A stretch of 64,000 nt of DNA, taken from assembly GCA_963555825.3 (NCBI GenBank), contig CAUVXB020000002.1, forward strand, positions 2,816,001-2,880,000, in the 5' to 3' direction. Positions 1 through 64,000 of the stretch are shown here, piece after piece. The notes beneath the pieces are model-generated. The model made no database searches. It saw nothing but the letters and a program-made list of their open reading frames with translations, and was not told the origin of the DNA. Numbering within the stretch: position 1 is the first letter of the stretch; every line of letters starts with the position of its first letter. This DNA is from Alphaproteobacteria bacterium (GTDB lineage: Bacteria; Pseudomonadota; Alphaproteobacteria; JAAXGF01). A program made the translations under genes and the position numbers.

Positions 1-113
1 TCGACGAAGACGTCGATCGCCCGAACCGGGTTGTCGTCGCCGATCCAGTCTTCCAGGCGCTCGGGAAACAACGTGCCCTGGCCGCGATCGACACCCTCGA
101 CAAAACGCTTCAT
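1..113 (-). CDS. IS1182-family transposase, N-terminus (runs off the window edge)
   Basis: Manual translation from ATG at 113 gives MKRFVEGVDRGQGTLFPERLEDWIGDDNPVRAIDVFV, the typical IS1182/DUF772 N-terminus. It is not in the ORF track. Confidence 0.85.
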   Translation of the reverse strand, partial: MKRFVEGVDRGQGTLFPERLEDWIGDDNPVRAIDVFV

Positions 114-172
114 CAGACCCTCCCGCCGGTACTATCGAGGGATTCTAACAGGCCCCACGTTTTTACACAGCC
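1..172 (-). mobile_element. Left end of an IS1182-family element
   Basis: Terminal repeat-like GGCTGTGTAAAAAC (minus strand, 159-172) lies upstream of the transposase start. Confidence 0.7.
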
Positions 173-429
173 TGGGTCACCAGCAGACTTTAGACGGTGA
201 CGCGGCCGGCGTCTGCTTTGTCGCGGGAACCGGACATCGATCGTCAACACTCTGAATTCCACGCCTGCCACGTCGGCTTTCGAGCGGAGAGCAGACCTCG
301 CGGCGCGGCGCTGAGAATGGCAGAGCAATAATCCCCCACTTAAGCGGCCGGTCGATCCGGCTGCGGCGGACCAAAATGGGACCGCGTATAGCCTTCTGTC
401 AGGGTTGCTCTGACTGGAAGGCGGGGGGG

Positions 430-1929
430 ATGTATCGGGTGGAGTTGTACGCACGGGTTCGGCGGGCGTGTCATGTCGAGGGGATGAGCACCCGCGAGGC
501 CTCGCGGGTGTTTGGTGTAGACCGCAAGACGGTCCGTAAGATGCTGTCGTTCTCGGTGCCGCCAGGGTATCGCCGAAGCGCGCCGCCGAGGCGGCCAAAG
601 CTGGGTCCGTTCACGGGAATCATCGATCGGATCTTGGAAGACGATCGGACCAGCCACCGCAAGCAACGGCACACTGCGAAGCGCATCTTCGACCGCCTCC
701 GGGACGAGTACGGTTTCACGGGCGGCTACACCATCGTGAAGGACTACGTTCGTGAGCAGGGGCTTCGGTCGCGTGAGGTGTTCGTGCCACTCTCCCATTC
801 CCCCGGTCACGCCCAGGCGGACTTCGGCGAAGCGATGGCGGTGATCGGCGGCGCGTTACGGAAGATCCACTTCCTTGCCTTCGACCTTCCCCACAGTGAT
901 GGTTGCTTTGTTGCGGCCTATCCGGCGGAGACGACCGAAGCATTCTGCGATGGCCACAACGCGGCGTTTGCCTTCTTCGGCGGCGTCCCCCGATCCATCC
1001 TGTACGACAACACCAAGCTGGCGGTTGCCCGGATCCTGGGCGATGGGAAGCGGCAGCGAACGCGCGTCTTCACGGAGCTTCAGTCCCACTATCTGTTCGA
1101 GGACAGGTTCGGCCGGCCGGGCAAGGGCAACGACAAGGGCAAGGTCGAGGGACTGGTCGGCTTCATCCGGCGGAACTTCCTGGTCCCCGTCCCGCGTGCC
1201 GAGAGCTTCGCGGCCCTCAACGATGCTCTCGCCGAACAGTGCCGCCGGCGCCAGGCGGCGCGGCTGCGGGGCCACAAGGAGACCATCGGCGAGCGTCTCG
1301 AGCGGGATCGTCAAGTTCTCTTGCCATTGCCGCCTGCTCCCTATGATGCCTGCGATAAGCGCCCTGGACGGGCGAGTTCGCTGTCGCTGGTGCGTTACCG
1401 CAGCAACGACTATTCCGTGCCCGTGGCCTACGGCCACCGTGAGGTGCTCATCCGGGGCTACGTCGATGAGGTGGTGATCAGCTGCGGGGCCGAGGTGATC
1501 GCCCGGCACCGCCGGTCCTACGACAGCGAGGACCTGATCTTCGACCCGCTGCATTACCTGCCCTTGATCGAGCAGAAGATCGGCGCCCTCGACCAGGCCG
1601 CGCCATTGGCGGGCTGGGACCTGCCCGAGGCCTTCATCACTCTGCGGCGGCTCCTCGAAGCTCGTATGGGCAAGGCAGGCAAGCGCGAGTACGTCCAGGT
1701 GCTCCGTCTACTGGAGACCTTCCGGCTCGAGGAGGTCGAGGGTGCGGTCGGCGACGCCCTGCGGCTCGGCGCAATCGGCTTTGATGCGGTGAAGCACCTG
1801 GTACTGTGCCGCATCGAGCGGCGGCCGCCCAGGCTCAACCTCGACGTCTATCCGTATCTGCCGCGCGCCCGGGTCGCGATGACGTCCGCCAAGTCGTACA
1901 TGAGCCTGCTGTCGGGGCTCGGCGCATGA
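430..1929 (+). CDS. istA: IS21 transposase IstA
   Basis: N-terminal HTH, QADFG, LYDN and KGKVE DDE motifs. ATG 430 follows a G-rich RBS. Confidence 0.95.
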   Translation: MYRVELYARVRRACHVEGMSTREASRVFGVDRKTVRKMLSFSVPPGYRRSAPPRRPKLGPFTGIIDRILEDDRTSHRKQRHTAKRIFDRLRDEYGFTGGYTIVKDYVREQGLRSREVFVPLSHSPGHAQADFGEAMAVIGGALRKIHFLAFDLPHSDGCFVAAYPAETTEAFCDGHNAAFAFFGGVPRSILYDNTKLAVARILGDGKRQRTRVFTELQSHYLFEDRFGRPGKGNDKGKVEGLVGFIRRNFLVPVPRAESFAALNDALAEQCRRRQAARLRGHKETIGERLERDRQVLLPLPPAPYDACDKRPGRASSLSLVRYRSNDYSVPVAYGHREVLIRGYVDEVVISCGAEVIARHRRSYDSEDLIFDPLHYLPLIEQKIGALDQAAPLAGWDLPEAFITLRRLLEARMGKAGKREYVQVLRLLETFRLEEVEGAVGDALRLGAIGFDAVKHLVLCRIERRPPRLNLDVYPYLPRARVAMTSAKSYMSLLSGLGA

Positions 1930-2690
1930 CCGACACACCGCAAGTGCTGCTCGCCCACCACCTCAAGACGCTGAAGCTGCCGACCTTCCTGCGCGAGTAC
2001 GACAAGATCGCCCGGCAGTGCGCCTCGGAAGGCGTCGATCACGTCCGCTACCTGTTGAGACTCGCCGAGCTCGAGCTGATCGACCGCGAGCGCCGCATGG
2101 TCGAGCGGCGCATCAAGGCGGCGCGCTTCCCCGTGGTCAAGAGCCTCGACAGCTTCGACTTCAAGGTCATCCCCTCGCTCAACAAGGCGCTGGTCCTGGA
2201 GCTGGCCCGCTGCGAGTACATCGAGCGCCGCGAGAACCTCATCGCGCTCGGCAACAGTGGGACCGGCAAGACCCACATCGCCCTCGGTCTCGGCCTGGCG
2301 GCCTGCCAGAAGGGCCTCTCGGTCGGCTTCATCACCGCCGCCGCGCTGGTCCACGAACTCATCGAGGCCCGCGATGACAAGCAGCTGCTGAGGTTCCAGA
2401 AGAAGCTCGCCACCTACAAGCTTCTGATCGTCGACGAACTCGGCTTCGTGCCGCTGTCGAAGACCGGCGCCGAGCTGTTGTTCGAGGTGTTCAGCCAACG
2501 CTACGAGCGGGGCTCGACCCTGGTCACCACCAATCTGCCCTTCGACGAATGGACCGAGGTGTTCGGCTCCGAGCGCCTCACCGGCGCGCTCCTCGATCGC
2601 CTCACCCACCACGTCAACATCCTCGAGATGAACGGTGACAGCTACAGGCTCAACCAGAGCCGCAGGCGTCAAACCCCGACTGCTAACTGA
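1926..2690 (+). CDS. istB: IS21 ATPase IstB
   Basis: Walker A GNSGTGKT, Walker B LLIVDELG, and LLDRLTHH. Confidence 0.95.
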   Translation: MTDTPQVLLAHHLKTLKLPTFLREYDKIARQCASEGVDHVRYLLRLAELELIDRERRMVERRIKAARFPVVKSLDSFDFKVIPSLNKALVLELARCEYIERRENLIALGNSGTGKTHIALGLGLAACQKGLSVGFITAAALVHELIEARDDKQLLRFQKKLATYKLLIVDELGFVPLSKTGAELLFEVFSQRYERGSTLVTTNLPFDEWTEVFGSERLTGALLDRLTHHVNILEMNGDSYRLNQSRRRQTPTAN

Positions 2691-2881
2691 ACCGACCACC
2701 CAGCCCACGCTTGACCCCGTGGGCCCACAGGTCCCTCCCGCGCGCGCCGCCGCGTCAGCCTGTTGAGGGCACGCCGCGTCGCGCGCGGGGCCCTCCCGTG
2801 GACTACGGGGACAAGCCCGCAGCCGCCAAGCGGTCCCTTCTTACACCGCCGAGGTGGTCCCTTTTTGCTCCGCCATTGACA

Positions 2882-3325
2882 GATATCCTGGTTCAGTCCC
2901 GGAGGAACAAGAAAGCAGCACTCAAGCTGATGCGCAAACTGCTCAAGAAGCAGGGGTATGCGCCGAATAAGGTGGTGACCGATAAACTGCCATCTTACGG
3001 GGCAGCATTGCGTGATCTCAACATGACGGGGAAACACGTTACCGGCGGACGGAGCAACAATCGGGCGGAGAATTCGCACCTGCCGGTTCGACAACGAGAA
3101 CGCAGGATGCAGGGCTTCAAGTCATCAGGATCGGCGCAAAGGTTTCTCTCCACTCACGCCGCCATCTACAACACCTTCAATGTCCAACGTCATCTGATCA
3201 CTCGCAAGACAATGAGCCAATTCCGCGGTGACGCGATGAACACGTGGCGGACCGTGACCGCTGCTGCTTGAGCCGCTCAGTTCAGACGTTCAACTGCGAC
3301 CTGCCTTCGTTAAGTTGACAGCACC
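2882..3325 (+). mobile_element. IS6-family remnant (3' part of transposase and right IR), truncated by IS21
   Basis: DILVQSRRNKKAA...VTDKLPSYGAA...NNRAENSH up to the stop at 3271, then the right end AAGTTGACAGCACC ending at 3325. Confidence 0.9.
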
Positions 3326-3493
3326 TTCAGGGCCGTGTACACGGTTCGGTTCGAAACGGCGGTCTATGTCCTTCATGCCTTCCAGAAAAAGGCCAAACGG
3401 GGCGCCGCCACCCCGAAACCGGAACTCGACATGGTCCGGCGCCGGCTGAGGGTGGCCGAGCAACATGACCGGGACACGCATGGCGGAGGGTAG
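3326..3493 (+). pseudogene. RelE/Gp49-like (HigB-type) toxin, C-terminal fragment
   Basis: Manual translation FRAVYTVRFETAVYVLHAFQKKAKRGAATPKPELDMVRRRL...; the 5' end is replaced by the IS6 right end. Confidence 0.85.
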
Positions 3494-3497
3494 AACC

Positions 3498-3836
3498 ATG
3501 ACCACATCCGACTCGACCGTCGAACGCGGCAGCGGCAACGTCTTCGCGGACCTCGGCCATCCCGAGGCCGATGCCCATCTGCTCAAGGCGGACCTCGTCA
3601 CCCGCATCGACACCATCATCCGCCAGCGCGGCATCACCCAGACCGAGGCGGCACGCCTGCTCGGCCTCACCCAGCCCGACGTGTCGCGGCTGCTCAGGGG
3701 CGACTTCCGCGAGTATTCCCTGGAACGCTTTTTCCGCCTGTTCACCGCCCTCGGCCGCGATATCGACATCGTCATCCGCCAGCCACGCTCGGCCTCCGGC
3801 GGGAAGCTGCGCATCGCGGCAAGCGAGATCGGCTGA
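3498..3836 (+). CDS. XRE-family HTH antitoxin (HigA-like)
   Basis: GSGNVFADLG...TQTEAARLLGLTQPDVSRL...YSLERF motif, directly after the toxin stop. Confidence 0.9.
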   Translation: MTTSDSTVERGSGNVFADLGHPEADAHLLKADLVTRIDTIIRQRGITQTEAARLLGLTQPDVSRLLRGDFREYSLERFFRLFTALGRDIDIVIRQPRSASGGKLRIAASEIG

Positions 3837-4082
3837 CGCCACCCTCGCGTCGCCCCTCGCGGCGGGTCTGCTACGCAGCCGGCCCGCCCTCCGCCGCTCC
3901 GGTTGACCGCCATACCCGATATTCGCTACCCCTCCAGAACTCATCGTGCCGCGTTCGCGAACCGATTGCGCGACACTCTGCATCATGACCCCATTCTTCC
4001 GATGGAGGAGTACGCGAGTGCCCAGATCCGCATCCCCTGACGACTACGAACTCCTGACAGTGTCCGACGCGATCCATCGTGG

Positions 4083-4520
4083 GATGAGTTCGTGGACCAG
4101 CGCGGCGGCGGTGATGAAGCCGACCGAGAGGCCCTTCTGGCAGGCCGCCAGGCCGAGACCGAGGGCGATGTGGGTCTTGCCGGTCCCACTGTTGCCGAGC
4201 GCGATGAGGTTCTCGCGGCGCTCGATGTACTCGCAGCGGGCCAGCTCCAGGACCAGCGCCTTGTTGAGCGAGGGGATGACCTTGAAGTCGAAGCTGTCGA
4301 GGCTCTTGACCACGGGGAAGCGCGCCGCCTTGATGCGCCGCTCGACCATGCGGCGCTCGCGGTCGATCAGCTCGAGCTCGGCGAGTCTCAACAGGTAGCG
4401 GACGTGATCGACGCCTTCCGAGGCGCACTGCCGGGCGATCTTGTCGTACTCGCGCAGGAAGGTCGGCAGCTTCAGCGTCTTGAGGTGGTGGGCGAGCAGC
4501 ACTTGCGGTGTGTCGGTCAT
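4083..4520 (-). pseudogene. istB: Truncated IstB
   Basis: Identical to the copy 1 N-terminus but ends before Walker B. Confidence 0.92.
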
Positions 4521-6016
4521 GCGCCGAGCCCCGACAGCAGGCTCATGTACGACTTGGCGGACGTCATCGCGACCCGGGCGCGCGGCAGATACGGATAGAC
4601 GTCGAGGTTGAGCCTGGGCGGCCGCCGCTCGATGCGGCACAGTACCAGGTGCTTCACCGCATCAAAGCCGATTGCGCCGAGCCGCAGGGCGTCGCCGACC
4701 GCACCCTCGACCTCCTCGAGCCGGAAGGTCTCCAGTAGACGGAGCACCTGGACGTACTCGCGCTTGCCTGCCTTGCCCATACGAGCTTCGAGGAGCCGCC
4801 GCAGAGTGATGAAGGCCTCGGGCAGGTCCCAGCCCGCCAATGGCGCGGCCTGGTCGAGGGCGCCGATCTTCTGCTCGATCAAGGGCAGGTAATGCAGCGG
4901 GTCGAAGATCAGGTCCTCGCTGTCGTAGGACCGGCGGTGCCGGGCGATCACCTCGGCCCCGCAGCTGATCACCACCTCATCGACGTAGCCCCGGATGAGC
5001 ACCTCACGGTGGCCGTAGGCCACGGGCACGGAATAGTCGTTGCTGCGGTAACGCACCAGCGACAGCGAACTCGCCCGTCCAGGGCGCTTATCGCAGGCAT
5101 CATAGGGAGCAGGCGGCAATGGCAAGAGAACTTGACGATCCCGCTCGAGACGCTCGCCGATGGTCTCCTTGTGGCCCCGCAGCCGCGCCGCCTGGCGCCG
5201 GCGGCACTGTTCGGCGAGAGCATCGTTGAGGGCCGCGAAGCTCTCGGCACGCGGGACGGGGACCAGGAAGTTCCGCCGGATGAAGCCGACCAGTCCCTCG
5301 ACCTTGCCCTTGTCGTTGCCCTTGCCCGGCCGGCCGAACCTGTCCTCGAACAGATAGTGGGACTGAAGCTCCGTGAAGACGCGCGTTCGCTGCCGCTTCC
5401 CATCGCCCAGGATCCGGGCAACCGCCAGCTTGGTGTTGTCGTACAGGATGGATCGGGGGACGCCGCCGAAGAAGGCAAACGCCGCGTTGTGGCCATCGCA
5501 GAATGCTTCGGTCGTCTCCGCCGGATAGGCCGCAACAAAGCAACCATCACTGTGGGGAAGGTCGAAGGCAAGGAAGTGGATCTTCCGTAACGCGCCGCCG
5601 ATCACCGCCATCGCTTCGCCGAAGTCCGCCTGGGCGTGACCGGGGGAATGGGAGAGTGGCACGAACACCTCACGCGACCGAAGCCCCTGCTCACGAACGT
5701 AGTCCTTCACGATGGTGTAGCCGCCCGTGAAACCGTACTCGTCCCGGAGGCGGTCGAAGATGCGCTTCGCAGTGTGCCGTTGCTTGCGGTGGCTGGTCCG
5801 ATCGTCTTCCAAGATCCGATCGATGATTCCCGTGAACGGACCCAGCTTTGGCCGCCTCGGCGGCGCGCTTCGGCGATACCCTGGCGGCACCGAGAACGAC
5901 AGCATCTTACGGACCGTCTTGCGGTCTACACCAAACACCCGCGAGGCCTCGCGGGTGCTCATCCCCTCGACATGACACGCCCGCCGAACCCGTGCGTACA
6001 ACTCCACCCGATACAT
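4517..6016 (-). CDS. istA: IS21 transposase IstA
   Basis: Protein identical to copy 1. Confidence 0.95.
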   Translation of the reverse strand: MYRVELYARVRRACHVEGMSTREASRVFGVDRKTVRKMLSFSVPPGYRRSAPPRRPKLGPFTGIIDRILEDDRTSHRKQRHTAKRIFDRLRDEYGFTGGYTIVKDYVREQGLRSREVFVPLSHSPGHAQADFGEAMAVIGGALRKIHFLAFDLPHSDGCFVAAYPAETTEAFCDGHNAAFAFFGGVPRSILYDNTKLAVARILGDGKRQRTRVFTELQSHYLFEDRFGRPGKGNDKGKVEGLVGFIRRNFLVPVPRAESFAALNDALAEQCRRRQAARLRGHKETIGERLERDRQVLLPLPPAPYDACDKRPGRASSLSLVRYRSNDYSVPVAYGHREVLIRGYVDEVVISCGAEVIARHRRSYDSEDLIFDPLHYLPLIEQKIGALDQAAPLAGWDLPEAFITLRRLLEARMGKAGKREYVQVLRLLETFRLEEVEGAVGDALRLGAIGFDAVKHLVLCRIERRPPRLNLDVYPYLPRARVAMTSAKSYMSLLSGLGA

Positions 6017-6148
6017 CCCCCCCGCCTTCCAGTCAGAGCAACCCTGACAGAAGGCTATACGCGGTCCCATTTTGGTCCGCCGCAGCCGGATCGACCGGCC
6101 GCTTCAGTGGGGGATTATTGCTCTGCCGTTCTCAGGTGTTTCTTTCTT

Positions 6149-6173
6149 CACACACCGCTGCACTAAAGTGCGC
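6149..6173 (-). promoter_or_regulatory. Candidate MOBF oriT/nic site
   Basis: Minus strand GCGCACTTTAGTGCAGCGGTGTGTG is a GCAC/GTGC hairpin followed by a G/T-rich nic-like tract, laid out like R388/F oriT, about 190 bp upstream of the relaxase. Confidence 0.55.
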
Positions 6174-6359
6174 TGGGCCAAGGAGGCTGTTTCTGGAGAT
6201 CGGTCGATGAGGGATGTTCCGCTTGGCAAATCCCGGTAACGATCGGACGCTTATGAGGATTTTCGCTCCAGTAGTCATGGACGCCGTCCCGGCCCCGGGC
6301 CGGAAGGCGGCGCTTGGCTCCGTCGCCGCGGTCATTCCCCCTGCCTTGCGGAGCTCATC

Positions 6360-9300
6360 GTGGTAGCGACACTCGCCCAGGCGGCGTCTGCCGCGTACTA
6401 CCTGGAGAGCCAGCGCTCGTTCCGCCATCCCAACGAGTATTACACGGCGGGAGAAGAGCCGGACGGAGTGTGGTTCAACCCCAACGGCCTGTTTGGTCTT
6501 GTCGACGGCGGCAAGGTCGACAGCAGCGACTTCCACCGGCTGTATCACGGCTTCGCCCCGAACGGCGGAGGCAAGCTCACGCGGAATGCCGGCAGCGAGC
6601 GCCGTTCGGCCGGTCTCGACATGACCTTCAGCGCGGACAAGAGCGTCTCGGCCTTGTGGGCCATCGCCGATCCCGAGCTACGTTCAAAGATCGAGGACGC
6701 GCATAACGGTGCGGCTCGCGTAGCGCTGGAGGAAACAGTGCTGAGGCATTGCGCCTATACCCGTATCCGTAACCGGGACGGCGAGATCGAAGTGCTGCCG
6801 GCCGATATCGCGGCAGCGATGTTTCAGCACGGCACCAGCCGGGATAACGACCCCCAGCTGCATACCCACTGTGTGATCTTCAATGCCGCCCGGACACACC
6901 GGGACGGCAAGTACCGGGCGCTGCATCAACACCCGGTCTACACCTGGATGAAGGCAGCGGGAGCGGTCTATCGCAATGCGCTGTCCTGGCGCTTGCAGGA
7001 ACGCCTCGGCATCCGCATGGAACAGTATGGCAAGGATGGAGAGTTCACGCGCATCGCAGGCATACCCGAGGACCTGATCGGACACTGGTCGAAGCGCCGG
7101 GCGGCGATTATCGAAGCGGCCCGGGAGATGGGCTTTACGGTCGAGGGCAACGCGCCGCGGGCGGCGGCGGCGAACAAGATCACACGGGCCGGCAAGTCGT
7201 CGGACAATGATCCGGAGATTCGCCACCGGCGCTGGCGAGGCGAAGCGGAGGGGTATGTCGAGCGCGAAGTGCTGATTGCCTCGCTATTGGGCAAGTCGGA
7301 AGAGATTACCCAAGAGCAGATCCGGGCGCTGACGGAAGTCCTGGAAGACCTGCCGTACCGTCTTACACGCGAGGAAGCAGTATTCCGCCTGCCCGACATC
7401 GTCGAGCGGGTGGGCAACGCCACCGCGGGACTTCTGAACCACGACGCGGTGGCGACAAGTATCGAACGCGTGCTTCTAAGCCCGGAGGTGGTGCGCCTGA
7501 CCCGCCCGCCGCGTTCGGCCGAGGGCCGGGCCGATATGGCGCACACCAGGCTCTATTCCACCCGTCACAACCTGCATATGGAGCAGGAAGTCAGGAATAT
7601 GGCGGAAGGCATGGCCGCCGATACGGGCCATTCCTTGTCCCCCCAGGCTATCGGGGCAAAGGTGGCGGGGTTGCTGAAGGCGGGTTATCCGCTGAGCGAG
7701 GAACAGATCGCGGCGATCCGCTCGGTTACCTCATCCGAGGGCCGGGTCGCCATCATCGAAGGGGCGGCAGGCTCGGGCAAGACCACGACATTGCGGCCCA
7801 TCGCCGATCTCTACCGTGAACACGGACAGAGCATCATCGCCACCGCCGTGGCCTGGCGCACGGCGGTGGCGCTTGGCAACGACGTCGACGCGCGGCCGTT
7901 CTGTGTCGACAAGCTGCTGCGCCTTGCCGCGCGAGGCGGCATCGGGATTAACAAGGATACCACCATTATCGTTGACGAGGCGGGGATGCTGTCGACCCGC
8001 CAGGCGCATCATATTCTCCAGCTCTCCGAACGCCACGGAGCGAAGATCGTCTTCGCGGGCGACACGCAACAACAGCAACCCGTTGAGGCGGGACCGGGGC
8101 TGAGGCTGATCCGCGATGCCGTTGGCAGCGTCCGGGTGGACCGCATACGGCGCCAGAAAGCGGACCTGGAGGATATCCTGACCCATGTCCAGGGGGAGAC
8201 ACCCGAGAGGGCACGGCTCCTGGCGAGTTCGATGGCAGAGGAGAGGCGCACCAGAATTCTTACGTACTACGAGAGCATGAAGGGAAAACTTGTTTTTATG
8301 CCGTGGCAGGTCGCTGCTTCCGAGGCGCTGCGCGACGGCGATGCGGCGGCGGCCATTGCAGCGCATCACCTGCGTGGACGGTTCCATATCGGGTACGATG
8401 AAGAAAAGACGCTGACCAGCCTTGTCGACGACTGGGACCGCTACCAGCGGGCTAACCCCGGCAAATCCAGCGTGGTACTGGCGCGTACACGGTCTGAAGT
8501 GAGGGCACTGTCGCACCTGATGCGGGAACGCCGGTTCGCTTCGTTGCCGGATGGGGAACGGGCCGATATGGACCGGGCCCATGCGGACCGGGTGACGGTG
8601 ATCGTCAGCAGGGGCACGGAAGACCAACGGACGACTTCGCCACTCGAGATCGCACGCGGCGACCGGTTGCGCATCGGCGCCACGCACTGGGAGAAGCAGC
8701 TGTTCAACGGCACCGTGGTCACTGTCGAGGACTTCAAGATTGAGAGGGGTGAGGCCGCAACAGAGCCGAGTGTCCTGATATCGGCGCGCACCGAGGATGG
8801 GCGGGCCGTCTCGTTCCATCACGACGAAATTCGCGACTGGTACGGCAATATCCGTCTCGATCACGGCTATGCCCTCACTATTACCTCCGCCCAGGGGCTG
8901 ACCGTGGACCGGACGTTCCTGCTGGCCGACGCGAGGCCCTCGCGCGAGACGATTTATCCCGCCGCAACGCGCCATCGCGAGAGGCTCGACATCTACGTCA
9001 ACCGGGCGCCGCTCACCCTCGATATCGCCGACAGGCGAGTCGACAGGCGAGCCGACAACGACCGGGAAGTTGCGGTGACGGACACCGAGATCCGGGCGTA
9101 TCTGGCCGAACGATGGTCGCGCTCGCAGCCCAAGGAGGCGGCGCTCGACAATATGGCCGACGGCATATGGGAAGACCGCCGGGAGGATGTCCGGGAGGAC
9201 AGAAGCCGCTCCCCTGGCGAAGCCCAGGGCGAGGCGGGTGATATCCGCGCAGCTGCGAACGACAACGCGCTGGCTCGCATCGCGCGGGATGTCCGGCGCA

Positions 9301-11849
9301 CTGCCTTCGGCTGGCGTCACGCCCAGACGGTGAGCACTTTCGTCGATGGCCGAAGAGAGGTTCTCGCGGAATATGACGATCTCCGCGAAAGGACCCGCAT
9401 TGAAGGCGATGCCGTGGCGCTCAGCGGAGCCTACCGCGAGACGCTCACCCGCCATGCCGTGTTGCAGAAACAGGCAGCGGCCTTTCGCGCCCGGCCGGAC
9501 GACTTCGCGTCCCTGCTGGCCGAGCGCGGCGGCATTGCCCGCAAGGACCTCGACGCCTTCGAGGAACTCCACGCTCGCGCGCGACGCCACCAGCGAGCGG
9601 CCACGATGCGGCACGTGCATCGGATAAAGAAGGAAGCGGAACAGGAGGCACAACAACCGAAACCCGAATTGCGGCAAGGGGAGCTGGCGCTGGAGGGCGG
9701 CCGCGCCGAAGCGCCCATGCGCGCCGATACGGTGACGCGGGACACGGCCGGGATGCTGTCTTCGGATCGTGACGCAACACCGGCCCGGCACGTTGACACC
9801 GTCCCGCCGGTCGAAGCCGAAGATTACCCCTGGGCACATGCCGCGGCCGCGCAGGAGGATGTGCCGCCGCCCAGGCTGGACCAGGATCCCCCCAAGCCGG
9901 ACTGGCATGCGCCTTACGAAGCATTGTGGCGGGACTGGAGCGAACTGATCGAACGCGTCCGGCAAGCCGGGGAGCCGTTATTCTACGCCAAGGGCTACAT
10001 GGACATGATCCCACGTATTCAGGCGCTGGCGGAGAACCCGGATATCGCGGCCGAGACACGGGCGCCGATGATTGAGGCATTCGAAAAATACCAACGGGAT
10101 CTCTCGGCGCGCCAATACGTCGAGGACTATCTTGACGCCGCCGAACGGCACATGGACACGCATGCTTCCCTCCAGCGCGTCGCCGATGGCCTCGGCGTTC
10201 GGATCGTTGAGGTATCGGATCACCTGGGCTGGAGGCAGGAAGCGGACCGTCTGACGGAAGCGGCCGAGGCCATCCTCGCGGACGGCGAGACGTATGGCGT
10301 CCATCTCGACAATATGGAAACCGGCAGGGTGCGCGTGGAACGGGAGCTATCACGGCGGAGCCACGTCATCCGGGACGACGGCGAATATGCCTCTCAACGT
10401 AAGACATCGGAACCGCACAGCGAACCTGCGGATACACGGGAGAAAGTCGAACAACCGGAGCCCGCGAAGCCGGCCTGGATGCCAGCTTACGAAGCCTTGC
10501 GGCAGGACTGGAACAGCCTCATCGAAGGCGCCCGGCAAGCCGGTATGCCGTCATTCTACGCCAAGGGCTACATCGACATCATCCCGCGCATCCGGGAATT
10601 GACGGAGAACCCGGATATCCCAGCCAAGTCACGGGCGCCCTTGATCCGGGTCCTTGAGAATCACCAGCGCTATCTCTCGACCCGCAAACATATCCTGGAC
10701 TATCCGGGCGAAGTGGAACGGCACATGGATGCCCGGGCCTCTCTTCAAGACGTTGCGGGTGATCAGGAAATCGAGGTGACCGGGGTTCTGGCCTACCCGG
10801 ACTGGCGGCAGGAGGCCGAGCGCCTGACGGCGGCGTGCGAGGCCATCCTCTCCGGCAAGAGAACCTATGGCGCCCATCTTGACAGGATCGTGGATGCCAA
10901 GATGCACATGATAAGAGCGCTCTCGGAGCTTCGCGAGGCGACCCGGGATGATGACAAGGAACTGGCCGAACGGGCTGCCCGAGAGCTCCGACGCCAGCGA
11001 TTCCTCCACATGGCCGGTCCCCGGTTCGCATCGGATGACGGCGCCGCGCCGGACCCGGCGCGGGCCATGTCTAGCGGCGCCGCGCCTGTGCGGGCGGCGC
11101 TCTCCCGCTTCGGCCGCACCATTGGCCATCTCGTCGGCGGGCAGGACTACCACGATCGGCTGCGGACCGCGACCTTCGCGCGGGAGGCTCTGGAGCGATC
11201 GGAGGAACTGAAGCGGGACTGGAACCGCCAGGTGGATCGCGCCGCGGAGGAGGGCGTCCATGTCATCTACACGGATGGCTACGACCGTCTGCACAAGGAG
11301 CTCGACACCATCGCCGGAGACATGCTTCTGGATCGTGGCGTAAAATCGGAGATAAGCGCCGTGCTCGCTCAGCTCGGCAAGGCAATGTCAAACCGCAACT
11401 ATTTCGACAACTGGCCCAAGCTCATGGCGGGTCAGATGGACCGCCGCGAAGCGCTGGCGGCCAAGGCGGCCGAGCGGGGCGTGGCGGTTCCCGACCATGA
11501 GGACTACGACACATGGCGGAACGTGACCGACTTTGCGGTGGGCCGTTGCGAAGGACTCATGGACGACCCGGTGAATTACGGCATCCACCTAGATTACATC
11601 GCACTCCGAGAAGAGAGCCTCGGCTCAGCGCTCACGCGGGTGCGCGACGTGCTTGAAGACGACGACCGGCACCTCGCGGCAACCCTGGCAGGACAACGCG
11701 CGGGTGAGAGCCTCCAGATGCGCGAGGAGCGCGTCGCCCGCCTCCTCGACGATCCGGAGAAGCTCCGGGAGTTGCGGCAACAGCGCGCCGAGCGCAAGGC
11801 CGAAAGGCAGCAGCAGAGCAAGGGCCGGTATTGGAGCATGCGAATCTAG
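6360..11849 (+). CDS. MOBF (TrwC/TraI-type) relaxase-helicase with long repeated C-terminal extension
   Basis: YY...YY catalytic tyrosines, DMTFSADKSVS, HGTSRDNDPQLHTH (3H motif), Walker A GAAGSGKTT, DEAGM, and HGYALTITSAQG. Confidence 0.93.
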   Translation: MVATLAQAASAAYYLESQRSFRHPNEYYTAGEEPDGVWFNPNGLFGLVDGGKVDSSDFHRLYHGFAPNGGGKLTRNAGSERRSAGLDMTFSADKSVSALWAIADPELRSKIEDAHNGAARVALEETVLRHCAYTRIRNRDGEIEVLPADIAAAMFQHGTSRDNDPQLHTHCVIFNAARTHRDGKYRALHQHPVYTWMKAAGAVYRNALSWRLQERLGIRMEQYGKDGEFTRIAGIPEDLIGHWSKRRAAIIEAAREMGFTVEGNAPRAAAANKITRAGKSSDNDPEIRHRRWRGEAEGYVEREVLIASLLGKSEEITQEQIRALTEVLEDLPYRLTREEAVFRLPDIVERVGNATAGLLNHDAVATSIERVLLSPEVVRLTRPPRSAEGRADMAHTRLYSTRHNLHMEQEVRNMAEGMAADTGHSLSPQAIGAKVAGLLKAGYPLSEEQIAAIRSVTSSEGRVAIIEGAAGSGKTTTLRPIADLYREHGQSIIATAVAWRTAVALGNDVDARPFCVDKLLRLAARGGIGINKDTTIIVDEAGMLSTRQAHHILQLSERHGAKIVFAGDTQQQQPVEAGPGLRLIRDAVGSVRVDRIRRQKADLEDILTHVQGETPERARLLASSMAEERRTRILTYYESMKGKLVFMPWQVAASEALRDGDAAAAIAAHHLRGRFHIGYDEEKTLTSLVDDWDRYQRANPGKSSVVLARTRSEVRALSHLMRERRFASLPDGERADMDRAHADRVTVIVSRGTEDQRTTSPLEIARGDRLRIGATHWEKQLFNGTVVTVEDFKIERGEAATEPSVLISARTEDGRAVSFHHDEIRDWYGNIRLDHGYALTITSAQGLTVDRTFLLADARPSRETIYPAATRHRERLDIYVNRAPLTLDIADRRVDRRADNDREVAVTDTEIRAYLAERWSRSQPKEAALDNMADGIWEDRREDVREDRSRSPGEAQGEAGDIRAAANDNALARIARDVRRTAFGWRHAQTVSTFVDGRREVLAEYDDLRERTRIEGDAVALSGAYRETLTRHAVLQKQAAAFRARPDDFASLLAERGGIARKDLDAFEELHARARRHQRAATMRHVHRIKKEAEQEAQQPKPELRQGELALEGGRAEAPMRADTVTRDTAGMLSSDRDATPARHVDTVPPVEAEDYPWAHAAAAQEDVPPPRLDQDPPKPDWHAPYEALWRDWSELIERVRQAGEPLFYAKGYMDMIPRIQALAENPDIAAETRAPMIEAFEKYQRDLSARQYVEDYLDAAERHMDTHASLQRVADGLGVRIVEVSDHLGWRQEADRLTEAAEAILADGETYGVHLDNMETGRVRVERELSRRSHVIRDDGEYASQRKTSEPHSEPADTREKVEQPEPAKPAWMPAYEALRQDWNSLIEGARQAGMPSFYAKGYIDIIPRIRELTENPDIPAKSRAPLIRVLENHQRYLSTRKHILDYPGEVERHMDARASLQDVAGDQEIEVTGVLAYPDWRQEAERLTAACEAILSGKRTYGAHLDRIVDAKMHMIRALSELREATRDDDKELAERAARELRRQRFLHMAGPRFASDDGAAPDPARAMSSGAAPVRAALSRFGRTIGHLVGGQDYHDRLRTATFAREALERSEELKRDWNRQVDRAAEEGVHVIYTDGYDRLHKELDTIAGDMLLDRGVKSEISAVLAQLGKAMSNRNYFDNWPKLMAGQMDRREALAAKAAERGVAVPDHEDYDTWRNVTDFAVGRCEGLMDDPVNYGIHLDYIALREESLGSALTRVRDVLEDDDRHLAATLAGQRAGESLQMREERVARLLDDPEKLRELRQQRAERKAERQQQSKGRYWSMRI

Positions 11850-12189
11850 TCCGGCCTGGTCGCGCTGGCGACGAGATCGCGATTGCGTCGTTCATCGGAC
11901 GAAGGGAGTCCCCGACACGACAAGACCAAGGTGCGTCGGGTGTGAGAACCAACCGCCGAAGGGCGTCCCCATCCCGCTTCCTGACCGGTCAAGTGCTCGT
12001 GCATTGAAAGCCGTTGTGCAACCGGCATTTAGCCCGAGCGGCGCTTGAGCGGCAGCGCCCGCCGCGCCACCTGTGGAAACAGTCCCCGAACCGCCGCGCG
12101 GCTTCCGAGCGGCACTAAAGATCCTATGGGGCGAAATGGAGACCGGCGCTACGGTGCCGTTCTTGTGAACCCTCATCAGGAGATAGAAA

Positions 12190-13380
12190 ATGCCAGCAAG
12201 AAACAAAATCACCGCCGTACCGACCGACGTAGAACATAGAACGCTGTAAGTCGCGATCGAGATCAGCCGGAAGAGCTGGGTGGTTGGGCTCAAGAGCCCG
12301 GCGGGTGAGCGTATCGGCCTTCACCCGCTTGGCGCCGCAGATGTCGAGGGCCTCAAGACTCTAATTGAGCATCACCGGGCCAAGGCCAAACGGGCACTCG
12401 GCCGTGAGATGCGTGTTCTGTGCTGCTACGAGGCCGGGTACGAGGGGTTCTGGCTGACGCGTTGGCTGGACCAGGCCATGTCTGTCGAGATGATCGTGTT
12501 GGATCCTGCGAGCCTCCTGGTGAACCGGAAGGCAAAGCAGCGGAAGACGGACCGGATCGACGCGAAGAAGATGGTCCGTGCATTGCTGGCACACGACCGG
12601 GGCGACGCTGCCGTGTTGAGCCGGGTGCGGGTGCCAAGTGTGGACGAGGAGGACCGCAAGCGCCTGCTTCGGGAGCGCCAGCGGCTGGTGAAGGAGCGGA
12701 CATCGCTGACGAACTCGATCAAGGCGCTCCTGAAGCTGCATGGCCTCTTCGACTTGGAGCCTCGCTCCAAAGGGTTCGGGGCGAAGTTCGCCGAAGTGAA
12801 GACCGCATATGGATCGTCATTCCCGCCGCGAGCCCGGCAGGAGATCCTGCGGCTTGCGGAGCGCTTGGCACTGGTGGAGCGGCAGATCGCGCAGGTCGAG
12901 GCCGAGCGCAACGCAGTTGCCCGCCAAGGCGCGGAGCTTTCGCCGATGGAGGTGTCCGAGAATAGCGAAGCGCAGGCGGCGGTAAAGATTGCGACGCTGA
13001 CCCGGTTGAAGGGGATCGGCGCGAACGACGCAACCCTGCTGACCCATGAAATCTTCTGCCGCGGGTTCCGCAACCGCCGGGAGCTCGCGAGCTGGGTCGG
13101 CATGACGCCAACCCCCTGGGCGAGCGGTGTCATGGAACGCGATCAGGGGATCGGCCGCGACGGTCCCGCCTGGATCCGGGCCCAGCTCATTCAAATGGCA
13201 TGGCGCTGGTTGCGCCATCAGCCCGAAAGTGCGCTTTGCAAGTGGTTTGAAGAGCGTACTGCAGGAGCCCGGGGACGGATCCGCCGGGTGATGATCGTGG
13301 CGCTCGCCCGCAAACTTCTCATCGCCCTCTGGCGCTTCTGTGAGACCGGTCTCGTGCCAACGGGTGCACGCTGCGCCTGA
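12190..13380 (+). pseudogene. IS110 recombinase with in-frame TAA at codon 20
   Basis: ATG 12190 gives MPARNKITAVPTDVEHRTL*VAIEISRKSW, in frame with the track ORF at 12280. CYEAG, KTDRID, WASG and ALARKL motifs are present. TAA 12247-12249 aligns with the Tyr in element B's AIYAALELSK. Confidence 0.88.
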
Positions 13381-13419
13381 TCGATACGGGATCTACTAAT
13401 CCAGTCCGGCTGGATGTGG

Positions 13420-13690
13420 CCGAGGCTGGGCCGGGTGGATGTGTGACCGTGTGCTTCCTTGGCTGAAAGATGCCGCACTATAGAGGGGTCCCATCCTCCG
13501 GAACGCCACGCCCGCAGCAAGCGGGATCAGGGTTAGGACCCGGCTCCAAGTCGGGTGACAACCGGATACAAGGTGGGTTCGGTGTTGATCGCCGGCCGAT
13601 GTGGAGAAGCGTTCCGCGCCTGGAACATTGAACAAAGAAAGGAGTGATCGTGACAATGCATGAACCGTAGAAAACCACCCTTGACTTGGA
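13420..13690 (+). ncRNA. Putative bridge/seek RNA of IS110 element A
   Basis: Shares scaffold blocks with element B's non-coding region. The variable segment GCACTATAGA (13475-13484) matches the left junction GCACTAAAGA (12112-12121) at 9/10. Boundaries are approximate. Confidence 0.72.
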
Positions 13691-13930
13691 ATAACCGTTC
13701 GGCCAAGCCGTGGCTGCCCGGATGCGCGGAGACAGCGAATGGCCGCTGTGGCAGGAAACCGTGCGGCTCGACACTCGGACCTCACCCGCTGGTCGGACGC
13801 CTCCACAGCGTGACAGAAGGGATACGGCCCGGTAATCCTTCCGACACGCCGTGACCGCCGCTCTGCCTCGAATCAGCGCGGACAGGCGCGCGCCGCATTC
13901 CGGCGCGTTTGTCGGTTGCCCCTCCGCCCC

Positions 13931-14428
13931 TTACTCGATCATGGAGAAAATGATCGCCGGTACCAACGGCTCGCCGGCCGGCTGAATCGCCTCGATGCAC
14001 ATATTGGCGTCGGGGTTGCTGGCCGACATCATCACTTCCAGCACGTCGCCCGCCTCCATGGGAACGATACCCTGCGAAATGATGACGTCCTTCGCCATGC
14101 TGCCTTCGTCCTGGCAGAGCTGCACGTTGGAGTTGGCGACATCCGTGCCGTTGACCCGCAGCCACAGGTCGAAGCAGCCGTAGGGCCCCCCGCCCTCGCG
14201 CCCGACTTGCGGCGCGGCGACGATCAGATAGGGCCCGGCCTCGCCGACGGTCACCTTGTTGTTCGCCAGCGTGATGCCGTTGGCGGCATCGACGATGTCC
14301 ATCTCCACCAGCTTGGGCGCCTTGCCCGGGCACTGGGTAACCGAAGAGGAGGCCTGCAAGTACTGGCCGGCGTGCGCAACGCTCACCGACGCGCCAAGAG
14401 CCGCCAATGTCATGACGAGTTTCTTCAT
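13931..14428 (-). CDS. Secreted protein, probable C1q/TNF-like beta-sandwich (BclA C-terminal-like)
   Basis: Signal peptide MKKLVMTLAALGASVSVAHA, motifs GPYLI..Q, LWLRVNG and AGDVLEV, and four Cys. Confidence 0.65.
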   Translation of the reverse strand: MKKLVMTLAALGASVSVAHAGQYLQASSSVTQCPGKAPKLVEMDIVDAANGITLANNKVTVGEAGPYLIVAAPQVGREGGGPYGCFDLWLRVNGTDVANSNVQLCQDEGSMAKDVIISQGIVPMEAGDVLEVMMSASNPDANMCIEAIQPAGEPLVPAIIFSMIE

Positions 14429-14592
14429 GAGTTCTCTACCTCGCTGTTTTGCCATTGCCGATACGATTCACCCGGTCCGGCCCGCCCGCGCCTTGGCAGG
14501 GATTGTGCCTGAGATTTCCCATTATGGACACCTTATCGGCGAGTTGATTATAACTCGGAACCGCTCGCATTGCAACTGGCTTGCGTCCTGCG

Positions 14593-15905
14593 TGTCGATA
14601 ACACGTGATATGGCCGGTCAATGTAACAAATGATCTGTCCGGCATTAGAACTCCTCCAGAAAGTGGCGGAGCTGATGCGCCGGACAGAGCAGTTACAGGG
14701 GTTGAGATTGATGAAGTTCGATGAGGTTTACGGACGCACCTACAGGGGTGAGTTGAGCCAGCTGGAGGCAGCCGAGATCCTGGGCATGTCCGAGCGCACG
14801 TTCCGACGCTGGCGCGATCGCTTTGAGGCCGAGGGCGCGGAGGGTCTTTACGACCGCCGCCTGGGTCGGGTTTCCGCGCGCCGCGCCGGGGTCGACGAGG
14901 TGGTGGCACTGTTGGATCTGTTCGATACCAGGTACCGGCATTTCACCGCCTGGCACTTCTGGGAGAAGCTGGTTGCAAAGCACGACGTCACGCGCAGTTA
15001 CAACTGGGTGCGGCTGACGCTCCAGGCGCACGGCCGGATCGCGCCGGCGCCGCGGCGCGGCGTGCACCGCCGCAAGCGGCCGCGCCGGCCGATGGTCGGC
15101 ATGATGTTGCACCAGGACGGCTCCGCGCACCAATGGGTGCCGGGTCAGTACTGGGACCTGATCGTGACCATGGACGATGCCACTTCGGAGATCTATTCCG
15201 CCTTCTTCGTCGCCGAGGAGGGCACCATGTCGAGCTTTGTGGCGCTGCTGGAGGTGGGGTCGGCCATGGGGCTGTTCTGCTCGCTTTATGCAGACCGGGC
15301 CTCGCACTATTGGCACACGCCGGAGGCCGGCGGCAAGGTCGACAAGGACAATCCAACCCAGGTCGGACGTGCCCTGCAGCAACTCGGTATTGAGCTGATC
15401 CCGGCCTATTCGCCGGAGGCCCGGGGCCGCTCGGAGCGCATGTTCGGCACCCTGCAGAAACGCCTGCCGCAGGAACTCGAGCTCGCCGGCATCACCGATA
15501 TGGCGGCCGCCAACCGGTTCCTGAAAGAGGACTTCCTGCCGGCCCACAATGCCCGCTTCGCCCGGCCGGCCGAGGACACAGGCTCCGCCTTCGTGCCGTT
15601 CGCCGGCAACCTGGCGGACATCCTCTGTGTGCAGGAGGACCGTGTGGTCGGCAATGACAACACGGTGCGCTACAAGAACTTGAGCCTGCAGATCCCGGCA
15701 GGCCGCCATCGCCACCACTACGTCAAGGCCAAAGTGAGTGTGCACGAATATCCCGACGGCGACCTTGCCGTCTTCCATGGCCAGCGCTGCCTGGCCCGCT
15801 ACAAGAAAGACGGCACGCCGATCGAAAGCAGCGAAAGGCGGGCCGCGTGATCCGCTTCGACGCGACCGGCCGGCGCTCTGCGGATAAGTGGACAGCTCGA
15901 CTGCG
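14593..15905 (+). mobile_element. ISNCY (IS1202-group) element, right end truncated
   Basis: TGT left end with repeated TGATMTGKCCGG boxes. The sequence is cut at 15905 by an IS256 IR fragment. Confidence 0.75.
14675..15850 (+). CDS. ISNCY/IS1202-type DDE transposase
   Basis: N-terminal HTH, LHQDGS, TMDDAT, LYADR and SPEARGRSER motifs. Confidence 0.9.
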   Translation: MRRTEQLQGLRLMKFDEVYGRTYRGELSQLEAAEILGMSERTFRRWRDRFEAEGAEGLYDRRLGRVSARRAGVDEVVALLDLFDTRYRHFTAWHFWEKLVAKHDVTRSYNWVRLTLQAHGRIAPAPRRGVHRRKRPRRPMVGMMLHQDGSAHQWVPGQYWDLIVTMDDATSEIYSAFFVAEEGTMSSFVALLEVGSAMGLFCSLYADRASHYWHTPEAGGKVDKDNPTQVGRALQQLGIELIPAYSPEARGRSERMFGTLQKRLPQELELAGITDMAAANRFLKEDFLPAHNARFARPAEDTGSAFVPFAGNLADILCVQEDRVVGNDNTVRYKNLSLQIPAGRHRHHYVKAKVSVHEYPDGDLAVFHGQRCLARYKKDGTPIESSERRAA

Positions 15906-15923
15906 GAGCTATTGTCAAAAGTT
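15906..15923 (-). repeat. Orphan outer 18 bp of an IS256 right IR
   Basis: GAGCTATTGTCAAAAGTT is identical to 16172-16189. Confidence 0.9.
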
Positions 15924-16171
15924 GACGGGGCGGTAAAAAGTTGTTGGCCGATGGCGTGCTTGTACAGGTCTTTGCGGTTCGGTGAAGAATATTTGCCTGT
16001 CTCCGCGTTGCTGGTGGATAAAACCTGATATTACCTACCCTTGGCTTCTCCTTGGCTTCGTTTTTTATGGTGCGATTGCCGCGCAGCGTCGGATATTGAG
16101 GCCGAGGGCACGCAGATTGACCACGTAGCGCATGGCCGGCATGCCGCGAATGCGTAGGTGAGCCAGGTTCA

Positions 16172-17546
16172 GAGCTATTGTCAAAAGTTGTGTATGGGCT
16201 GATCATGCGGCGGCGCGATCCTGGCGTTCTCCATCTACGAATTTGACGCCGCGAATGATCTCGGCGAGATGGTTCGATCCATCGAGTTTTCTCCATTTTC
16301 TCTGAGCGCACTGGCATAGTTTGAAGACCATGGCCATCGCCGTCTTGCGCGACAGGCAGCCCTTGGTCCGGTAGGTGCGCAGACGAACCGTGGCGAACGT
16401 GCTCTCGATGGGGTTGGTCGTGCGTACATGCTTCCAGTGCTCGGCGGGGAAGTCGTAGAACGTCAGCAGGACGTCGCGGTCCTTGGCCAGGCAGGCCGCG
16501 GCCTTGTCGTACTTCGGCCCGTAGGCTTCCAGGAAGAAGTCGAAGGCGCTCTCGGCATCCTTCCTGGTTTCGGCCATCCAGATGTCTTGCAGGCGCCCCT
16601 TGGCTTTCTTTTGCAGACCCTTGGGCAGCTTGTTCAAGACGTTGCCCGTCTTGTGAACCCAGCAGCGTTGCTCGCGGGCGCCTGGGTAGACTTGGCGGAG
16701 CGCCTTCCAGAAGCCGAGCGCGCCGTCGCCGAGCGCCAGTTGCGGACCCATTTCAAGGCCGCGCCGCTTGAGATCGAGCAGAACTTCGAGCCAGGACTGC
16801 TCACTTTCGCGATAGCCGTCGGCGATGGCGATCAGTTCCTTCTGTCCCTTGTCCGTGGCCCCGACGATCACCAGGATGCACTGCTTCTCTTCCTCCATGC
16901 GGGCGCTGAAATAGATGCCGTCCACCCAGAAATAGACGTAGCGCTTGGCCGTGAGGTCGCGCCGTTGCCAGCGCTCCGCCTCAACCCCCCAGACCTCTTT
17001 CAGCCGGGTGATCGTGGAGGCCGAAAGCCCCGGCGCGGAGCTCCCCAGGAGCGCCGCCAAGGCTTCCCCGAAGTCGCCGGTGGAAATGCCCTTCAGATAC
17101 AGCCATGGCAAAAGGTCTTCCAGGCTCTTGGCGCGGCGCAGATAGCGCGGCAGGATCGCCGACGTGAAGCGGATGGCGCCGTCCCCCCGGTCCCGCACAC
17201 GGGGTTGGCGCACGCTCACCGGGCCGATCCCGGTCTGGATGAAGCGTTCCGGCAGATATCCATTGCGGACAACCCGGCGGCGGCCGGCGGCGTCAACAAG
17301 CGCCGCATGGCTACCCAAAAACACGGAGACCTCGGCCTCAACGGCTTGGGCCAACAACTCGCGAGCTCCAGCTTGTAGGACTTCCGTCAACGGATCTTTC
17401 TGAAAATCAGATGGGTTTTGAAAAGCAACAACGGTATTCTCTTTCATGGCGTATCCTTCCTTGGCTTAGCTCAAGTGGTGACATCAACAATCACCAGGAT
17501 ACGCCGCCTTCATTTCAACGCCGTACACAAGATTCGGTTATAGCTC
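16172..17546 (-). mobile_element. IS256-family element, copy 1 (complete, 9-bp TSD)
   Basis: IRs GAGCTATTGTCAAAAGTTGTGTA / GAGCTATAACCGAATCTTGTGTA, with direct repeat CCAGGTTCA at 16163-16171 and 17547-17555. Confidence 0.96.
16203..17447 (-). CDS. IS256 (Mutator-type) transposase
   Basis: RNGY, FWVDG, GDGALG, QRCWVH and RTTNPIES motifs. Confidence 0.95.
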   Translation of the reverse strand: MKENTVVAFQNPSDFQKDPLTEVLQAGARELLAQAVEAEVSVFLGSHAALVDAAGRRRVVRNGYLPERFIQTGIGPVSVRQPRVRDRGDGAIRFTSAILPRYLRRAKSLEDLLPWLYLKGISTGDFGEALAALLGSSAPGLSASTITRLKEVWGVEAERWQRRDLTAKRYVYFWVDGIYFSARMEEEKQCILVIVGATDKGQKELIAIADGYRESEQSWLEVLLDLKRRGLEMGPQLALGDGALGFWKALRQVYPGAREQRCWVHKTGNVLNKLPKGLQKKAKGRLQDIWMAETRKDAESAFDFFLEAYGPKYDKAAACLAKDRDVLLTFYDFPAEHWKHVRTTNPIESTFATVRLRTYRTKGCLSRKTAMAMVFKLCQCAQRKWRKLDGSNHLAEIIRGVKFVDGERQDRAAA

Positions 17547-19108
17547 CCAGGTTCATCTGGTACTTTAATCGCGACATGGTCGCTTCTATGCCGGCCCGCC
17601 ATCTGTAGACGTTGCGGAAGGCATCGCTTTGTTCATAAAGCCGGCGCTTTTGGTTGGCAGCCCTGGCCGGGGTATATTGAAAGCGGGAAAATTGGCCGTC
17701 ACGCTTGGCCGCCTGCACGGGACATCGCAGTATATCGGGACATTTTTGGCAGATGGAGAGGTCGAAACGGGCCTGCAGCTTGGCTTTGGCGAGCGAGGCT
17801 GAAACCGGTTCGACGTTATTGGGACAGCGCAAGACCAAGCCTTCTTCGTTGAGAGTGAAATCCTCCAACGTCAACCGTCCCGAGACGGCGCCTTTCGGCG
17901 GTCGTGCGGGCGCCACGAGATTGATGTTCTGTTCGCGCGTCAGAGCCATGTTGTCACTGGAACCGTAATGTGAATCACCCAGCATCACCGCCGGCGTCAG
18001 CGCGCGCTCGCTCAGATCATCCAGCGCATCGGCTAAGCGATGGCCGTCATGCACCGTCATCTTGTGGACCTCCACGTGGGTGATGAGGTCCGGTGTCGCG
18101 GCAACCGCCTCGTTACTGACATCTTCACAATAGGTTTCGACGATCTGCGCCATGTATCCTTGACCCTTGTGCGCGTTGTAGCTCGCGTCCGGGTCGGCCG
18201 GATTGCCGACGGTATCGCACGGCACATCCTTTGGATCTCGAATCGCGGCGCGCGTTGCGTCACGATCGCCATACTCATCATCAACGATCTCGAACTGATC
18301 GCGCAGAACCCTCTCCAGGATCGCAAAACTGAAAAGCTTTGCCGCCGCCGTGTCACGGAATTGCAGCACCAGGGCTAGGAGATACTGACCCGCTTCGCCG
18401 AGGCGCCGTTTTGAAACACTCGGCGCCGTATTCGCGAACGCGCCATTACCCTCGCGATCGACATAGCGGCGGATCACCTCCTTGCTGATCTGCTCGTGCA
18501 GACCGGGATGATATCGCTCAAGCTCACGGGCAAACTTCGAGATGCTCTCAACAACGATACCAAGTCGTGTCAGCGCCCGCATTGCCGAACGAAGGGCCGT
18601 CGAATCCATGCGTTGGTGGCTGGTATCGACAGAGAACCCCTGCACCAGCCGATCCGTCAAACACCGGAACAGCAATTCATCGAGACCTTGTTCGATAAAC
18701 AGACGGCGATAGTTGCGCAGGGTTTTCTCACAGAAATAGCTGTCCGCTTCGCTGCGCACGTCCAAGGCATAGTGCCACGCCATATTGAAGGCCAGGGCCT
18801 CGACGGTCTCTGCATCGCTCAGATCGTGCAGCTGCTGCAAAAGCAAGACCCCGATGACAACGTGTAGATCCTTCGATGGTCGGCCCATGCGTTCATCAAG
18901 GTGACGGCAAAGATCGTCAACCGGAAGTTCGACAAGCAGATGGTTCCGAAAAACCCCGGCCCAGGATTGCTCCATCAGGCGCCGACGTTTGTCCCCGAAA
19001 TCGGACCAGCGATCAAACAATTCCCCAGTCCGTCGGTCGCGTAAAGTAAACATGCACAATTATAATCCAGCCGACTCTCATGAGGAATCGACTTTTTACC
19101 GCCCCGTC

Positions 19109-20472
19109 GAATCTTGTGTACGGCGTTGAAATGAAGGCGGCGTATCCTGGTGATTGTTGATGTCACCACTTGAGCTAAGCCAAGGAAGGATACGCCATGA
19201 AAGAGAATACCGTTGTTGCTTTTCAAAACCCATCTGATTTTCAGAAAGATCCGTTGACGGAAGTCCTACAAGCTGGAGCTCGCGAGTTGTTGGCCCAAGC
19301 CGTTGAGGCCGAGGTCTCCGTGTTTTTGGGTAGCCATGCGGCGCTTGTTGACGCCGCCGGCCGCCGCCGGGTTGTCCGCAATGGATATCTGCCGGAACGC
19401 TTCATCCAGACCGGGATCGGCCCGGTGAGCGTGCGCCAACCCCGTGTGCGGGACCGGGGGGACGGCGCCATCCGCTTCACGTCGGCGATCCTGCCGCGCT
19501 ATCTGCGCCGCGCCAAGAGCCTGGAAGACCTTTTGCCATGGCTGTATCTGAAGGGCATTTCCACCGGCGACTTCGGGGAAGCCTTGGCGGCGCTCCTGGG
19601 GAGCTCCGCGCCGGGGCTTTCGGCCTCCACGATCACCCGGCTGAAAGAGGTCTGGGGGGTTGAGGCGGAGCGCTGGCAACGGCGCGACCTCACGGCCAAG
19701 CGCTACGTCTATTTCTGGGTGGACGGCATCTATTTCAGCGCCCGCATGGAGGAAGAGAAGCAGTGCATCCTGGTGATCGTCGGGGCCACGGACAAGGGAC
19801 AGAAGGAACTGATCGCCATCGCCGACGGCTATCGCGAAAGTGAGCAGTCCTGGCTCGAAGTTCTGCTCGATCTCAAGCGGCGCGGCCTTGAAATGGGTCC
19901 GCAACTGGCGCTCGGCGACGGCGCGCTCGGCTTCTGGAAGGCGCTCCGCCAAGTCTACCCAGGCGCCCGCGAGCAACGCTGCTGGGTTCACAAGACGGGC
20001 AACGTCTTGAACAAGCTGCCCAAGGGTCTGCAAAAGAAAGCCAAGGGGCGCCTGCAAGACATCTGGATGGCCGAAACCAGGAAGGATGCCGAGAGCGCCT
20101 TCGACTTCTTCCTGGAAGCCTACGGGCCGAAGTACGACAAGGCCGCGGCCTGCCTGGCCAAGGACCGCGACGTCCTGCTGACGTTCTACGACTTCCCCGC
20201 CGAGCACTGGAAGCATGTACGCACGACCAACCCCATCGAGAGCACGTTCGCCACGGTTCGTCTGCGCACCTACCGGACCAAGGGCTGCCTGTCGCGCAAG
20301 ACGGCGATGGCCATGGTCTTCAAACTATGCCAGTGCGCTCAGAGAAAATGGAGAAAACTCGATGGATCGAACCATCTCGCCGAGATCATTCGCGGCGTCA
20401 AATTCGTAGATGGAGAACGCCAGGATCGCGCCGCCGCATGATCAGCCCATACACAACTTTTGACAATAGCTC
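19109..20472 (+). mobile_element. IS256-family element, copy 2 (first 11 bp of left IR missing)
   Basis: Begins GAATCTTGTGTA (IRL nt 12 onward) flush against the IS1182-like end. The right IR ends at 20472. Confidence 0.93.
19197..20441 (+). CDS. IS256 transposase
   Basis: Protein identical to 16203-17447. Confidence 0.95.
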   Translation: MKENTVVAFQNPSDFQKDPLTEVLQAGARELLAQAVEAEVSVFLGSHAALVDAAGRRRVVRNGYLPERFIQTGIGPVSVRQPRVRDRGDGAIRFTSAILPRYLRRAKSLEDLLPWLYLKGISTGDFGEALAALLGSSAPGLSASTITRLKEVWGVEAERWQRRDLTAKRYVYFWVDGIYFSARMEEEKQCILVIVGATDKGQKELIAIADGYRESEQSWLEVLLDLKRRGLEMGPQLALGDGALGFWKALRQVYPGAREQRCWVHKTGNVLNKLPKGLQKKAKGRLQDIWMAETRKDAESAFDFFLEAYGPKYDKAAACLAKDRDVLLTFYDFPAEHWKHVRTTNPIESTFATVRLRTYRTKGCLSRKTAMAMVFKLCQCAQRKWRKLDGSNHLAEIIRGVKFVDGERQDRAAA

Positions 20473-20648
20473 CGTTCCTGACCGCGATACGCGAACAATA
20501 CGGAATAATCGAACGGCACCACATGGCGTAATGCCTGAACCAGTACAGCCGGAAGCCGTGGCGTGTCTTCCGCCGAAATAACCTGCGCAATTTGGCCATG
20601 CCAACTGCGGGTATCCAATTTTTGGATCGTGTTTGGGCCATTAGTCAT
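20473..20648 (-). pseudogene. N-terminal fragment of a probable LuxR-type regulator, cut by IS256
   Basis: MTNGPN...WHGQIAQVI...ALRHVVPFDYSVLFAYRGQER resembles the sensor N-terminus of LuxR-HTH regulators. Confidence 0.55.
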
Positions 20649-20865
20649 GGCTGGCGGTAATATCCCTTCTCCAGTGTCAATGGCGGAGCAAAAAGGGACC
20701 ACCTCGGCGGTGTAAGAAGGGACCGCTTGGCGGCTGCGGGCTTGTCCCCGTAGTCCACGGGAGGGCCCCGCGCGCGACGCGGCGTGCCCTCAACAGGCTG
20801 ACGCGGCGGCGCGCGCGGGAGGGACCTGTGGGCCCACGGGGTCAAGCGTGGGCTGGGTGGTCGGT

Positions 20866-21630
20866 TCAGTTAGCAGTCGGGGTTTGACGCCTGCGGCTCT
20901 GGTTGAGCCTGTAGCTGTCACCGTTCATCTCGAGGATGTTGACGTGGTGGGTGAGGCGATCGAGGAGCGCGCCGGTGAGGCGCTCGGAGCCGAACACCTC
21001 GGTCCATTCGTCGAAGGGCAGATTGGTGGTGACCAGGGTCGAGCCCCGCTCGTAGCGTTGGCTGAACACCTCGAACAACAGCTCGGCGCCGGTCTTCGAC
21101 AGCGGCACGAAGCCGAGTTCGTCGACGATCAGAAGCTTGTAGGTGGCGAGCTTCTTCTGGAACCTCAGCAGCTGCTTGTCATCGCGGGCCTCGATGAGTT
21201 CGTGGACCAGCGCGGCGGCGGTGATGAAGCCGACCGAGAGGCCCTTCTGGCAGGCCGCCAGGCCGAGACCGAGGGCGATGTGGGTCTTGCCGGTCCCACT
21301 GTTGCCGAGCGCGATGAGGTTCTCGCGGCGCTCGATGTACTCGCAGCGGGCCAGCTCCAGGACCAGCGCCTTGTTGAGCGAGGGGATGACCTTGAAGTCG
21401 AAGCTGTCGAGGCTCTTGACCACGGGGAAGCGCGCCGCCTTGATGCGCCGCTCGACCATGCGGCGCTCGCGGTCGATCAGCTCGAGCTCGGCGAGTCTCA
21501 ACAGGTAGCGGACGTGATCGACGCCTTCCGAGGCGCACTGCCGGGCGATCTTGTCGTACTCGCGCAGGAAGGTCGGCAGCTTCAGCGTCTTGAGGTGGTG
21601 GGCGAGCAGCACTTGCGGTGTGTCGGTCAT
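20866..21630 (-). CDS. istB: IS21 ATPase IstB
   Basis: Protein identical to copy 1. Confidence 0.95.
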   Translation of the reverse strand: MTDTPQVLLAHHLKTLKLPTFLREYDKIARQCASEGVDHVRYLLRLAELELIDRERRMVERRIKAARFPVVKSLDSFDFKVIPSLNKALVLELARCEYIERRENLIALGNSGTGKTHIALGLGLAACQKGLSVGFITAAALVHELIEARDDKQLLRFQKKLATYKLLIVDELGFVPLSKTGAELLFEVFSQRYERGSTLVTTNLPFDEWTEVFGSERLTGALLDRLTHHVNILEMNGDSYRLNQSRRRQTPTAN

Positions 21631-22289
21631 GCGCCGAGCCCCGACAGCAGGCTCATGTACGACTTGGCGGACGTCATCGCGACCCGGGCGCGCGGCAGAT
21701 ACGGATAGACGTCGAGGTTGAGCCTGGGCGGCCGCCGCTCGATGCGGCACAGTACCAGGTGCTTCACCGCATCAAAGCCGATTGCGCCGAGCCGCAGGGC
21801 GTCGCCGACCGCACCCTCGACCTCCTCGAGCCGGAAGGTCTCCAGTAGACGGAGCACCTGGACGTACTCGCGCTTGCCTGCCTTGCCCATACGAGCTTCG
21901 AGGAGCCGCCGCAGAGTGATGAAGGCCTCGGGCAGGTCCCAGCCCGCCAATGGCGCGGCCTGGTCGAGGGCGCCGATCTTCTGCTCGATCAAGGGCAGGT
22001 AATGCAGCGGGTCGAAGATCAGGTCCTCGCTGTCGTAGGACCGGCGGTGCCGGGCGATCACCTCGGCCCCGCAGCTGATCACCACCTCATCGACGTAGCC
22101 CCGGATGAGCACCTCACGGTGGCCGTAGGCCACGGGCACGGAATAGTCGTTGCTGCGGTAACGCACCAGCGACAGCGAACTCGCCCGTCCAGGGCGCTTA
22201 TCGCAGGCATCATAGGGAGCAGGCGGCAATGGCAAGAGAACTTGACGATCCCGCTCGAGACGCTCGCCGATGGTCTCCTTATATGAGGC

Positions 22290-22595
22290 GTTTGCTGTCA
22301 AGGTGGATTTAATCTACGCCACATGATCGTCTCTTCCATTGGTTATGGCTTTGTATCCAGGGCGGGTCTTGCGATGAGTTCCGTGTTTCGTGCGAGTGAT
22401 CGCATCACCTTATATCCGGCAGCTCCGATCCGGCTTGCCACAATGCTGTATACATGGACCATCACAGGACGGGGATGGGACTAATCTTGTGGACGGCACC
22501 TTCGCCAAGGAGACATGCAGTCACACATCCAACCTGCCAACAAGCGTTCCCATCGGGGAATGAAGCCCGTTAGAACGCTGAGCTGATCCGCAGTC
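22290..22595 (-). ncRNA. Putative bridge/seek RNA of IS110 element B
   Basis: Contains GUCUCCUU (22507-22514) and CCACAAG (22486-22492) matching both halves of the target, plus AGCAU (22443-22447) and AUAUAAG (22409-22415) matching the element ends. Boundaries are approximate. Confidence 0.82.
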
Positions 22596-23729
22596 CTATT
22601 TGACGACAGCACCCACCGGGATCAGCCCGGTTTCCAGATACCGCCAAAGCGCGATCGCCAGTTTGCGGGCCAGGGCGACGATCATGACGCGCCTGATGCG
22701 CCCCTTCTGACCTTGGGTGCGGTCATGGAACCACTGGGTCAGAGCGCTATCGGGTTGATGGCGGACCCAAAGCCATGCGGCTTCGATCATGGCAACCCGT
22801 GCCAGCCGATTGCCCGCCTTGGAGATGCCTTGGCTGCGGCGCCCGTCGCCGCTGTCATAGGCACTGGGCGTGATCCCGATATAGCTTGCCACCTGTCGGC
22901 GATTGGCGAACTGGCGATAATAGACTTCCCGTGCGAGCGTCGTGGATAAGGCCGGGCCGAGGCCCTTTAAGCGCAGCAGCTGGTGACGCTTGCTTTCCGT
23001 GGCCACACACGGTGTCGGCGCTTGATCACGCTCACGCTCGACCTCGACGATCTGCGCTTGGACCTGGGCCAGTCTCGCGATCTCCCGCGCGATCTCGCGG
23101 CCGAGACGGTCCGGCAGGGGTCGGCCGTCTCCGGTGACCAGCGCCGCCGGTGTCAAGGTCTTGTAGCGCGCCTTGACATTGATGCCGCGAATGCCCTGAC
23201 CGAATAGCAGACCCTTGATCCGGTTGATGTGGGCGGTTCGCTCGCGGACCAATCGGTCACGTTCCCGATGAGAGCGGCGAAGGTCCTCCTCCGCGACGCT
23301 CGGAATCACCACCATGGAGCAGACATGACGCTCGCCGCGGCACCAGGCGATCAGCGTATGAAGAATATTCTCGACATCGATGCGGTCGGTCTTCACCCGC
23401 CGCGCCCGGCGGTTGACCCGCAAGCTGGCCGGCTCCATGACCAGACACTCGATGCCGCGCTGCTCGAGGAACCGCGCCAACCAGAAGCCGTCGTAGCCGG
23501 CCTCGTAGCACAGCGTTATCGTCGGCGTTCGACCCGTCACCTTGACCACCCGGTCCCGCGCCGCGTCCAGCTTGGCCATCAGTCCTTCAGCGTCGCCGCC
23601 CTTGATCGGATGCAAGCTCGGATTGCCCCGCCCCGGAGCCTGGATCGCCAAAAGCCAGCTGTTCTTGCTCAACTCCAGTGCCGCATAAATAGCGTGTTCA
23701 TTGGAGGTCGATACCGGAAACTGTGCCAT
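22596..23729 (-). CDS. IS110 recombinase/transposase
   Basis: ALELSK, CYEAG, KTDRID, YDSG, ISKAGN and ALARKL motifs. Confidence 0.95.
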   Translation of the reverse strand: MAQFPVSTSNEHAIYAALELSKNSWLLAIQAPGRGNPSLHPIKGGDAEGLMAKLDAARDRVVKVTGRTPTITLCYEAGYDGFWLARFLEQRGIECLVMEPASLRVNRRARRVKTDRIDVENILHTLIAWCRGERHVCSMVVIPSVAEEDLRRSHRERDRLVRERTAHINRIKGLLFGQGIRGINVKARYKTLTPAALVTGDGRPLPDRLGREIAREIARLAQVQAQIVEVERERDQAPTPCVATESKRHQLLRLKGLGPALSTTLAREVYYRQFANRRQVASYIGITPSAYDSGDGRRSQGISKAGNRLARVAMIEAAWLWVRHQPDSALTQWFHDRTQGQKGRIRRVMIVALARKLAIALWRYLETGLIPVGAVVK

Positions 23730-24889
23730 CGTGTCGCTCCTTCTGATCGAGGTTGAAATAATCGAAGGAGCTTGAGGCTGCGTCCTTCAGCCTCATAGCA
23801 TCTTGTGGCCCCGCAGCCGCGCCGCCTGGCGCCGGCGGCACTGTTCGGCGAGAGCATCGTTGAGGGCCGCGAAGCTCTCGGCACGCGGGACGGGGACCAG
23901 GAAGTTCCGCCGGATGAAGCCGACCAGTCCCTCGACCTTGCCCTTGTCGTTGCCCTTGCCCGGCCGGCCGAACCTGTCCTCGAACAGATAGTGGGACTGA
24001 AGCTCCGTGAAGACGCGCGTTCGCTGCCGCTTCCCATCGCCCAGGATCCGGGCAACCGCCAGCTTGGTGTTGTCGTACAGGATGGATCGGGGGACGCCGC
24101 CGAAGAAGGCAAACGCCGCGTTGTGGCCATCGCAGAATGCTTCGGTCGTCTCCGCCGGATAGGCCGCAACAAAGCAACCATCACTGTGGGGAAGGTCGAA
24201 GGCAAGGAAGTGGATCTTCCGTAACGCGCCGCCGATCACCGCCATCGCTTCGCCGAAGTCCGCCTGGGCGTGACCGGGGGAATGGGAGAGTGGCACGAAC
24301 ACCTCACGCGACCGAAGCCCCTGCTCACGAACGTAGTCCTTCACGATGGTGTAGCCGCCCGTGAAACCGTACTCGTCCCGGAGGCGGTCGAAGATGCGCT
24401 TCGCAGTGTGCCGTTGCTTGCGGTGGCTGGTCCGATCGTCTTCCAAGATCCGATCGATGATTCCCGTGAACGGACCCAGCTTTGGCCGCCTCGGCGGCGC
24501 GCTTCGGCGATACCCTGGCGGCACCGAGAACGACAGCATCTTACGGACCGTCTTGCGGTCTACACCAAACACCCGCGAGGCCTCGCGGGTGCTCATCCCC
24601 TCGACATGACACGCCCGCCGAACCCGTGCGTACAACTCCACCCGATACATCCCCCCCGCCTTCCAGTCAGAGCAACCCTGACAGAAGGCTATACGCGGTC
24701 CCATTTTGGTCCGCCGCAGCCGGATCGACCGGCCGCTTCAGTGGGGGATTATTGCTCTGCCGTTCTCACCTGCCGTCGTAACAAAATCCTGCCTTGGAGC
24801 GGCCCATTGTCACGAATAGCCGATTTCGGCCGTTCGTCTCGACACAAAAAACGCACTAAATCAATGACTTAGATTTTCCATACCAGACC

Positions 24890-25618
24890 CACACCCCTCA
24901 AGACCATGAATTCGGCTGCATCGTCAAGCGGGCCGACGGTGGTTTCATTGCCGGAACCAATGCCGGACTGGTGCATCTGGACGCCAATCTGAAATCACTC
25001 GATATATTCGCCACCCCTGAAACCGAATTTCCGAACAACCGGTTCAATGATGGAAAATGCGACCGCCGAGGGCGGTTCTGGGTCGGCAGTACGGACATGG
25101 ATGAAACGGAACCGAACGGCGCGCTCTATCGGGTGAACGGCACCGGCGACGTTTTTCGGATGATCCCCGGTGTGATCGTCTCCAACGGCCTGGGCTGGGG
25201 CCCCGACGACAAAATCATGTACTTCACCGATAGCGGCCATGGCGCGATCTACGCGTTTGATTTTGATGTGGACACGGGCGAGATCGACAACCGGCGGGAA
25301 TTTGCCCGGGTTGCTCCGGCCGATGGCATGCCCGATGGACTGGCGGTGGATGCGCAAGGTTTCGTGTGGGGCGCCCATTGGGGCGGCTGGCGAATCACCC
25401 GTTACGATCCGGACGGACGGATTGATCGAGTTATCGACATGCCGGTGCCGCAGGTGACGAGCGTCGCGTTCGGTGGGGTCGGTCTGGATCAGATGTTCGT
25501 CACCACGGCGCGGCTCGGACTGACGAAGGACCAGCTGAACGAGGCCCCCTTGTCCGGTGGTCTGTTCATGATCGATGCGGGCGTCGCCGGACTGCCGGAA
25601 ATTCCCTATCAGAATTGA
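24890..25618 (+). pseudogene. SMP-30/gluconolactonase family, 5'-truncated
   Basis: RFNDGKCD, SNGLGW, PDGLAVD and TSVAFGG motifs. The N-terminal GEGP region is absent, and upstream lies an IS-end-like sequence (...TTTTCCATACCAGACCC). Confidence 0.8.
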
Positions 25619-25799
25619 ACAATTCAATCAGCGAGGCATGCTTGAACGCCTCCTTCGGATCAACAGCGGACCACAGCCCAACGTGACAGCTCAGGACCGA
25701 ATTCGCCGTCGGATGCCCATTGTGCTAACATCTTCGGCAACCGGGGGGAGCCATCTGGGCGATCTCGGTTGCGACGATCCACAGAGACGGAGTACCGAG

Positions 25800-26277
25800 A
25801 TGACCATAAAACTACTCTCAGCCGCCTTGTTCGCCATCGTCATCGCCCTCGCGACGTCTCAGGCCTGGGCCGCCGCGACGATCGGCTCGGCGGCGAAATC
25901 GAAGCCCGTCTCGATCGACTACGTCGCGGGCAAGAAGGCGGCCGACGCCGGCGACTACGAGACCGCGGTCGAAAATCTCAAGAAGGCGGTCGCGACCGAC
26001 CCGTCGAGCGCCGACGCGTACAACCTGCTCGGCTACAGCTATCGCAAGCTGGGCGACACCGACGCGGCGTTCGAGAACTACCAGACGGCGCTCCGACTCA
26101 ACCGGATGCACCGCGGTGCCAACGAGTATCTCGGCGAGCTCTATCTCGAGATGGGCAACGTCGCCGAGGCGAAGAAGCTTATGCAGGCGCTCGGCAAGTA
26201 TTGCACCTATTTCTTGTGCCGAGTACAAGGAGCTCAAGGAAGAGATCGCCAACTACACGGCCGCTCATGGCGGTTGA
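25800..26277 (+). CDS. Secreted TPR protein (apparent +1 frameshift near 26210)
   Basis: Signal peptide, ADAYNLLGYSYRKLG and HRGANEYLGELYL. The alternative frame gives the expected tail CAEYKELKEEIANY...*. Confidence 0.8.
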
Positions 26278-26622
26278 AGGTGTTGCCCTCGATCCGCCAG
26301 CGAAGAACCTATGCGCAGAGAGAATTGTCGGGATGTCGGCTCATGGCCGAGGCTGTTCTCTAACTCGGGGGTAGGCTGCCAAGCTCTCCGTGACGTACCT
26401 GCCGGGTTCGCTGTTCTCTCCGCGATAGGGGCCGAGCCCTCCGCATGATGGCGCTGGAGGACGTTGGCGGATCAATATTGAAGACGCGTTTGCCTCGATC
26501 AGACATCGCAATACCTCGGTCGATTTCACCGACGCCGTTCGGTGTGCTTACGCCCTTCCACTGGAAGGACGGTCACACCTCACCCGGCAGGGGCATCGGT
26601 TGTCGCACTTCGGCCGCCGGTT

Positions 26623-27429
26623 CTAGTCGATCAGCGCCGTGCTCGCGAGATCGGAGACGAACATGTGGCCCGGCGCGTGGCTGATGGCGATCTCGGGCCG
26701 GGCGGCCAGCACCACCGCCTGGGGCGTCACGCCGCAGGCCCAGAACACCGGGACCTCGCCCGCCCGCACGGTCACCGGGTCGCCGTAGTCGGGCGCATCG
26801 AGGTCGGCGATGCCGAGCGCGGCCGGATCGCCGAGCTGGCCCGGCGCGCCGTGGACGCGCTGGTAGGGCCGGGTGACGTCGACGGCGCGCGCCGCCTGGT
26901 CGGGCGTCATCGGGCGCATCGAGACGACCATCGGGCCCGCGAAGCCGCCGGCCGGCGCGCAGGCGCGGTTGGTCCGGTACATCGGCACGTTGACGCCTTC
27001 GTCGAGGTGGCGCAGCGGCAGTCCGGCGCGCGCCAGCGCGTCCTCGAAACTGTACGAGCAGCCGATCAGGAAGCCGACCATGTCTTCGCGCCACAGATCG
27101 CGCACGTCGGTCCGCTCCTCGGTGAACTCGCCATCGCGGAACACACGGTAGCGCGGCAGGTCCGAGCGCAGGTCGGCATCGGGCGCGATCGCCCGCGGCG
27201 CCGGGTCGCCCGGGTCGGTGATGTCGAGCAGCGGGCAGGGTTTCGGGTTGCGCTGGCAGAACACCGCGAAGTCGTAGGCCCAGGCCTTCGGCACGGCCAT
27301 CAGGTTGGCCTGCACGCGGCCCGGCGCCTGGCCGGCGGTCAGCCCGTCGAAGCGGCCGGCGCGGCACGCGGCGCGCAGCGCGGCCGGATCGTCGATCGGC
27401 GCAAGGCTGGCTTGGGCGAAGTCATTCAT
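26623..27429 (-). CDS. D-glutamate cyclase family / DUF1445 putative hydro-lyase
   Basis: RNPKPCP, GCSYSFE, GPMVVSMRP, FWACGVTPQ and HAPGHM motifs. Confidence 0.9.
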   Translation of the reverse strand: MNDFAQASLAPIDDPAALRAACRAGRFDGLTAGQAPGRVQANLMAVPKAWAYDFAVFCQRNPKPCPLLDITDPGDPAPRAIAPDADLRSDLPRYRVFRDGEFTEERTDVRDLWREDMVGFLIGCSYSFEDALARAGLPLRHLDEGVNVPMYRTNRACAPAGGFAGPMVVSMRPMTPDQAARAVDVTRPYQRVHGAPGQLGDPAALGIADLDAPDYGDPVTVRAGEVPVFWACGVTPQAVVLAARPEIAISHAPGHMFVSDLASTALID

Positions 27430-27568
27430 GGCGGCCGCCAGCTTGCGCGCATTCAAACACCGGCGCAAGCGCCCGGCCGGACTTCGGCTTAGACAAACCA
27501 TAGATGTCCGGCGCGGTCGAATGCGCGCTATCATTCGCGTCGGACATCGACGGCGGCAGGGGCATGGC

Positions 27569-28996
27569 ATGACCGATCTGGAACTTCGCGGGCGCGACGG
27601 CGGGACCCTGACGGGCGCGGCCGACGACTTGGAAAGGCTGCGCGGCAGCCTCGGGGGTCCGCTCTGCCTGGCCAATGACGACGGCTACGAGGACGGTTGC
27701 CGGATCTGGAACGGGCAGATCGGTCGGCGCCCCGCCGCCGTGGTGCGCGCGAGCGGCACCGCCGACGTCATCGACACCGTCAATTTCGCGCGCGACCGCG
27801 GCCTCGCCCTGTCGGTCAAGGGCAACGGCCACAACGTCGCCGGCCTGGCGCTGGTCGATGGTGGCCTGTGCCTCGATCTGACCGCCATGCGCGGCATTCA
27901 CCTCGATCCGGCCAGCCGGATCATGCGCGTTCAACCGGGTTGCAACTGGCGCGACGCCGACCGCGAGGGCCAGGCCTTCGGCCTCGCGGTGCCGGGCGGC
28001 GCCGTCTCGACGACCGGCGTCTCGGGCCTCGTGCTGGGCGGCGGCTTCGGCTGGGTGACGCGGAAATACGGGCTGACCTCCGACAACCTGCTCTCGGCCG
28101 ACGTGGTGACGGCCGACGGACGGTTGCTGACGGCGAGCCCGGACGAGAATGCCGACCTCTTCTGGGCGATCTGCGGCGGCGGCGGCAACTTCGGCGTGGT
28201 CACCTCGTTCGAGTTCCGCGCCCAGCCGGTCGGTCCCGAGGTCACCGGCGGCCTGATCCTCTGGCCGATCGACCAGGCGCAAGAGGTCGGCCGGCTCTAC
28301 CGCGAGGTGAGCGAAGGCGCCGACGACGATTTCTGCGCCGCCCTGGTCATGCGCCTGGCGCCGCCGGCGCCGTTCGTGCCCGAGGCCATGCACGGCAAGC
28401 CGGTGGTCGGCATCGTGCTCTGCCACATCGGCGCCGAAGATGCTGCCGCCAAGGCCGTCGCGCCGATCAGGGGCTTCGGCGAACCGCTCGCCGACGTCAT
28501 CACCCGCGTGCCGTTCACCGGACAACAGACGCTGTTCGACGCCTCGTTCCCCTACGGCCGGCGCTATTACTGGAAGTCCGACTACTTCGACGCGATCAAC
28601 GACGACATGGTCGCGATCATGGCCGACCACTCGGCGCGGCCTACCTCGCCCCATTCGAGCCTGTTGTTCTTCCAGTTGGGTGGCGCGGCGGCGCGCCTGG
28701 CGGCCGATCATTCGGCGGCGGGCAATCGATCGGCGAACTACATTCTCAACATCAACGCCGCCTGGGAGGCGCCGCCCGACGAGCACCATATCGCCTGGGC
28801 GCGTGACTTCTGGCAAGACCTGCACCCGCATTCGACCGGCGGGGTCTACGTCAATTTCATGACCGAGGACGAGGACGATAGCCGCGTCGAGGCGGCCTAT
28901 GGGACGGCCCTTCTCAACCAACTCGCGGCGGTCAAGGCAAAGTACGATCCCGGCAACCTGTTCCAGGTCAACCAGAACATCCGACCCGCCGCGTAG
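27569..28996 (+). CDS. FAD-linked oxidoreductase (BBE/6-hydroxy-D-nicotine oxidase-like)
   Basis: KGNGHN covalent-FAD His, GGGGNFGVVT, YVNF and KAKYDPGNLF motifs. Confidence 0.92.
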   Translation: MTDLELRGRDGGTLTGAADDLERLRGSLGGPLCLANDDGYEDGCRIWNGQIGRRPAAVVRASGTADVIDTVNFARDRGLALSVKGNGHNVAGLALVDGGLCLDLTAMRGIHLDPASRIMRVQPGCNWRDADREGQAFGLAVPGGAVSTTGVSGLVLGGGFGWVTRKYGLTSDNLLSADVVTADGRLLTASPDENADLFWAICGGGGNFGVVTSFEFRAQPVGPEVTGGLILWPIDQAQEVGRLYREVSEGADDDFCAALVMRLAPPAPFVPEAMHGKPVVGIVLCHIGAEDAAAKAVAPIRGFGEPLADVITRVPFTGQQTLFDASFPYGRRYYWKSDYFDAINDDMVAIMADHSARPTSPHSSLLFFQLGGAAARLAADHSAAGNRSANYILNINAAWEAPPDEHHIAWARDFWQDLHPHSTGGVYVNFMTEDEDDSRVEAAYGTALLNQLAAVKAKYDPGNLFQVNQNIRPAA

Positions 28997-29028
28997 GGCG
29001 CCGCGCCAGCGCGGCGTGGCTCGGACGG

Positions 29029-30150
29029 CTACGCCAGCCGGCCGCGGGCGGCGACCGGCCAGACGCGCTCGACCACGTCGCCGCGCACACCGACGTACCA
29101 GTCGTAGAGGTTGACCGTCGGGTCGCAGTGGCCGGGGATCAGCATGACCGCATCGCCGAGGCCGAGCGTGGCGCCCTCGGCGAGCGCCAGCGTGCCGTGT
29201 TCGTCGGACGGGCCCTCGTAGGTGACGCCGTCCAATCCGTGGACCAGTGGCGGCCCCGAATCGAAGGCCAGCGCCTTGAGCCCGGCGTCGGTCACGCGGC
29301 GCGTCGGCGTCGGCGCGCTCATCACCGTGGCGCGCACGAACAGGCTGTTCTCGAAGGTCTTCCAGAGATCGCCGCCGGCGTCGAGGTTGCGGCCGTAATC
29401 GGCGTCCATGAAGACGTATGAACCGGCCTGCAGCTCGTTGAGCACGCCGGCCGCGAGGTCGAACTCGAGCGAGCCGGTGCCGCCGCCCGCCAGCACGGCG
29501 CAGTCGAGGCCGGCGGCGGCGAGCAGGTCCGCGGTTTCGCGGGTCAGTGCGGCGGCGCTCTCATTCGCGGCGCGTCGATCGCCGTGGCCGCGGATGTGCT
29601 GGGCCGCGCCGTGATAGGCCTGCAGGCCGGCGAAGCTGAGCCCCTCGGTCGCGTCGACAACCTCGGCCAGGCGCACCGCTGGCTCGCCCGCGGGCACGCC
29701 GCAGCGGCCCATGCCGACCTCGATCTCGACCAACACGTTCAGCTCGCTCGCGAACGCCTCGGCCGCTGCGCCGAGATCGGCGACATTGTCGGCGTCGTCG
29801 ACGCAGACCGAGATCCTCGCGTGACGCGCCAGTGCCGCGAGGCGGGCGATCTTGCGCGGGCCGACGACCTGGTTGCTGACCATGACGTCGCGCACGCCGC
29901 CCTCGACCATGACCTCGGCCTCGCCGACCTTTTGGCAACACACGCCGATGGCGCCGTGGGCGACCTGGTCGAGGCCGATGATCGGCGATTTATGGGTCTT
30001 GGCGTGGGGCCGCAGGCGCACCGGCGCGCCGGCCAGCCGCTCGGCCATGCGCGCGAGGTTGCGTTCGTATGCCGCGAGGTCGACGACCAGCGCCGGCGTG
30101 TCGATTTCGTCGATCGCCATGCCGATCGCGGCGGGCGCGGGCTGGGTCAT
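29029..30150 (-). CDS. DSD1-family PLP enzyme (D-threonine aldolase / 3-hydroxy-D-aspartate aldolase-like)
   Basis: TPAL, LRPHAKTHK, GGGTG, QAGSYVFMD, SDEHG and PGHCDPT motifs. Confidence 0.92.
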   Translation of the reverse strand: MTQPAPAAIGMAIDEIDTPALVVDLAAYERNLARMAERLAGAPVRLRPHAKTHKSPIIGLDQVAHGAIGVCCQKVGEAEVMVEGGVRDVMVSNQVVGPRKIARLAALARHARISVCVDDADNVADLGAAAEAFASELNVLVEIEVGMGRCGVPAGEPAVRLAEVVDATEGLSFAGLQAYHGAAQHIRGHGDRRAANESAAALTRETADLLAAAGLDCAVLAGGGTGSLEFDLAAGVLNELQAGSYVFMDADYGRNLDAGGDLWKTFENSLFVRATVMSAPTPTRRVTDAGLKALAFDSGPPLVHGLDGVTYEGPSDEHGTLALAEGATLGLGDAVMLIPGHCDPTVNLYDWYVGVRGDVVERVWPVAARGRLA

Positions 30151-30161
30151 CGGATGATCTC

Positions 30162-30608
30162 CTATTTCGCGGCGGTGTCGAACCAGATGGTGACCGGGCC
30201 GTCGTTGATCAGGCGGACCGCCATATGGGCCTGGAATTGGCCGGTCTTGACGGCGACGCCGTGGCTCTCGAGGTTCTTGCAGAACGCGGCGACCAGCGGC
30301 TCGGCGACCTCGGGCGGCGCGGCGCCGGAGAAGCCTGGTCGGTTGCCGCGCGAGGTGTCGGCGCAGAGCGTGAACTGGCTCACGGCAAGCGCTTCGCCGC
30401 CGGCATCGAGCACCGAGAGGTTCATCTTGCCGGCGTCGTCCTCGAAGACGCGCAAATTGGCCACCTTGCGCGCGAGATACTCGGCCTCGGCCTCGCCGTC
30501 GCCCTCGGCGACGCCGACCAGCACCAGGAGACCCTTGCCGACCGCGGCGATCTCCCTACCGCCGACCGCGACGCTGGCCTTGCTGACCCGCTGCACCAAT
30601 GCCCTCAT
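30162..30608 (-). CDS. dtd: D-aminoacyl-tRNA deacylase
   Basis: [13 protein letters not shown] and NDGPVT motifs. Confidence 0.97.
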
Positions 30609-30621
30609 GTCGCTCTCCCCA

Positions 30622-32619
30622 TCAAATCGCCCGCGCCGCCAGCGCGCCTTCGGCCATGGCGACGTCGACGGTGCGCGGCGCGACGCAGTCGCCGACCATG
30701 TGAAGCTCGAGGCCGGCCGCCTCGATCGCCGCGCGCAGATCGTCGAGCGCCCGGTTGCCGCGCCAGGCGACCAGCAGGTCGACCGGGCCGATGCGGCTCT
30801 CCTCGCCGCTGTATACGTTGCGCGTGACCACCTCGGCGCCGTCGAGCGCGACGACGTCGGCGTTGGCGACGAACGACGTGCCGGCCGCCAGCAGGCGTTC
30901 GTAGAGCGGCACGCGCTGCACCACGTCGACGTCCTCGGCGACCGCGAAGGCCGGCGTGACGACGTGAACCCGGCATCCTTGTGCGACCAGCGCCTCGACC
31001 GCGCCGAGGCCGATCATGCCGCCGGCGTGGTCCCAGACGACGGCCGAGCACGCATCCGGCCGGCCGTCGCGCACCACGTCGTGCGGCGTCGCGACCTCGA
31101 CCGGCGAGGCGTCGGCGCCCGGCAGATCGGTGGTCTTCGGCAGCGCGCCGCTCGCCAGCACGACGGCGTCGGCGTCGAGCGAGCCGACCGCGTCGGCAGT
31201 GATCTCGCGGCCCAGCTCGACGCGCACCTGGAGCTTTTCGAGCTGGCCGCGCTGCCAGTCGATGATGCCCTGGAACTCGGCCCAGGCCGGGATCGAGGCG
31301 CGCAGCAGCAACTGGCCGCCGAGCACGGCGTCGCGGTCGTAGAGGGTGACGCGGTGGCCGCGCGTGGCGGCGACGCGCGCCGCCTCCAACCCGGCCGGGC
31401 CGCCGCCGATCACCGCGACGCGCTTGGCGCGCCCGGCCGGCGTCGCGGGGCCCCATTCGTGCTCGCGCGCGGCCTCGGGGTTGTGAATGCAGCGGATCGG
31501 CCCGCCGGCCATGGCGCGCGCGATGCAGACGTTGGCGCCGACGCAGGGCCGGATGTCGTCGAGCCGGCCTTCGCGCGCCTTGGACACCAGGTCCGGGTCG
31601 GCGATATGGGCGCGCGTCATGCCGACCATGTCGGCGTGGCCGGCGGCCAGGATGCGCTCGGCGTGCAACGGATCGACGATGCGCCCGACCGTGAACACAG
31701 GCAGCGAGACGGCGCGCTTGATGCCTGCGGCGAGCGGCACGAACAGGCCGTGCGGCGCCGGCGTTGGCGGCCAGTGCGTGGTGCGGTGCACGCGGTCGAG
31801 GTTGATGCCGGCGATGACGTTGAGGTAGTCAAGCTTGCCGGTCGCCTCGAGGACTTGTGCGATCTCCTGCATCGCCGCGGCATCGAGGCCGTCGTCGACG
31901 AATTCGTCGCCCGGGATGCGCATGCCGACGATGAGGTCACGCCCGGCGCCCTCGCGCACCGCCTCGATGATCTCGATGGCGAAGCGCAGCCGGTTCTCCA
32001 GCGACCCGCCGTAGGCGTCGGTCCGTTTGTTGGCGTAGGGCGACATGAAGGACGCGATCAGCAGGCCGAAGGCGCCGAGAATCTCGACACCGTCGAGGCC
32101 GCCCTGGCGCGCCCGCGCCGCCGCCGCGCCGAAGGCCCGCACGACCTCGTCGATCTCGGCGGTGGTCATCGCGTGCGGCGTCTCGCGCACCAGTTCCGAG
32201 CCGACGTCCGACGGCGACCACAGCGGCTGGCCGGCTTCCGCCGCATGGATCGCCGCGCCGTAATGGGCGAGCTGGGCGAGGATGCGGCCGCCCTCGCCGT
32301 GCACCGCCTCGGCGAGGTCCTGGTAGCCGGGGATGACGCTGTCGTCGGTGTTGTCGAGCGCGTCGGCCGCGCCCAGGTCGCTGGATCGGTGGACCGGTGT
32401 CGCGCCGGTGATCTGCAGGCCGGCGCCGCCGCGCGCGCGGGCGCGATGGTAGGCGACGTAGCGCGCGCCCGGCGCGCCGTCGTCGGCCAGCCGCGGAACA
32501 TGGGCGGTGATCAGCACGCGGTTGCGTATGAGATGCGGCCCGACTTGGAGGGGCGAGAAGAGATGCGGCAGTTGCGACTCTCCCGCCATTCCGTCGGCCG
32601 CTTGCGGCGCTGGCGCCAT
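30622..32619 (-). CDS. NADH:flavin oxidoreductase (OYE barrel, Fe-S and FAD domains)
   Basis: [21 protein letters not shown]...CIHNP and GGGPAG motifs, with RBS GGGAGG before 32619. Confidence 0.9.
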
Positions 32620-32797
32620 CGTCGCCTCCCCGTGGCGGTTCGAACCTTCTTCTGTGTACGGCGTCCGCAATTCCATGAAAAGGCCGATCTGGCCGCCGCG
32701 TCGTCGCGGACTCGCGTAGCCTTGCCAGAGGTGCTACCAATTTCGCCGATATTCTGGCGCATCGCGTGCAACCCTGATACCGCCGAGGAGACACCCC

Positions 32798-33610
32798 ATG
32801 CCCGAGACCATCGAGTACGCGGCGAAGGACAAGATCGCCCGCATCACGCTCGACCGGCCCAAGCAGTTGAACGCACTCAGCTTCAAGCTGATGGACGAGC
32901 TGGGCGAGGCGCTGCGCGAGGCGGACGCCGACGATGGCGTGCACGTCGTCGTGCTCGGCCACAACGGCCCGCATTTCGGCGCCGGCTACGACCTCAAGGA
33001 GGACTGGTCGGCCAAGTACAAGGGCGCCGAGGGCGTGCTGGGCGCGCGCAACATGCTGCGCGCCTGCGTCGACTTCGAGTACCTGCCCTGGGACTGCTCG
33101 AAACCGGTCATCGCCATGGTGCGCGGCTATTGCCTGGCCGGCAGCTGCGAACTGGCGATGATGTGCTGCGTCACCTTCGCTTCCGAAACGGCCACCTTCG
33201 GCGAGCCGGAAATCCGCTTCTCGACCTCGCCGCCGGTGCTCGTCATGCCCTGGATCGTCGGCCTCAAGAAGGCGCGCGAGCTCTTGTACACCGGCGATTA
33301 CATCGACGCCCACGAGGCCGAGCGGATCGGCATGGTGAACCGCGTTTTCGCCGACGACAAACTCGAGGAAGAGACCATGCGCTACGCCAGGCGCTGCGCG
33401 GCGATCTCGGTCGAGGGGCTCCAGACGACCAAGGCGTCGATCAACCGCGGCGCCGAGATCGCCGGCTTCCGCCAGGCCATCGAGTACGGTCTCGAACTCG
33501 GCGCCATGCTCGACGCGACGCCGACCGAGACCTACCGCAAGTTCAAGGAGGTCACCGAGCGCGACGGCCTCACCGCGGCGATCCGCTGGCGCGAGAGCCA
33601 GTTCGAATAG
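32798..33610 (+). CDS. Enoyl-CoA hydratase/isomerase family
   Basis: FGAGYDL, KPVIAMVRGYCLAG and FGEPE motifs. Confidence 0.92.
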   Translation: MPETIEYAAKDKIARITLDRPKQLNALSFKLMDELGEALREADADDGVHVVVLGHNGPHFGAGYDLKEDWSAKYKGAEGVLGARNMLRACVDFEYLPWDCSKPVIAMVRGYCLAGSCELAMMCCVTFASETATFGEPEIRFSTSPPVLVMPWIVGLKKARELLYTGDYIDAHEAERIGMVNRVFADDKLEEETMRYARRCAAISVEGLQTTKASINRGAEIAGFRQAIEYGLELGAMLDATPTETYRKFKEVTERDGLTAAIRWRESQFE

Positions 33611-33801
33611 GCGCTGCCGCATAAACGTATGCCGCGAGAGTCAGTTCGAATAGGCGCCGCCCTAAAACGTAAGCAGTATACATTTTAAACGGATTTGCCC
33701 GTCCATTAAAAGTAAGCAGTATATATTTATTCGAGACCCGCCGTTGATCGCGCCGTGTCTCGAGCCGCCCATAAATATATACTGCTTACGTTTAAGGCGG
33801 C
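33590..33801. repeat. Tandem duplication of the gene end plus a MITE/REP-like inverted repeat
   Basis: 25-bp direct repeat at 33590-33614 / 33633-33657. GTAAGCAGTATAYATTT occurs at 33669 and 33712 and inverted at 33773-33789. Confidence 0.75.
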
Positions 33802-33837
33802 GTGCGGGTGTCGTGCGTAATTGTATGCTGGTTAGGT

Positions 33838-34965
33838 TTAAAGTCGGGGTGGGCGCGTGCGCTCGTCGGTCAGCGCCTGGCGCACCCAGCCGGCGATGGC
33901 GTCGACCGCGTGCTCGCTGTCGACGCCGCCGGCCGGATCGATGACCAGCGGGCCCGCCGTGTAGCCGCGGCTCGCCAGGCCGCGTTGCACCGAGGAGACC
34001 AGCGCGACGTCCTCGGCGACCGTCGTCGCGAGGTCCTGCTCGGCGAGCGCCTCGACGATTTCCGAAGGCGCGCCGTCGAGCGTGTACCAGCCGCGCCAGA
34101 CCGTCGTCCCGGTCGGTCCCGTCGGGCGCCAGAGATAGCTGTTCAGCACGCCGCCCGGGTAGACCTGGAACGAGAACGACGGCCACAGGAACCAAGAACC
34201 GTAGTCGGCGGCATGCGGGTTGGCGCCGTCGTCGATGTCGTACGCCATGTCGTCGGCCCGAGCCGCACGCGCGCTGTGGTGGAGGCAGTGGCCCTCGACC
34301 TCGACTTTGTACACCTTGGGGTCGATGACGCCACGCGCGAAGGTCGGGTGGGCGATGGCGCAGTGATAGCACTCCGAGTAGTTCTCGACCGTGACCTTCC
34401 AGTTGCAAGGCTCCTCGATGGCGATCTCGCTGACCGGCTTCATGCGCCCGATGTCGGGCAGGAAGGCGCCGAGCGCCTCGGCCGCGCCCGGGTACCACGC
34501 GGCCATCGGCGCGGCGTCTGCATCGAGGTTGACGAAGACGAAGCCGTGAAACAGCTCGAGCCTGACCTCGGCAAGGCAAATCTGAGCGATGTCGAAGCCG
34601 ACCACCTTGCCGGTATTGCGCGCGTGGCGCAGCCGGCCGTCGGTCGCGTAGGTCCAGGCGTGATAGGGGCAGCAGATGACGGGCGCGTTGCCGCTGCCGG
34701 TCAGCAGCTCGTGGGCACGGTGGCGGCAGACGTTGTAGAAAGCGCGCAGATTGCCGTCGTCCGAGCGGATCGCGAAGAGGCCCTGGTCGGCGATTCTGAA
34801 CGCGACGTAATCGCCCGGCTTGGCGAGCGCAGTCTCGTGGCAGGCGTACTGCCAAGTGCGAAAGAAGATGCGCTCCATCTCGCGCACGTGGATCTCGGGG
34901 TCGCGGTAGTAGCGCGGGTCGAGCGCGCGCCCCGGCGTGGCGGTCGCGTCGGGCGTTTGGGTCAT
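33838..34965 (-). CDS. Rieske oxygenase alpha subunit (CntA/choline-monooxygenase-like)
   Basis: CRHRAH...CPYHAW and NWKVTVENYSECYHC..AH motifs. The true start is MTQTPD, overlapping the upstream stop. Confidence 0.9.
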   Translation of the reverse strand: MTQTPDATATPGRALDPRYYRDPEIHVREMERIFFRTWQYACHETALAKPGDYVAFRIADQGLFAIRSDDGNLRAFYNVCRHRAHELLTGSGNAPVICCPYHAWTYATDGRLRHARNTGKVVGFDIAQICLAEVRLELFHGFVFVNLDADAAPMAAWYPGAAEALGAFLPDIGRMKPVSEIAIEEPCNWKVTVENYSECYHCAIAHPTFARGVIDPKVYKVEVEGHCLHHSARAARADDMAYDIDDGANPHAADYGSWFLWPSFSFQVYPGGVLNSYLWRPTGPTGTTVWRGWYTLDGAPSEIVEALAEQDLATTVAEDVALVSSVQRGLASRGYTAGPLVIDPAGGVDSEHAVDAIAGWVRQALTDERTRPPRL

Positions 34966-36158
34966 GGCCCAGGCTCCTCGAGGATCGATCGTACGACGAG
35001 CCGGGCGAAGTGGCGCACCGGCTCCTCCCACGCGGGCGAGTAGCGCCCGCCATCGTAACCCGGTGAGCGGCGGCCCGCCTGCAGATCTTCGAGCAGGCCG
35101 ATGTCTTCGGCGTTGAGCGCCCGCCACATCTCGAACACTTCGGCGCGGGCGTCGGCGTAGGCGGGTTCCGTGGCCGCCTCGCCCATCAGATAGACGTGGA
35201 TTTCCTCGCGCGTCTTGTCGGGCGCCTCGGGGATGACGCGGAACAGGGTGAACTGGTCGGGCCAGATCTCGATGCCGAGGTTGGGGAACAGCAGGAACCA
35301 CGCGCCGCGGTCCCGCTTGTCGTCGGCGAGGCCCGGGTAATGCGGCAGACCCGTGCCGCGTCCCGCCTCGGGCGCCAGGAAGCGGTATTCGTTGAAGAAG
35401 CAGCCGCCCTCGTGTCCGCCGGCGCTGCGCTTCTTCATCGGCGCGAAACGCGCGAGTTCCGGGTGCGCGGCGAAGACGTGATAGGTCTCGATGAAGTTCT
35501 CGCAGGCGAACTTCCAATTGGCGGCGACGTCGAAGGCGAGGCTGCCGGCGTGGCCGAGCGTCGAGAGATCGTAGCCGTCGAGCCGCGCGGTCACCGGCGC
35601 GAGATGGTCGTCGAGCGGCGCCGCCCGGCCCGAAAGGTCGACGAAGATCATATCGAGCCAGCAAGCCGTGCGGACCGGTGCGAGCGCGATGTCGGGCGTC
35701 GCCGGCAGGTCCTGTTCGGCGGCCTCCTTGCCGGCGAAATAGGGCCTGGCGACGAGCCGCCCGTCGAGGTCGTAGGTCCAGGCGTGGTAGGGGCAGACGA
35801 TGTCGCGTCGCCCTGCGCAGGGTTCCGAGACCAGCCGGGTGCCGCGGTGGCGGCAGACGTTGTGAAAGCCGCGTACCCCGCCGTCGGCACCGCGCACTAG
35901 AATGACCGGCGCGCCGGCGACGGTGACCGGGACGATATCGCCGCGCTCGGGAATTTCGTGCGCGAAGCCGGCCAGCAGCCAGGTTCGCGCGAACAACCGG
36001 GCCTGCTCGAGCGCGAAGAACGCCTCGCTCGTGAAGGCGGCATTGGGCATGCCGGCGGCCTCGCCGAGCGGCGCATCGAGCCGCGCCAGCGCCTCGGCGC
36101 CGATGAGCCGCGTGAGCGCGTCGTTTGCCGCCTCGGCCGACATGCCTGACGTCGGCAT
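34962..36158 (-). CDS. Rieske oxygenase alpha subunit (choline-monooxygenase-like)
   Basis: CRHRG...CPYHAW, NWKFACENFIETYHV..AH and ED..LLE..Q motifs. Confidence 0.9.
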   Translation of the reverse strand: MPTSGMSAEAANDALTRLIGAEALARLDAPLGEAAGMPNAAFTSEAFFALEQARLFARTWLLAGFAHEIPERGDIVPVTVAGAPVILVRGADGGVRGFHNVCRHRGTRLVSEPCAGRRDIVCPYHAWTYDLDGRLVARPYFAGKEAAEQDLPATPDIALAPVRTACWLDMIFVDLSGRAAPLDDHLAPVTARLDGYDLSTLGHAGSLAFDVAANWKFACENFIETYHVFAAHPELARFAPMKKRSAGGHEGGCFFNEYRFLAPEAGRGTGLPHYPGLADDKRDRGAWFLLFPNLGIEIWPDQFTLFRVIPEAPDKTREEIHVYLMGEAATEPAYADARAEVFEMWRALNAEDIGLLEDLQAGRRSPGYDGGRYSPAWEEPVRHFARLVVRSILEEPGP

Positions 36159-36194
36159 CGCCGTCCTCCCCAACGTGTGGCGATAAGCCTCTTA

Positions 36195-36275
36195 CCAAGA
36201 TTGACGCAGAAATAAAAAAATTACAATATTTTTTCAATAATATGAAATTTTTAGTATAATACATCACTTTCATCG
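36195..36275. promoter_or_regulatory. AT-rich divergent promoter/operator region
   Basis: TTTCA-N6-TGAAA palindrome at 36232-36247 and TATAAT at 36255-36260, between divergent operons. Confidence 0.55.
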
Positions 36276-36311
36276 ACCGACGACGATCCGGGTTTCAATC
36301 GGAGAGATACC

Positions 36312-38270
36312 GTGCCGGCCTTTCCCACGCTGTTCAGCCCGATCACCATCGGCGCAGTCACGCTGAAGAACCGCATCTTTTCGCCGTCCCACGGCACCTC
36401 GCTCAGTCGCGGCGGTCTGGTCGGCGACGAACTGGTCGCCTACCACGAGGCGCGCGCGGCGGGCGGCGCCGGGCTGATCGTGCTCGAGGGCGTGGGCTTC
36501 GATACGACCTTCGGCTACCCCGAGCTCTACCTCTACGCCGGCACCGATGCCTGCATCCCGGGCTTCCGCCGCCTGGCCGACGCGTGCCACGCGCACGGCT
36601 GCAAGGTCTTCGGCCAGTTGTTCCACGCCGGGCGCGCGGTGCGCGCCAGCCACGACGGCAGCCGACCGGTGACGTACTCGGCCTCGGACACGCCCGACGA
36701 GCGCTATCGCGTGGTGCCCGTGCCGATGAGCCAGCGGGTCATCGACGGGGTCGTCGCGGCCTATGGCGACGCCGCGCGGCGCTTCGAGAAGGCCGGCCTC
36801 GATGGCGTCGAGATCCTCGCCAGCATGGGCTATTTGATCGCGCAGTTCCTCAACCCGCGCACCAACACGCGCGACGACGCTTACGGCGGCTCGCTCGACA
36901 ACCGGCTGCGGTTCCTGCGCGAGGTGCTCGCCGGCATCCGCGCCAAGACCGGCCCGGCGATGGCGCTCGGCATCCGCGTCTCGGGCGACGAGATGACCGA
37001 GGGCGGCCTGACCGCCGACGAGGTGATCGAGATCTGCCAGGCGATCGACGCCGACGGCATGGTCGATTACTTCAGCGTCATCGCCGGTTCGTCGGCCTCG
37101 CCGGGCGGCTGGATCCACGTCTTCCCGCCGATGGCGATCGGCCAGGCCTATGTCGCGCCCTATGCCGCGGCGATCAAGGCCAAGGTCGCCAAGCCGGTGT
37201 TCGTCGCCGGGCGCATCAACCAGCCGCAGATCGCCGAGCGGGTCATCGCGACCGGTCAGGCGGATATGTGCGGCATGGCGCGGGCGATGATCTGCGACCC
37301 CGAATTCGCCGCCAAGGCCGAGGCCGGCCGCGCCGACGACATCCGCGCCTGCATCGGCTGCAACCAGGCCTGCGTCGGCCACCGCCTGGCGCATCACGGT
37401 GTCTCGTGCATCCAGCACCCCGAGACCGGGCGCGAGCTCGTCTATGGAACGCTCGAGCCGGCCGCGAGTCAGCGCGCGGTCATGGTCGTCGGCGGTGGGC
37501 CGGGCGGCATGAAGGCGGCCTCGGTCGCGGCGCGGCGCGGCCACCGGGTGACGCTTTACGAGCGCGGCGCGCAGCTCGGCGGCCAGACGCTGCTGGCCCA
37601 GATGCTGCCTGGACGCGCCGAGTTCGGCGGCATCGTCACCAATCTCGCGCGCGAGATGGAATTGGCCGGCGTTACCGTCGTCAAGGGCCAGGAAGTCACC
37701 ACCGAGGTGGTCCGCGAGGCGGCGCCAGACGCACTGGTGCTGGCGACCGGCGCGCTGCCACGCCCGGTGGCCGTCGAGGGCGGCGAGGCGGCCCATGTCG
37801 TCGACGCCTGGCCGGTCATTCGCGGCGAGGCCAACGTCGGCAACTCGGTCGTCGTCGCCGACTGGCGCTGCGACTGGGTCGGCCTCGGCGTCGCCGAGAA
37901 GCTGGCGCGCGACGGCTGCCGGGTGCGCCTGATGTCGGGCGGCATCGTCGCCGGCGAGGCGATCCAGGGCGTCGTGCGCGACCAGTGGATCGGCGAGCTG
38001 CACACCCTCGGCGTCGAGATGGTGCCCTATGTCCGGCTGTTCGGCGCCGACGCCGACACGGCCTATTTCCAGCACGTGACGAGCGGCGAGCCGGTCGTCT
38101 GCGAGGACGTCGACACGCTGGTCACCTGCCACGCGCTGCGCGCCGAGACGGCGCTCGCCGATCATCTCGATCGCTTCGACGGGCCGGTGCATGTGATCGG
38201 CGACGCGCTTAGCCCGCGCACCGCCGAGGAGGCCGTGCTCGAAGGTCTCGAGGCGGGCTGCGCGGTGTGA
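36312..38270 (+). CDS. NADH:flavin oxidoreductase (DgcA / N-methylproline demethylase-like)
   Basis: ARAAGGAGL, YGGSLDNR, CIGCNQAC...CIQHP and GGGPGG motifs. Confidence 0.9.
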   Translation: MPAFPTLFSPITIGAVTLKNRIFSPSHGTSLSRGGLVGDELVAYHEARAAGGAGLIVLEGVGFDTTFGYPELYLYAGTDACIPGFRRLADACHAHGCKVFGQLFHAGRAVRASHDGSRPVTYSASDTPDERYRVVPVPMSQRVIDGVVAAYGDAARRFEKAGLDGVEILASMGYLIAQFLNPRTNTRDDAYGGSLDNRLRFLREVLAGIRAKTGPAMALGIRVSGDEMTEGGLTADEVIEICQAIDADGMVDYFSVIAGSSASPGGWIHVFPPMAIGQAYVAPYAAAIKAKVAKPVFVAGRINQPQIAERVIATGQADMCGMARAMICDPEFAAKAEAGRADDIRACIGCNQACVGHRLAHHGVSCIQHPETGRELVYGTLEPAASQRAVMVVGGGPGGMKAASVAARRGHRVTLYERGAQLGGQTLLAQMLPGRAEFGGIVTNLAREMELAGVTVVKGQEVTTEVVREAAPDALVLATGALPRPVAVEGGEAAHVVDAWPVIRGEANVGNSVVVADWRCDWVGLGVAEKLARDGCRVRLMSGGIVAGEAIQGVVRDQWIGELHTLGVEMVPYVRLFGADADTAYFQHVTSGEPVVCEDVDTLVTCHALRAETALADHLDRFDGPVHVIGDALSPRTAEEAVLEGLEAGCAV

Positions 38271-38292
38271 TGAACCGGAAAGGGACGAGGCG

Positions 38293-38901
38293 ATGACGGC
38301 ACGCGCGAACTCGACGATCGAGACGCTCGGCGATGAAATTCGTCAGTTGCGCAGGGCGCGCGGCATGACGCTGCAGCAACTCGCCGAGGCGACCGGCAAA
38401 TCGGTCGGTTTCCTGAGCCAGACAGAGCGCAATATCACCAAGCCCTCGGTCGGCGCGCTGCAGGACATCGGCGAGGCGCTCGGCGTCCACATCGGCTGGT
38501 TCTTCCAGGCCGACGCCGGCGCCGGCGACGCCGAACGGCGCTATGTCGTGCGCGCCGCCGGCCGGCGCCGGCTGTCCTACGCGTCGTTCAGCTCGACCGA
38601 CTACCTGAGGCTCCACGATTCGCTGCTGTCGGCCAACCTCAACGGCGATCTGGTGCTCGGATTGTCGCGCTACGCCCCGGGCGCCTCGAGCGGCGACGAC
38701 GCCTATACCCACAAGGGCGAGGAGGCCGGCCTGGTGCTCGCCGGCACGCTGGCGCTCTCGATCGGCGCCGAGCATTACACGCTGGCCGAGGGCGACAGCT
38801 TCTCGTTCCCGAGCCACCTGCCGCACCGCTACGCCAACCCCTCGGCCGACACCGAGACGGTGGTCGTCTGGGCCAACACCCCGATCACGCTCAGGCCGTA
38901 G
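38293..38901 (+). CDS. XRE-HTH plus cupin transcriptional regulator
   Basis: SVGFLSQTER helix-turn-helix, HKGEE and GDSFSF..PHRYAN cupin motifs. Confidence 0.92.
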   Translation: MTARANSTIETLGDEIRQLRRARGMTLQQLAEATGKSVGFLSQTERNITKPSVGALQDIGEALGVHIGWFFQADAGAGDAERRYVVRAAGRRRLSYASFSSTDYLRLHDSLLSANLNGDLVLGLSRYAPGASSGDDAYTHKGEEAGLVLAGTLALSIGAEHYTLAEGDSFSFPSHLPHRYANPSADTETVVVWANTPITLRP

Positions 38902-39008
38902 GGGGCTGGGATGGGCCGCCGCCCGAATGTTGTTGAACCGGCCGGCCGGCTTCGCTAAGCCGGCTGGAGGCGGCGTACGCCGATGACCGCCCCCACAGGG
39001 AGACGACG

Positions 39009-40364
39009 ATGACCGCGACGACGCCGCACGGCCGGCCCGAGCCGAAGATCGACCCAGCGCGCCGGCCGGCCGCCAACCGCAGGCCCGCCGGTCTCAGGCC
39101 CGACGGCTCGCCCGACGACAACGACCGCGTCGAGATCGGCCCGACCGATACCGCCTTCGCGGAATGGGCGGCGCTCGGCCTCGAGGCGCCCAATCTGGAG
39201 CGCATGCGGGCGCGGCGCCTCGCCCGCGTTTGCGACCAGCTTCAGGCGCGCGACTACGCCGGTGCGCTGCTGTTCGATCCGCTCAACATCCGCTATGCGA
39301 CGGATGCGACCAACATGCAGCTTTGGATCGTGCACAACCCGGCGCGCGCCGCCTTCGTCTCGGCCGACGGCTACGTCGTCTTGTGGGAGTTCCACAACGG
39401 CGCGCATCTGTCGGCGCATCTGCCGCTGGTCCGCGAGCTGCGCCAAGGGGCCGGCCACTTCTATATGCTGGCGGGCGACGCCGAAGAACGCCTAGCCGGC
39501 AAGTTCGCCGATCAGGTCGTCGACGTGCTCGGCCAGCATGGCGGCGACAACCGCCGGCTCGCGATCGACCGCATGGAGACCGCCGGCATCGTATCGCTGC
39601 AGCAGCGCGGCATCGAGATCACCAGCGGCCAGCAGGTCATGGAGCACGCCCGCCTGATCAAGAGCGCCGACGAGATCAACGCGATGCGCTGCGCCATGGC
39701 GAGCTGCGAGATCGCCGTCGAGGCGATGCGCCGCGAGATCCGTCCGGGCATCGCCGAGGTCGAACTGTGGGCGGTGCTGCACGCCGAGAACATCAAGCGC
39801 GGCGGCGAGTGGATCGAGACCCGGATTCTCTCGTCCGGGCCACGGACCAATCCGTGGATGCAGGAAGCCGGCCCGCGCCGCATTGCCGACGGCGACTTGG
39901 TCGCGCTCGATACCGACCTGATCGGCCCCTACGGCATGTGCGCCGACATCTCGCGTACCTGGTACTGCGGCGACGGCGCGCCCGATGACGAGCAACGCCG
40001 CCTGCACGGCATCGCTTATGAGCACATCACGGCCAACGAGGCGATCCTGAAGCCCGGCGTTAGCTTCCCCGAGCTCACCGATCTGGGCCATCGCCTGCCC
40101 GAGGAATTCCGCGCGCAGCGCTACGGCGTCAAGTACCACGGCGTCGGCCTGTGCGACGAGTTCCCGTGCATCTACTACCCGGAGGACGTCATCGCGGGCG
40201 CCTTCGACTACGTGCTCGAGCCCGGCATGGTGCTCTGCGTCGAGGCCTATATCGGCGCCGTCGGCGGCCGCAACGGCGTCAAGCTCGAGAACCAAGTGCT
40301 GATCACCGAGACGGGGTCCGAGAACCTGACCCGATGCCCGTTCGACGACCGCTTGCTGGGCTAA
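39009..40364 (+). CDS. dddP: DMSP lyase DddP (M24 fold)
   Basis: DddP-specific N-terminus KIDP...PDDNDRVEIGPT..AFAEW, then FDPLNIRYATD.TNMQLW, HAENIKRGGEWIETR, DTDLIG, HGVGLCDE and PGMVLCVE. Confidence 0.88.
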   Translation: MTATTPHGRPEPKIDPARRPAANRRPAGLRPDGSPDDNDRVEIGPTDTAFAEWAALGLEAPNLERMRARRLARVCDQLQARDYAGALLFDPLNIRYATDATNMQLWIVHNPARAAFVSADGYVVLWEFHNGAHLSAHLPLVRELRQGAGHFYMLAGDAEERLAGKFADQVVDVLGQHGGDNRRLAIDRMETAGIVSLQQRGIEITSGQQVMEHARLIKSADEINAMRCAMASCEIAVEAMRREIRPGIAEVELWAVLHAENIKRGGEWIETRILSSGPRTNPWMQEAGPRRIADGDLVALDTDLIGPYGMCADISRTWYCGDGAPDDEQRRLHGIAYEHITANEAILKPGVSFPELTDLGHRLPEEFRAQRYGVKYHGVGLCDEFPCIYYPEDVIAGAFDYVLEPGMVLCVEAYIGAVGGRNGVKLENQVLITETGSENLTRCPFDDRLLG

Positions 40365-40368
40365 AGTA

Positions 40369-40548
40369 TAATAGGATCGATTGGCATCGGTCGGACTATG
40401 CCAGCCCGCGCCCTTCTAACTGGGACAAGAGGGGGGCCGCCGACCGATCGGCCAGCTTTGATTCCATAAGCCGGCTTTGATTTCACAAGACTGGCAAGCG
40501 CGGCGATCGAGTGCAGATCATCTTTGACTCGCGTAAAGATGACCGGAC
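40369..40548 (-). repeat. Structured intergenic repeat, copy D (expanded)
   Basis: Minus strand CGGTCA...TGATCTGCACTCGATCGCCGCGCTTGC...GCCGATCGGTCGGCGGCCC...CGCGGGCTGGCAT. Confidence 0.75.
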
Positions 40549-40719
40549 AATGGTCTAGAAGGCCGCCGAAAAACTCCCGAAGACGCCCTTTTGAGCCGAA
40601 ACTGTGGAAATTTGCAAAATCGGCGAATTTGTAAACCCGCGATTTTACTGGCAACGAAACACTACGGATTTCCATAGAGTCACGATTTCGAACCCTCGAA
40701 ATAGTTCTTCGGCAGCCTG

Positions 40720-42260
40720 CTAGAGCCGATCCACAAACCTCAACGCCAGGGCGGTCAATGTCAGAGTGGGGTTGACGGCCGCAACATTGGGGAACACGGC
40801 GTTGGAGCATATATACAGGTTGTCGGAACCGTGAACGCGCAAGCCATCGTCGACAACACCATCGACATCCGAATTGCTCATACGACAGGTCGCGACAAGA
40901 TGATCGGCACGCGGTGGAAATACTTTGGACTTCACATCCGTGCAACCGAGCGCCGTCAATACCTTCTCAAGCCGTTCGCGGTTGCGTTTGATGGAGTCCT
41001 GGGTCACCTGGTGCTTGTAATAATTGATTTTCGTCCGTGGCAGGCCGAACCGGGTTCACCATTGGTGGGCTGTACGCTGTTGCCGTCGGCGGCAAACTGT
41101 TCAACGAAACCCCGCAACTTAAACACCATTTTCCCGACAACGGCCTCCTCGATCTCGTCCAGCTTTTCGCCCGACCGCATGTTGCGTTCCAGGCGAATTT
41201 TCGGTCCTCCGTGACTTCTGATGAAGAAGAACTTCCCTTGGGGCTGTTCCGCCGGTGTGTCGAACTCGCGCGAACACAATGTCGGGAAACCGATTCCCTG
41301 TTGAACCCGCCTTGAATTCGACCCGAGAATTCCCGAGGCGGACACGAGTGGGTGGGTAACGAGGTGCTGGCCGACGTGGCCGCTGCCGTTACCCAAGCCG
41401 TTCGGTGCGTATGCGCGGTCCGCCGAAGCAAGCAGCAACTTGGGTGTCTCTATGGCGCCAAGGCAGAGAATGACGGCATCCGCTTCCACGAATTCGAACT
41501 CTCGTGTCGCCAAATCCAAATACTCGACACCCACAGCCTCACTTCTGTTTCGCATTAGAACCCGGCGGACCGCACTGTTGAGCCGAAGCTCGAACCTGCC
41601 CGGGTAATCACCATTCGTCAGGTCATCGATAGTACGGTCGGTCGTGTACCGACCACCGACCGGGCAGTATTTGCATGTGCCCGTTGTCAAACAGCTGTCA
41701 CCGCTCCGGGCGATAGGTAGATTCGCGTGGCTATAATCGAGCCCATCAAGAGCATCGATGACGATCCCGTCCGCTTGAGTAAACGGCACGGCCTCGAAGG
41801 GATATCGATCGCTGCCTCGGGGCGGGTCATGATCATCCGAATTTCCCGCGACGCCGAGGAAATGCTCGGCCTGATCGTAATAACGCCGTAGCTCGTCATA
41901 ACCGAATGGCCAATCCAACCCGGTCCTAGCCGCCGTTTTCAAAGCGAAGTCCTCCGGTTTGAAGCGGAGGCACCACCCACCCCAGTGAATCGTCGAGCCG
42001 CCCCGCCCGAACAGGCGAGATTCCTTGAGGTTCATTATCACCGGGCCGGACACATACTCTGAGTCAATGTCCTCGCCGTCTTGATAAGGGCGACGATCAG
42101 TCGCGACGAAGTCCAGCCACCGGCGGCGATCGCCCATTACGATGTCCGGACCGGCCTCAAGCATGAGAACCTCTCCGGCCTTGTCGGCTCCCAGCAACCT
42201 TTCGGCGATCGCGGCGCCGGCCACGCCCGAGCCGACGACGATGACCCGGTTCCATCTCAT
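40720..42260 (-). CDS. GMC-family oxidoreductase (frameshift near 41055)
   Basis: GSGVAG, GGSTIHW and CLTTGTCKYCP motifs. The second frame continues TRFGLPRTKINY...H...TCRM...NPTLT. Confidence 0.88.
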
Positions 42261-42844
42261 TCGTCCGCTCCCCTATACGGAAGATTTTGATGGTCGGAGA
42301 ATTGACTGCTTATGTAACCGCTGTAGTTCTTGTACCCGAACCGCCGAAAGCCGCCGTGGACGACATGGTAGGTGATCAATTCGGAAAGTACGAACGTCTT
42401 GACGCGTCCCGCGCGCCCACGTTCGTCGGCTACGGAGCCATGCGTCAGTAATAGCCAAAAGGCATCCAAATCGTTATCCGTCTGGGCCGTCGCGCGACGC
42501 CATACCTCGGCAGCCTCTTCGTACTCGGTCAGGTAGCTCGGCACCTCCTCGGTTTTCAGGCCGAGATCGTCAATCAGATAGCCGCCATATTCGGAATGCC
42601 CCTCGAGATCCCAACTCACCACAATTTGGGCCGAAATCGCCTCAAGCGCTTTCAGGTCGTCCCGCCGCAGTTGGCCGGTACGCTGCGGTTGCCGCATCAG
42701 CGGCCGATTGTCCACGTGTTCGGCAAGCCAAGCGTCGAGGTCCGGCGATGCGAAAACGACACGAGGCCCGACAACCACGAAGGGCAGCGCCAATGACACC
42801 GTCAGATTATGGAACTCACGCCTCGTCAAACCGCCTTTGACCAT
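42257..42844 (-). CDS. Tat-signal small subunit of a GMC dehydrogenase (gluconate-2-DH subunit 3-like)
   Basis: LTRREF twin-arginine motif, C-terminal GGFRRFGYKNYSGY, and translational coupling to the GMC gene. Confidence 0.6.
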   Translation of the reverse strand: MVKGGLTRREFHNLTVSLALPFVVVGPRVVFASPDLDAWLAEHVDNRPLMRQPQRTGQLRRDDLKALEAISAQIVVSWDLEGHSEYGGYLIDDLGLKTEEVPSYLTEYEEAAEVWRRATAQTDNDLDAFWLLLTHGSVADERGRAGRVKTFVLSELITYHVVHGGFRRFGYKNYSGYISSQFSDHQNLPYRGADE

Positions 42845-43194
42845 TTCAATCGAGATCCTTTGGTTAATCCCTTAGTTCAACCTACGTTACAGGACGTTGA
42901 CGGCTTGACGATCGTCCGAGAACGGGATTCCACCATAGTTGCGTCGGCACGGTTGAAACAGCTAAAAATTGTAATAGTTAAAGTTTTACACTGTTAGGTC
43001 GGCCAACGGATCGGCCAAGTGCTTGGCATTCCGGCAACCGAGGTGGGCCCGCGTGACATCAACAAATCCCGCAAAGCCTTGCAGGACCGGTTTCGTTGGG
43101 CCGAGGGGCGACACCTACAATCATGCGGCGCGCGGCCCGACGACGTCTTTTCGTCCCGCTGCGCGCCGCTGCCGGCGGTCGACCCGTGTCGCGC

Positions 43195-43716
43195 TCAGCG
43201 GCAGTGGCGCGCGACGTGGTCGGCGGCTGCCGGGGCGATCTTCTCCTGGACCAGGGCGGTGATGGCGCGGTCGGCGTCGGACCAGGCGCGCGGCGCTTCG
43301 ATCATGCAGGGCTCGAGAATGCCGTACATCAGCCCGTCGTGGTAGAGCGGCGCGTGGATCAGCGCGCGGTGGCCGAAATGGGCGACCTCGTAAGGGCCGT
43401 TGACCAGCGCCGGGTCGGCGCTCAGCACGTCCTCGATATAGAGCGCCGCCGGGTCGCGTAGCGCCAAGGCGAACATCGGGTCGTCGTCGGGCAGTGACGG
43501 GCTTTCGACCGGCCAGCCCGCGTCATCGCGGGTCAGCGCATACGCCGGTTTGCGCTGCCAGGCGTGCGTCGCGCGGGCGCGCCGGCTATGCGGGTCGCGC
43601 AGGAACAGAACGCAGCGGTCACAATCGATTGCCGCGGCATACGCCGCCGGAAGCCGGTCGAGCAACACGTCGGGCGATGCGCCGCTGTCGAGCAGCGCCT
43701 GCAGGTCTTCGGTCAT
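43195..43716 (-). CDS. Stand-alone GAF-domain protein
   Basis: CDRCVLFL, IEDV, GHRALIHAPL and PRAWSDAD motifs. Confidence 0.8.
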   Translation of the reverse strand: MTEDLQALLDSGASPDVLLDRLPAAYAAAIDCDRCVLFLRDPHSRRARATHAWQRKPAYALTRDDAGWPVESPSLPDDDPMFALALRDPAALYIEDVLSADPALVNGPYEVAHFGHRALIHAPLYHDGLMYGILEPCMIEAPRAWSDADRAITALVQEKIAPAAADHVARHCR

Positions 43717-43844
43717 GTCGTCCCCTCCGCCCGGTGTCGGCCCGATCTGATCCTCGGTATAAAGGCTTTTGTCGAACAGCGGCCGAATTTCGGCTAAAGG
43801 AAGTGGCGGCCCACGGCGGGCGGGCGTTGAACGGCGGGTCATCC

Positions 43845-45380
43845 ATGATACCAGCAATCCTGGCGATCGATCTGGGGTCGAGCACGGTCAAGGCGGCCGT
43901 GGTCGACCATTCCGGCGCGCTTCGCGGCACCGGCGCCGGCACGATCGAGTTGATCCTGGGCGGGGACGGCGCCGCCGAACAGTCGCCGGACCAGCTCTGG
44001 GCGGCGGTGATGGGCGCCTGTCGCCGGGCGATCGGCGCGTCCAGCGCCGGCGCCGCCGAGATCGTCGGCATCGCGTGTTCGAGCCAGTATTCCTCGGTCG
44101 TGCCGGTCGACGCGGCGGGCGAGGCCGCCGCCAACCTGATCCTGTGGCGCGACACGCGGGGCGCCAAGCATGCCCGCGCGCTGATCGAGGGCAACCCGGA
44201 CGCGCGCGCGACCTGGACCGAAATTCACGGCCTGCCGCCGTCGGTCGAGGGCCGCGACACGCTGGCGCATATGCTCTACGTCAAGAATGAGGCGCCCGAC
44301 GTCTACGCGCGGGTCGACGCCTTCCTCGAGCCGGTCGATTACCTCAATCTCAGGTTCTCGGGCGTCACCGCCGCGAACCAATGCAGCGTCTACAAGATGC
44401 TGCTGACCGACAACCGCCAATCGAATGCGCGCGACTATGACCCGACACTCATGGCGCTCGCCGGCATCGGCGCCGACAAGCTGCCGCCGCTCATCGACAT
44501 CGACGCGGTGGTCGGCGGGCTGCGCGCCGACGTCGCCGACGAACTCGGCCTCGCGGCGGGCATCGCGGTGATGGGCGGCGTCAACGACAACCATGCGGTG
44601 GCGCTGGCGACCGGTGCGCTGGAGAAGCGCCGGGCCGGGCTCTCGATCGGCACGACGGCGAACATCTCGGCGCTGGTCGACGGCCTGAAGAGCGACCCGG
44701 TGAAACGCCTGGCGGCGATGCCGAGCTCGCTGCCGGGGCGCAACATGGTGATGGCCGAGAACGGCCTCGGCGGCAAGGTGCTGGAGCTGGTCCTGCGCCA
44801 GCTCTTCTTCCCCGATGCGGACGACGACTCGGGCGCGCCGTTCGACGCCGTCGAACTCGCGGCGGCGCAGGGTGCGCCCGGCTCGGGCGGCGTGCTGTTC
44901 CTGCCCTGGATCAACGGCGCCGGGTCGCCGGCGTCGAATGCACGCGCCAGGGCCGGCTTCCTCAACATCTCGCCGGCGACGACGCGCGACGACCTGCTGT
45001 CGGCGGTGCTCGAGGGCATCGCGTTCAACCTGCGCTGGCTCAACGAGGCGGTCGAGGAGTTCGTCGACGACCGCTTCGAGCGGGTCATGTTCCTGGGCGG
45101 CGGCGCGCAGTCCGACGCCTGGTCGCGCATCCTGGCCGATGTCCTCGACCGGCCGGTCCACCAGATGGCCGACGCGCGGTTCGCGCCGTGCAAGGGCCTG
45201 GCCTATCGCGCGCTGGTGCGGCTCGGCCATCTGGCTGAGGATGCGCGCGACGACTTCCTGCGCGTCAGGGCGGTATACGATCCGCGCAACGAACACCGCG
45301 CCCTCTACGATGCGGTCTACGGCCAATTCCTGGCGGCGTATGAGAACAACATTGCGATTTTCACGGCGTTGAATGGATGA
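43845..45380 (+). CDS. FGGY-family carbohydrate kinase
   Basis: AIDLGSSTVKA, WRDTR, SIGTT, LEGIAF and GGGAQSD motifs. Confidence 0.92.
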   Translation: MIPAILAIDLGSSTVKAAVVDHSGALRGTGAGTIELILGGDGAAEQSPDQLWAAVMGACRRAIGASSAGAAEIVGIACSSQYSSVVPVDAAGEAAANLILWRDTRGAKHARALIEGNPDARATWTEIHGLPPSVEGRDTLAHMLYVKNEAPDVYARVDAFLEPVDYLNLRFSGVTAANQCSVYKMLLTDNRQSNARDYDPTLMALAGIGADKLPPLIDIDAVVGGLRADVADELGLAAGIAVMGGVNDNHAVALATGALEKRRAGLSIGTTANISALVDGLKSDPVKRLAAMPSSLPGRNMVMAENGLGGKVLELVLRQLFFPDADDDSGAPFDAVELAAAQGAPGSGGVLFLPWINGAGSPASNARARAGFLNISPATTRDDLLSAVLEGIAFNLRWLNEAVEEFVDDRFERVMFLGGGAQSDAWSRILADVLDRPVHQMADARFAPCKGLAYRALVRLGHLAEDARDDFLRVRAVYDPRNEHRALYDAVYGQFLAAYENNIAIFTALNG

Positions 45381-45407
45381 TGTCGTGAGGCAACCTGGGA
45401 GGCGACG

Positions 45408-46848
45408 ATGTCGGACAAACTGAGGCCGGACGCCAGGCGGTCCTACCCCTATCGGGAACGCTACGGCGCGCTTCACGCGCTGCCCGAGGCGGCGATCGGG
45501 CGCGATGAAATCCTGCGTCAGGCCGCCGAGATGGCCGAGCGGGAGGACCGGGTGTGGTCGGACGGGCTGTGCTCGGGGACGATCTACGCCGGCGATCACG
45601 CGCATTACGCGTTCTTGAACGAGGTCTTCGCGCATTATTCCCACGTCAACGCGCTGCAGCGCGACATGTGCCCCAGCCAGTCGCGTTTCGAGGCCGAGAT
45701 CATCGCCATGACGCTCGACATGCTGAACGGCGACGCGGTGGCGCGCGACACGCCCGGCCAGGAGGTCTGCGGCGTGGTCGGCAACGGCGGCACCGAGAGC
45801 ATCATCTCGGCGCTGCTCGCCTACCGCGAGACGCACCGCGAGACGCGCGGCATCACGGCGCCCGAGATCATCATTCCGGTCACGGCGCACGCGGCGTTCG
45901 ACAAGGGCGCGCACTACTTCGGCTTACGGGTGATCCACGCGCCGGTCGACCCGGCGACGACCCTGGTCGACGTCGATTTCGTCGCGGATCACATCAACCG
46001 CAACACCATCGCGCTGGTCGGCTCGGCGGGCAACTACCCCTACGGCACGATCGACCCGATCGCCGCGCTGTCCGACCTGGCGCTCGAGCACGGCATCGGC
46101 CTGCACGTCGACGGCTGCCTGGGCGGCTTCATCCTGCCGTGGGGCGAGCGGCTCGGCTACGACATCCCGGTGTTCGACTTCCGCCTGCCCGGCGTGACCT
46201 CGATCTCGGCCGACACGCACAAGTACGGCTATGCGCTGAAGGGCACCTCGGTCGTGCTCTACCGCGACAAGACGCTGCGCGCAGGCCAGTTCTTCTCACA
46301 GCCGGTCTGGCCGGGCGGCATGTACGCCTTCGCCCGGCATCGGCGGCAGCCGCTCGGGCGGGCTGCTCGCCGCCGCCTGGGCGGCGATGGTCAGCCTGGG
46401 CCAAGACGGCTATATGGCGCGCGCCAAGGCGATCTTCGAGACCGCCTTCGCCATGCAGGCCGTGGTCGCCGAAACGCCCGAGCTGCGCATCATGGGCGCG
46501 CCGACCTTCTGCTTCGCCTTCACCGCCGACGATTTCGACATCTACCACGTCAACGACGACATGAAGCGCCGCGGCTGGCGCTTCAACGGCCAGCAGTACC
46601 CGAGCGCGATCCACATGTGCGTCACCGGCCCGCAGACCCAGCCCGGCGTCGTCGAGCGCTTCCGCGACGACCTCGCGGCGGGCGTCGCCTACGCCAAGAC
46701 GACGAACGAGCCGGTCGCGCGCTCGGGCTCGTTCTACGGCGGCGCCGGCGCGCAAGCGACGGCGGAGAACGTCGACATCGCCGATTTACGCCAAAAACTC
46801 GTCCGCGCGCTCGAGATGAACCTCGAGCAGCCCGAGGAGTTAGTATAG
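45408..46848 (+). CDS. Sphingosine-1-phosphate lyase-like PLP enzyme (apparent +1 frameshift near 46330)
   Basis: SGTIY, GGTESI, HAAFDK, HVDGCLGG and SADTHKYG motifs. Removing one T restores MYASPGIGGSRSG and joins ORF 46387-46848. Confidence 0.88.
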
Positions 46849-46930
46849 GTGACGGTCACCTTTGGTGACCTGCGCTCAGTCGCCGCGCTTGCTTCCGCCG
46901 AACGGTCGGCGGCCCGCGGTCGCGGGCTGG
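46849..46930 (+). repeat. Structured intergenic repeat, copy A
   Basis: GGTCACC-TTT-GGTGACCTGCGCTCAGTCGCCGCGCTTGCTTCCGCCGAACGGTCGGCGGCCCGCGGTCGCGGGCTGG. Confidence 0.85.
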
Positions 46931-46943
46931 CGCTTCGCGCGGC

Positions 46944-47294
46944 CTAGAGAACTCGTCGCAGGACGTGGCGGCGGTTGGTCGTATAGGGCCGTACCTCGCC
47001 GGCCCACCGTCCGGCCTCGACCGCGGCGGCCCATTCCGGGCTGACCAGCACCTCGGGGCCCTCGATCTCGTAGATCGCCGAGAAACGTGGCTCCCCCTCG
47101 GCCGTGATCTGGCGTTCCTCGCTGCCGATGCTGAGCGTCAGCGGCGCCGTCTCGAGCCGGGTGATCGAAATCACGCCCGGCACCGCCAGCAGGCTCGGCA
47201 CATGCTCTGTGTCATAGACCTCATGGAACAGCGCCTCCTTGTCGGGCGCGACGTCCATGCTGGCGTAGAACAGATACTTCCCGGTGATCGGCAT
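46944..47294 (-). CDS. Small EthD/dimeric alpha-beta barrel-like protein
   Basis: FHEVYDTEHVPSLLAVPGV...AIYEI motif, with RBS GGAGG. Confidence 0.75.
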   Translation of the reverse strand: MPITGKYLFYASMDVAPDKEALFHEVYDTEHVPSLLAVPGVISITRLETAPLTLSIGSEERQITAEGEPRFSAIYEIEGPEVLVSPEWAAAVEAGRWAGEVRPYTTNRRHVLRRVL

Positions 47295-47363
47295 GCGCTG
47301 CCTCCCTTCCGACGGGCGATCTTCTGGTAGCATAGCCTGGATCGGCAAAGGTAGGAGCGCGCG

Positions 47364-48083
47364 ATGTACGGCAAGACGACCGCTGAGATCCTCGGCAGCG
47401 CGATGGAAATCCTGGTCTTCGAGCCCGCCGGTGAGGGGCCGTTTCCGGGCGTCGTCGTCGCCCAGCACCTGCCGATCGCCCACGCCGGTCTCGAGAAGGA
47501 CCCGTTCACCATCGATGTCGGCGAACGCCTGGCTGGCGCGGGCTATGTCTGCGTCATCCCCTTCGTCTTCCACTGGTGGCCGCCCGACGCCGATATCGAC
47601 GTCAAGCGCGCCGAATTCCGCGACGACTGGACGGTCGCCGACATGGCCGCGGCCTATGACCGGCTCGCCGGCATGCCCAACGTCGACGGCGGCCGCATCG
47701 GCATCGTCGGGCACTGCTGGGGCGGCCGCATCGCCTGGCTAGTGGCCTGCCACAACGCCCGCTACAAGGCCGCCGCCGTGTTCTACGGCGGGCGCATCAA
47801 GGTGGCCATGGGGCCGGACGCGGTGCCGCCGATCGAGCTCGCCGACCGCATCCCGTGCCGGGTGCTCGGCATCTTCGGCAACGACGACGAGAACCCGTCG
47901 CCGGCCGACGTCGACGACCTCGACGCCGCGCTCGCCGCGGCGGGCGTCGCGCACGACTTCCACCGCTACGACGGCGCCGGCCACGGCTTCCAGGACTTCG
48001 GCGACGAAACCCGCTACCGCGAGGCGGCCACCGCCGACGCCTGGGACAAGCTGCTGGCGTTCTTCGGTGCTGAGCTGACGTAA
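47364..48083 (+). CDS. Dienelactone hydrolase family
   Basis: GHCWGG nucleophile, FYG and YDGAGHGF motifs. Confidence 0.92.
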   Translation: MYGKTTAEILGSAMEILVFEPAGEGPFPGVVVAQHLPIAHAGLEKDPFTIDVGERLAGAGYVCVIPFVFHWWPPDADIDVKRAEFRDDWTVADMAAAYDRLAGMPNVDGGRIGIVGHCWGGRIAWLVACHNARYKAAAVFYGGRIKVAMGPDAVPPIELADRIPCRVLGIFGNDDENPSPADVDDLDAALAAAGVAHDFHRYDGAGHGFQDFGDETRYREAATADAWDKLLAFFGAELT

Positions 48084-48416
48084 GGGCTGCCGCGCGGTCA
48101 GCCGTAGGACGTCGTGTCGCCGTCGCCGCGCATGGTGGTCAGGCTTAGCGCGCGGATTGGTCAGTGGGTTGGGTTTTCGGCCGCCAAATCGGTCCGATAG
48201 GGAGCGAAACCCAACCTACCGAGCCAGTTCACGACGGGAAGTGCGGTGCGAATGCCCTTCGTGCTACCATCATCGGCAACTGGGCGGGGGGCGAGCCATC
48301 TGGCCAATCTCGCTTGGGTCAAATTGGCAATTGTAGTTTGACACAAGAGACTCGGAAGTAGTCAATATTTTTTCTTATTTCATATTGTATCGATCCACAA
48401 GAACGAAGGAAAACCG

Positions 48417-48593
48417 ATGGTTTCTACATCTACGGCAACACAAGAAAGGTTTCCAAAAGAAGTTACTGAAGATGAAATTAGGCAACTATCGAAACTGCGC
48501 GAAAAGGCGGGGGCCATATCGACCAAGTTTACAATGGAAGGGGAATATTGGGTTCTGACTACGGAGTGGGCAGTGTTAGGAGATGACGCATAA
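48417..48593 (+). CDS. Small hypothetical protein (58 aa, AT-rich)
   Basis: MVSTSTATQERFPKEVTEDEIRQLSKLREKAGAISTKFTMEGEYWVLTTEWAVLGDDA, with RBS AAGGA and TTGACA at 48338. It is below the ORF-track cutoff. Confidence 0.6.
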   Translation: MVSTSTATQERFPKEVTEDEIRQLSKLREKAGAISTKFTMEGEYWVLTTEWAVLGDDA

Positions 48594-48737
48594 ACTCGGA
48601 CGTCTTTGGCCCGCTCTGTCCACGTCCTTTGCCGATGGGGACGGGGTTCCGCTCTGGCCGCGCGCCACCGTTTGTCGTGGCTTCGGGCTAGAATCGCCAC
48701 TTGTCGTGGTAGCAGCCGTGGGGGAGGCGCAGGACAT

Positions 48738-51130
48738 TTGCTAAACGACGATCGCCCGCAAGTCGAAGGACAGGGGAATGCAGCGACCGAGACACCGGAG
48801 CTGCGAGAGATTCCTGTGGAAGAGCTTGGCGAGATTCTCGCCGATCATAAGAAGTGGCTGGAATCAGAAAAGCAACAAGGTAAAAGGGCTGACCTATCAT
48901 ACGCCAACCTCCGGGGGGCCTACCTCATAGGCGCCAACCTCCAGAGGGCTGACCTCAAAGGCGCCAATCTCGAGAGGACCGATCTCCGCGTAGCCAACCT
49001 CCAGAGGGCCGACCTCCGCGAAGCACCCTCCGGGGCGCCGTCCTCAACATCGCAGATCTCCGCCTAGCCAACCTCCAGAGGGCCGACCTCCAAGGGGCCG
49101 AGCTCGTAGGCAGCAAACTCCAGGGGGCAGACCTTGAGCGCGCCGACCTTCGGCGCGCCGACCTGCGTAGTGCGGACATGGAGGTTCCCCAGCCCAACAA
49201 CAACCAGCCGACCAGCGGTGAAAAAGCGGGTTTTGAGAGTACTGGAGCTGCAGCTTCTCAGCTAACAAACCTCAAGCTCGCCGATTTTCGCGATGCCGAC
49301 CTCAGTGACGCCAAGCTCTCGACTGTTAGCGGACTGCAATCGGGCAAGCATGGAGGAAGCGACGTTTCGAACGCCAAGCTGCCCGAGGACATCGCGAAGT
49401 TCGAAGGCCTGGACCACGTCACGGAAATCTCCAAGCATTCGCGCAACATCTTCCTCGCGGTGGTCGGCGGCTGCGTATTCTCGTGGCTGACCATCGCGAC
49501 GACCACCGACGTGGCGCTGCTGACGAACTCCGGTTCCTCACCGCTGCCGATCATCCAGACAAAGGTGCCGATCGCCGGATTCTACTGGGCCGCGCCGGCG
49601 ATCCTGCTGGCGCTGTATTGTTACCTGCACCTCTATCTACAGCGGCTGTGGGAGGGCATGGCGAACCTGCCGGCGATCTTCCTGGACGGACGCAAGCTCG
49701 ACGAATGCGCCTATCCGTGGCTGCTGTCGGGCATCGTGCGCAAGCACGTACCGCTCCTCAAGGATAAGCCACAGGCACGATTGGGGCTCCAGGTCTTCGT
49801 TTCCCTCGTTGCCGCGTGGATGTTCGTGCCCGGAACGCTTGGTCTATTCTGGCTCCGCTACCTCCCCCGGCACGACTGGCCGTGGACGCTGTGGCTGGTG
49901 GCGATTTTCGTCTTCGCCGTCGCCTTCGGAACCGCCTCCTATCGGCTCGCCACAACCACGCTCCGCGGCGAACCAACGACCAAGCCTGACGCGGAGAGCG
50001 AAAACAAGGCAGCCTCCTCGAAATGGAAACGCGCGTTGCGCGCAATACAGGGTTATCGTCCGGACGGCTACACGACGACCGCCGCCACACTTAGCCTTTT
50101 GATTTCATTGGGTGCCATAGAGGGTCGACCCGGCGAGTGGACCAAGGACGTTCGGCATTGGGTCTACACTCTTGCCGAAATCGCAGATTACTATCCGGCC
50201 CTCGAATTGGTCGGCGAAGACGTTTCGTTCAAACCGGAGGACTGGAGCGAACTCGGCAAAGAGGCAGATGAGTTGAGCCCGGCCGACCTCGCCGAGGTGA
50301 AGGGCGCGCAGCTTGCGGATAGGGATCTTAAATACGCAACAGCCGTCGGCGCCTTCTTTTTGAAGGCTAACCTCCCGGAGGCCGACCTCAGGGGCACCAA
50401 CCTCCAGGGGGCCAACCTCCAGGGGGCCGACCTCAGGGACGCCAACCTCCAGGGGGCCTACCTCAAGGGCGCCAACCTCAAGGGCGCCAACCTCAAGGGG
50501 TCCTACCTCTTCGGCGCCAACCTCCAGAAGGCCGACCTCCCGGGGGCCAACCTCCAGGGGGCCGACCTCAGGGTCGCCAACCTCAAGGGGTCCTACCTCA
50601 TCAGCGCCAACCTCCAGGGGGCCATACTCTTCAGCGCCAACCTCCAGGAGGCCACCCTCGTCAGCGCCAACCTCCAGAAGGCCGACCTCAAGCACGCCAA
50701 CCTCCAGGGGGCCGACCTCAGGTTCGCCAGCCTCCAGAAGGCCGACCTCCAGGGGGCCAACCTCCAGGAGTCCTACCTCTTCGGCGCCAACCTCCAGGAG
50801 GCCGACCTCAGGGTCGCCAACCTCCGGGGGGCCGATTTTGGCGACCCTGAGGTCAGTCCTGTAACCAATCTCGCCGGCGCGGACCTGAGATTCGCAATGG
50901 GTCTTACCCAGGAACAACTCGATCCGGCCTGCGGGGACGATAAGACCGAGTTGCCCGAAGCCCTGACGATCAAGCTGTGCCAAGGGCTCGATCTCAGTGG
51001 ACTCGACCTCCGCGATTTCAAAGGGCTGACCCAGGCGCAGCTCGACGAATCATGCGGCGACGACAAGACGGAGTTGCCCAAAGGCCTGACGATCAAGCCC
51101 TGCACCGACGAAGAATCATCGACGGACTAG
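48738..51130 (+). CDS. Pentapeptide-repeat membrane protein (frameshift near 49025)
   Basis: [15 protein letters not shown] cap, then A(D/N)LXX repeats continuing in the second frame into ORF 49178, several TM helices and a long C-terminal repeat array. The TTG start is uncertain. Confidence 0.85.
50366..50845 (+). repeat. 15-nt tandem coding repeat (32 pentapeptide units)
   Basis: GCCAACCTCCAGGGG-like units running from ANLPE to ADFGD. Confidence 0.9.
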
Positions 51131-51191
51131 CTTGCCTGGCGTTTTTGGCACGTAATCTCGAGCGACCACCGCGGTAATTCAATTCGCGCAG

Positions 51192-51833
51192 TCACCCATA
51201 AGGCGTCGCGTCGCCGTCGCCGCGCAGGGTCGTTAGGCTCAGCACGCGGTCCTTGATGCGCGCCTGCCATTCGCGGCCGTCGGCGTCCTGCCACCACACT
51301 TGCGCGTTGCTGTCGGCGGCGAACTCGTAGGGCGCGGTGCCCGGGTTGCGCGACGGGTGCCATTCGCGCGCCAGAGCGGGATAGAGCGCCTTGAGCTGGT
51401 TGGTCGTGTCGATGCGGCCGGGGATCTCGCGCGGGCCCGCGACCGCCGCGCCGTCCTCGGTCCAGGATGCCATGCGGCCCCAGTAGAAGCCGGCGTAGTC
51501 CGCAAGTTCGGGCAGCTGCGGATAGGGGTCTTCGTAGCACCACGCGACGTTGTCGGCCGTGCGGTCGGCGACCGTCAGCGTCCAGTAGCTGGCGACGCCC
51601 TTGTAGGGGCAGAAGCTGTGGTGGTCGGTGCGCGTGAACAGCGCGGCGGCCAAGTCGTCGAACGGCAGGTAGTAGACCGGCGCGTGGCCGAGCTCGAACA
51701 TGACCCGCGCCCGGTCGCTCTCGGCCACCGTCTCGCCGTTGAAGCCGACGGCGACGCGCGCCGGTATCAAGTCGAAGTCGACGACGTAGTGCGGGTTGCC
51801 CGCCCAGCCGGGCGACTCGGCCGGTTGTTCCAT
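51192..51833 (-). CDS. DUF427 domain protein with C-terminal DUF4379-like module
   Basis: E.GHAPVYYLP, FCPYKGVASYW and AWCYEDP, followed by YPALAREWHPSRN...VWW...EWQARIKDR. Confidence 0.82.
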   Translation of the reverse strand: MEQPAESPGWAGNPHYVVDFDLIPARVAVGFNGETVAESDRARVMFELGHAPVYYLPFDDLAAALFTRTDHHSFCPYKGVASYWTLTVADRTADNVAWCYEDPYPQLPELADYAGFYWGRMASWTEDGAAVAGPREIPGRIDTTNQLKALYPALAREWHPSRNPGTAPYEFAADSNAQVWWQDADGREWQARIKDRVLSLTTLRGDGDATPYG

Positions 51834-51877
51834 GGTGCTGTCTCCGATGGGTCTTGTTGGTGGCTAGTTTAGAGTTG

Positions 51878-52022
51878 GTGCGGTCAACTTCGCTACGCAA
51901 AGATGACCTGCGCTCAATCGCCGCGCATGCCGGTCTTTATCCCACAAGGATTGGCCGAACGGTCGGCGGCCCGCGGTCGCGGGCTGGCATGATCCGACCG
52001 ATCAAAATTGATCGAATCATGC
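51878..52022 (+). repeat. Structured intergenic repeat, copy B
   Basis: Same core as copies A and C, with an added hairpin at 51929-51955 and a 3' hairpin shared with copy D. Confidence 0.85.
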
Positions 52023-52092
52023 GATGGCGCATACCATTGGCGCATCGTGCGACAACGGCTAACCTGTCGTGGCACACATGGGGAGGATCGTC

Positions 52093-53175
52093 ATGAAGGC
52101 CGCCGTTTTGCGCGAGGTGAACGCGCCGCTCTCGATCGAAGAGGTCCAGGTCGACAACCCGACATCCCACGAGGTGCTGGTCAGGACCGCCGCCTGCGGC
52201 GTCTGCCGTAGCGACCTGCACTACATCACCGGCCATTACGCGGCGCCCAAGCCGACCATCCTGGGCCATGAGGCGGCCGGCGTCGTCGAGAAGGTCGGCG
52301 CCGAGGTGCGCTACGTCAAGCCGGGCGACCACGTCATCACCTGCCTCTCGGTGTTCTGCGGCCACTGCGAGTACTGCACCACGGGGCGGCCGTTCAGCTG
52401 CCAGAACCCCGAGGTTGCGCGCGACGACGACGAGGCGCCGCGCCTCGCCCAGAACGGCGGCGTCATGCACCAGTTCTACTCGCTCTCCTCCTTCGCCGAA
52501 TACATGCTGATCCACGAGCACGCCCTGGTGAAGATCCGCGACGACATGCCGCTCGACCGCGCCGCGCTGATCGGCTGCGGCGTGACCACCGGCTTCGGCG
52601 CGGTGATCAACACCGCCAAGGTCGAGGTCGGCTCGACGGTCGCGGTGATCGGCTGCGGCGGCGTCGGGCTTTCGGCGATCAACGGCGCCGCGATCGCCGG
52701 CGCCGGGCGCATCATCGCGGTCGACGTCAAGGGCTCGAAGCTCAATCTCGCCAAACATTTCGGCGCGACCGACGTGGTCGACGCGAGCCAGACCGACCCG
52801 GTCGAAGCGGTGCGCGAGATGACCGGCGGCGGCGTCGAGTATTCTTTCGAGGCGCTCGGCTTCAAGGAGACCTCCGAGCAGGCCTTCGGCATGCTGCGGG
52901 CCTCGGGCACGGCGACGATCATCGGCATGGTGCCCGAAGGCGTCATGCTCGAAATCCCGGCCGATGCGCTGCTCGACGACAAGACGCTCAGGGGCTCGAA
53001 CATGGGCTCGAACCACTTCCGCGTCGACATGCCGCGCTTCGTCGAGTTCTACCTCGCGGGCAAGCTCAAGCTCGACGACATGATCTCCCGGCGCATTCCG
53101 ATCGAAGGCATCAACGAGGCGTTCGACGAGATGAAGGCCGGCGCCGTCGCACGCAGCGTGATTGTGTTTGATTAG
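52093..53175 (+). CDS. Zn-dependent alcohol dehydrogenase (class III-like)
   Basis: CRSD, GHE, CGHCEYC...C, GCGVTTG and GCGGVG motifs. Confidence 0.93.
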   Translation: MKAAVLREVNAPLSIEEVQVDNPTSHEVLVRTAACGVCRSDLHYITGHYAAPKPTILGHEAAGVVEKVGAEVRYVKPGDHVITCLSVFCGHCEYCTTGRPFSCQNPEVARDDDEAPRLAQNGGVMHQFYSLSSFAEYMLIHEHALVKIRDDMPLDRAALIGCGVTTGFGAVINTAKVEVGSTVAVIGCGGVGLSAINGAAIAGAGRIIAVDVKGSKLNLAKHFGATDVVDASQTDPVEAVREMTGGGVEYSFEALGFKETSEQAFGMLRASGTATIIGMVPEGVMLEIPADALLDDKTLRGSNMGSNHFRVDMPRFVEFYLAGKLKLDDMISRRIPIEGINEAFDEMKAGAVARSVIVFD

Positions 53176-53197
53176 TTTTGGTGCAATCGGCTTTTTT

Positions 53198-53277
53198 GTG
53201 CGGTCAGCTTTGCTGACCTGCGCTCAATCGCCGCGCATGCTTCCGCCGAACGGTCGGCGGCCCGCAGTCGCGGGCTG
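53198..53277 (+). repeat. Structured intergenic repeat, copy C
   Basis: GTGCGGTCAGC-TTT-GCTGACCTGCGCTCAATCGCCGCGCATGCTTCCGCCGAACGGTCGGCGGCCCGCAGTCGCGGGCTG. Confidence 0.85.
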
Positions 53278-53300
53278 TGAAGACGAGATCGAGCCGCGCC

Positions 53301-54533
53301 CTACCCCTCGGCGACGCCCCAGATCTCGACCGTGGTCTCGGGGGTGTGCATGTGTGGCTGGGGCACCAGGGTCAGCGGCGGCAGCGCGCCGCCGACGCAG
53401 TCGGCGAGTGTCGCGCAGAACGCCTCGGTTTCGGCCTGTCTGCCGGTCGAGGTGAAATAGCAGACCATCAGCTTGAGATCGGCGGGCCGGCGGCCGAAGG
53501 GGCGCAGCAGGTCCTCGATATAGCTCATGGTGAAACGCGTCTGCGGCAACAGCTCGCCGTCGAGCACGCGCCGTCCTGAATTGTTGCCCGGCTCCGACGG
53601 CACCTGACCGCCCAGCCAGATGGTGTCGCGCAGGCCGACCGCCTGACGGTAGGGCAGCGGGATCGGCCAGTCCCAGACGCGTTTCGGCCAGTGGTCCTCG
53701 CGCGGGATGTATTTGTCGAAGCCGTTCCGGCTCTCGCGCATGGCGAGCACCTCGATCTTGGTGACCAGGCCGTCGGGCGAAAGCCGGTGGCATGGCACCA
53801 CGGTGGCCGGCGGGCCGGGCTCGCGGAAGTGGCTGGCGCGCGCCTTGGCCATGTCGGCCCATTGCGCGCGCGTCGTGCCGAAGTAATAGCCCTCCATCTT
53901 GACGCTGTCTTGGAACGAGGCGCCGAGTTCGGCAAGCGTCGCCGCGTGGATTGCCATGATGGCGTGGCTCTGGGCGACGCCGTCGCCGGCGTGCTGCACC
54001 GCGCCGGCCGCGTCGAGCGCCGTGCGGTTGGCGAGGGCGATGAACTCGCCGGCGCGCAGGCCGCCGGTCACCGCCCGGCCGCCGAACGCATCTTGCACAT
54101 GGGCGGGTACCGGCCGCATCGCGACGCGCACGTCGTCGAAGCCGCGCCAGCCCCGCTGGGCGATCGCCTGGAGCTGGATGCGCTGGCCGGTAAACGGCTG
54201 CAGCGGCACCGGCAGCGTGCTGATCGCCGGCATCGGCTCGTCCGGGAAGGCGCGCGCCAGGGCGGCGATGATGGCCCAGTCGTCGGCGTCCTCGGCCGCC
54301 GTGTAGAACGCCTTGAGCCGGACCACGTCGGCCAGGGTGCAGGCTTCGAGCACGAGCGCCGACGCCAGGTTGTCGAGCGCGCCGGCGATCTGCGCGTCGA
54401 GGTCGCCCGCGTGGCGAATGGCGCCGGTGCCGTCGAGGTCGCCGGCGCCGCCGACGAAGCTCAAGCGCCCGGCGCTCGCCGCGGTGTGGTGACTATGGGC
54501 GATCGGCAGCGCCCAGCTTCCCGTCGTCGTCAT
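53301..54533 (-). CDS. RidA/YjgF-family protein with three tandem domains
   Basis: Three roughly 125-aa units, each with a G.../Q.../D.V.(K/R).../VEI..-like Rid pattern. Confidence 0.78.
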   Translation of the reverse strand: MTTTGSWALPIAHSHHTAASAGRLSFVGGAGDLDGTGAIRHAGDLDAQIAGALDNLASALVLEACTLADVVRLKAFYTAAEDADDWAIIAALARAFPDEPMPAISTLPVPLQPFTGQRIQLQAIAQRGWRGFDDVRVAMRPVPAHVQDAFGGRAVTGGLRAGEFIALANRTALDAAGAVQHAGDGVAQSHAIMAIHAATLAELGASFQDSVKMEGYYFGTTRAQWADMAKARASHFREPGPPATVVPCHRLSPDGLVTKIEVLAMRESRNGFDKYIPREDHWPKRVWDWPIPLPYRQAVGLRDTIWLGGQVPSEPGNNSGRRVLDGELLPQTRFTMSYIEDLLRPFGRRPADLKLMVCYFTSTGRQAETEAFCATLADCVGGALPPLTLVPQPHMHTPETTVEIWGVAEG

Positions 54534-54603
54534 GGCGGCGTTCTCCTGCTTGGTTTAATCCAGCGTCGTCCAGCGCACGGCAATGTATTGGCAGTGCATT
54601 GAG

Positions 54604-54632
54604 TTGACAACGCCCGCGGCGCGGCTTAAATC
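54604..54632 (+). promoter_or_regulatory. Putative sigma70 promoter of typA
   Basis: TTGACA-N16/17-(T)TAAAT, about 80 bp upstream of the start. Confidence 0.55.
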
Positions 54633-54710
54633 CCCCGCACCGCTTATAAAATCTCCGACGTTCGAACCACGCGCGCGCCGCCGGCGCGCCGTTCTTTGGA
54701 AGTGCCGCCC

Positions 54711-56525
54711 GTGCTGATTCGCAACATCGCCATCATCGCCCATGTCGACCATGGCAAGACCACGCTGGTCGACGCGCTGTTGCGTCAGAGCGGCCTGTTC
54801 CGCGATAACCAGGACGTCGGCGAGCGGGTCATGGACTGGAACGAGCTGGAGCGCGAGCGCGGCATCACGATCCTCGCCAAATGCGCCTCGGTCGAGTGGC
54901 GCGGCACGCGCATCAACATCGTCGACACGCCGGGCCACGCCGACTTCGGCGGCGAGGTCGAGCGCATCCTCGGCATGGTCGACGGCGTGTTGCTGCTGGT
55001 CGACGCCTCGGAAGGGCCGATGCCGCAGACCAAGTTCGTCACCGCCAAGGCGCTCAAGCTGGGCTTACGCCCGATCGTCGTGGTCAACAAGGTCGATAAG
55101 CCCGACGCGCGGCCCGACGCGGTGCACTCAGAGGTCTTCGACCTGTTCGCGATGCTCGACGCGAGCGACGAGCAGCTCGACTTCCCGGTCCTGTTCGCCT
55201 CGGCCAAGCATGGCTGGGCGAGCGAGGACTCCAGCGTGCGCGATGGCGACATGGCCGCGCTGTTCGACCGCGTCGTCGAAAGCGTGCCGGCGCCGACCGT
55301 CGAGGACGGGCCGTTACGCATGCTGGTCACGACGCTCGAATACGACGCCTATGTCGGCCGCGTGCTGACCGGTCGCATCCTGTCGGGCACGGTGGCCCAG
55401 AACATGACGGTCAAGGCGCTGAGCCGCGCCGGTGCGACCGTCGAGCGAACGCGCATCACCAAGCTTCTGGCCTTCCGTGGCCTCTCCCGCATGCCGATCG
55501 AGCAAGCGCACGCTGGCGACATCGTCGCGATCGCCGGCTTCGGCTCGGCGACCGTCGCCGACACGTTGTGCGAGGTGGCCGTCGAAGACGCCTTGCCGGC
55601 CGAGCCGGTCGACCCGCCGACACTCGCGATGAACTTCGCGGTCAACGATTCGCCGCTCGCCGGCAAGTCGGGCACCAAGGTCACGTCGCGGCTGATCCGC
55701 GCGCGACTGTTCGCCGAGGCCGAGGGCAACGTCGCCATCCACGTCCGCGAGACCGCCGGGGGTGACGCCTTCGAGGTCGCCGGTCGCGGCGAACTGCAAC
55801 TCGGCGTGTTGATCGAGACGATGCGGCGCGAGGGCTTCGAGCTGTCGATCAGCCGGCCCCGGGTGCTGACCCGCGAGGACCCGGAAACGGGTGTCACGCT
55901 CGAGCCCTACGAGGACGTCGTCATCGACGTCGACGAGGAATTCATGGGCACGGTCGTCGAATCGCTCGCCAAGCGCAAGGGCCGCCTCGAGGAGACGCGG
56001 AGCTCGGGCGGCGGCAAGCTGCGGCTCGGCTTCGTCGCGCCGTCGCGCGGCCTGATCGGCTATCACGGCGACTTCCTGACCGAGACCCGCGGCACCGGCG
56101 TGATGAACCGCGTGTTCCGCGCGTGGGGCCCGTCGGCCGGCACGATCGCCGGACGGCGCAACGGCGTGCTGATCTCGAACGCCGCCGGCAAATCGGTCGC
56201 CTACGCGCTGATGAACCTGGAAGAGCGCGGCGCAATGCTGATCGGTTCGGGCGTCGCGATCTACGCCGGCATGATCATCGGCGAGAACAACCGCTCGGGC
56301 GACCTCGAGGTCAACCCGATGAAGGCCAAGCAGCTGACCAACATCCGCGCCTCGGGCACCGACGAGGCGGTGCGCCTGACGCCCTACCGCCGCCAGTCGC
56401 TCGAACAGGCGATCGCCTACATCCAGGACGACGAGCTGGTCGAGGTGACACCCGCCGTGATCCGCCTGCGCAAGCGTCTACTCGACCCCAACGCCCGCAA
56501 GAAGGCCGCCCGCGCGGCGGCCTGA
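54711..56525 (+). CDS. typA: Translational GTPase TypA/BipA
   Basis: [48 protein letters not shown] and DDELVEVTP motifs. Confidence 0.97.
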
Positions 56526-56637
56526 GCCGCCGCTCACCTCAGTGATGGCCGCTAAACGAGGCGCATCGGGTCGCATCACCAAAATCTCCTATAATGGGAT
56601 CGGACACTATTAATATCGTTTGTTTATAAACAGATAG

Positions 56638-56674
56638 CTTCCCCATAATGGAGTCTGACCCCATTATGGGGAAG
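56638..56674. terminator. Perfect 14-bp stem-loop between convergent genes (bidirectional terminator or REP-like)
   Basis: CTTCCCCATAATGG-AGTCTGACC-CCATTATGGGGAAG. Confidence 0.55.
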
Positions 56675-56685
56675 GCCGGTCGAAC

Positions 56686-57594
56686 TCAAGGATCGGAATT
56701 TGCGCCGGGTTCGATCGCGGCGATCGGCTCGGGGGTCAGCTTGGACGCGCGTTCGAGCAGGATGAAGCCGACGCCGAGGAGGACCACCGCGCCGCCGCCG
56801 GCGATCTGCAGCGTCAGGCTCTCGCCAAGCAGGGCGATGCCGCCGGCGACCGAGAAGACCGGCATCAGCAGCAGGAACGGCGCGACGCGGTTGACCGGGT
56901 GGCGGCCGATCAGCGTGTACCACAGGCCGTAGCCGAGCGCGGTCATGACCAGGCCGAGATAGACCACCGTGCCCCACACCACCCAGTCGGCCGAGGCGAT
57001 ATGGGCGATGTGGTCGCTTTCGAAAATCAGCGACATGACAAACAGCTGTGGCGCGGCGAACACCGACACCCAAGCGATCAGGGTGAAGCCGCCGACGCCG
57101 ACGATCCGGCGCACCATGATCTGACCGAGCGCCCAGGTCATCGAGCCGGCGATGACCAGCGCGACGGCGGTCGAGGCACCGGTCAGGCGCGGCTCGCCGA
57201 CGATCACCGCGACGCCGGCGAAGGCGATCGCGATGCCCAGCCATTTCCGCGCGCCCGGCTTTTCCTTGAGCAGCACGACACCGAGGAGCACCAGGAAAGG
57301 GACTTCGAGCTGGATCACCAGGACCGCCGTCGAGGCGTCCATCCCAACCAGGCCGCTGAAAGTCAGGCTGTACTGAATCGCCGCCGATACCAGGGCGACC
57401 GCGAAGATCTGCCCCATGTGACGCCACGGCGGCCTGACGAACCAGACCAGCGCCAGCGCCGTCAGGGTGAACCGTATGGCCATCAGCAGAATCGGCGGAA
57501 AATGGCCGATCGCCGCCTTGGCGAACACCACGCCCATGCCCCACAGAAGGGCGACGGCGATGCCCATCGCCATGTCCTGACCGCGCAACGCCAC
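56686..57594 (-). CDS. EamA/DMT-family transporter
   Basis: About 10 TM helices, with LWG....K, PP....RF, GYGLWY.L and LLGE motifs. The start is uncertain (57594, 57588 or 57573). Confidence 0.9.
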   Translation of the reverse strand: MALRGQDMAMGIAVALLWGMGVVFAKAAIGHFPPILLMAIRFTLTALALVWFVRPPWRHMGQIFAVALVSAAIQYSLTFSGLVGMDASTAVLVIQLEVPFLVLLGVVLLKEKPGARKWLGIAIAFAGVAVIVGEPRLTGASTAVALVIAGSMTWALGQIMVRRIVGVGGFTLIAWVSVFAAPQLFVMSLIFESDHIAHIASADWVVWGTVVYLGLVMTALGYGLWYTLIGRHPVNRVAPFLLLMPVFSVAGGIALLGESLTLQIAGGGAVVLLGVGFILLERASKLTPEPIAAIEPGANSDP

Positions 57595-57805
57595 CGATCG
57601 AACCCCTGAAATTGCCGTCGCCGCGCCGCACCGGCGCCAAGCGCCCGCCACGCTACCCGGAATGGCCGCGCGCCGCCAACGATGTTTGGTGAGCCGGCGC
57701 GTTTGACGGCAATCGATGGCCGCCGAGCTTGGCCGTTCCATATGACGCCGAGCCGGGGTACGCTCGGACCAAAGCGCGCGACCGGGACGGGGAGGTTCGG
57801 ACACC

Positions 57806-59821
57806 ATGAGCGCCAGCTGGCAGGTCGGCGTCGATATCGGCGGCACTTTCACCGACATCGTCGCGGTCGATGCGGCGGGCGGCGCCCTGCGCGAGGCCAA
57901 GGTCAAGAGCGACGCCGGCGAACCCGAGGCGAGCCTCGACGCCGCGCTGGCCGCGGTCGGGCTCGACTGGGATGCGGTCGACGACCTGATGCACGGCACC
58001 ACGCTGGCGACCAACGCGATCGTCCAGGACCGCCTGGCGCCGGTCGCCCTGATCGCCACCGAGGGCTTCGGCGACGTGCTCGCCATCGGGCGCCAGAACC
58101 GGCGCGAGCTCTACCGGCTCGATGTCCCGCCCAAGCTGCCGCCCCTGGTGCCCGAGGCGCTACGACTCGAGGTGCGCGAGCGGGTCGACGGCGACGGCGG
58201 TGTCAGCATCGCGCTCGGCGACGACGAGGCCGTCCGCGTCGCCGAGGCGCTCGCCGCGCTCGGCGTCGACGCCGTCGCGATCGCCCTGCTCAACGCCTAT
58301 GCCAACCCGGTGCACGAGAAGGCGCTGGCGGCGCGGCTCGACGGCGCGGTGCGGCACGTCGCGCTGTCGCACCAGGTCAACCCGGAAGCGCGCGAGTTCG
58401 AGCGGACCAGTGCGACGGTGCTCAACGCGGCGCTGATGCCGGTGACCGGGGTCTACCTGGACAAGCTTCTCGAGCGCGCTGGCAACCGCACGCGGCTGCA
58501 CCTGTTCCACTCGGCCGGCGGAATGGCCTCGTCCGAAGCGATGCGCGACCGGCCGCTGGCGCTTGCCCTTTCGGGACCGGCCGCCGGTGTCGCGGCGGCC
58601 GGCCGCGCGGCGCGCGAGCTGGCCATCGATCACGCCATCAGCTTCGACATGGGCGGCACGACCACCGACGTCTGCCTGATCGTCGGCGGTAAGGCGCAGA
58701 TCTCGAGCGAACGCACGCTGGCCGGCCGGCCGATGCGCCAGCCGATGGTCGCGGTCGAGTCGATCGGCGCGGGCGGCGGCTCGATCGCGCGCGTCGACGG
58801 CAGCGCGATCCGCGTTGGACCCGAGAGCGCCGGCGCCGATCCCGGACCGGCGTCCTACGGCCAGGGTGGCTTGGACGCCACGGTGAGCGACGCCAACCTG
58901 CTGCTCGGCTATCTGGCCGACGACCGCGTCTTGGGCGGCACCGTGCGGCTCGACCGCGCGCTCGCCGAACGCGCGGTCGGCGCCATCGCGACGGCGTTCG
59001 GCGTCGGCGTCGACGAAGCGGCGCTCGGTATCTACCGTATCGCCAACGCCAACATGGCGCGCGCGCTCCGACGGGTGACCGTCGAGCAAGGCGTCGACGC
59101 GCGCCGCTGCGCGCTGGTTGCCTTCGGCGGCGCCGGACCGATGCACGCCATCGCGCTGGCCCGCGAATGCGGCATCGAACGCGTCGTCGTGCCGCGTTCG
59201 TCCTCGGTCTTTTCGGCGCTCGGCTGTCTGTCGGCCGATCTGAGCTATGCTCAGCAGCAGACCGTGCATATGGCGAGCGGCGGCTGGGACGCGGCCCGTC
59301 TGGCGGACTTGCGCGACCCGCTGGTCGAGCGTCTCACGGCGCCGCTGCTCGCCGCCGGCCACGACGCCGGCGCGCTGACCGTCGGCGACGTCGCCATGGT
59401 GCGCTACGCCGGCCAGAGCTATGCCGTCGAGGTGCCCTATGCGGCGCCCGCCGAGCCCGAACGCCTGGGTGCCGATTTTCGCGCTGCGCACCGCGTGCTC
59501 TACGGTTTCGACACCGAGGAGGCGTGGGAGCTCGAGGCGATCCGGGTCACCGTCGCGGCGCCGCCGCGCCAATCGCGCGACGACACACCGGCGCCGAGCG
59601 GCGGTACCGCGACGCCGCATGCCACCGCGCCGTGCCTGTTCGAGGACGGCGGCTGGGTCGAGACGCCGCGCTACGGCCGCGAGGCGCTCGGCATTGACCA
59701 ACGCATCGCCGGCCCGGCGATCATTGAGGACGAATGGTCGACCGTCGTCGTCGATGCGTGCGCGACCGCCTGGGCCGACGCCCTGGGCCATCTGCACATC
59801 GACGTGGCGGGCGCGTCATGA
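57806..59821 (+). CDS. Hydantoinase A / 5-oxoprolinase ATPase subunit
   Basis: DIGGTFTD, HGTT.ATN, SGPAAG, DMGGTTTD and GAGGGS motifs. Confidence 0.94.
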   Translation: MSASWQVGVDIGGTFTDIVAVDAAGGALREAKVKSDAGEPEASLDAALAAVGLDWDAVDDLMHGTTLATNAIVQDRLAPVALIATEGFGDVLAIGRQNRRELYRLDVPPKLPPLVPEALRLEVRERVDGDGGVSIALGDDEAVRVAEALAALGVDAVAIALLNAYANPVHEKALAARLDGAVRHVALSHQVNPEAREFERTSATVLNAALMPVTGVYLDKLLERAGNRTRLHLFHSAGGMASSEAMRDRPLALALSGPAAGVAAAGRAARELAIDHAISFDMGGTTTDVCLIVGGKAQISSERTLAGRPMRQPMVAVESIGAGGGSIARVDGSAIRVGPESAGADPGPASYGQGGLDATVSDANLLLGYLADDRVLGGTVRLDRALAERAVGAIATAFGVGVDEAALGIYRIANANMARALRRVTVEQGVDARRCALVAFGGAGPMHAIALARECGIERVVVPRSSSVFSALGCLSADLSYAQQQTVHMASGGWDAARLADLRDPLVERLTAPLLAAGHDAGALTVGDVAMVRYAGQSYAVEVPYAAPAEPERLGADFRAAHRVLYGFDTEEAWELEAIRVTVAAPPRQSRDDTPAPSGGTATPHATAPCLFEDGGWVETPRYGREALGIDQRIAGPAIIEDEWSTVVVDACATAWADALGHLHIDVAGAS

Positions 59822-61404
59822 CGGCAACCGTCGATCCCTTCACCGTCGAGGTGATCCGCAACGCGCTGACCGCGATCGCCGAGGAGATGTCGGCCGTCGT
59901 CATGCGCTCGGCGCGCTCGCCGCTGCTGCGTGAGGCCGGCGATCTGTCCTCGGCGCTGACCGACGCCTCGGGCGAATTGATCGCCCAGGGCCGCGACATC
60001 CCGGTCCATCTCGGCGTCATGCCGGCGACGGTCAAGGCCTTCCTGGCGCGCGTCACGGCGGCGCGTCTCGCGCCCGGCGACGTTTGGCTGCTCAACCTGC
60101 CCGAGGTCGGCGGCAACCATCTGCCCGACGTCAAGGCGATCCGCCCGGTGTTCCGCGACGGCGCGCTCGAGGCGTTCGCCGTCAGTCTGGCGCACTGGGC
60201 CGACGTCGGCGGCGCCATCCCGGGCAGCTATGTGCCGGGCGCCACCGACGCCTGGCAGGAGGGCCTGCGCATTTCACCGCTCCGCGTCTTCACCGCCGAT
60301 GGCCCCGACCAAGAGAAGCTCGATTTCGTGCTCGCCAACGTGCGCGGCGCCGACGAGCGCATGGGCGATATCCTGGCCCAGATGGCGGCGACGCGCACCG
60401 CCGAGCAGCGCCTCGGCGAGCTCTACGACCGCTTCGGCGCGGCGACGCTGCACGATGCCATCGAGGCGCTCAACGACCAGTCCGAGGCACAGACGCGCGC
60501 CGCGCTCGCCGCGCTGCCCGACGGCGTCTACCAGGGCGAGGACTGGCTCGACGACGACGGCTCGGGCGGACCGCGGGCCGCCATCCGCGTGCGCGTCACG
60601 CTCGGCGGCGGCGAGGCGACCTTCGATTTCTCGGACTCGAACGACGCCGTGCCCGGGCCGGTCAACACCACCAAATATGCGACCGCCGCGTCGGTCTACT
60701 ACGCGGTCAAGGCGCTCGCCGCGCCCGATGTGCCGCCCAACGCCGGTTGCTACCGCCCGATCACGGTGATCACCCGGCCGGGCTCGATCCTCGAGGCGCC
60801 GGTCGACCGGCCCGTGGTCGGCGGCAACCACGAGACCGCGCAACGCGTCGTCGACGCCATCGTGCTAGCGCTCGAGCACGCGATCCCCGAACGGCTGACG
60901 GCGGGCGGGCCGACCACCTCGGGGCTCCTGCTGTTCAGCGGGCCGCACCCGCGCGACGGCCGATGGACGACGTTCTACGAGCCGCACGGCGGCGGCGAGG
61001 GCGCACGCGCCGACCGCGACGGCATGGACGTCGTGCGCATGCATATGTCGAACGTCATGAACACGCCGGCCGAGATCGTCGAGACCGAATACCCGCTGCG
61101 CGTCGAGCGCCAGGCGCTGCGCCGCGGCTCGGGTGGCGCCGGCCGCCATCGCGGTGGCGACGGCCTGGTGCGTGCCTACCGCGTCACCGGCGACGGCGTC
61201 GCGCTGACGACGATGGTCGAGCGCCGCGTAGTGCCGCCTTACGGTCTTCAAGGCGGCGAGCCCGCGGCGCCCTATCGGATCACGCTGGAGCGCGCGACCG
61301 GCGAGCGCGAGGATCTGCCGGGCAAGATACACATCAAGCTCGCCAAGGGCGACCTCGTCACCATCGAGACCTGCGGCGGCGGCGGCTACGGCGCCGCGGT
61401 GTAG
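59818..61404 (+). CDS. Hydantoinase B / 5-oxoprolinase subunit
   Basis: RSARSP, PVH, GGNHLPD, HWADVGG..PGS, NTPAE..E and GGGGYG motifs. Confidence 0.94.
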   Translation: MTATVDPFTVEVIRNALTAIAEEMSAVVMRSARSPLLREAGDLSSALTDASGELIAQGRDIPVHLGVMPATVKAFLARVTAARLAPGDVWLLNLPEVGGNHLPDVKAIRPVFRDGALEAFAVSLAHWADVGGAIPGSYVPGATDAWQEGLRISPLRVFTADGPDQEKLDFVLANVRGADERMGDILAQMAATRTAEQRLGELYDRFGAATLHDAIEALNDQSEAQTRAALAALPDGVYQGEDWLDDDGSGGPRAAIRVRVTLGGGEATFDFSDSNDAVPGPVNTTKYATAASVYYAVKALAAPDVPPNAGCYRPITVITRPGSILEAPVDRPVVGGNHETAQRVVDAIVLALEHAIPERLTAGGPTTSGLLLFSGPHPRDGRWTTFYEPHGGGEGARADRDGMDVVRMHMSNVMNTPAEIVETEYPLRVERQALRRGSGGAGRHRGGDGLVRAYRVTGDGVALTTMVERRVVPPYGLQGGEPAAPYRITLERATGEREDLPGKIHIKLAKGDLVTIETCGGGGYGAAV

Positions 61405-61425
61405 GCAAAGGGGAGGGACCGCGAC

Positions 61426-62208
61426 ATGAAGCTCGAAGGCAGGAAGGCGATCGTCACCGGCGGCGCCAAGGGCATGGGCGCGGCGATCAGCCTGACGCTG
61501 GCGCGCGAGGGCGCCGATTTGCTGCTCACCGCGCGCGACACCGACGCGCTCGACGCCGTCGCGGCCGAAGCGCGGGCGTTGGGCCGCGCCGTCGAGGTCG
61601 TCGCCTGCGACGTCACCGACGAGGCCCAGGTCGCGGCGATGACCGATCGCGCGCGCGAGGCGTTCGGCGGGCGCATCGACATCCTGGTCAACGTCGCCGG
61701 CGTCACCGGGCCGATCGAGACGCCGGTCCAGGACATCGCCGTCGAGGATTTCGACCACGTCATCACGTCGAACGTCCGTGGCACCTTCCTGCCGATCAAG
61801 CACGTCATGCCGACGATGATCGCCCAGCGCTACGGCAAGATCGTCAACATCGGCGGTTCGTCGGGCCTGCGCGGCTACAAGTTCCGCACCGCGTACTCGT
61901 CGTCGAAATGGGCGATCCGTGGACTGACCCGCACCATCGCGCTCGAGGCCGGGCCGCACAACGTCAACGTCAACGTCGTCTGCCCGGGCATCGTCGAGAC
62001 GCCGCGCATGCAGAAACTCGTCGTCGAGAAGGCGCGGGTGCGCGGCTGGACCGAGGACGCGGTCTACGCGGAATACGTCGAGGAGATGGCGCTCAAGCGC
62101 GTCACGACGCCCGAAGACATCGCCAACGCCGTCTTGTTCATGGCGAGCGACGACAGCCGGAACATGACCGGCAAGGAAATCGCCGTCGATGGCGGCTGGG
62201 ACGTCTGA
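61426..62208 (+). CDS. SDR-family oxidoreductase
   Basis: TGGAKGMG, NVAG and YSSSK motifs. Confidence 0.94.
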   Translation: MKLEGRKAIVTGGAKGMGAAISLTLAREGADLLLTARDTDALDAVAAEARALGRAVEVVACDVTDEAQVAAMTDRAREAFGGRIDILVNVAGVTGPIETPVQDIAVEDFDHVITSNVRGTFLPIKHVMPTMIAQRYGKIVNIGGSSGLRGYKFRTAYSSSKWAIRGLTRTIALEAGPHNVNVNVVCPGIVETPRMQKLVVEKARVRGWTEDAVYAEYVEEMALKRVTTPEDIANAVLFMASDDSRNMTGKEIAVDGGWDV

Positions 62209-62230
62209 GCGAGAGAGAGGAGACGACGCC

Positions 62231-63099
62231 ATGCTGCCGGCATTCGACCTGACTATTCCGACCAGCCTGGAGGCGGCGCTCGGCGCGCTCGGCGACGGCG
62301 CCGCGCCGCTCGCCGGCGGCACCAACCTGCTGGTCGACCTGCGTGGCGGAACGGACATACCGCCACGTCTGGTCGGTCTCGACCGGCTGGCCGGGCTGCG
62401 CCGCATCGACACCGCCGGCGGCCGCGTGGCGCTCGGCGCGCTGACCACGATTACCGATGTCCTGCGGCACCCCGAAATGCCGGTGCTCGGCCCGTCGATG
62501 GTGGCGAGCGCCCGCCTTTTCGGTGGTCAGATGGTGCGCAACACGGCGACCGTCGCCGGCAACGTCGCTTACGGCTCGCCGGCTGCCGACATGATGCCGC
62601 CGCTGCTCTCGCTCGACGCCGAGGTGACGCTGACTAGCGCACGGGGGTCGCGAAGCATGCCGCTCGACGGCCTGTTCACCGGCTTCAAGGAGAGCGTCCG
62701 CGAGTCCGACGAACTGATCACCAAGATCGCCTGGCCGACGCCGGCGGCCAACAGCGTCAACCTGTTCTACAAGCTGGGCCTGCGCAAGGGCGACGCGATC
62801 AGCATCGTCTGCCTGGCGGTGACGATCGTCGCCGCGGACGGCGCCTGTACCAGTGCCCGCATCGCGCTGGGCGCCGTCGCGCCGACCGTGATCCGCGCAA
62901 ACGCGGCCGAGGATATGCTGGTCGGTCAGGGACTGACGCCCGCGCTGATCGATGCGGCCGCGAGGCGCGCGGCCGAGGAATGCAGCCCGATCGACGACAT
63001 TCGCGCTTCCGCCGGCTACCGCCGTCACCTGGTTCATATGCTGACCCGCCGCCTGGTCGGCCAGGCGTGGAGCCGACTCAACGCAACGGGAGGTGCGTC

Positions 63100-63103
<4 letters not shown>
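62231..63103 (+). CDS. Xanthine dehydrogenase family FAD subunit (CoxM-like)
   Basis: AGGTNL, RNTATVAGN..GSPAAD and PIDDIRASAGYR motifs. Confidence 0.92.
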
Positions 63104-63584
<481 letters not shown>

Positions 63585-63588
<4 letters not shown>

Positions 63589-64000
63589 CCGACACGACCG
63601 ATGCCCTGGGCGGCGCCAACATCCAGTTCCGCCAGGTCGGCCGGCCGCTGGTGCGCACCGACGCGCCGGGCAAGACCTTCGGCGCGACGCCCTATGCCGG
63701 CGACTACGTCATGCCCAACATGCTGCACGCCCAGGTGCTGCGCAGCACGTTGGCGAGCGCGCGCCTCAAGCGGCTCGACGCGGATAAGGCGCGGGCGCTC
63801 GACGGCGTCGTCGCCGTCGTCACCGGCGTCGACCTGCCCGACCGGCTGCTGCCGACCGACATACCCGGCCAGACCGGACAGGCGCGGCTCGCCACCGACA
63901 GCCAGATACTGGTGCACGAACGAGTGCGCTACCACGGCGAGCCGCTCGCGCTGGTCGCCGCCGAGACGCCGGCGCGCGCCGCCGAGGCCTGCGCGCTGAT
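63585..64000 (+). CDS. Xanthine dehydrogenase family molybdopterin subunit (CoxL-like), partial
   Basis: Manual translation VGRPLVRTDAPGK..G...YAGD....MLHAQVLRS...VRYHGEPLALVAAET; the frame runs off the edge. Confidence 0.9.

What the first reader, a model, noticed from the sequence alone, without database searches (positions are those of the whole stretch)
13420..22595. Two divergent IS110 non-coding regions share a scaffold and differ at the guide positions: a natural reprogramming pair
Seen: elements A (13420-13690, plus strand) and B (22290-22595, minus strand) share ordered blocks TGGATGTGTGAC, CCTTGGC, TGCCG, GTCCCATCC, CCGGATAYAAGGTG, CCTGGA, CGTAGA and CCACC(C)TTGAC. Between the blocks, A has GCTTCCTT / GCACTATAG / TAGGA / ATACAAG where B has GTCTCCTT / GTCCACAAG / AGCAT / ATATAAG. 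Each set tracks its own element's junctions. In A the left flank is GCACTAAAG (12112-12120) and the left end is TCCTA (12122-12126). Inference: this covariation within one window defines the guide architecture of this subfamily, with the right-target guide placed 5' of the left-target guide.
Basis: partly seen in the sequence, partly recalled or inferred. Interest (0 to 1): 0.85.

Follow-up and report, generated by a model that had tools for sequence, protein, structure and literature searches.

The report
Two IS1111-type bridge RNA elements
Two related jumping genes in this window each carry, behind their recombinase gene, a folded RNA whose variable loops spell out the insertion site and the element's own ends, which is the already published bridge/seekRNA mechanism seen here in an undescribed subfamily.

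Summary
Both non-coding regions lie 3' of IS110-family recombinase genes, and all eight scaffold blocks occur in order. The variable blocks are guides. In 80 homologous loci, the left-target guide matches its own flank at 4.72 of 6 positions against 1.77 for other loci. The right-target guide scores 6.43 of 8 against 3.51. No shuffle of 10,000 reached either value. The left-donor guide equals the right end in 45 of 45 loci.

One assignment is wrong. The five letters at 13534-13538 in A are one strand of a covarying helix. The homologous donor guide is at 13524-13527.

A is a dead relic with a stop at codon 20 and no right end. Its guides still match an empty target found elsewhere in the genome and in another genus, 9 of 9 and 7 of 8. 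B is active: 11 intact copies, 7 of them inside IS21.

The architecture, including the reversed guide order, was published in 2024 (PMC11187229, PMC11208160). This is a new member of a known kind. First-reader notes from an overlapping window of this same genome describe the same two elements.

The parts
12112..12120 (+). Left half of A's target (flank next to the left end)
   Evidence: Matches the guide at 13475-13483 at 8 of 9 positions. Empty copies of this site match 9 of 9.
12121..13689 (+). Element A, a decayed IS1111-type element whose right end is missing
   Evidence: The left end and the subterminal repeat at 12125-13133-type position (12125-12133) resemble those of 32 homologues. No right-end motif lies downstream or anywhere else in the genome. 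A is single-copy in the genome.
12190..13380 (+). A's recombinase pseudogene, with an in-frame stop at 12247-12249
   Evidence: The translation has one internal stop at codon 20. That codon is a Tyr in homologues. Pfam PF01548 and PF02371 and NCBIfam NF033542 match.
13434..13499 (+). A's target-binding domain: basal helix 13434-13448 with 13487-13499, enclosing both target guides and a small hairpin at 13461-13474
   Evidence: The helix shows compensatory changes in 65 sequences.
13450..13460 (+). A's right-target guide, complementary to the top strand
   Evidence: This is a variable block. Its reverse complement matches the empty sites' right half at 7 of 8. Family-wide, own flanks score 6.43 of 8 against 3.51 for other loci.
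13475..13483 (+). A's left-target guide, same sense as the top strand
   Evidence: It matches the occupied flank at 8 of 9 and the empty sites at 9 of 9. Family-wide, own flanks score 4.72 of 6 against 1.77.
13524..13527 (+). A's right-donor guide, complementary to the first four letters of the left end
   Evidence: These alignment columns are the reverse complement of left-end letters 1-4 in 50 of 54 rows.
13531..13563 (+).
   Evidence: Five of its six pairs show compensatory changes. Only 1 of 32 rows with the same left end carries those five letters.
13566..13572 (+). A's left-donor guide, which predicts the lost right end
   Evidence: In homologues the guide 7-mer equals the right end in 45 of 45 loci across six variants.
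13500..13615 (+). Long-range helix (13500-13506 with 13609-13615) that closes the donor domain as a multiloop
   Evidence: At least 7 of 8 pairs occur at a fixed distance in 46 of 53 rows outside the B-like clade, with several compensatory variants (the count was made by eye from its printed rows).
22278..23801 (-). Element B, an intact 1,524-bp IS1111-type element inserted in an IS21 istA gene
   Evidence: The genome holds 11 full copies, 8 of them identical to this one. Contigs from 4 runs join 22277 to 23802, which is the empty IS21 site. Subterminal repeats lie at 23790-23797 and 22282-22289.
22596..23729 (-). B's recombinase gene (377 aa)
   Evidence: Pfam PF01548 and PF02371 match. NCBIfam NF033542 scores 204 bits against a cut-off of 140. 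The C-terminal domain aligns to IS621 and ISCro4 structures.
22507..22516 (-). B's right-target guide
   Evidence: Its reverse complement matches the right flanks of all 12 right junctions over the core-side letters and five flank letters. It extends to seven flank letters in 3 of the 4 non-IS21 sites.
22486..22494 (-). B's left-target guide
   Evidence: It matches the IS21 flank at 8 of 9 and the four other full insertion sites at 9, 7, 6 and 6 of 9.
22443..22447 (-). B's right-donor guide
   Evidence: It is the reverse complement of the left end at 23801-23797 and sits in the same alignment columns as A's 13524-13527.
22409..22415 (-). B's left-donor guide
   Evidence: It is identical to the right end at 22284-22278.
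23802..23810 (-). Left half of B's target in IS21 istA; the right half starts at 22277 and runs down
   Evidence: The genome holds 69 empty copies of the joined site.

Best explanation
Both regions encode the guide RNA (bridge RNA, or seekRNA) of IS1111-type members of the IS110 family. The RNA is read from the recombinase strand, downstream of the gene.

Its first domain is a basal helix enclosing an internal loop. The 5' side of the loop is complementary to the top strand of the right half of the target. The 3' side has the sense of the top strand of the left half plus the AG core, so it pairs with the bottom strand.

Its second domain is a multiloop closed by a long-range helix. It holds a 4-nt stretch complementary to the element's left end and a 7-nt stretch identical to its right end. 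Together these two stretches read the joined ends of the excised circle.

The recombinase uses the RNA to bring circle and target together and to exchange strands at the AG.

Shown here: the scaffold, its helices, the guide positions, their covariation with flanks and ends, B's recent activity, and A's decay. Inferred from the published family: that the molecule acts as RNA, binds the recombinase, and works through a circular intermediate.
For: Family: Pfam PF01548 and PF02371 match both proteins. NCBIfam NF033542, named 'IS110 family RNA-guided transposase', scores above its cut-off for both.

Scaffold and helices: in 65 aligned sequences, 95.1% of cells are paired against 81.4% in shuffles and 30-50% with slid partners. 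Eleven pairs show compensatory change. Of the 1,166 cells, 82 are G-U pairs, which would be A-C mismatches on the other strand. This points to the recombinase strand as the one transcribed.

Guides:
- Left target: own flanks 4.72 of 6, other loci 1.77, over 50 distinct pairs; 0 of 10,000 shuffles reached the observed value.
- Right target: own flanks 6.43 of 8, other loci 3.51, over 44 pairs; 0 of 10,000.
- Left donor: 45 of 45 loci exact, across six variants.
- Right donor: 50 of 54 rows.

B: 11 full copies, all with open frames, of which 4 lie at independent non-IS21 sites that share the guide-matching letters.

A: the target predicted from its guides exists as the only such site in the 6-Mb genome, and also in genome G008.

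Literature: IS1111 elements carry the non-coding region downstream of the gene, with the top-strand match 5' of the bottom-strand match (PMC11187229, abstract and section 9). A donor multiloop is reported for IS1111 bridge RNAs (PMC11208160, passage).
Against: No direct RNA evidence was obtained. Contigs from RNA libraries cover B's non-coding region but cannot show transcription or RNA ends.

No Rfam family matches at E <= 1. B's single-sequence fold is no more stable than its shuffles (z = +1.67).

The right-donor guide shows only three sequence classes, and these follow clades, so few independent changes support it.

Some loci fit poorly. The right-target score is 3-4 of 8 in 4 of 44 pairs, and the left-target score is 3 of 6 in 5 of 50 pairs.

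The register between the right-target guide and the flank shifts by 1-3 nt among loci.

A itself cannot work, because its gene is broken and one end is missing.
Confidence: 0.9

Rival explanations
1. The matching blocks act at the DNA level, for example as single-strand DNA pairing or protein-read repeats of the target kept inside the element. No RNA is involved.
For: Sequence alone cannot tell RNA from DNA pairing. The guides match both strands of the target symmetrically. No RNA ends were seen.
Against: The helices keep pairing through 82 G-U cells, which only work in RNA of the recombinase strand. Relatives co-purify with an RNA derived from the non-coding region that is essential and reprogrammable (PMC11187229 abstract).
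Confidence: 0.04
2. The shared scaffold is an ordinary conserved 3' untranslated structure, such as a terminator or a stability element. The variable loops drift neutrally, and the matches to the flanks in A and B are chance.
For: The single matches are short, at 5 to 9 letters.
Against: Own-against-other tests across about 50 loci gave 0 of 10,000 shuffles for both target guides, and 45 of 45 for the left-donor guide. A's target predicted from its guides was found as an empty site.
Confidence: 0.01
3. A is intact, and its right flank in the window is the original one.
For: Short complementary stretches flank A on both sides (note e1-6378761).
Against: Two empty copies of the site, a paralogue and genome G008, continue to the right with letters that match A's guide, not with what now follows A. 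Similarity to the window stops exactly at 12120. A lacks the right subterminal repeat and terminal letters seen in 47 homologue rows. Rfam finds no intron.
Confidence: 0.03

Closest known systems
IS1111-family elements with a seekRNA (ISEc11, ISPa11, ISKpn4, ISPst6; Siddiquee et al. 2024, PMC11187229)
   Same: The long non-coding region lies downstream of the recombinase gene. Subterminal inverted repeats are present. The G-x-x-P-x4-SG motif is present. Two short target matches occur in the RNA, with the top-strand match 5' of the bottom-strand match.
   Different: The recombinases here are longer: 377 aa, and 396 codons for A, against the 330-350 aa given for the family. A Glu occupies the first acidic motif in 73 of 74 relatives. 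No named element was matched, because ISfinder is not on hand. Supplements of the paper were closed, so I could not compare folds.
IS621 / IS110-group bridge RNA (Durrant et al. 2024, PMC11208160; structures 8wt6, 9t56)
   Same: The RNA has two domains, one reading the target and one reading the joined ends. Each domain carries one guide per strand around a dinucleotide core. The C-terminal domain with its SG motif aligns to the solved structures.
   Different: Here the RNA lies at the 3' end, not the 5' end. The guide order is reversed. The core is AG. The donor guides sit in a multiloop rather than a simple internal loop, as that paper notes for many IS1111 members. The right-target guide mostly does not pair with the core, and its register varies.
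ISPpu9 / ISPpu10 (IS110 group; PMC12288879, passages)
   Same: Recombination occurs at an invariant AG dinucleotide at both ends. Insertion is into palindromic repeats. The targets of A and of several B-like loci are also hairpins.
   Different: Those elements carry the bridge RNA upstream of the gene and lack subterminal repeats.
IS4321 / IS5075 (IS1111 family; known to me only from reference titles seen)
   Same: They are IS1111-type elements that insert into another mobile element, as B does into IS21.
   Different: Their target is the terminal repeat of Tn21-type transposons. B's target is inside the istA reading frame. I did not read that paper.

Membership tests
IS110 family (RNA-guided DEDD recombinases) | N-terminal RuvC-like DEDD domain plus the C-terminal IS116/IS110/IS902 domain | tested here: met
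   PF01548 and PF02371 match both proteins above their cut-offs. NF033542 scores 204 and 180 bits against a cut-off of 140.
IS110 family (RNA-guided DEDD recombinases) | Conserved SG in the C-terminal domain | tested here: met
   SG is invariant between A and B and aligns to the same stretch of IS621 and ISCro4.
IS110 family (RNA-guided DEDD recombinases) | Asp as the first residue of the DEDD tetrad | tested here: inconclusive
   The motif at that place carries Glu in 73 of 74 relatives. I did not align it residue by residue to a solved structure, because the N-terminal part gave no PDB alignment.
IS1111 group | Long non-coding region downstream of the recombinase gene | tested here: met
   About 310 nt follow the stop codon in both elements, against about 70 nt before the start.
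IS1111 group | Subterminal inverted repeats of 7-17 bp | tested here: met
   B has 8 bp at 23790-23797 and 22282-22289, four letters in from each end. The same holds in homologues. Only the left copy survives in A.
IS1111 group | G-L/I-x-P-x4-S/T-G motif | tested here: met
   The motif is present in both proteins in the alignment. It is as described in section 6 of PMC11187229.
Bridge RNA / seekRNA | Guides that covary with target flanks on both strands | tested here: met
   Own-against-other scores, with 0 of 10,000 shuffles for each target guide.
Bridge RNA / seekRNA | Guides that match the element's own two ends (the donor) | tested here: met
   The left-donor guide is exact in 45 of 45 loci. 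The right-donor guide fits in 50 of 54 rows, with few independent changes.
Bridge RNA / seekRNA | Conserved secondary structure that presents the guides in loops | tested here: met
Bridge RNA / seekRNA | An RNA is made, processed and bound by the recombinase, and is required for insertion | not testable with these tools
   Only contigs of RNA libraries were available. They cover the region but show neither strand nor ends.
Bridge RNA / seekRNA | Circular intermediate with joined ends | not tested
   No joint from the right end to the left end was listed. Contigs cannot show absence.

The most novel reading that the evidence does not exclude
This alphaproteobacterial subfamily may be a mechanistically distinct branch of bridge recombinases. 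It has Glu in place of the first catalytic Asp. Its top-strand target guide skips the core and sits in a sliding 1-3 nt register. Its donor is read by only 4 + 7 nt from a three-way multiloop closed by a long-range helix. In two clades a conserved ribosome-site-plus-ATG mini-frame lies between the RNA and the right end. If these traits change the order or geometry of strand exchange, or couple translation to RNA processing, the subfamily would widen what bridge systems can do.
Probability: 0.12. Interest if true: 0.55.

Novelty: new member of a known kind. Interest (0 to 1): 0.3.

Why it matters
The locus gives a clean natural data set for an uncharacterised IS1111-type subfamily: about 45 distinct target guides with their sites, six donor variants, and three supported helices. 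It includes one recently active element (B) with 69 empty and several filled sites in a single genome. It also includes a fossil element (A) whose guides still predict its target. This is useful for building a covariance model and for choosing a compact 3'-encoded bridge system to test. It does not change the understanding of the mechanism.

Tried and rejected
It lies in a helix, and only 1 of 32 rows with the same left end carries it.

A search for A's right end downstream and genome-wide found nothing.

The Rfam scan of 11000-25000 at E <= 1 gave no match.

The sigma-70 promoter scan over B found none, and its one terminator-like hit is at the chance level.

A junction promoter was considered. 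The conserved five letters at 13681-13685 and 22301-22297 look like a -35 box. By counting, the best -10-like letters in the left end would lie about 21-22 nt away. I therefore make no claim.

One search was a translation started one base off and is useless. It was redone.

One search failed on a length limit and was redone. Single-sequence folding gives no support for B (z = +1.67).

The RNA-library contigs cover B and its non-coding region and join across the empty IS21 site. They cannot show transcription, strand or ends, and depth differences between parts are not evidence.

Fragment C (genome contig C1, about 1793716-1794228) was left out of all tests because its 5' part is missing.

Rows dropped before the counts:
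- 10 of 79 non-coding regions had no recognisable left-donor motif.
- 22 of 69 guide rows had no recognisable right junction.
- One row had a flank that was too short.

Complex prediction, structure prediction and the large protein searches were not used.


Full report
What is there.

The window holds two IS110-family elements. Element A starts at 12121 on the plus strand, and element B spans 23801 down to 22278 on the minus strand. Both recombinases carry PF01548 and PF02371. Both exceed the cut-off of NCBIfam NF033542, whose name is 'IS110 family RNA-guided transposase'. The two proteins are 45% identical. In each element about 310 nt of non-coding DNA follow the stop codon.

No Rfam family matches.

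Element B is alive.

- It is 1,524 bp long and has 8-bp subterminal inverted repeats four letters in from each end.
- It splits an IS21 istA gene. The two halves of that gene give rve (below its cut-off) and Mu-transposase C-terminal matches, and istB follows.
- The genome holds 14 left ends and 12 right ends of B.
- It holds 11 full-length copies. Eight are identical to the window copy, two differ by one letter, and one is 1,526 bp. All 11 keep the 377-codon frame open.
- Seven of the 11 sit in the same IS21 site, of which 69 empty copies remain. Four sit elsewhere.
- Those four other sites share the first five right-flank letters with the IS21 site. Three of the four extend the match to the guide to seven letters.
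- The left flanks of those four sites match the 9-nt guide at 9, 7, 6 and 6 positions. The IS21 flank matches at 8.
- Contigs from four runs join 22277 to 23802, skipping 1,524 letters. This is the empty IS21 site.

Element A is a fossil.

Its reading frame has a single internal stop at codon 20, at 12247-12249. That position is a conserved Tyr in its relatives. After 13689 it lacks the right subterminal repeat and terminal letters that 47 homologue rows possess. No such end exists anywhere in the genome. A is single-copy.

The homologue test.

A scan of one genome per species returned 80 loci with 39-89% protein identity to B. After extracting the regions behind the stop codons, 66 distinct regions aligned well. 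The scaffold is conserved, and four blocks are hypervariable or vary in step with the ends.

I defined the junctions independently of the guides, from the conserved end motifs.

- Left-target guide: across 50 distinct guide/flank pairs (55 loci), it matches its own flank at 4.72 of the 6 informative positions and other loci's flanks at 1.77.
- Right-target guide: across 44 pairs (45 loci), it scores 6.43 of 8 against 3.51.
- In both tests none of 10,000 shuffles reached the observed sum.
- Left-donor guide: it equals the last seven letters of the right end in 45 of 45 loci, across six different variants.
- Right-donor guide: its four columns are the reverse complement of the first four left-end letters in 50 of 54 rows. 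These fall into only three classes that follow clades.

The fits are not perfect. Four of 44 right-target pairs score only 3-4 of 8, and five of 50 left-target pairs score 3 of 6. The offset between the right-target guide and the flank varies by 1-3 nt.

Correction of one assignment.

The five letters at 13534-13538 are the reverse complement of 12122-12126. However, they align to a different place than B's donor guide. Among 32 rows with the same left end, only A carries them, and 17 different words occupy those columns. Those columns form one strand of a helix (13531-13537 with 13558-13563) in which five of six pairs show compensatory change. The homologous guide in A is at 13524-13527. An earlier first-reader note on an overlapping window had proposed the same (e1-6378762). 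I reached it from the alignment and tested it.

A's target recovered.

From A's two target guides I predicted the undisturbed site. Exactly one place in the 6-Mb genome fits. It is a paralogue of A's left flank on contig C2 near 646,955. Its similarity to the window (92% over about 390 nt) ends exactly at 12120. A genome of another genus in the same family (G008) has the same empty site. Both empty sites match the left-target guide at 9 of 9 and the right-target guide at 7 of 8.

What now follows A in the window is therefore not the original flank. The site lies about 270 nt downstream of a TrwC-type relaxase gene and within a short hairpin.

Structure.

RNAalifold and pair counting on 65 sequences support three elements:
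- a basal helix that encloses both target guides;
- a small hairpin between the two target guides;
- a helix between the two donor guides.

Across these, 95.1% of cells are paired, against 81.4% in shuffles and 30-50% with slid partners. Eleven pairs show compensatory change. Eighty-two of the 1,166 cells are G-U pairs, which favours transcription of the recombinase strand.

A further long-range helix (13500-13506 with 13609-13615 in A) closes the donor part as a multiloop. It reaches at least 7 of 8 pairs at a fixed distance in 46 of 53 rows outside the B-like clade, with several compensatory variants (my count from its rows).

Single-sequence folds show the same first domain, but for B the fold is no more stable than its shuffles.

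Comparison with what is known.

Siddiquee et al. report that IS1111-type elements carry the non-coding region downstream of the gene. They report that it yields a seekRNA which co-purifies with the transposase, is essential and is reprogrammable. They also report that the top-strand match lies 5' of the bottom-strand match, the reverse of the IS110 type. I read the abstract and sections 6, 9 and 13 of PMC11187229.

Durrant et al. predicted bridge RNAs in the right end of 93% of IS1111 elements. They note that donor-binding letters often sit in a multiloop. I read passages of PMC11208160.

An AG crossover dinucleotide and palindromic targets are described for ISPpu9. I read passages of PMC12288879.

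What is new is only this subfamily's particular layout. Supplementary figures of these papers were closed, so a named relative may already be drawn there.

Verdict.

This is a real and well-supported pair of IS1111-type guide-RNA regions, one live and one fossil.

Noticed in passing
window 21627-24704 (minus strand) and genome-wide: B's commonest target is a site inside the istA reading frame of an IS21-family element. Seven full B copies occupy it and 69 copies remain empty. This is one insertion sequence disabling another.
   Followed up: partly
L001-L080 and window 12250-12265, 23680-23665: The first acidic motif of the recombinase carries Glu, not Asp, in 73 of 74 relatives. It was not mapped onto a solved structure.
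   Followed up: partly
window 13630-13675 and 22345-22300 (minus); loci: A purine-rich ribosome-site-like stretch plus an ATG opens a frame of 2-8 codons. The ATG sits at a fixed 21-29 nt before the conserved five letters near the right end. It occurs in 17 of 46 distinct loci against 5.4 expected from shuffles, in the A-like and B-like clades only. Its function is unknown.
   Followed up: partly
window 13681-13685 and 22301-22297 (minus): A -35-like word is conserved 13-15 nt before the right subterminal repeat in nearly all loci that have a right end. The spacing to any -10-like word across the joined ends looks too long for a standard junction promoter.
   Followed up: no
genome contig C1 about 1793716-1794228: A third related element, missing its 5' part, has its own set of guides and an intact right end. 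It lies next to a Mutator-type transposase gene.
   Followed up: partly
L001, L002, L004, L008 left flanks; contig C2 near 1770109: Targets of B-like elements are hairpins. The left flank holds, 13-15 nt upstream, the inverted complement of the right flank. The top-strand guide therefore repeats the left arm of the target hairpin.
   Followed up: no
window 6360-11849 and contig C2 about 647,000; genome G008: A TrwC-type relaxase gene of 1,829 aa has a paralogous copy whose downstream 270 nt are 89-92% identical. The similarity ends at A's insertion point.
   Followed up: partly
window 15900-20450: Two identical Mutator/IS256-type transposase genes (414 aa) lie in inverted orientation around an IS5/IS1182-type transposase gene. 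Earlier notes e1-6375378 and e1-6378763 discuss this region.
   Followed up: no

Follow-up and report, generated by a model that had tools for sequence, protein, structure and literature searches.

The insertion sequences (ISs) IS4321 and IS5075, of the IS1111 group of the IS110 family, target the terminal inverted repeats (IRs) of Tn21-family transposons, as Partridge and Hall reportedly described in 2003. Elements of this group insert in one orientation and are not known to leave a classical duplication. IS231A, of the IS4 family, has a preferred target consensus within the terminal repeats of Tn4430; this target is symmetric, the shape of the flanking DNA contributes, and the element also inserts elsewhere. 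The source studies for IS231A and Tn4430 are said to be those of Mahillon from 1987 and of Hallet from 1991 and 1994. Elements of the IS4321/IS5075 type are described in an excerpt of PMC11208160 as using a DEDD recombinase with a bridge RNA guide. In an extract of PMC5678879, Siguier et al. are credited with the observation that some IS1182 members target palindromic sequences, and IS1272 is described there as replacing stem-loop targets with no duplication.

The IS1182-like element described here, denoted ISX, lies in the window, the whole 64,000-nucleotide stretch of alphaproteobacterial DNA that was analysed. ISX inserts almost only at one fixed position within the end repeats of IS256 elements. 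It works like IS4321/IS5075 and is not a member of that group. In both systems the IS lands at a set point within the terminal IR of a different transposon family (the Tn21 family for IS4321/IS5075), and the host transposon is a multicopy, mobile landing pad. Unlike IS4321/IS5075, ISX has a DDE transposase, perfect 18-bp IRs, and a 7-bp duplication, and it inserts in both orientations; of the traits of an IR-hunter, the fixed IR position is present at 74/74 termini, whereas a DDE enzyme stands in place of the DEDD recombinase and orientations of 20:17 in place of a single one. Like IS231A, ISX is a DDE element with a target consensus inside another transposon's terminal repeats, but the two differ in family, consensus, and duplication length, and 74 of 74 ISX termini lie in IS256-type IRs. 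With the IS1182 family it shares the domains DUF772, DDE_Tnp_1, and DDE_Tnp_1_6, and its core target, like the targets of some IS1182 members, is palindromic, in its case as a consensus. In contrast to IS1272, it gives a clean 7-bp duplication and removes nothing, as judged by virtual excision. A full-text literature search, with ISfinder and TnPedia outside its scope, turned up no published account of IS256 IRs as the target of an IS1182-like element. The pairing is a variant, with no earlier report found, of the kind known as IR-hunter from IS4321/IS5075 on Tn21.

Organization of the locus

Table 1. Nested elements at the ISX locus, in window positions.
Feature	Position	Strand	Details
Neighbouring ISNCY-type IS	14593..15905	+	Transposase ORF 14630-15850, 406 aa; left outer flank of the structure
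IS256 right-IR outer half, nt 1-18	15906..15923	+	Class '1R-out'
ISX nt 1-248, left end	15924..16171	+	IR 15924-15941; BLAST to 30+ other copies
IS256 copy A, complete, 1375 bp	16172..17546	-	Inside ISX; transposase 16203-17447
ISX nt 240-1801	17547..19108	-	Transposase ORF 17515-19059; right IR 19091-19108
IS256 copy B, left-IR nt 12 to right-IR nt 1	19109..20472	+	Transposase 19197-20441; class '1L-in'

ISX spans 15924-19108 in the window and is bounded by perfect 18-bp IRs, GACGGGGCGGTAAAAAGT at 15924-15941 and its complement at 19091-19108 (Table 1). An A-tract-GT lies equally far from the tip in these IRs and in those of IS256. Its native length, without the inserted IS256, is 1801 bp, because a 1375-bp IS256 and a 9-bp duplication (CCAGGTTCA at 16163-16171 and 17547-17555) split the window copy. 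The inserted IS256, copy A, has 100% identity to more than 13 full copies, and copy B is effectively 100% identical to inverted copy A over ~1.37 kb. The ISNCY-type neighbour, assigned by NF033594 (341 bits against a cut-off of 250), has 4 genomic copies, and the IS256 tip with its ISX junction follows identically after 2 of the 4.

The two flanks of ISX come from different IS256 ends. Positions 15906-15923 read GAGCTATTGTCAAAAGTT, the same as 16172-16189 and the complement of 20455-20472 (direct reading and repeat search), and AAAAGTT at 15917-15923 is nt 12-18 of this right IR. On the other side, the sequence from 19109, GAATCTTGTGTACGG..., belongs to the opposite IS256 end and starts at nt 12 of it, and GAATCTT at 19109-19115 is nt 12-18 of the left IR of copy B. 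The preliminary description had read the left flank as nt 1-18 of an IS256 right IR and the right flank as beginning at left-IR nt 12, and both assignments hold, the former through the repeat identity with 16172-16189 and the latter from 19109. Its further points, that the ISX-adjacent 7 bp differ (AAAAGTT and GAATCTT) yet both occupy IR nt 12-18 and that the outer flanks (..TCGACTGCG and CGTTCCTGA..) are no duplication pair, are likewise confirmed.

The ISX transposase

The transposase of ISX contains the Pfam domains DUF772, DDE_Tnp_1, and DDE_Tnp_1_6, each above its gathering threshold, and its homologues carry the same three-domain set. The top NCBIfam family is IS1182 (NF033551), with a score of 147.1 bits that falls below the curated cut-off of 270 and an alignment covering profile positions 31-458 of 488. 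Identity to IS1182 transposases annotated by PGAP is ~27% over ~90% of the length (E of 1e-27 to 1e-12). Such scores suggest either a distant IS1182 clade or a sister group. Residues D152, D362, and Y485/R488/E492 do not vary among 13 sequences of 56-100% identity; together these residues form a predicted DDE triad whose glutamate lies within a Y-2-R-3-E signature. This signature is known from the IS4 and IS5 literature. A search of the PDB with the transposase sequence found no relative.

The native 536-aa frame is intact in 29 of 36 genomic ISX matches. In the window copy, native residues 1-506 of the 536 are kept and the C-terminus is replaced via the IS256 insertion; with its last 30 transposase residues cut off in this way, the copy is probably dead. 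As part of the best explanation of the locus, ISX is proposed to be an autonomous DDE IS of a clade distantly related to IS1182.

Target site of ISX

The window genome comprises 6.04 Mb in 2 contigs with hundreds of IS copies. All 74 genomic ISX termini adjoin IS256-type IR halves at the register 11/12-18/19 (slashes mark the junctions); 69 are exact halves, of three IR types, and 5 are variants. A perfect 7-bp duplication of IR nt 12-18, with both halves from the same IR, is found in 28 of the 33 paired ISX copies, and hybrid flanks occur in 5/33, the window copy included. The orientations are balanced (20:17, p = 0.74). Across the 6.04 Mb, the ~110 IS256 IR ends are the only ISX sites used, a pattern that chance could not plausibly produce. 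The claim of the preliminary description that ISX targets IS256 ends is borne out by this single register, and the flank tabulation that it called for yields the same flanks at the other copies and none in unrelated sites (74/74). Of the two duplication lengths that it had offered, 7 bp stands, and 9 bp, which would include the terminal G/C, is ruled out by sites in relatives, such as L018 and L022, that have non-C/G bases beside the duplication. Target choice is read here from fixed copies, and the specificity could look greater than it is if selection in an IS-saturated genome removes insertions at other places.

The target elements belong to the IS256 family by their transposase (NF033543, 320 bits against a cut-off of 150; Pfam Transposase_mut, 199 bits) and have imperfect terminal IRs on direct reading. 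Duplications of 8-9 bp flank 18 of the 21 ISX-free IS256 copies. When 24 ISX copies are excised in silico together with one duplication, 17 perfect IS256 elements of 1375 or 1378 bp result, and 12 of these 17 have their own 8-9-bp duplication. ISX occupies ~1/3 of IS256-1 ends and ~2/3 of IS256-2 left ends. For IS256-2, the left IR is occupied in 10/15 cases and the right IR in 0/16 (Fisher p = 7e-5); the vacant right IR (GAGCTATGTCC GAAAGTT GG...) matches the target consensus. Sequences like this right IR serve as ISX sites in other genomes (L054, L057).

Relatives of ISX with 50-99% transposase identity have the same target site in 19 of 21 further genomes, which span Alphaproteobacteria, Planctomycetota, and Latescibacterota. 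Among the 55 ISX copies in other genomes with both ends defined, 34 have at least 5/6 matches to GAGNTAT at the exact register, against a background of 510/87,530. Inner half-sites, which were chosen by no motif, show C(-1), A(+2), and T(+6) at 0.8-1.8 bits; in the 33-site logo the tip-side positions 1-7 were oriented by the motif itself, which inflates their information content. A transposase search of 40 relatives of the host genome gave matches in 2 only, both weak or distant.

Insertions of ISX are independent events, because identical haplotypes sit in different IR types and orientations. Many copies at one register could also arise with no real targeting, from one or a few chance insertions into IRs that were then amplified by an IS256 and ISX composite transposing as a unit. 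Three copies with a rare G10A in the ISX IR do share one junction class, and IR18-ISX-IR18 structures bordered by 9-bp duplications are present at 2 loci of a Latescibacteria genome and on a plasmid of Microvirga; the IS256-2 bodies, identical or with private changes, are uninformative as a test of composite transposition. Such amplification is nevertheless barely credible, given that at least seven junction classes (three IR types in both orientations, plus other sites) all share the register, that the commonest haplotypes are each present in 3 of them, that the other genomes share the site with different IS256 relatives, and that the chance of landing in ~110 positions of 6 Mb is ~2e-5 per insertion. 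The data already speak against descent of every junction class from one ancestral junction.

Sequence-directed and protein-directed targeting

The best explanation, and one that is probably correct, is that the ISX transpososome picks the ~19-bp outer sequence of the IS256 IR and cuts it with a 7-bp stagger. The transpososome would have a stringent preference for the ~19-bp motif GAGnTATnnnC/RAnnnTY/G, which in these bacteria makes up the outer part of IS256-family terminal IRs. ISX accordingly lands, in one orientation or the other, between nt 11/12 and 18/19 of the IR and duplicates nt 12-18. The core C/RAnnnTY/G has two-fold symmetry, which a symmetric transpososome whose two ends are identical should prefer, and the one-sided GAGnTAT supplies extra specificity. 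We infer that the ISX transposase itself reads DNA sequence or shape.

A protein may instead provide the guidance, with ISX recruited by IS256 transposase on the IRs or by an IS256 end that is nicked or synapsed. Every ISX copy in the window genome sits in an IR whose element has a transposase that appears to be active, an IS256 transposase gene lies beside ISX at 18 of 56 loci outside Amylibacter, and the exact register from the IS256 tip is compatible with a protein ruler. Several sites speak against recruitment and make it highly improbable. One site in the window genome (C1 863122/866356) is without an IS256 transposase within a few kb, and in the tandem ISX-7 bp-ISX arrays at L014 and L047 a half-site is reused whose IS256 tip is replaced by an ISX end.

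A further contrary case is a metagenome-assembled genome (MAG) of Amylibacter with 21 loci of 98%-identical ISX. No IS256 transposase lies within ~2.4 kb at any of the 21 loci, and a genome-wide profile search gave 0 matches to NF033543. The motif is enriched at the register nonetheless, with a mean best match at 19 ISX sites of 4.2/6 versus 2.0 for the background (p < 5e-5), and also versus a core-matched background. Because this MAG without an IS256 transposase match still has motif-enriched ISX sites, sequence-directed targeting to GAGnTATnnnC/RAnnnTY/G appears most likely. Such look-alike sites may be what is left of IS256 elements that have since been lost. The duplication is missing in 11 of the 19 copies, which reflects either much recombination or assembly noise.

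Origin of the hybrid copy

The window copy is most likely a recombinant of two insertions at IS256 ends, as judged from its flanks and haplotype. One ISX would have inserted into an IS256 right IR and another into a left IR. Being identical, the two ISX copies would then have undergone homologous recombination, which joined the right-IR outer half to the left-IR inner half. The insertion of IS256 copy A into ISX would be a separate event, before or after the recombination. Both presumed parental classes are present in the genome with the ISX haplotype of the window: ISX in a right IR with the L end outward (C1 194613, C1 1657723) and ISX in a left IR with the L end outward (C1 1924407). These parents and four further hybrids support the earlier proposal of two insertions followed by recombination, and recombination between ISX copies is common because those four other hybrids exist. 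The reciprocal product that was to be sought is found in 0 of 33 paired ISX copies. Its absence fits a deletion-type exchange, short of proof.

Hybrid flanks could also come from an assembly mis-join of identical repeats, with no biological recombinant behind them. Nested repeats make up the 4.5-kb locus, dozens of other copies match them at 100% identity, and none of the short contigs from four sequencing runs crosses the locus; these contigs contain the uninterrupted ISX form in 4/4 runs, with alternative IS256-type flanks as loose ends. A mis-join is improbable nonetheless, since an assembly of 2 contigs despite hundreds of IS copies implies long reads, the same genome holds four other hybrids of differing types, and hybrids are present in other assemblies too. 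Two other rearrangements were rejected. An IS256 circle or tandem IRR-IRL junction does not fit two IR pieces that run in the same direction and are superimposed in register rather than tip-to-tip, and an inversion between IS256 copies A and B would break ISX, which is colinear apart from the insertion.

Possible consequences for IS256 mobility

According to the preliminary description, targeting of its ends would immobilise IS256. The outer 18 bp of a split IS256 IR may nevertheless still be usable, as the three composites from other genomes hint. A loose pattern search, with reading of one IS256 locus, found no intact IRs matching the Latescibacteria composites. It is tentatively possible, though unlikely, that the ISX clade both disables and exploits IS256, the tip-ISX-tip unit being a non-autonomous IS256 derivative moved in trans. 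Such a unit would arise when ISX enters both IRs and the IS256 body is lost, leaving the 18-bp tips outside ISX. If so, ISX would gain a second, borrowed transposition mode via the IS256 transposase, and an IS256 with one split IR would keep moving as a 3.2-kb composite, which might account for the occupation of just one IS256-2 IR.

Significance

ISX is a clear example from nature of a transposon family that has specialised on the ends of another, and it achieves this through a conventional DDE transposase, in place of an RNA-guided recombinase. That an enzyme of the DDE type should have a ~19-bp target is of mechanistic interest. For annotation, the 'truncated' IRs of IS256 elements beside ISX are split, not degraded. 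Conservation of this specialisation extends from Alphaproteobacteria to Planctomycetota and Latescibacterota, and the trait amounts to a safe-haven strategy in which IS256 ends are multicopy, mobile, and non-essential targets. Hybrid ISX copies are a source of rearrangements, and ISX is likely to act as a brake on the expansion of IS256.

Nested insertion sequences at the window locus

The interval 14,200-21,000, read from the sequence and from repeat tables, is a nested IS structure in which ISX, a 1801-bp IS1182-like element, is interrupted by an IS256 copy. The 7 bp bordering ISX are AAAAGTT on one side and GAATCTT on the other, corresponding to nt 12-18 of two different IS256 terminal inverted repeats (IRs). 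The 18-nt tip at the left of ISX has the same sequence as the first 18 nt of the IS256 copy starting at 16172, and also equals the complement of the final 18 nt in the copy ending at 20472. A 9-bp duplication (CCAGGTTCA) lies on both sides of the internal IS256. Because the structure reads as nt 12-18 of two IRs around ISX, the preliminary description was exact in placing both 7-bp flanks in the same register of different IRs, and direct reading bears out that the outer flanks form no duplication pair. Nested IS elements saturate the genome.

Features of the window locus and ISX arrangements in other genomes (L numbers, ISX loci; tip18, 18-bp IS256-type tip)
Feature	Position	Strand	Remarks
ISNCY-type IS	14593-15905		directly left of IS256 tip and ISX; 4 copies in genome
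IS256 right-IR nt 1-18	15906-15923		GAGCTATTGTCAAAAGTT
ISX	15924-19108		IRs 18 bp, perfect (GACGGGGCGGTAAAAAGT)
IS256 inside ISX	16172-17546	minus	complete, 1375 bp; interrupts ISX after nt 248
Second IS256	19109-20472	rightward	begins at left-IR nt 12 (GAATCTTGTGTACGG...)
IS-like repeat	from about 20674 (region to about 24000)		dozens of near-identical copies on both contigs
Further ~1.5-kb repeat	about 22273-23808		apparently breaks the preceding repeat
Tandem ISX pair	L014 644-4252		only the 7-bp duplication between
Tandem ISX pair	L047 1164-4770		only the 7-bp duplication between
tip18-ISX-tip18	L090, L091 (Latescibacteria genome G041)		9-bp repeats TATACTTGA, and GGAAACTGA with a 2-nt offset
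tip18-ISX-tip18	L099 2434-4253 (Microvirga sp. VF16 plasmid NZ_CP069355.1)		9-bp repeat ATGGAGTGG

ISX insertion across the genome

ISX had been proposed to be directed at IS256 ends. When its own genome (6.04 Mb; contigs C1 and C2) is searched with the ISX tip and the flanks are tabulated, all 74 ISX termini adjoin half of an IS256-type IR in the same register, which confirms the observation and supports its interpretation genome-wide. Exact halves of three IRs, namely both IRs of IS256-1 and the left one of IS256-2 (72% DNA identity between the two elements), account for 69 termini. The other 5 are variants: a copy with 1 nt deleted, a copy with 1 nt inserted, a third GAGCTAT-type tip, and two halves of a GAACTAT-type site. 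Scripted pairing of termini gave 34 pairs, from which one spurious 257-kb pairing was excluded to leave 33 real copies. A perfect 7-bp duplication and both halves of one IR flank 28 of these, and 5, the window copy included, are hybrids flanked by halves of two different IRs. In silico deletion of 24 simple ISX copies, with one duplication each, recovers 17 IS256 elements in perfect form; 12 have an 8-9-bp duplication of their own. Both orientations of ISX are in use (20 versus 17, p = 0.74).

The two commonest haplotypes among the 24 full-length 1801-bp ISX copies occur in three junction classes each, and there are at least 7 classes in the genome; the copies therefore represent repeated independent insertions. 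Some composite movement or local duplication may also have occurred: the rare variant G10A of the ISX left IR appears in three copies (C1 362140, C1 493416, and C1 1654569), all joined at that end to the inner half of the IS256-1 left IR.

Occupancy of IS256 IRs by ISX is high. ISX never occupies the IS256-2 right IR (GAGCTATGTCCGAAAGTTGGTGACGG; 0 of 16 genome-wide; an example of the element is at C2 3268654-3269942), as against 10 of 15 left IRs of this element counted by outer halves (Fisher p = 7e-5). In other genomes, ISX sites closely resembling the IS256-2 right IR are in use. At loose ends of two sequencing runs (X1 and X2), ISX is joined to GAAAGTTGGTGA.

State of IS256 inverted repeats in the ISX-bearing genome
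IR	Intact	Outer half next to ISX	Inner half next to ISX
IS256-1 left	25	13	15
IS256-1 right	27	14	10
IS256-2 left	5	10	7
IS256-2 right	16	0	0

Origin of the window hybrid

The window ISX is 100% identical to the copies at C1 194613, C1 1659523, C1 1924407, and C2 1906212. Both parental classes, with the L end joined to the outer half of a right IR or the R end joined to the inner half of a left IR, are present among them, which supports the earlier proposal of two insertions followed by recombination. Homologous exchange between two such copies would produce exactly the flanks of the window copy. The reciprocal product, which the preliminary description had named as something to look for, is absent among the 33 paired copies of this genome. 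The ISNCY-tip-ISX left junction recurs at C2 3363431 (ISNCY copy C2 3363432-3364762), so that 2 of the 4 ISNCY copies lead into an identical junction of IS256 tip and ISX left end. The adjoining ISX is a hybrid in both; recombination has thus been frequent among these repeats. All runs found for the source yield short contigs, and the hybrid is described as assembled; in four such runs, only the uninterrupted form of ISX is seen, with other IS256-type flanks as loose ends.

Target recognition

A profile of 13 ISX homologues identifies 77 loci in a species-representative genome collection, and both ends are defined for 55 copies, in 53 loci of 21 genomes. Of the 55 copies, 34 agree with GAGNTAT in 5 or more of 6 positions at the exact IR register, versus 510 of 87,530 background positions. 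This site holds in 19 of the 21 genomes, including those of Planctomycetota, such as Singulisphaera acidiphila, and of Latescibacterota, in which the transposase is about 50-55% identical. An IS256 transposase gene stands beside ISX in 18 of the 77 loci. The target consensus from 33 distinct sites with duplication is GAGnTATnnnC|RAnnnTY|G. Inner half-sites, chosen without any motif, independently give C, A, and T at positions -1, +2, and +6, respectively, so that the core is two-fold symmetric.

Targeting could be directed by sequence or by protein. An Amylibacter MAG contains 21 loci of 98%-identical ISX, no IS256 transposase lies within about 2.4 kb of any of them, and the IS256 family model finds no match in that genome while control genomes gave matches. 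Its 19 end-defined sites have a mean best motif match of 4.2/6 against a background of 2.0 (p < 5e-5), at the right distance, and the enrichment also stands against background positions with an RAnnnTY core. In the genome of the window, one ISX occupies an IR-like site whose surroundings lack an IS256 transposase. The tandem ISX-7 bp-ISX arrays of L014 and L047 still use a half-site with an ISX end as its outer part, and this end likewise terminates in C. Together, the Amylibacter enrichment, the site lacking a nearby transposase, and the arrays favor direct reading of target DNA by the ISX machinery. A junction created by one ISX insertion can itself serve as a target. A possible lead for direct recognition is that nt 12-18 of the ISX IR hold an A-tract and then GT, as far from the tip as AAAAGTT is in the IS256 right IR.

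Among the same Amylibacter loci (L016-L049, OZ250147.1), no matching 7-bp duplication accompanies 11 of the 19 ISX copies, reflecting either extensive inter-copy recombination or assembly noise in the MAG. In Singulisphaera, the right flank of L076 has ISX adjoining a degraded ISX end.

Transposase and comparison with known elements

The native ISX transposase has 536 amino acids, of which the window copy retains only residues 1-506, and contains DUF772, DDE_Tnp_1, and DDE_Tnp_1_6 domains. Its top NCBIfam match is IS1182, for which it scores 147 bits where the cut-off is 270, and its identity to annotated IS1182 transposases reaches only about 27%. The target element is a genuine IS256 family member (NF033543, 320 bits; cut-off, 150). 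Cys412, Cys437, Cys440, and Cys446 are invariant (residues ~412-446; L004:1501-3111); in the catalytic triad, they come after the second D and before the E. This four-cysteine region may be a metal-binding insertion and is a candidate target-reading module.

IS4321/IS5075 target the IRs of Tn21-family transposons, and IS231A is associated with Tn4430; in function, these are the known cases nearest to ISX. Compared with the IS1111 cases, ISX is unlike in chemistry (ISX is a DDE element), duplication, and orientation. Full-text literature searches gave no report of an IS1182-like/IS256 pairing. In PMC5678879, some IS1182 members are described as targeting palindromes, and IS1272 as replacing a stem-loop target with no duplication. 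ISX, in contrast to IS1272, makes a clean 7-bp duplication.

Fate of split IS256 elements

Three tip18-ISX-tip18 units lie, each as a whole, between 9-bp direct repeats. That they are composites moved by the IS256 transposase (hitch-hiking) seems unlikely; no 9-bp flanking repeats surround the three out/out hybrids of the window's own genome. The units could instead be relics of an IS256 hit in both IRs, with the body lost through ISX-ISX recombination as an in situ deletion, and an IS256 with ISX in both IRs is present at C1 883113-888067. An IR split by ISX should disable that end of IS256, though the 18-bp tip stays outside.

Follow-up and report, generated by a model that had tools for sequence, protein, structure and literature searches.

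An IS1111-style IS110-family element in IS21 istA whose right end probably encodes a two-module bridge/seek RNA

Introduction

The locus described here raises the question of how one insertion sequence came to lie within the transposase gene of another, and whether its site was specified by an RNA that the inserted element itself encodes. The window analysed, a stretch of 64,000 nucleotides from an alphaproteobacterial genome, holds IS21 copies of which the third is split by an insert. A preliminary description, made from the sequence alone, had proposed that the insert is a complete, compact IS110 element with a non-coding RNA programmed against istA. We put at about 0.9 the probability that it is an IS110-family element of the IS1111 style and that its right end codes for a bridge/seek RNA of two modules. 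The coordinates of its features are collected in Table 1.

Table 1. Coordinates of the element, its predicted RNA modules and the IS21 targets in the window.
Feature	Position	Strand	Basis
Whole element, 1521 bp	22281..23801	-	IS21 arms end at 22280 and 23802
Layout: 72-nt left end, transposase gene, 315-nt right non-coding end	23730-23801 (left end); 22281-22595 (right end)	-	
Transposase gene, 377 aa	22596..23729	-	DEDD/RuvC-like N-terminal domain and Tnp C-terminal domain, YDSGDG serine motif
AAG overlap ('core'), left junction; target left half ends in GGCCACAAG	23802..23804	-	Empty-site comparison
AAG overlap, right junction; then target right half GAGAC	22278..22280	-	Arm comparison and sequence
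4-nt extension ATGC ahead of left subterminal repeat	23801-23798	-	
Left subterminal inverted repeat TATGAGGC	23790..23797	-	Reverse complement of 22289-22282
Right subterminal inverted repeat GCCUCAUA, then T and AAG overlap	22282..22289	-	Read from sequence
-35-like TTGACA, 18 nt from right end	22296..22301	-	Spacing 18 nt in 37/41 unique relatives
Target-binding module: outer stem GGAUGUGUGACU / AGUCCCAUCC around internal loop	22473..22530	-	Consensus helix 2 and single-sequence fold
Right-target guide AUGUCUCCUU, complementary to top strand AAGGAGACAT	22507..22516	-	Flank matches here and in relatives
Inner hairpin GGCGAAGGUGCC between target guides	22495..22506	-	GG/CC pairs kept in 94.2% of cells
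Left-target guide GUCCACAAG, top-strand sense	22486..22494	-	Flank matches here and in relatives
Donor-binding module: outer stem UCCAUG / CACGGA, inner hairpin 22439-22418, further hairpin 22404-22391	22380..22458	-	Helices 4-6 of consensus fold
Right-donor guide AGCAU (22447-22443), complementary to left end ATGCT, then UGU at core position	22440..22447	-	Relatives' ends
Left-donor guide GGAUAUAAG (AUAUAAG at 22415-22409), same sense as right end, which finishes in CAUAUAAG	22409..22417	-	Sequence and relatives
Unoccupied target, IS21 copy 1, istA codons 299-303 (GHKET)	1270..1283	+	Site search
IstA of IS21 copy 1	376-1929		Pfam rve residues 142-250, Mu-transpos_C_2 residues 318-390
Unoccupied target, truncated IS21 copy 2	5163..5176	-	Site search and alignment
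IS21 copy 3, split by element	20675..24768	-	Arm alignment

Boundaries and junctions

The empty site GGCCACAAGGAGAC has exactly two matches in the window with up to one mismatch allowed, one each in IS21 copies 1 and 2, and its expected count from 100 shuffles is 0. The arms of copy 3 are 100% complementary to 1276-2881 (the arm at 20675-22280) and to 312-1278 (the arm at 23802-24768), and because they share only the AAG at 1276-1278 the insert can be placed precisely. The single AAG of the empty site is matched by two in copy 3, one at either end of the insert. Site search and arm alignment thus bear out exactly what had been described, an empty site in copies 1 and 2 that is split in copy 3 at a 3-nt AAG overlap; the two unoccupied targets said to remain nearby belong to a genome-wide total of 69. 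The istA gene of copy 3 and the inserted transposase gene run in the same direction. We also considered whether a DDE-type element had simply duplicated its target site, and reject this in view of the site and orientation specificity of the insertions described below and of the protein family.

The subterminal repeats, TATGAGGC and GCCTCATA, form a pair of 8 bp, and in the predicted circle junction they would be separated by 8 nt (TAAGATGC). A promoter-like arrangement, TTGACA-17-GATGCT, is predicted to arise across that junction; a scan for the sigma-70 consensus within the integrated element found no promoter.

Transposase and family placement

Both Pfam domains of the transposase score above their cut-offs, PF01548 at 1.1e-09 (38.7 bits, cut-off 29) and PF02371 at 1.6e-16 (60.9 bits, cut-off 21.3), giving the combination of DEDD/RuvC-like and Tnp domains by which the IS110 family is recognised. 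Residues 218-369 match the PDB sequences of ISCro4 (9t56, 9.7e-09) and IS621 (8wt6, 6.8e-08), the similarity to IS621 being confined to this C-terminal domain. The serine motif GITPSAYDSGDG aligns with GLTPRRYESGSS of ISCro4; a G--P----SG motif with a conserved serine is described for the C-terminal domain of the IS110 family (PMC11187229). Among the acidic residues, the E in CYEAGYDG and both D in KTDRIDVE are present. At the position of the first D we find, judging by eye only, an E (ALELSK) both here and in all 58 unique N-termini of relatives that reach that far; the Pfam match begins at residue 63, so the profile alignment does not extend over ALELSK. Relatives carry no protein name other than 'IS110 family transposase', and protein names yielded no ISfinder identity, the best named plasmid matches being 'ISRel9 family' at 44.3% and ISPa25 at 28.8%. 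A megablast search of the element against plasmids gave no match.

In layout the element follows the IS1111 group, with a long non-coding region downstream of the gene, a short left end, subterminal repeats, and site- and orientation-specific insertion. It departs from published IS1111 elements in three dimensions: the transposase has 377 aa as against 330-350 aa (PMC11187229); the repeats are 8 bp long, as against a usual 11-13 bp (PMC11187229) within a range of 7-17 bp (PMC11208160); and 8 nt lie between the abutted repeats as against 10 or 9, the sum of a left extension of 7 (or 6) bp and a right one of 3 bp (PMC11187229). On layout and domains we assign it to the IS110 family as an intact, IS1111-style element, which agrees with the completeness and compactness proposed at the outset.

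Target guides

The two guide matches reported in the 3' non-coding region were found at the places named. On the right, GUCUCCUU (22514-22507) complements AAGGAGAC at 8/8 positions; the longer form, AUGUCUCCUU, matches 8/10 positions at IS21 and 10/10 at three sites outside IS21. On the left, GUCCACAAG matches GGCCACAAG in 8/9 positions at IS21, and reaches 9/9, a better match, at an occupied site in a serine recombinase gene.

These matches recur among relatives whose proteins are 49-89% identical and whose guides vary jointly with their flanks. The homologous 10 nt of the right guide match the element's own right flank at 8-10/10 positions in the eight closest elements, left guides follow left flanks in the same way, and across 80 related loci it is the same two loop positions that vary with the flanks. 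When guide positions were left free, a score of 16 (the value of this element) or more was reached by 17 of 36 unique sites with their cognate guides and by only 9/1134 non-cognate guide/flank pairings; for scores of at least 17 the figures are 6/36 and 0/1134. With columns fixed, each side had more matches beyond the core than any of 20000 label shuffles. By these two tests we reject a chance similarity between guides and target. The sides of the loop match both target strands and overlap at the insertion point, as in the target loop of a bridge/seek RNA.

Donor guides

A second loop had been said to match the predicted circle junction through AGCAU and AUAUAAG; both stand where they were placed, and in relatives they follow the element ends. 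The homologous 4 nt of the right-donor guide are complementary to the opening 4 nt of the left end of the same element at 4/4 positions in 27 unique relatives and at 3/4 in the other 17, and its variable third base matches the left end in 39 of these 44 and fails to do so in five. The UGU at the core position would pair poorly with AAG. For the left-donor guide, 39 unique relatives have a called right end: 25 agree exactly (four of them having changed to AUAUGAG in guide and end alike), 10 are one base off, and the remaining 4 are out of register under a fixed-spacing rule. With these exceptions the second loop matches the element's own abutted ends, as the donor loop of a bridge/seek RNA does.

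The proposal that the guides extend past the core into the recombined junctions, as in handshake pairing, finds no support here. The extensions amount to 2 nt (AU) and 1 nt (G), and neither follows the flanks of relatives: the AU behind the left-target guide has no scope for covariation, since every left end begins with AT, and the G after AUAUAAG is U against a flanking C in one relative (L022) and G against a flanking C in another (L030). They also sit on the opposite guide from IS621, in which the top-strand-complementary guides are extended (PMC11208158); in our element the core on those guides is followed by an invariant GG that belongs to the inner hairpins, and we saw no covarying equivalent.

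RNA fold and RNA-library contigs

The preliminary description had suggested folding the non-coding end with the help of homologues, and compensatory changes do back a fold of 32 pairs. Overall 93.9% of its 831 cells are paired, compared with 32.7-45.0% when the partners are slid; 15/32 pairs have changed on both sides, and the observed values were reached by 0/500 shuffles. Helix 2 (8 pairs, 6 changed on both sides, 97.1% of cells paired) is the same stem as in the single-sequence fold, and the donor outer stem is paired in 80.8% of cells with 4/6 pairs changed on both sides. Whether the guides are buried in stems, a point that could have told against the proposal, is answered differently by the two folds: all are unpaired in the consensus, but in the single-sequence fold of the module GUCU of the right guide pairs with AGAU. 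Folded by itself, this sequence gains no stability over its shuffles (z = 0.79 for the non-coding end as a whole, 323 nt, and z = -0.82 and +1.28 for the modules), and a search of 21500-24500 against Rfam, with E up to 1, matched no family.

Contigs from RNA libraries, which could contain DNA, cover the element. In one RNA run the sole contig on the element spans just the non-coding end (22273-22631). Run X18 leaves the transposase part without cover and X17 covers only parts conserved among relatives; neither ranks expression.

Proposed mechanism

We propose that this is an active element with a right non-coding end encoding a predicted two-module RNA. On the 5' side of the target loop, AUGUCUCCUU would read the right half-site by pairing with its top strand, and on the 3' side GUCCACAAG would read the left half-site by pairing with its bottom strand; jointly they would specify roughly GTCCACAAG followed directly by GAGACAT, with the overlap at AAG. 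The donor loop, through AGCAU and GGAUAUAAG, would specify the element's own abutted ends, CATATAAG joined to ATGCT. Of the specified bases, the central 12 (CCACAAGGAGAC) are present in IS21 istA, and the element also occupies further sites that fit its guides. Site and orientation specificity, exact junctions, covariation of guides with flanks and with ends, and a covariation-backed fold were observed here. By analogy with IS621, ISEc11 and ISEc21, the element would be excised as a circle with the predicted junction GCCTCATATAAG joined to ATGCTATGAGGC, this junction acting as a promoter, and a complex of transposase and RNA would carry out serine-mediated strand exchange at the AAG overlap. 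The guide order, with the top-strand complement first, is that of IS1111 seekRNAs (PMC11187229), and 93.0% of IS1111 elements have a bridge RNA predicted for their right end (PMC11208160).

Copies and landing sites in the genome

The genome contains 11 full copies with 99.87-100% identity, and the comparison of flanks proposed earlier gave a uniform answer: 11/11 face the same way, preceded by CA[C/T]AAG and followed by AAG and then GAGAC, so that the site rule of the insertions is CA[C/T]AAGGAGAC. Seven lie in IS21 istA and four in unrelated contexts; of the truncated copies three are in IS21 and one is in a hairpin-like site. There are about 80 IS21 copies, with 69 empty sites and about 10/79 occupied. 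Being present in so many copies, IS21 is by far the commonest landing pad; as read from match lists, this 12-mer is found in the genome only in IS21 and in the occupied serine-recombinase site. The three non-IS21 sites at which the right guide matches fully have weak left halves (6-7/9), which suggests that mismatches in the two halves compensate each other. 'Programmed against IS21' is thus half right: IS21 is the commonest target, but it falls short of a full match on both sides and 4/11 full copies are elsewhere. We take it to be a near-cognate, very abundant landing pad and not a perfectly programmed one.

The copy count need not equal the number of insertions. Most IS21-borne copies may stem from one event, multiplied either as an IS21::insert composite moved by IstA and IstB in trans or through recombination or gene conversion, and 'predation' on IS21 would then be much rarer than the count implies. 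We consider this possible, though the less probable course. A SNP comparison covering 6/7 occupied and 50 uninterrupted IS21 copies was uninformative as to independent or composite spread: the occupied and most of the unoccupied copies carry a single master sequence, and independent insertions are for that reason not evident. The near-identity of the inserts would fit multiplication, and some 50 intact IS21 copies could supply the proteins, yet a composite of 4.1 kb would need the transposition efficiency of the 2.57-kb IS21; the element itself has moved into at least four non-IS21 sites under the same site rule, 69 identical empty targets are on offer, and one RNA-library contig has an additional left flank (loose end at 23811) absent from this genome.

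It is doubtful, in our judgement, that the guide RNA was selected specifically for istA, with the other four sites as off-targets. Ten of the copies, 7/11 full and three truncated, are in IS21, the central 12-mer is all but private to it, and two bases of the right guide differ from the closest relatives (CG to UC) in just the way that the IS21 site needs. Against this, the IS21 site departs from the guides at three specified positions, namely left -8, right +9 and right +10, and these positions are read, because right +9 and +10 are matched at three other sites in use and left -8 at one; moreover only about an eighth of the IS21 sites are occupied, and the truncated copy outside IS21 sits in a hairpin repeat like those that relatives target. 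That the transposase protein alone picks the target, the matches in the non-coding end being coincidence or shared ancestry, is very improbable despite the unexceptional stability of single-sequence folds, given guides that vary with flanks across many relatives and an RNA that is required and reprogrammable in tested members of the family (PMC11187229, PMC11208160).

Under the bridge/seek reading, the genome provides a natural data set in which one guide RNA sequence is represented by 11 near-identical copies at five different used sites, beside about 80 near-perfect sites, 69 of them empty, and a dozen or so unused sites with one mismatch. It shows which guide positions tolerate mismatch and how left and right compensate, and may be useful for off-target rules in the engineering of bridge recombinases.

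Comparison with known systems

The mechanism is that published in 2024, of which this is a new and clear example and not a new mechanism; an RNA-guided insertion sequence that targets the transposase gene of another has also been published. That element, ISEc21 (Siddiquee et al. [quoted passage not shown] It differs from the present element in having its non-coding region upstream of the transposase gene, a reversed guide order and IS3 as target, and it has been tested experimentally, whereas ours is known from computation. The IS1111 elements ISEc11, ISPa11, ISKpn4 and ISPst6 share with our element the downstream non-coding region, subterminal repeats, guide order and overlapping matches (PMC11187229); the circle-junction promoter described for them is predicted here, and published IS1111 targets are a linear site, attC and REP in place of istA and the other sites used here (PMC11187229). 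IS621 (Durrant et al. 2024, PMC11208160; Hiraizumi et al. 2024, PMC11208158) likewise has target and donor loops, one guide per strand, a short core, and a recombinase with a RuvC-like domain and a Tnp domain bearing the catalytic serine, but its RNA is in the left end, its guide order is opposite and its core is the 2-nt CT.

IS1383 reportedly targets the inverted repeats of IS1384, and IS4321 and IS5075 are said to target those of Tn21-family transposons, so that these too land within other mobile elements, at terminal inverted repeats where the present element uses istA codons 299-303. A full-text literature search, judged by titles and the beginnings of abstracts, found no IS110/IS1111-type insertion into IS21 istA; the supplementary target logos of PMC11187229 and PMC11208160, which treat over 300 insertion sequences, may include the target or the element. 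IS21 istA joins a short list of mobile-element genes that serve as landing pads.

Relatives and their targets

Searches of 40 related genomes gave no near-identical copy and, in 3/40, partial or distant matches of 66-88% identity; many of these assemblies are fragmented, so this does not prove absence. The closest relatives target a hairpin repeat and not an insertion sequence, and the mobile-element targets found among relatives in general are IS3-family, IS5-family and rve_3 transposase genes and a tyrosine integrase gene. Among relatives, retargeting appears to have been frequent, with hairpin repeats, IS3, IS5 and integrase genes as the targets reached. The right end of one relative, L038, is damaged, which kept its second target module out of the comparison. 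Ten frames next to the insertion sites of relatives were searched with Pfam, from 32 frames of at least 70 aa in 18 of the 30 loci screened. One is a transposase and three are ordinary genes above cut-off (solute-binding protein, DNA methylase, DNA ligase), and for this reason mobile-element genes are recurrent but not regular landing sites; a further frame has sub-cut-off matches only, and five are without a family.

More speculatively, and in our view improbably, the clade could consist of specialised parasites of mobile elements with guides repeatedly retargeted to recombinase genes (IS21 istA, the large serine recombinase and the targets of relatives), in this genome naturally curbing an IS21 burst, with about 1 in 8 IS21 copies knocked out, while hitch-hiking on IS21 mobility and transcription.

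An insertion in istA of an IS21-family element

A 2.57-kb IS21-family element, whose istB gene carries Pfam PF01695, is present three times in the window. Each arm of the interrupted copy matches copy 1 at 100% identity, and the two share exactly the three bases AAG (1276-1278), so that the insert is delimited to 22281-23801, 1521 bp, with AAG at each side. The 14-mer GGCCACAAGGAGAC, which encodes IstA codons 299-303 (GHKET) in the stretch separating rve from the C-terminal domain, is intact at 1270-1283 (+) and 5163-5176 (-). The preliminary description had an empty site surviving in copies 1 and 2 and split at AAG in copy 3, and these exact matches and identical arms bear it out. No third such site was found in the window with up to one mismatch allowed (0 expected; 100 shuffles).

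Positions of the IS21-family copies and of the gene and guide segments of the insert
Feature	Position	Strand	Sequence or basis
IS21 copy 1	311-2881	+	sequence self-comparison
istA, 517 aa	376-1929		Pfam rve, Mu-transpos_C_2
IS21 copy 2, truncated	4083-6135	-	sequence self-comparison
IS21 copy 3, interrupted by insert	20675-24768	-	sequence self-comparison
Insert ORF, 377 aa	22596-23729	-	Pfam PF01548, PF02371
Right-target guide	22516-22507	-	AUGUCUCCUU (sequence read)
Inner target hairpin	22506-22495	-	GGCGAAGGUGCC (sequence read)
Left-target guide	22494-22486	-	GUCCACAAG (sequence read)
Right-donor guide	22447-22443	-	AGCAU (sequence read)
Left-donor guide	22417-22409	-	GGAUAUAAG (sequence read)

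The C-terminal domain of the insert's transposase is similar to those of the solved ISCro4 and IS621 transposases, serine motif included. Its gene lies between non-coding ends of 72 nt (left) and 315 nt (right), and an 8-bp subterminal inverted repeat (TATGAGGC / GCCTCATA) lies 4 nt inside each end, AAG being counted on the right. The guide-like target and donor segments previously proposed are all present on the minus strand at the positions given. The year 2024 saw the publication of bridge RNAs (IS621) and seekRNAs (ISEc11, ISPa11, ISKpn4, ISEc21) (PMC11208160, PMC11208158, PMC11187229); a right-end bridge RNA is predicted in 93.0% of IS1111 elements (PMC11208160), IS1111 seekRNAs have the same guide order as this element, and ISEc21 targets a codon stretch of IS3-family transposase genes (PMC11187229). 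Assignment of the insert to this already known kind of RNA-guided insertion sequence is well supported. This case stands out by its target in IS21 istA, by how large the reservoir of targets is, and by offering, in one genome, a series of near-cognate sites of which some are used and others not.

Transposase residues 18-22 (window ~23664-23678, minus strand) lie in an N-terminal motif, A-[I/L/V/F]-E-L-[S/A]-[K/R/Q/N], that is kept in all 58 unique listed N-termini reaching that far among loci with related transposases (L022-L101). Judged by a position equated by eye, the Glu may replace the first catalytic Asp of IS110-family transposases in this clade.

Copies and target sites in the genome

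A search of the genome (6.04 Mb, two contigs) recovered 11 full copies of the insert, eight at 100%, two at 99.93% and one at 99.87% identity, besides several fragments. All 11 share a left flank CA[C/T]AAG and a right flank AAG-GAGAC, and all have a single orientation. Four lie outside the IS21 site: one is intergenic (...CAGCCATAAG / GAGACATACC, the slash marking the insertion junction), two are at ...GCATCACAAG / GAGACATCGA and ...GGGTCACAAG / GAGACATTGG, and the fourth (...ATCGTCCACAAG / GAGACGAGC) is within a large serine recombinase gene with Resolvase, Recombinase and Zn_ribbon_recom domains. The first three match the right guide at 10/10 positions (AAGGAGACAT) and the left guide at only 6-7/9, and the serine recombinase site matches the left guide at 9/9 and the right at 8/10. 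The view that the RNA is programmed against IS21 is overstated: 7/11 full copies are in IS21, but the IS21 match is only 8/9 on the left and 8/10 on the right, and other used sites match better on one guide. The guide positions mismatched in IS21 are matched at other used sites and so are clearly read there; by base matching, IS21 istA is a near-cognate site for the guides.

Three truncated copies are also in IS21 and one is in a hairpin-like sequence. The unoccupied 14-mer occurs 69 times in the genome, and there are 10 more CA[C/T]AAGGAGAC sites other than the exact IS21 site, four being diverged IS21 copies; by our own reading of the genome site lists, the central 12-mer CCACAAGGAGAC is found only in IS21 and the occupied recombinase site. 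Also among those 10 sites is a second large serine recombinase paralogue (...ATCGTCCATAAGGAGACGAGC..., on contig C2 of this genome, G000), which differs by a single base, CAT for CAC, and is empty, the perfect-match copy being occupied.

Occupancy of the IS21 site is approximately 10/79. Nearly all of the 50 uninterrupted and six paired occupied IS21 copies have the same master sequence, and with copies this uniform, separate insertion events cannot be told apart from the spreading of a composite IS21::insert unit. The uninterrupted copies are >99% identical, indicating a very recent burst of the IS21-family element, and many further IS21 copies in the genome are interrupted by other elements. 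Within the window, two 1373-nt copies of another element (16164-17536 and 19108-20480) are inverted and 100% complementary, and a long array of 15-nt period at 50261-50893 (28 overlapping registers of a 228-nt unit, 61-78% identity) is probably a repetitive coding region.

Covariation of guides and flanks among relatives

A one-genome-per-species scan gave 405 loci with related proteins, of which the best 80 (49-89% identity) were retained. Their right non-coding ends have a common scaffold, in which guide and flank change together, with at least six guide/target types involved. Guide AUGUCCGCUU accompanies right flank AAGCGGACAT in L022, L025 and L030 (10/10); L027 has ACGUCCGCUU with AAGCGGACGT (10/10) and also GUGGUAAAG with GGGGTAAAG; and the pairs are ACGGUAGCUU with AAGCTGCCGT in L028 (9/10), GAGGUAGAG with AGGGTAGAG in L024, and GAGAACCC with GGGTTCTC in L055 and L056.

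We compared each non-coding end, at free position, with its own and foreign flanks at 36 unique sites from the 44 loci with both ends called, the remainder of the 80 having no recognisable end or flank. Scores of at least 16 were reached by 17/36 cognate and 9/1134 non-cognate comparisons, and scores of at least 17 by 6/36 and 0/1134. With fixed columns in 18 of 26 aligned sequences (L031-L035, L037, L038 and L051, of other loop length, left out), cognate matches beyond the core averaged 3.88 versus 2.40 out of 7 positions on the right side and 4.38 versus 2.94 out of 6 on the left, and none of 20000 label shuffles reached the observed sums; in this comparison L039 and its kin are shifted by one base, and the cognate mean is lower as a result. 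Since the sequences are kin, all these counts overstate independence.

After the transposase genes of L038 (~3650-3850) and L051 (~3670-3860), the non-coding end has two tandem target-binding modules followed by one donor module. The left guide of the first module of L038 fits its own left flank better, over 7 contiguous bases, and the right end is damaged; in L051 it is the second target module that fits, the first having a decayed look.

Landing sites of relatives

The closest relatives are inserted in a hairpin repeat, ATGTCCGCTTT-N7-AAAGCGGACAT. L039 and L045 are inside IS3-family transposase genes (HTH_21 and rve), as is the rest of their subgroup by flank match; L056 is inside an IS5-family gene (DUF772 and DDE_Tnp_1), with L055 and L057 likewise by flank match; and L037 is inside a tyrosine integrase gene. 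L075 adjoins a Y1 transposase gene, L062 an rve_3 transposase, and several others ordinary genes. Relatives thus recur within or next to genes for recombinases that belong to other mobile elements, with others in hairpin repeats or by ordinary genes. Inverted repeats reportedly serve as sites too: those of IS1384 for IS1383, and those of Tn21-family transposons for IS4321/IS5075.

The window holds a second IS1111-style element (12121-13690, +) with the same RNA scaffold and different guides (target loop GUGUGCUUCCUU / GCACUAUAG; donor loop GGGAUCAGGG / GGAUACAAG; left flank and junction GGCACTAAAG / ATCCTATGG). The predicted ...ATACAAG end is absent after a -35-like TTGACT (13684-13689), so its right end may be damaged.

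Donor loop and RNA structure

The four nucleotides homologous to GCAU complement the first four of the element's own left end at 4/4 positions in 27 and at 3/4 in 17 of 44 unique elements, and the sole variable left-end base (ATGC, ATCC, ATTC) is matched in 39/44, the exceptions being L034, L043, L046, L052 and L061. The AUAUAAG homologue equals the element's own right end in 25/39 unique elements, four of them having AUAUGAG in both places; a one-base difference is seen in 10/39, and 4/39 fall out of register under the fixed-spacing rule. By eye, GGAUACGAG-bearing elements have right ends ...CATACGAG.

RNAalifold analysis of 26 sequences gave two donor-module hairpins and, for the target module, its outer stem (26 pairs, 13 with compensatory changes). 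The guides are unpaired in this consensus. Adding the inner target hairpin and outer donor stem, defined afterwards, gives 32 pairs, with 93.9% of 831 cells paired versus 32.7-45.0% after displacing the 3' partners by 1-3 columns; both sides change in 15 pairs, and 0/500 shuffles reach the paired fraction or the covariation score. The weakest helix is the outer donor stem (80.8%).

Extension of the guides into the post-recombination junctions, as in handshake pairing, had also been proposed. In IS621, handshake guides adjoin the guides complementary to the top strand and, once exchange has taken place, base-pair with the other DNA (PMC11208158); the extensions claimed here, AU (2 nt) and G (1 nt), are on the other guide pair. 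The G does not track the flank (U against C in L022, G against C in L030), and all left ends begin AT, leaving no variation for the AU to follow, with UG in its place in the L039 subgroup. We regard both proposed extensions as unsupported.

Expression

The integrated element yielded no sigma-70-like promoter. In 37/41 unique relatives the right end is 18 nt away from a TTGACA or TTGACT, and joining of the ends would create TTGACA-17-GATGCT, which would fit the promoter that these families are described as forming at the junction (PMC11187229). The insert and istA have the same direction, so read-through from IS21 is possible. Among assembled metatranscriptome runs, X9 and X16 have contigs over the full element as well as over the empty IS21 form, and the sole contig on the element in X18, which belongs to the same study as the probable source, is 22273-22631, the non-coding end; such contigs carry no strand, ends or level, and the libraries may include DNA. 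In X17, an RNA library from marine sediment, short contigs that are 95-99% alike are stacked on the conserved donor module (22371-22484; word depth 1119-1642), while the adjacent variable target module has none. With contig depth a poor measure, this pile-up fits many relatives having a common donor module.
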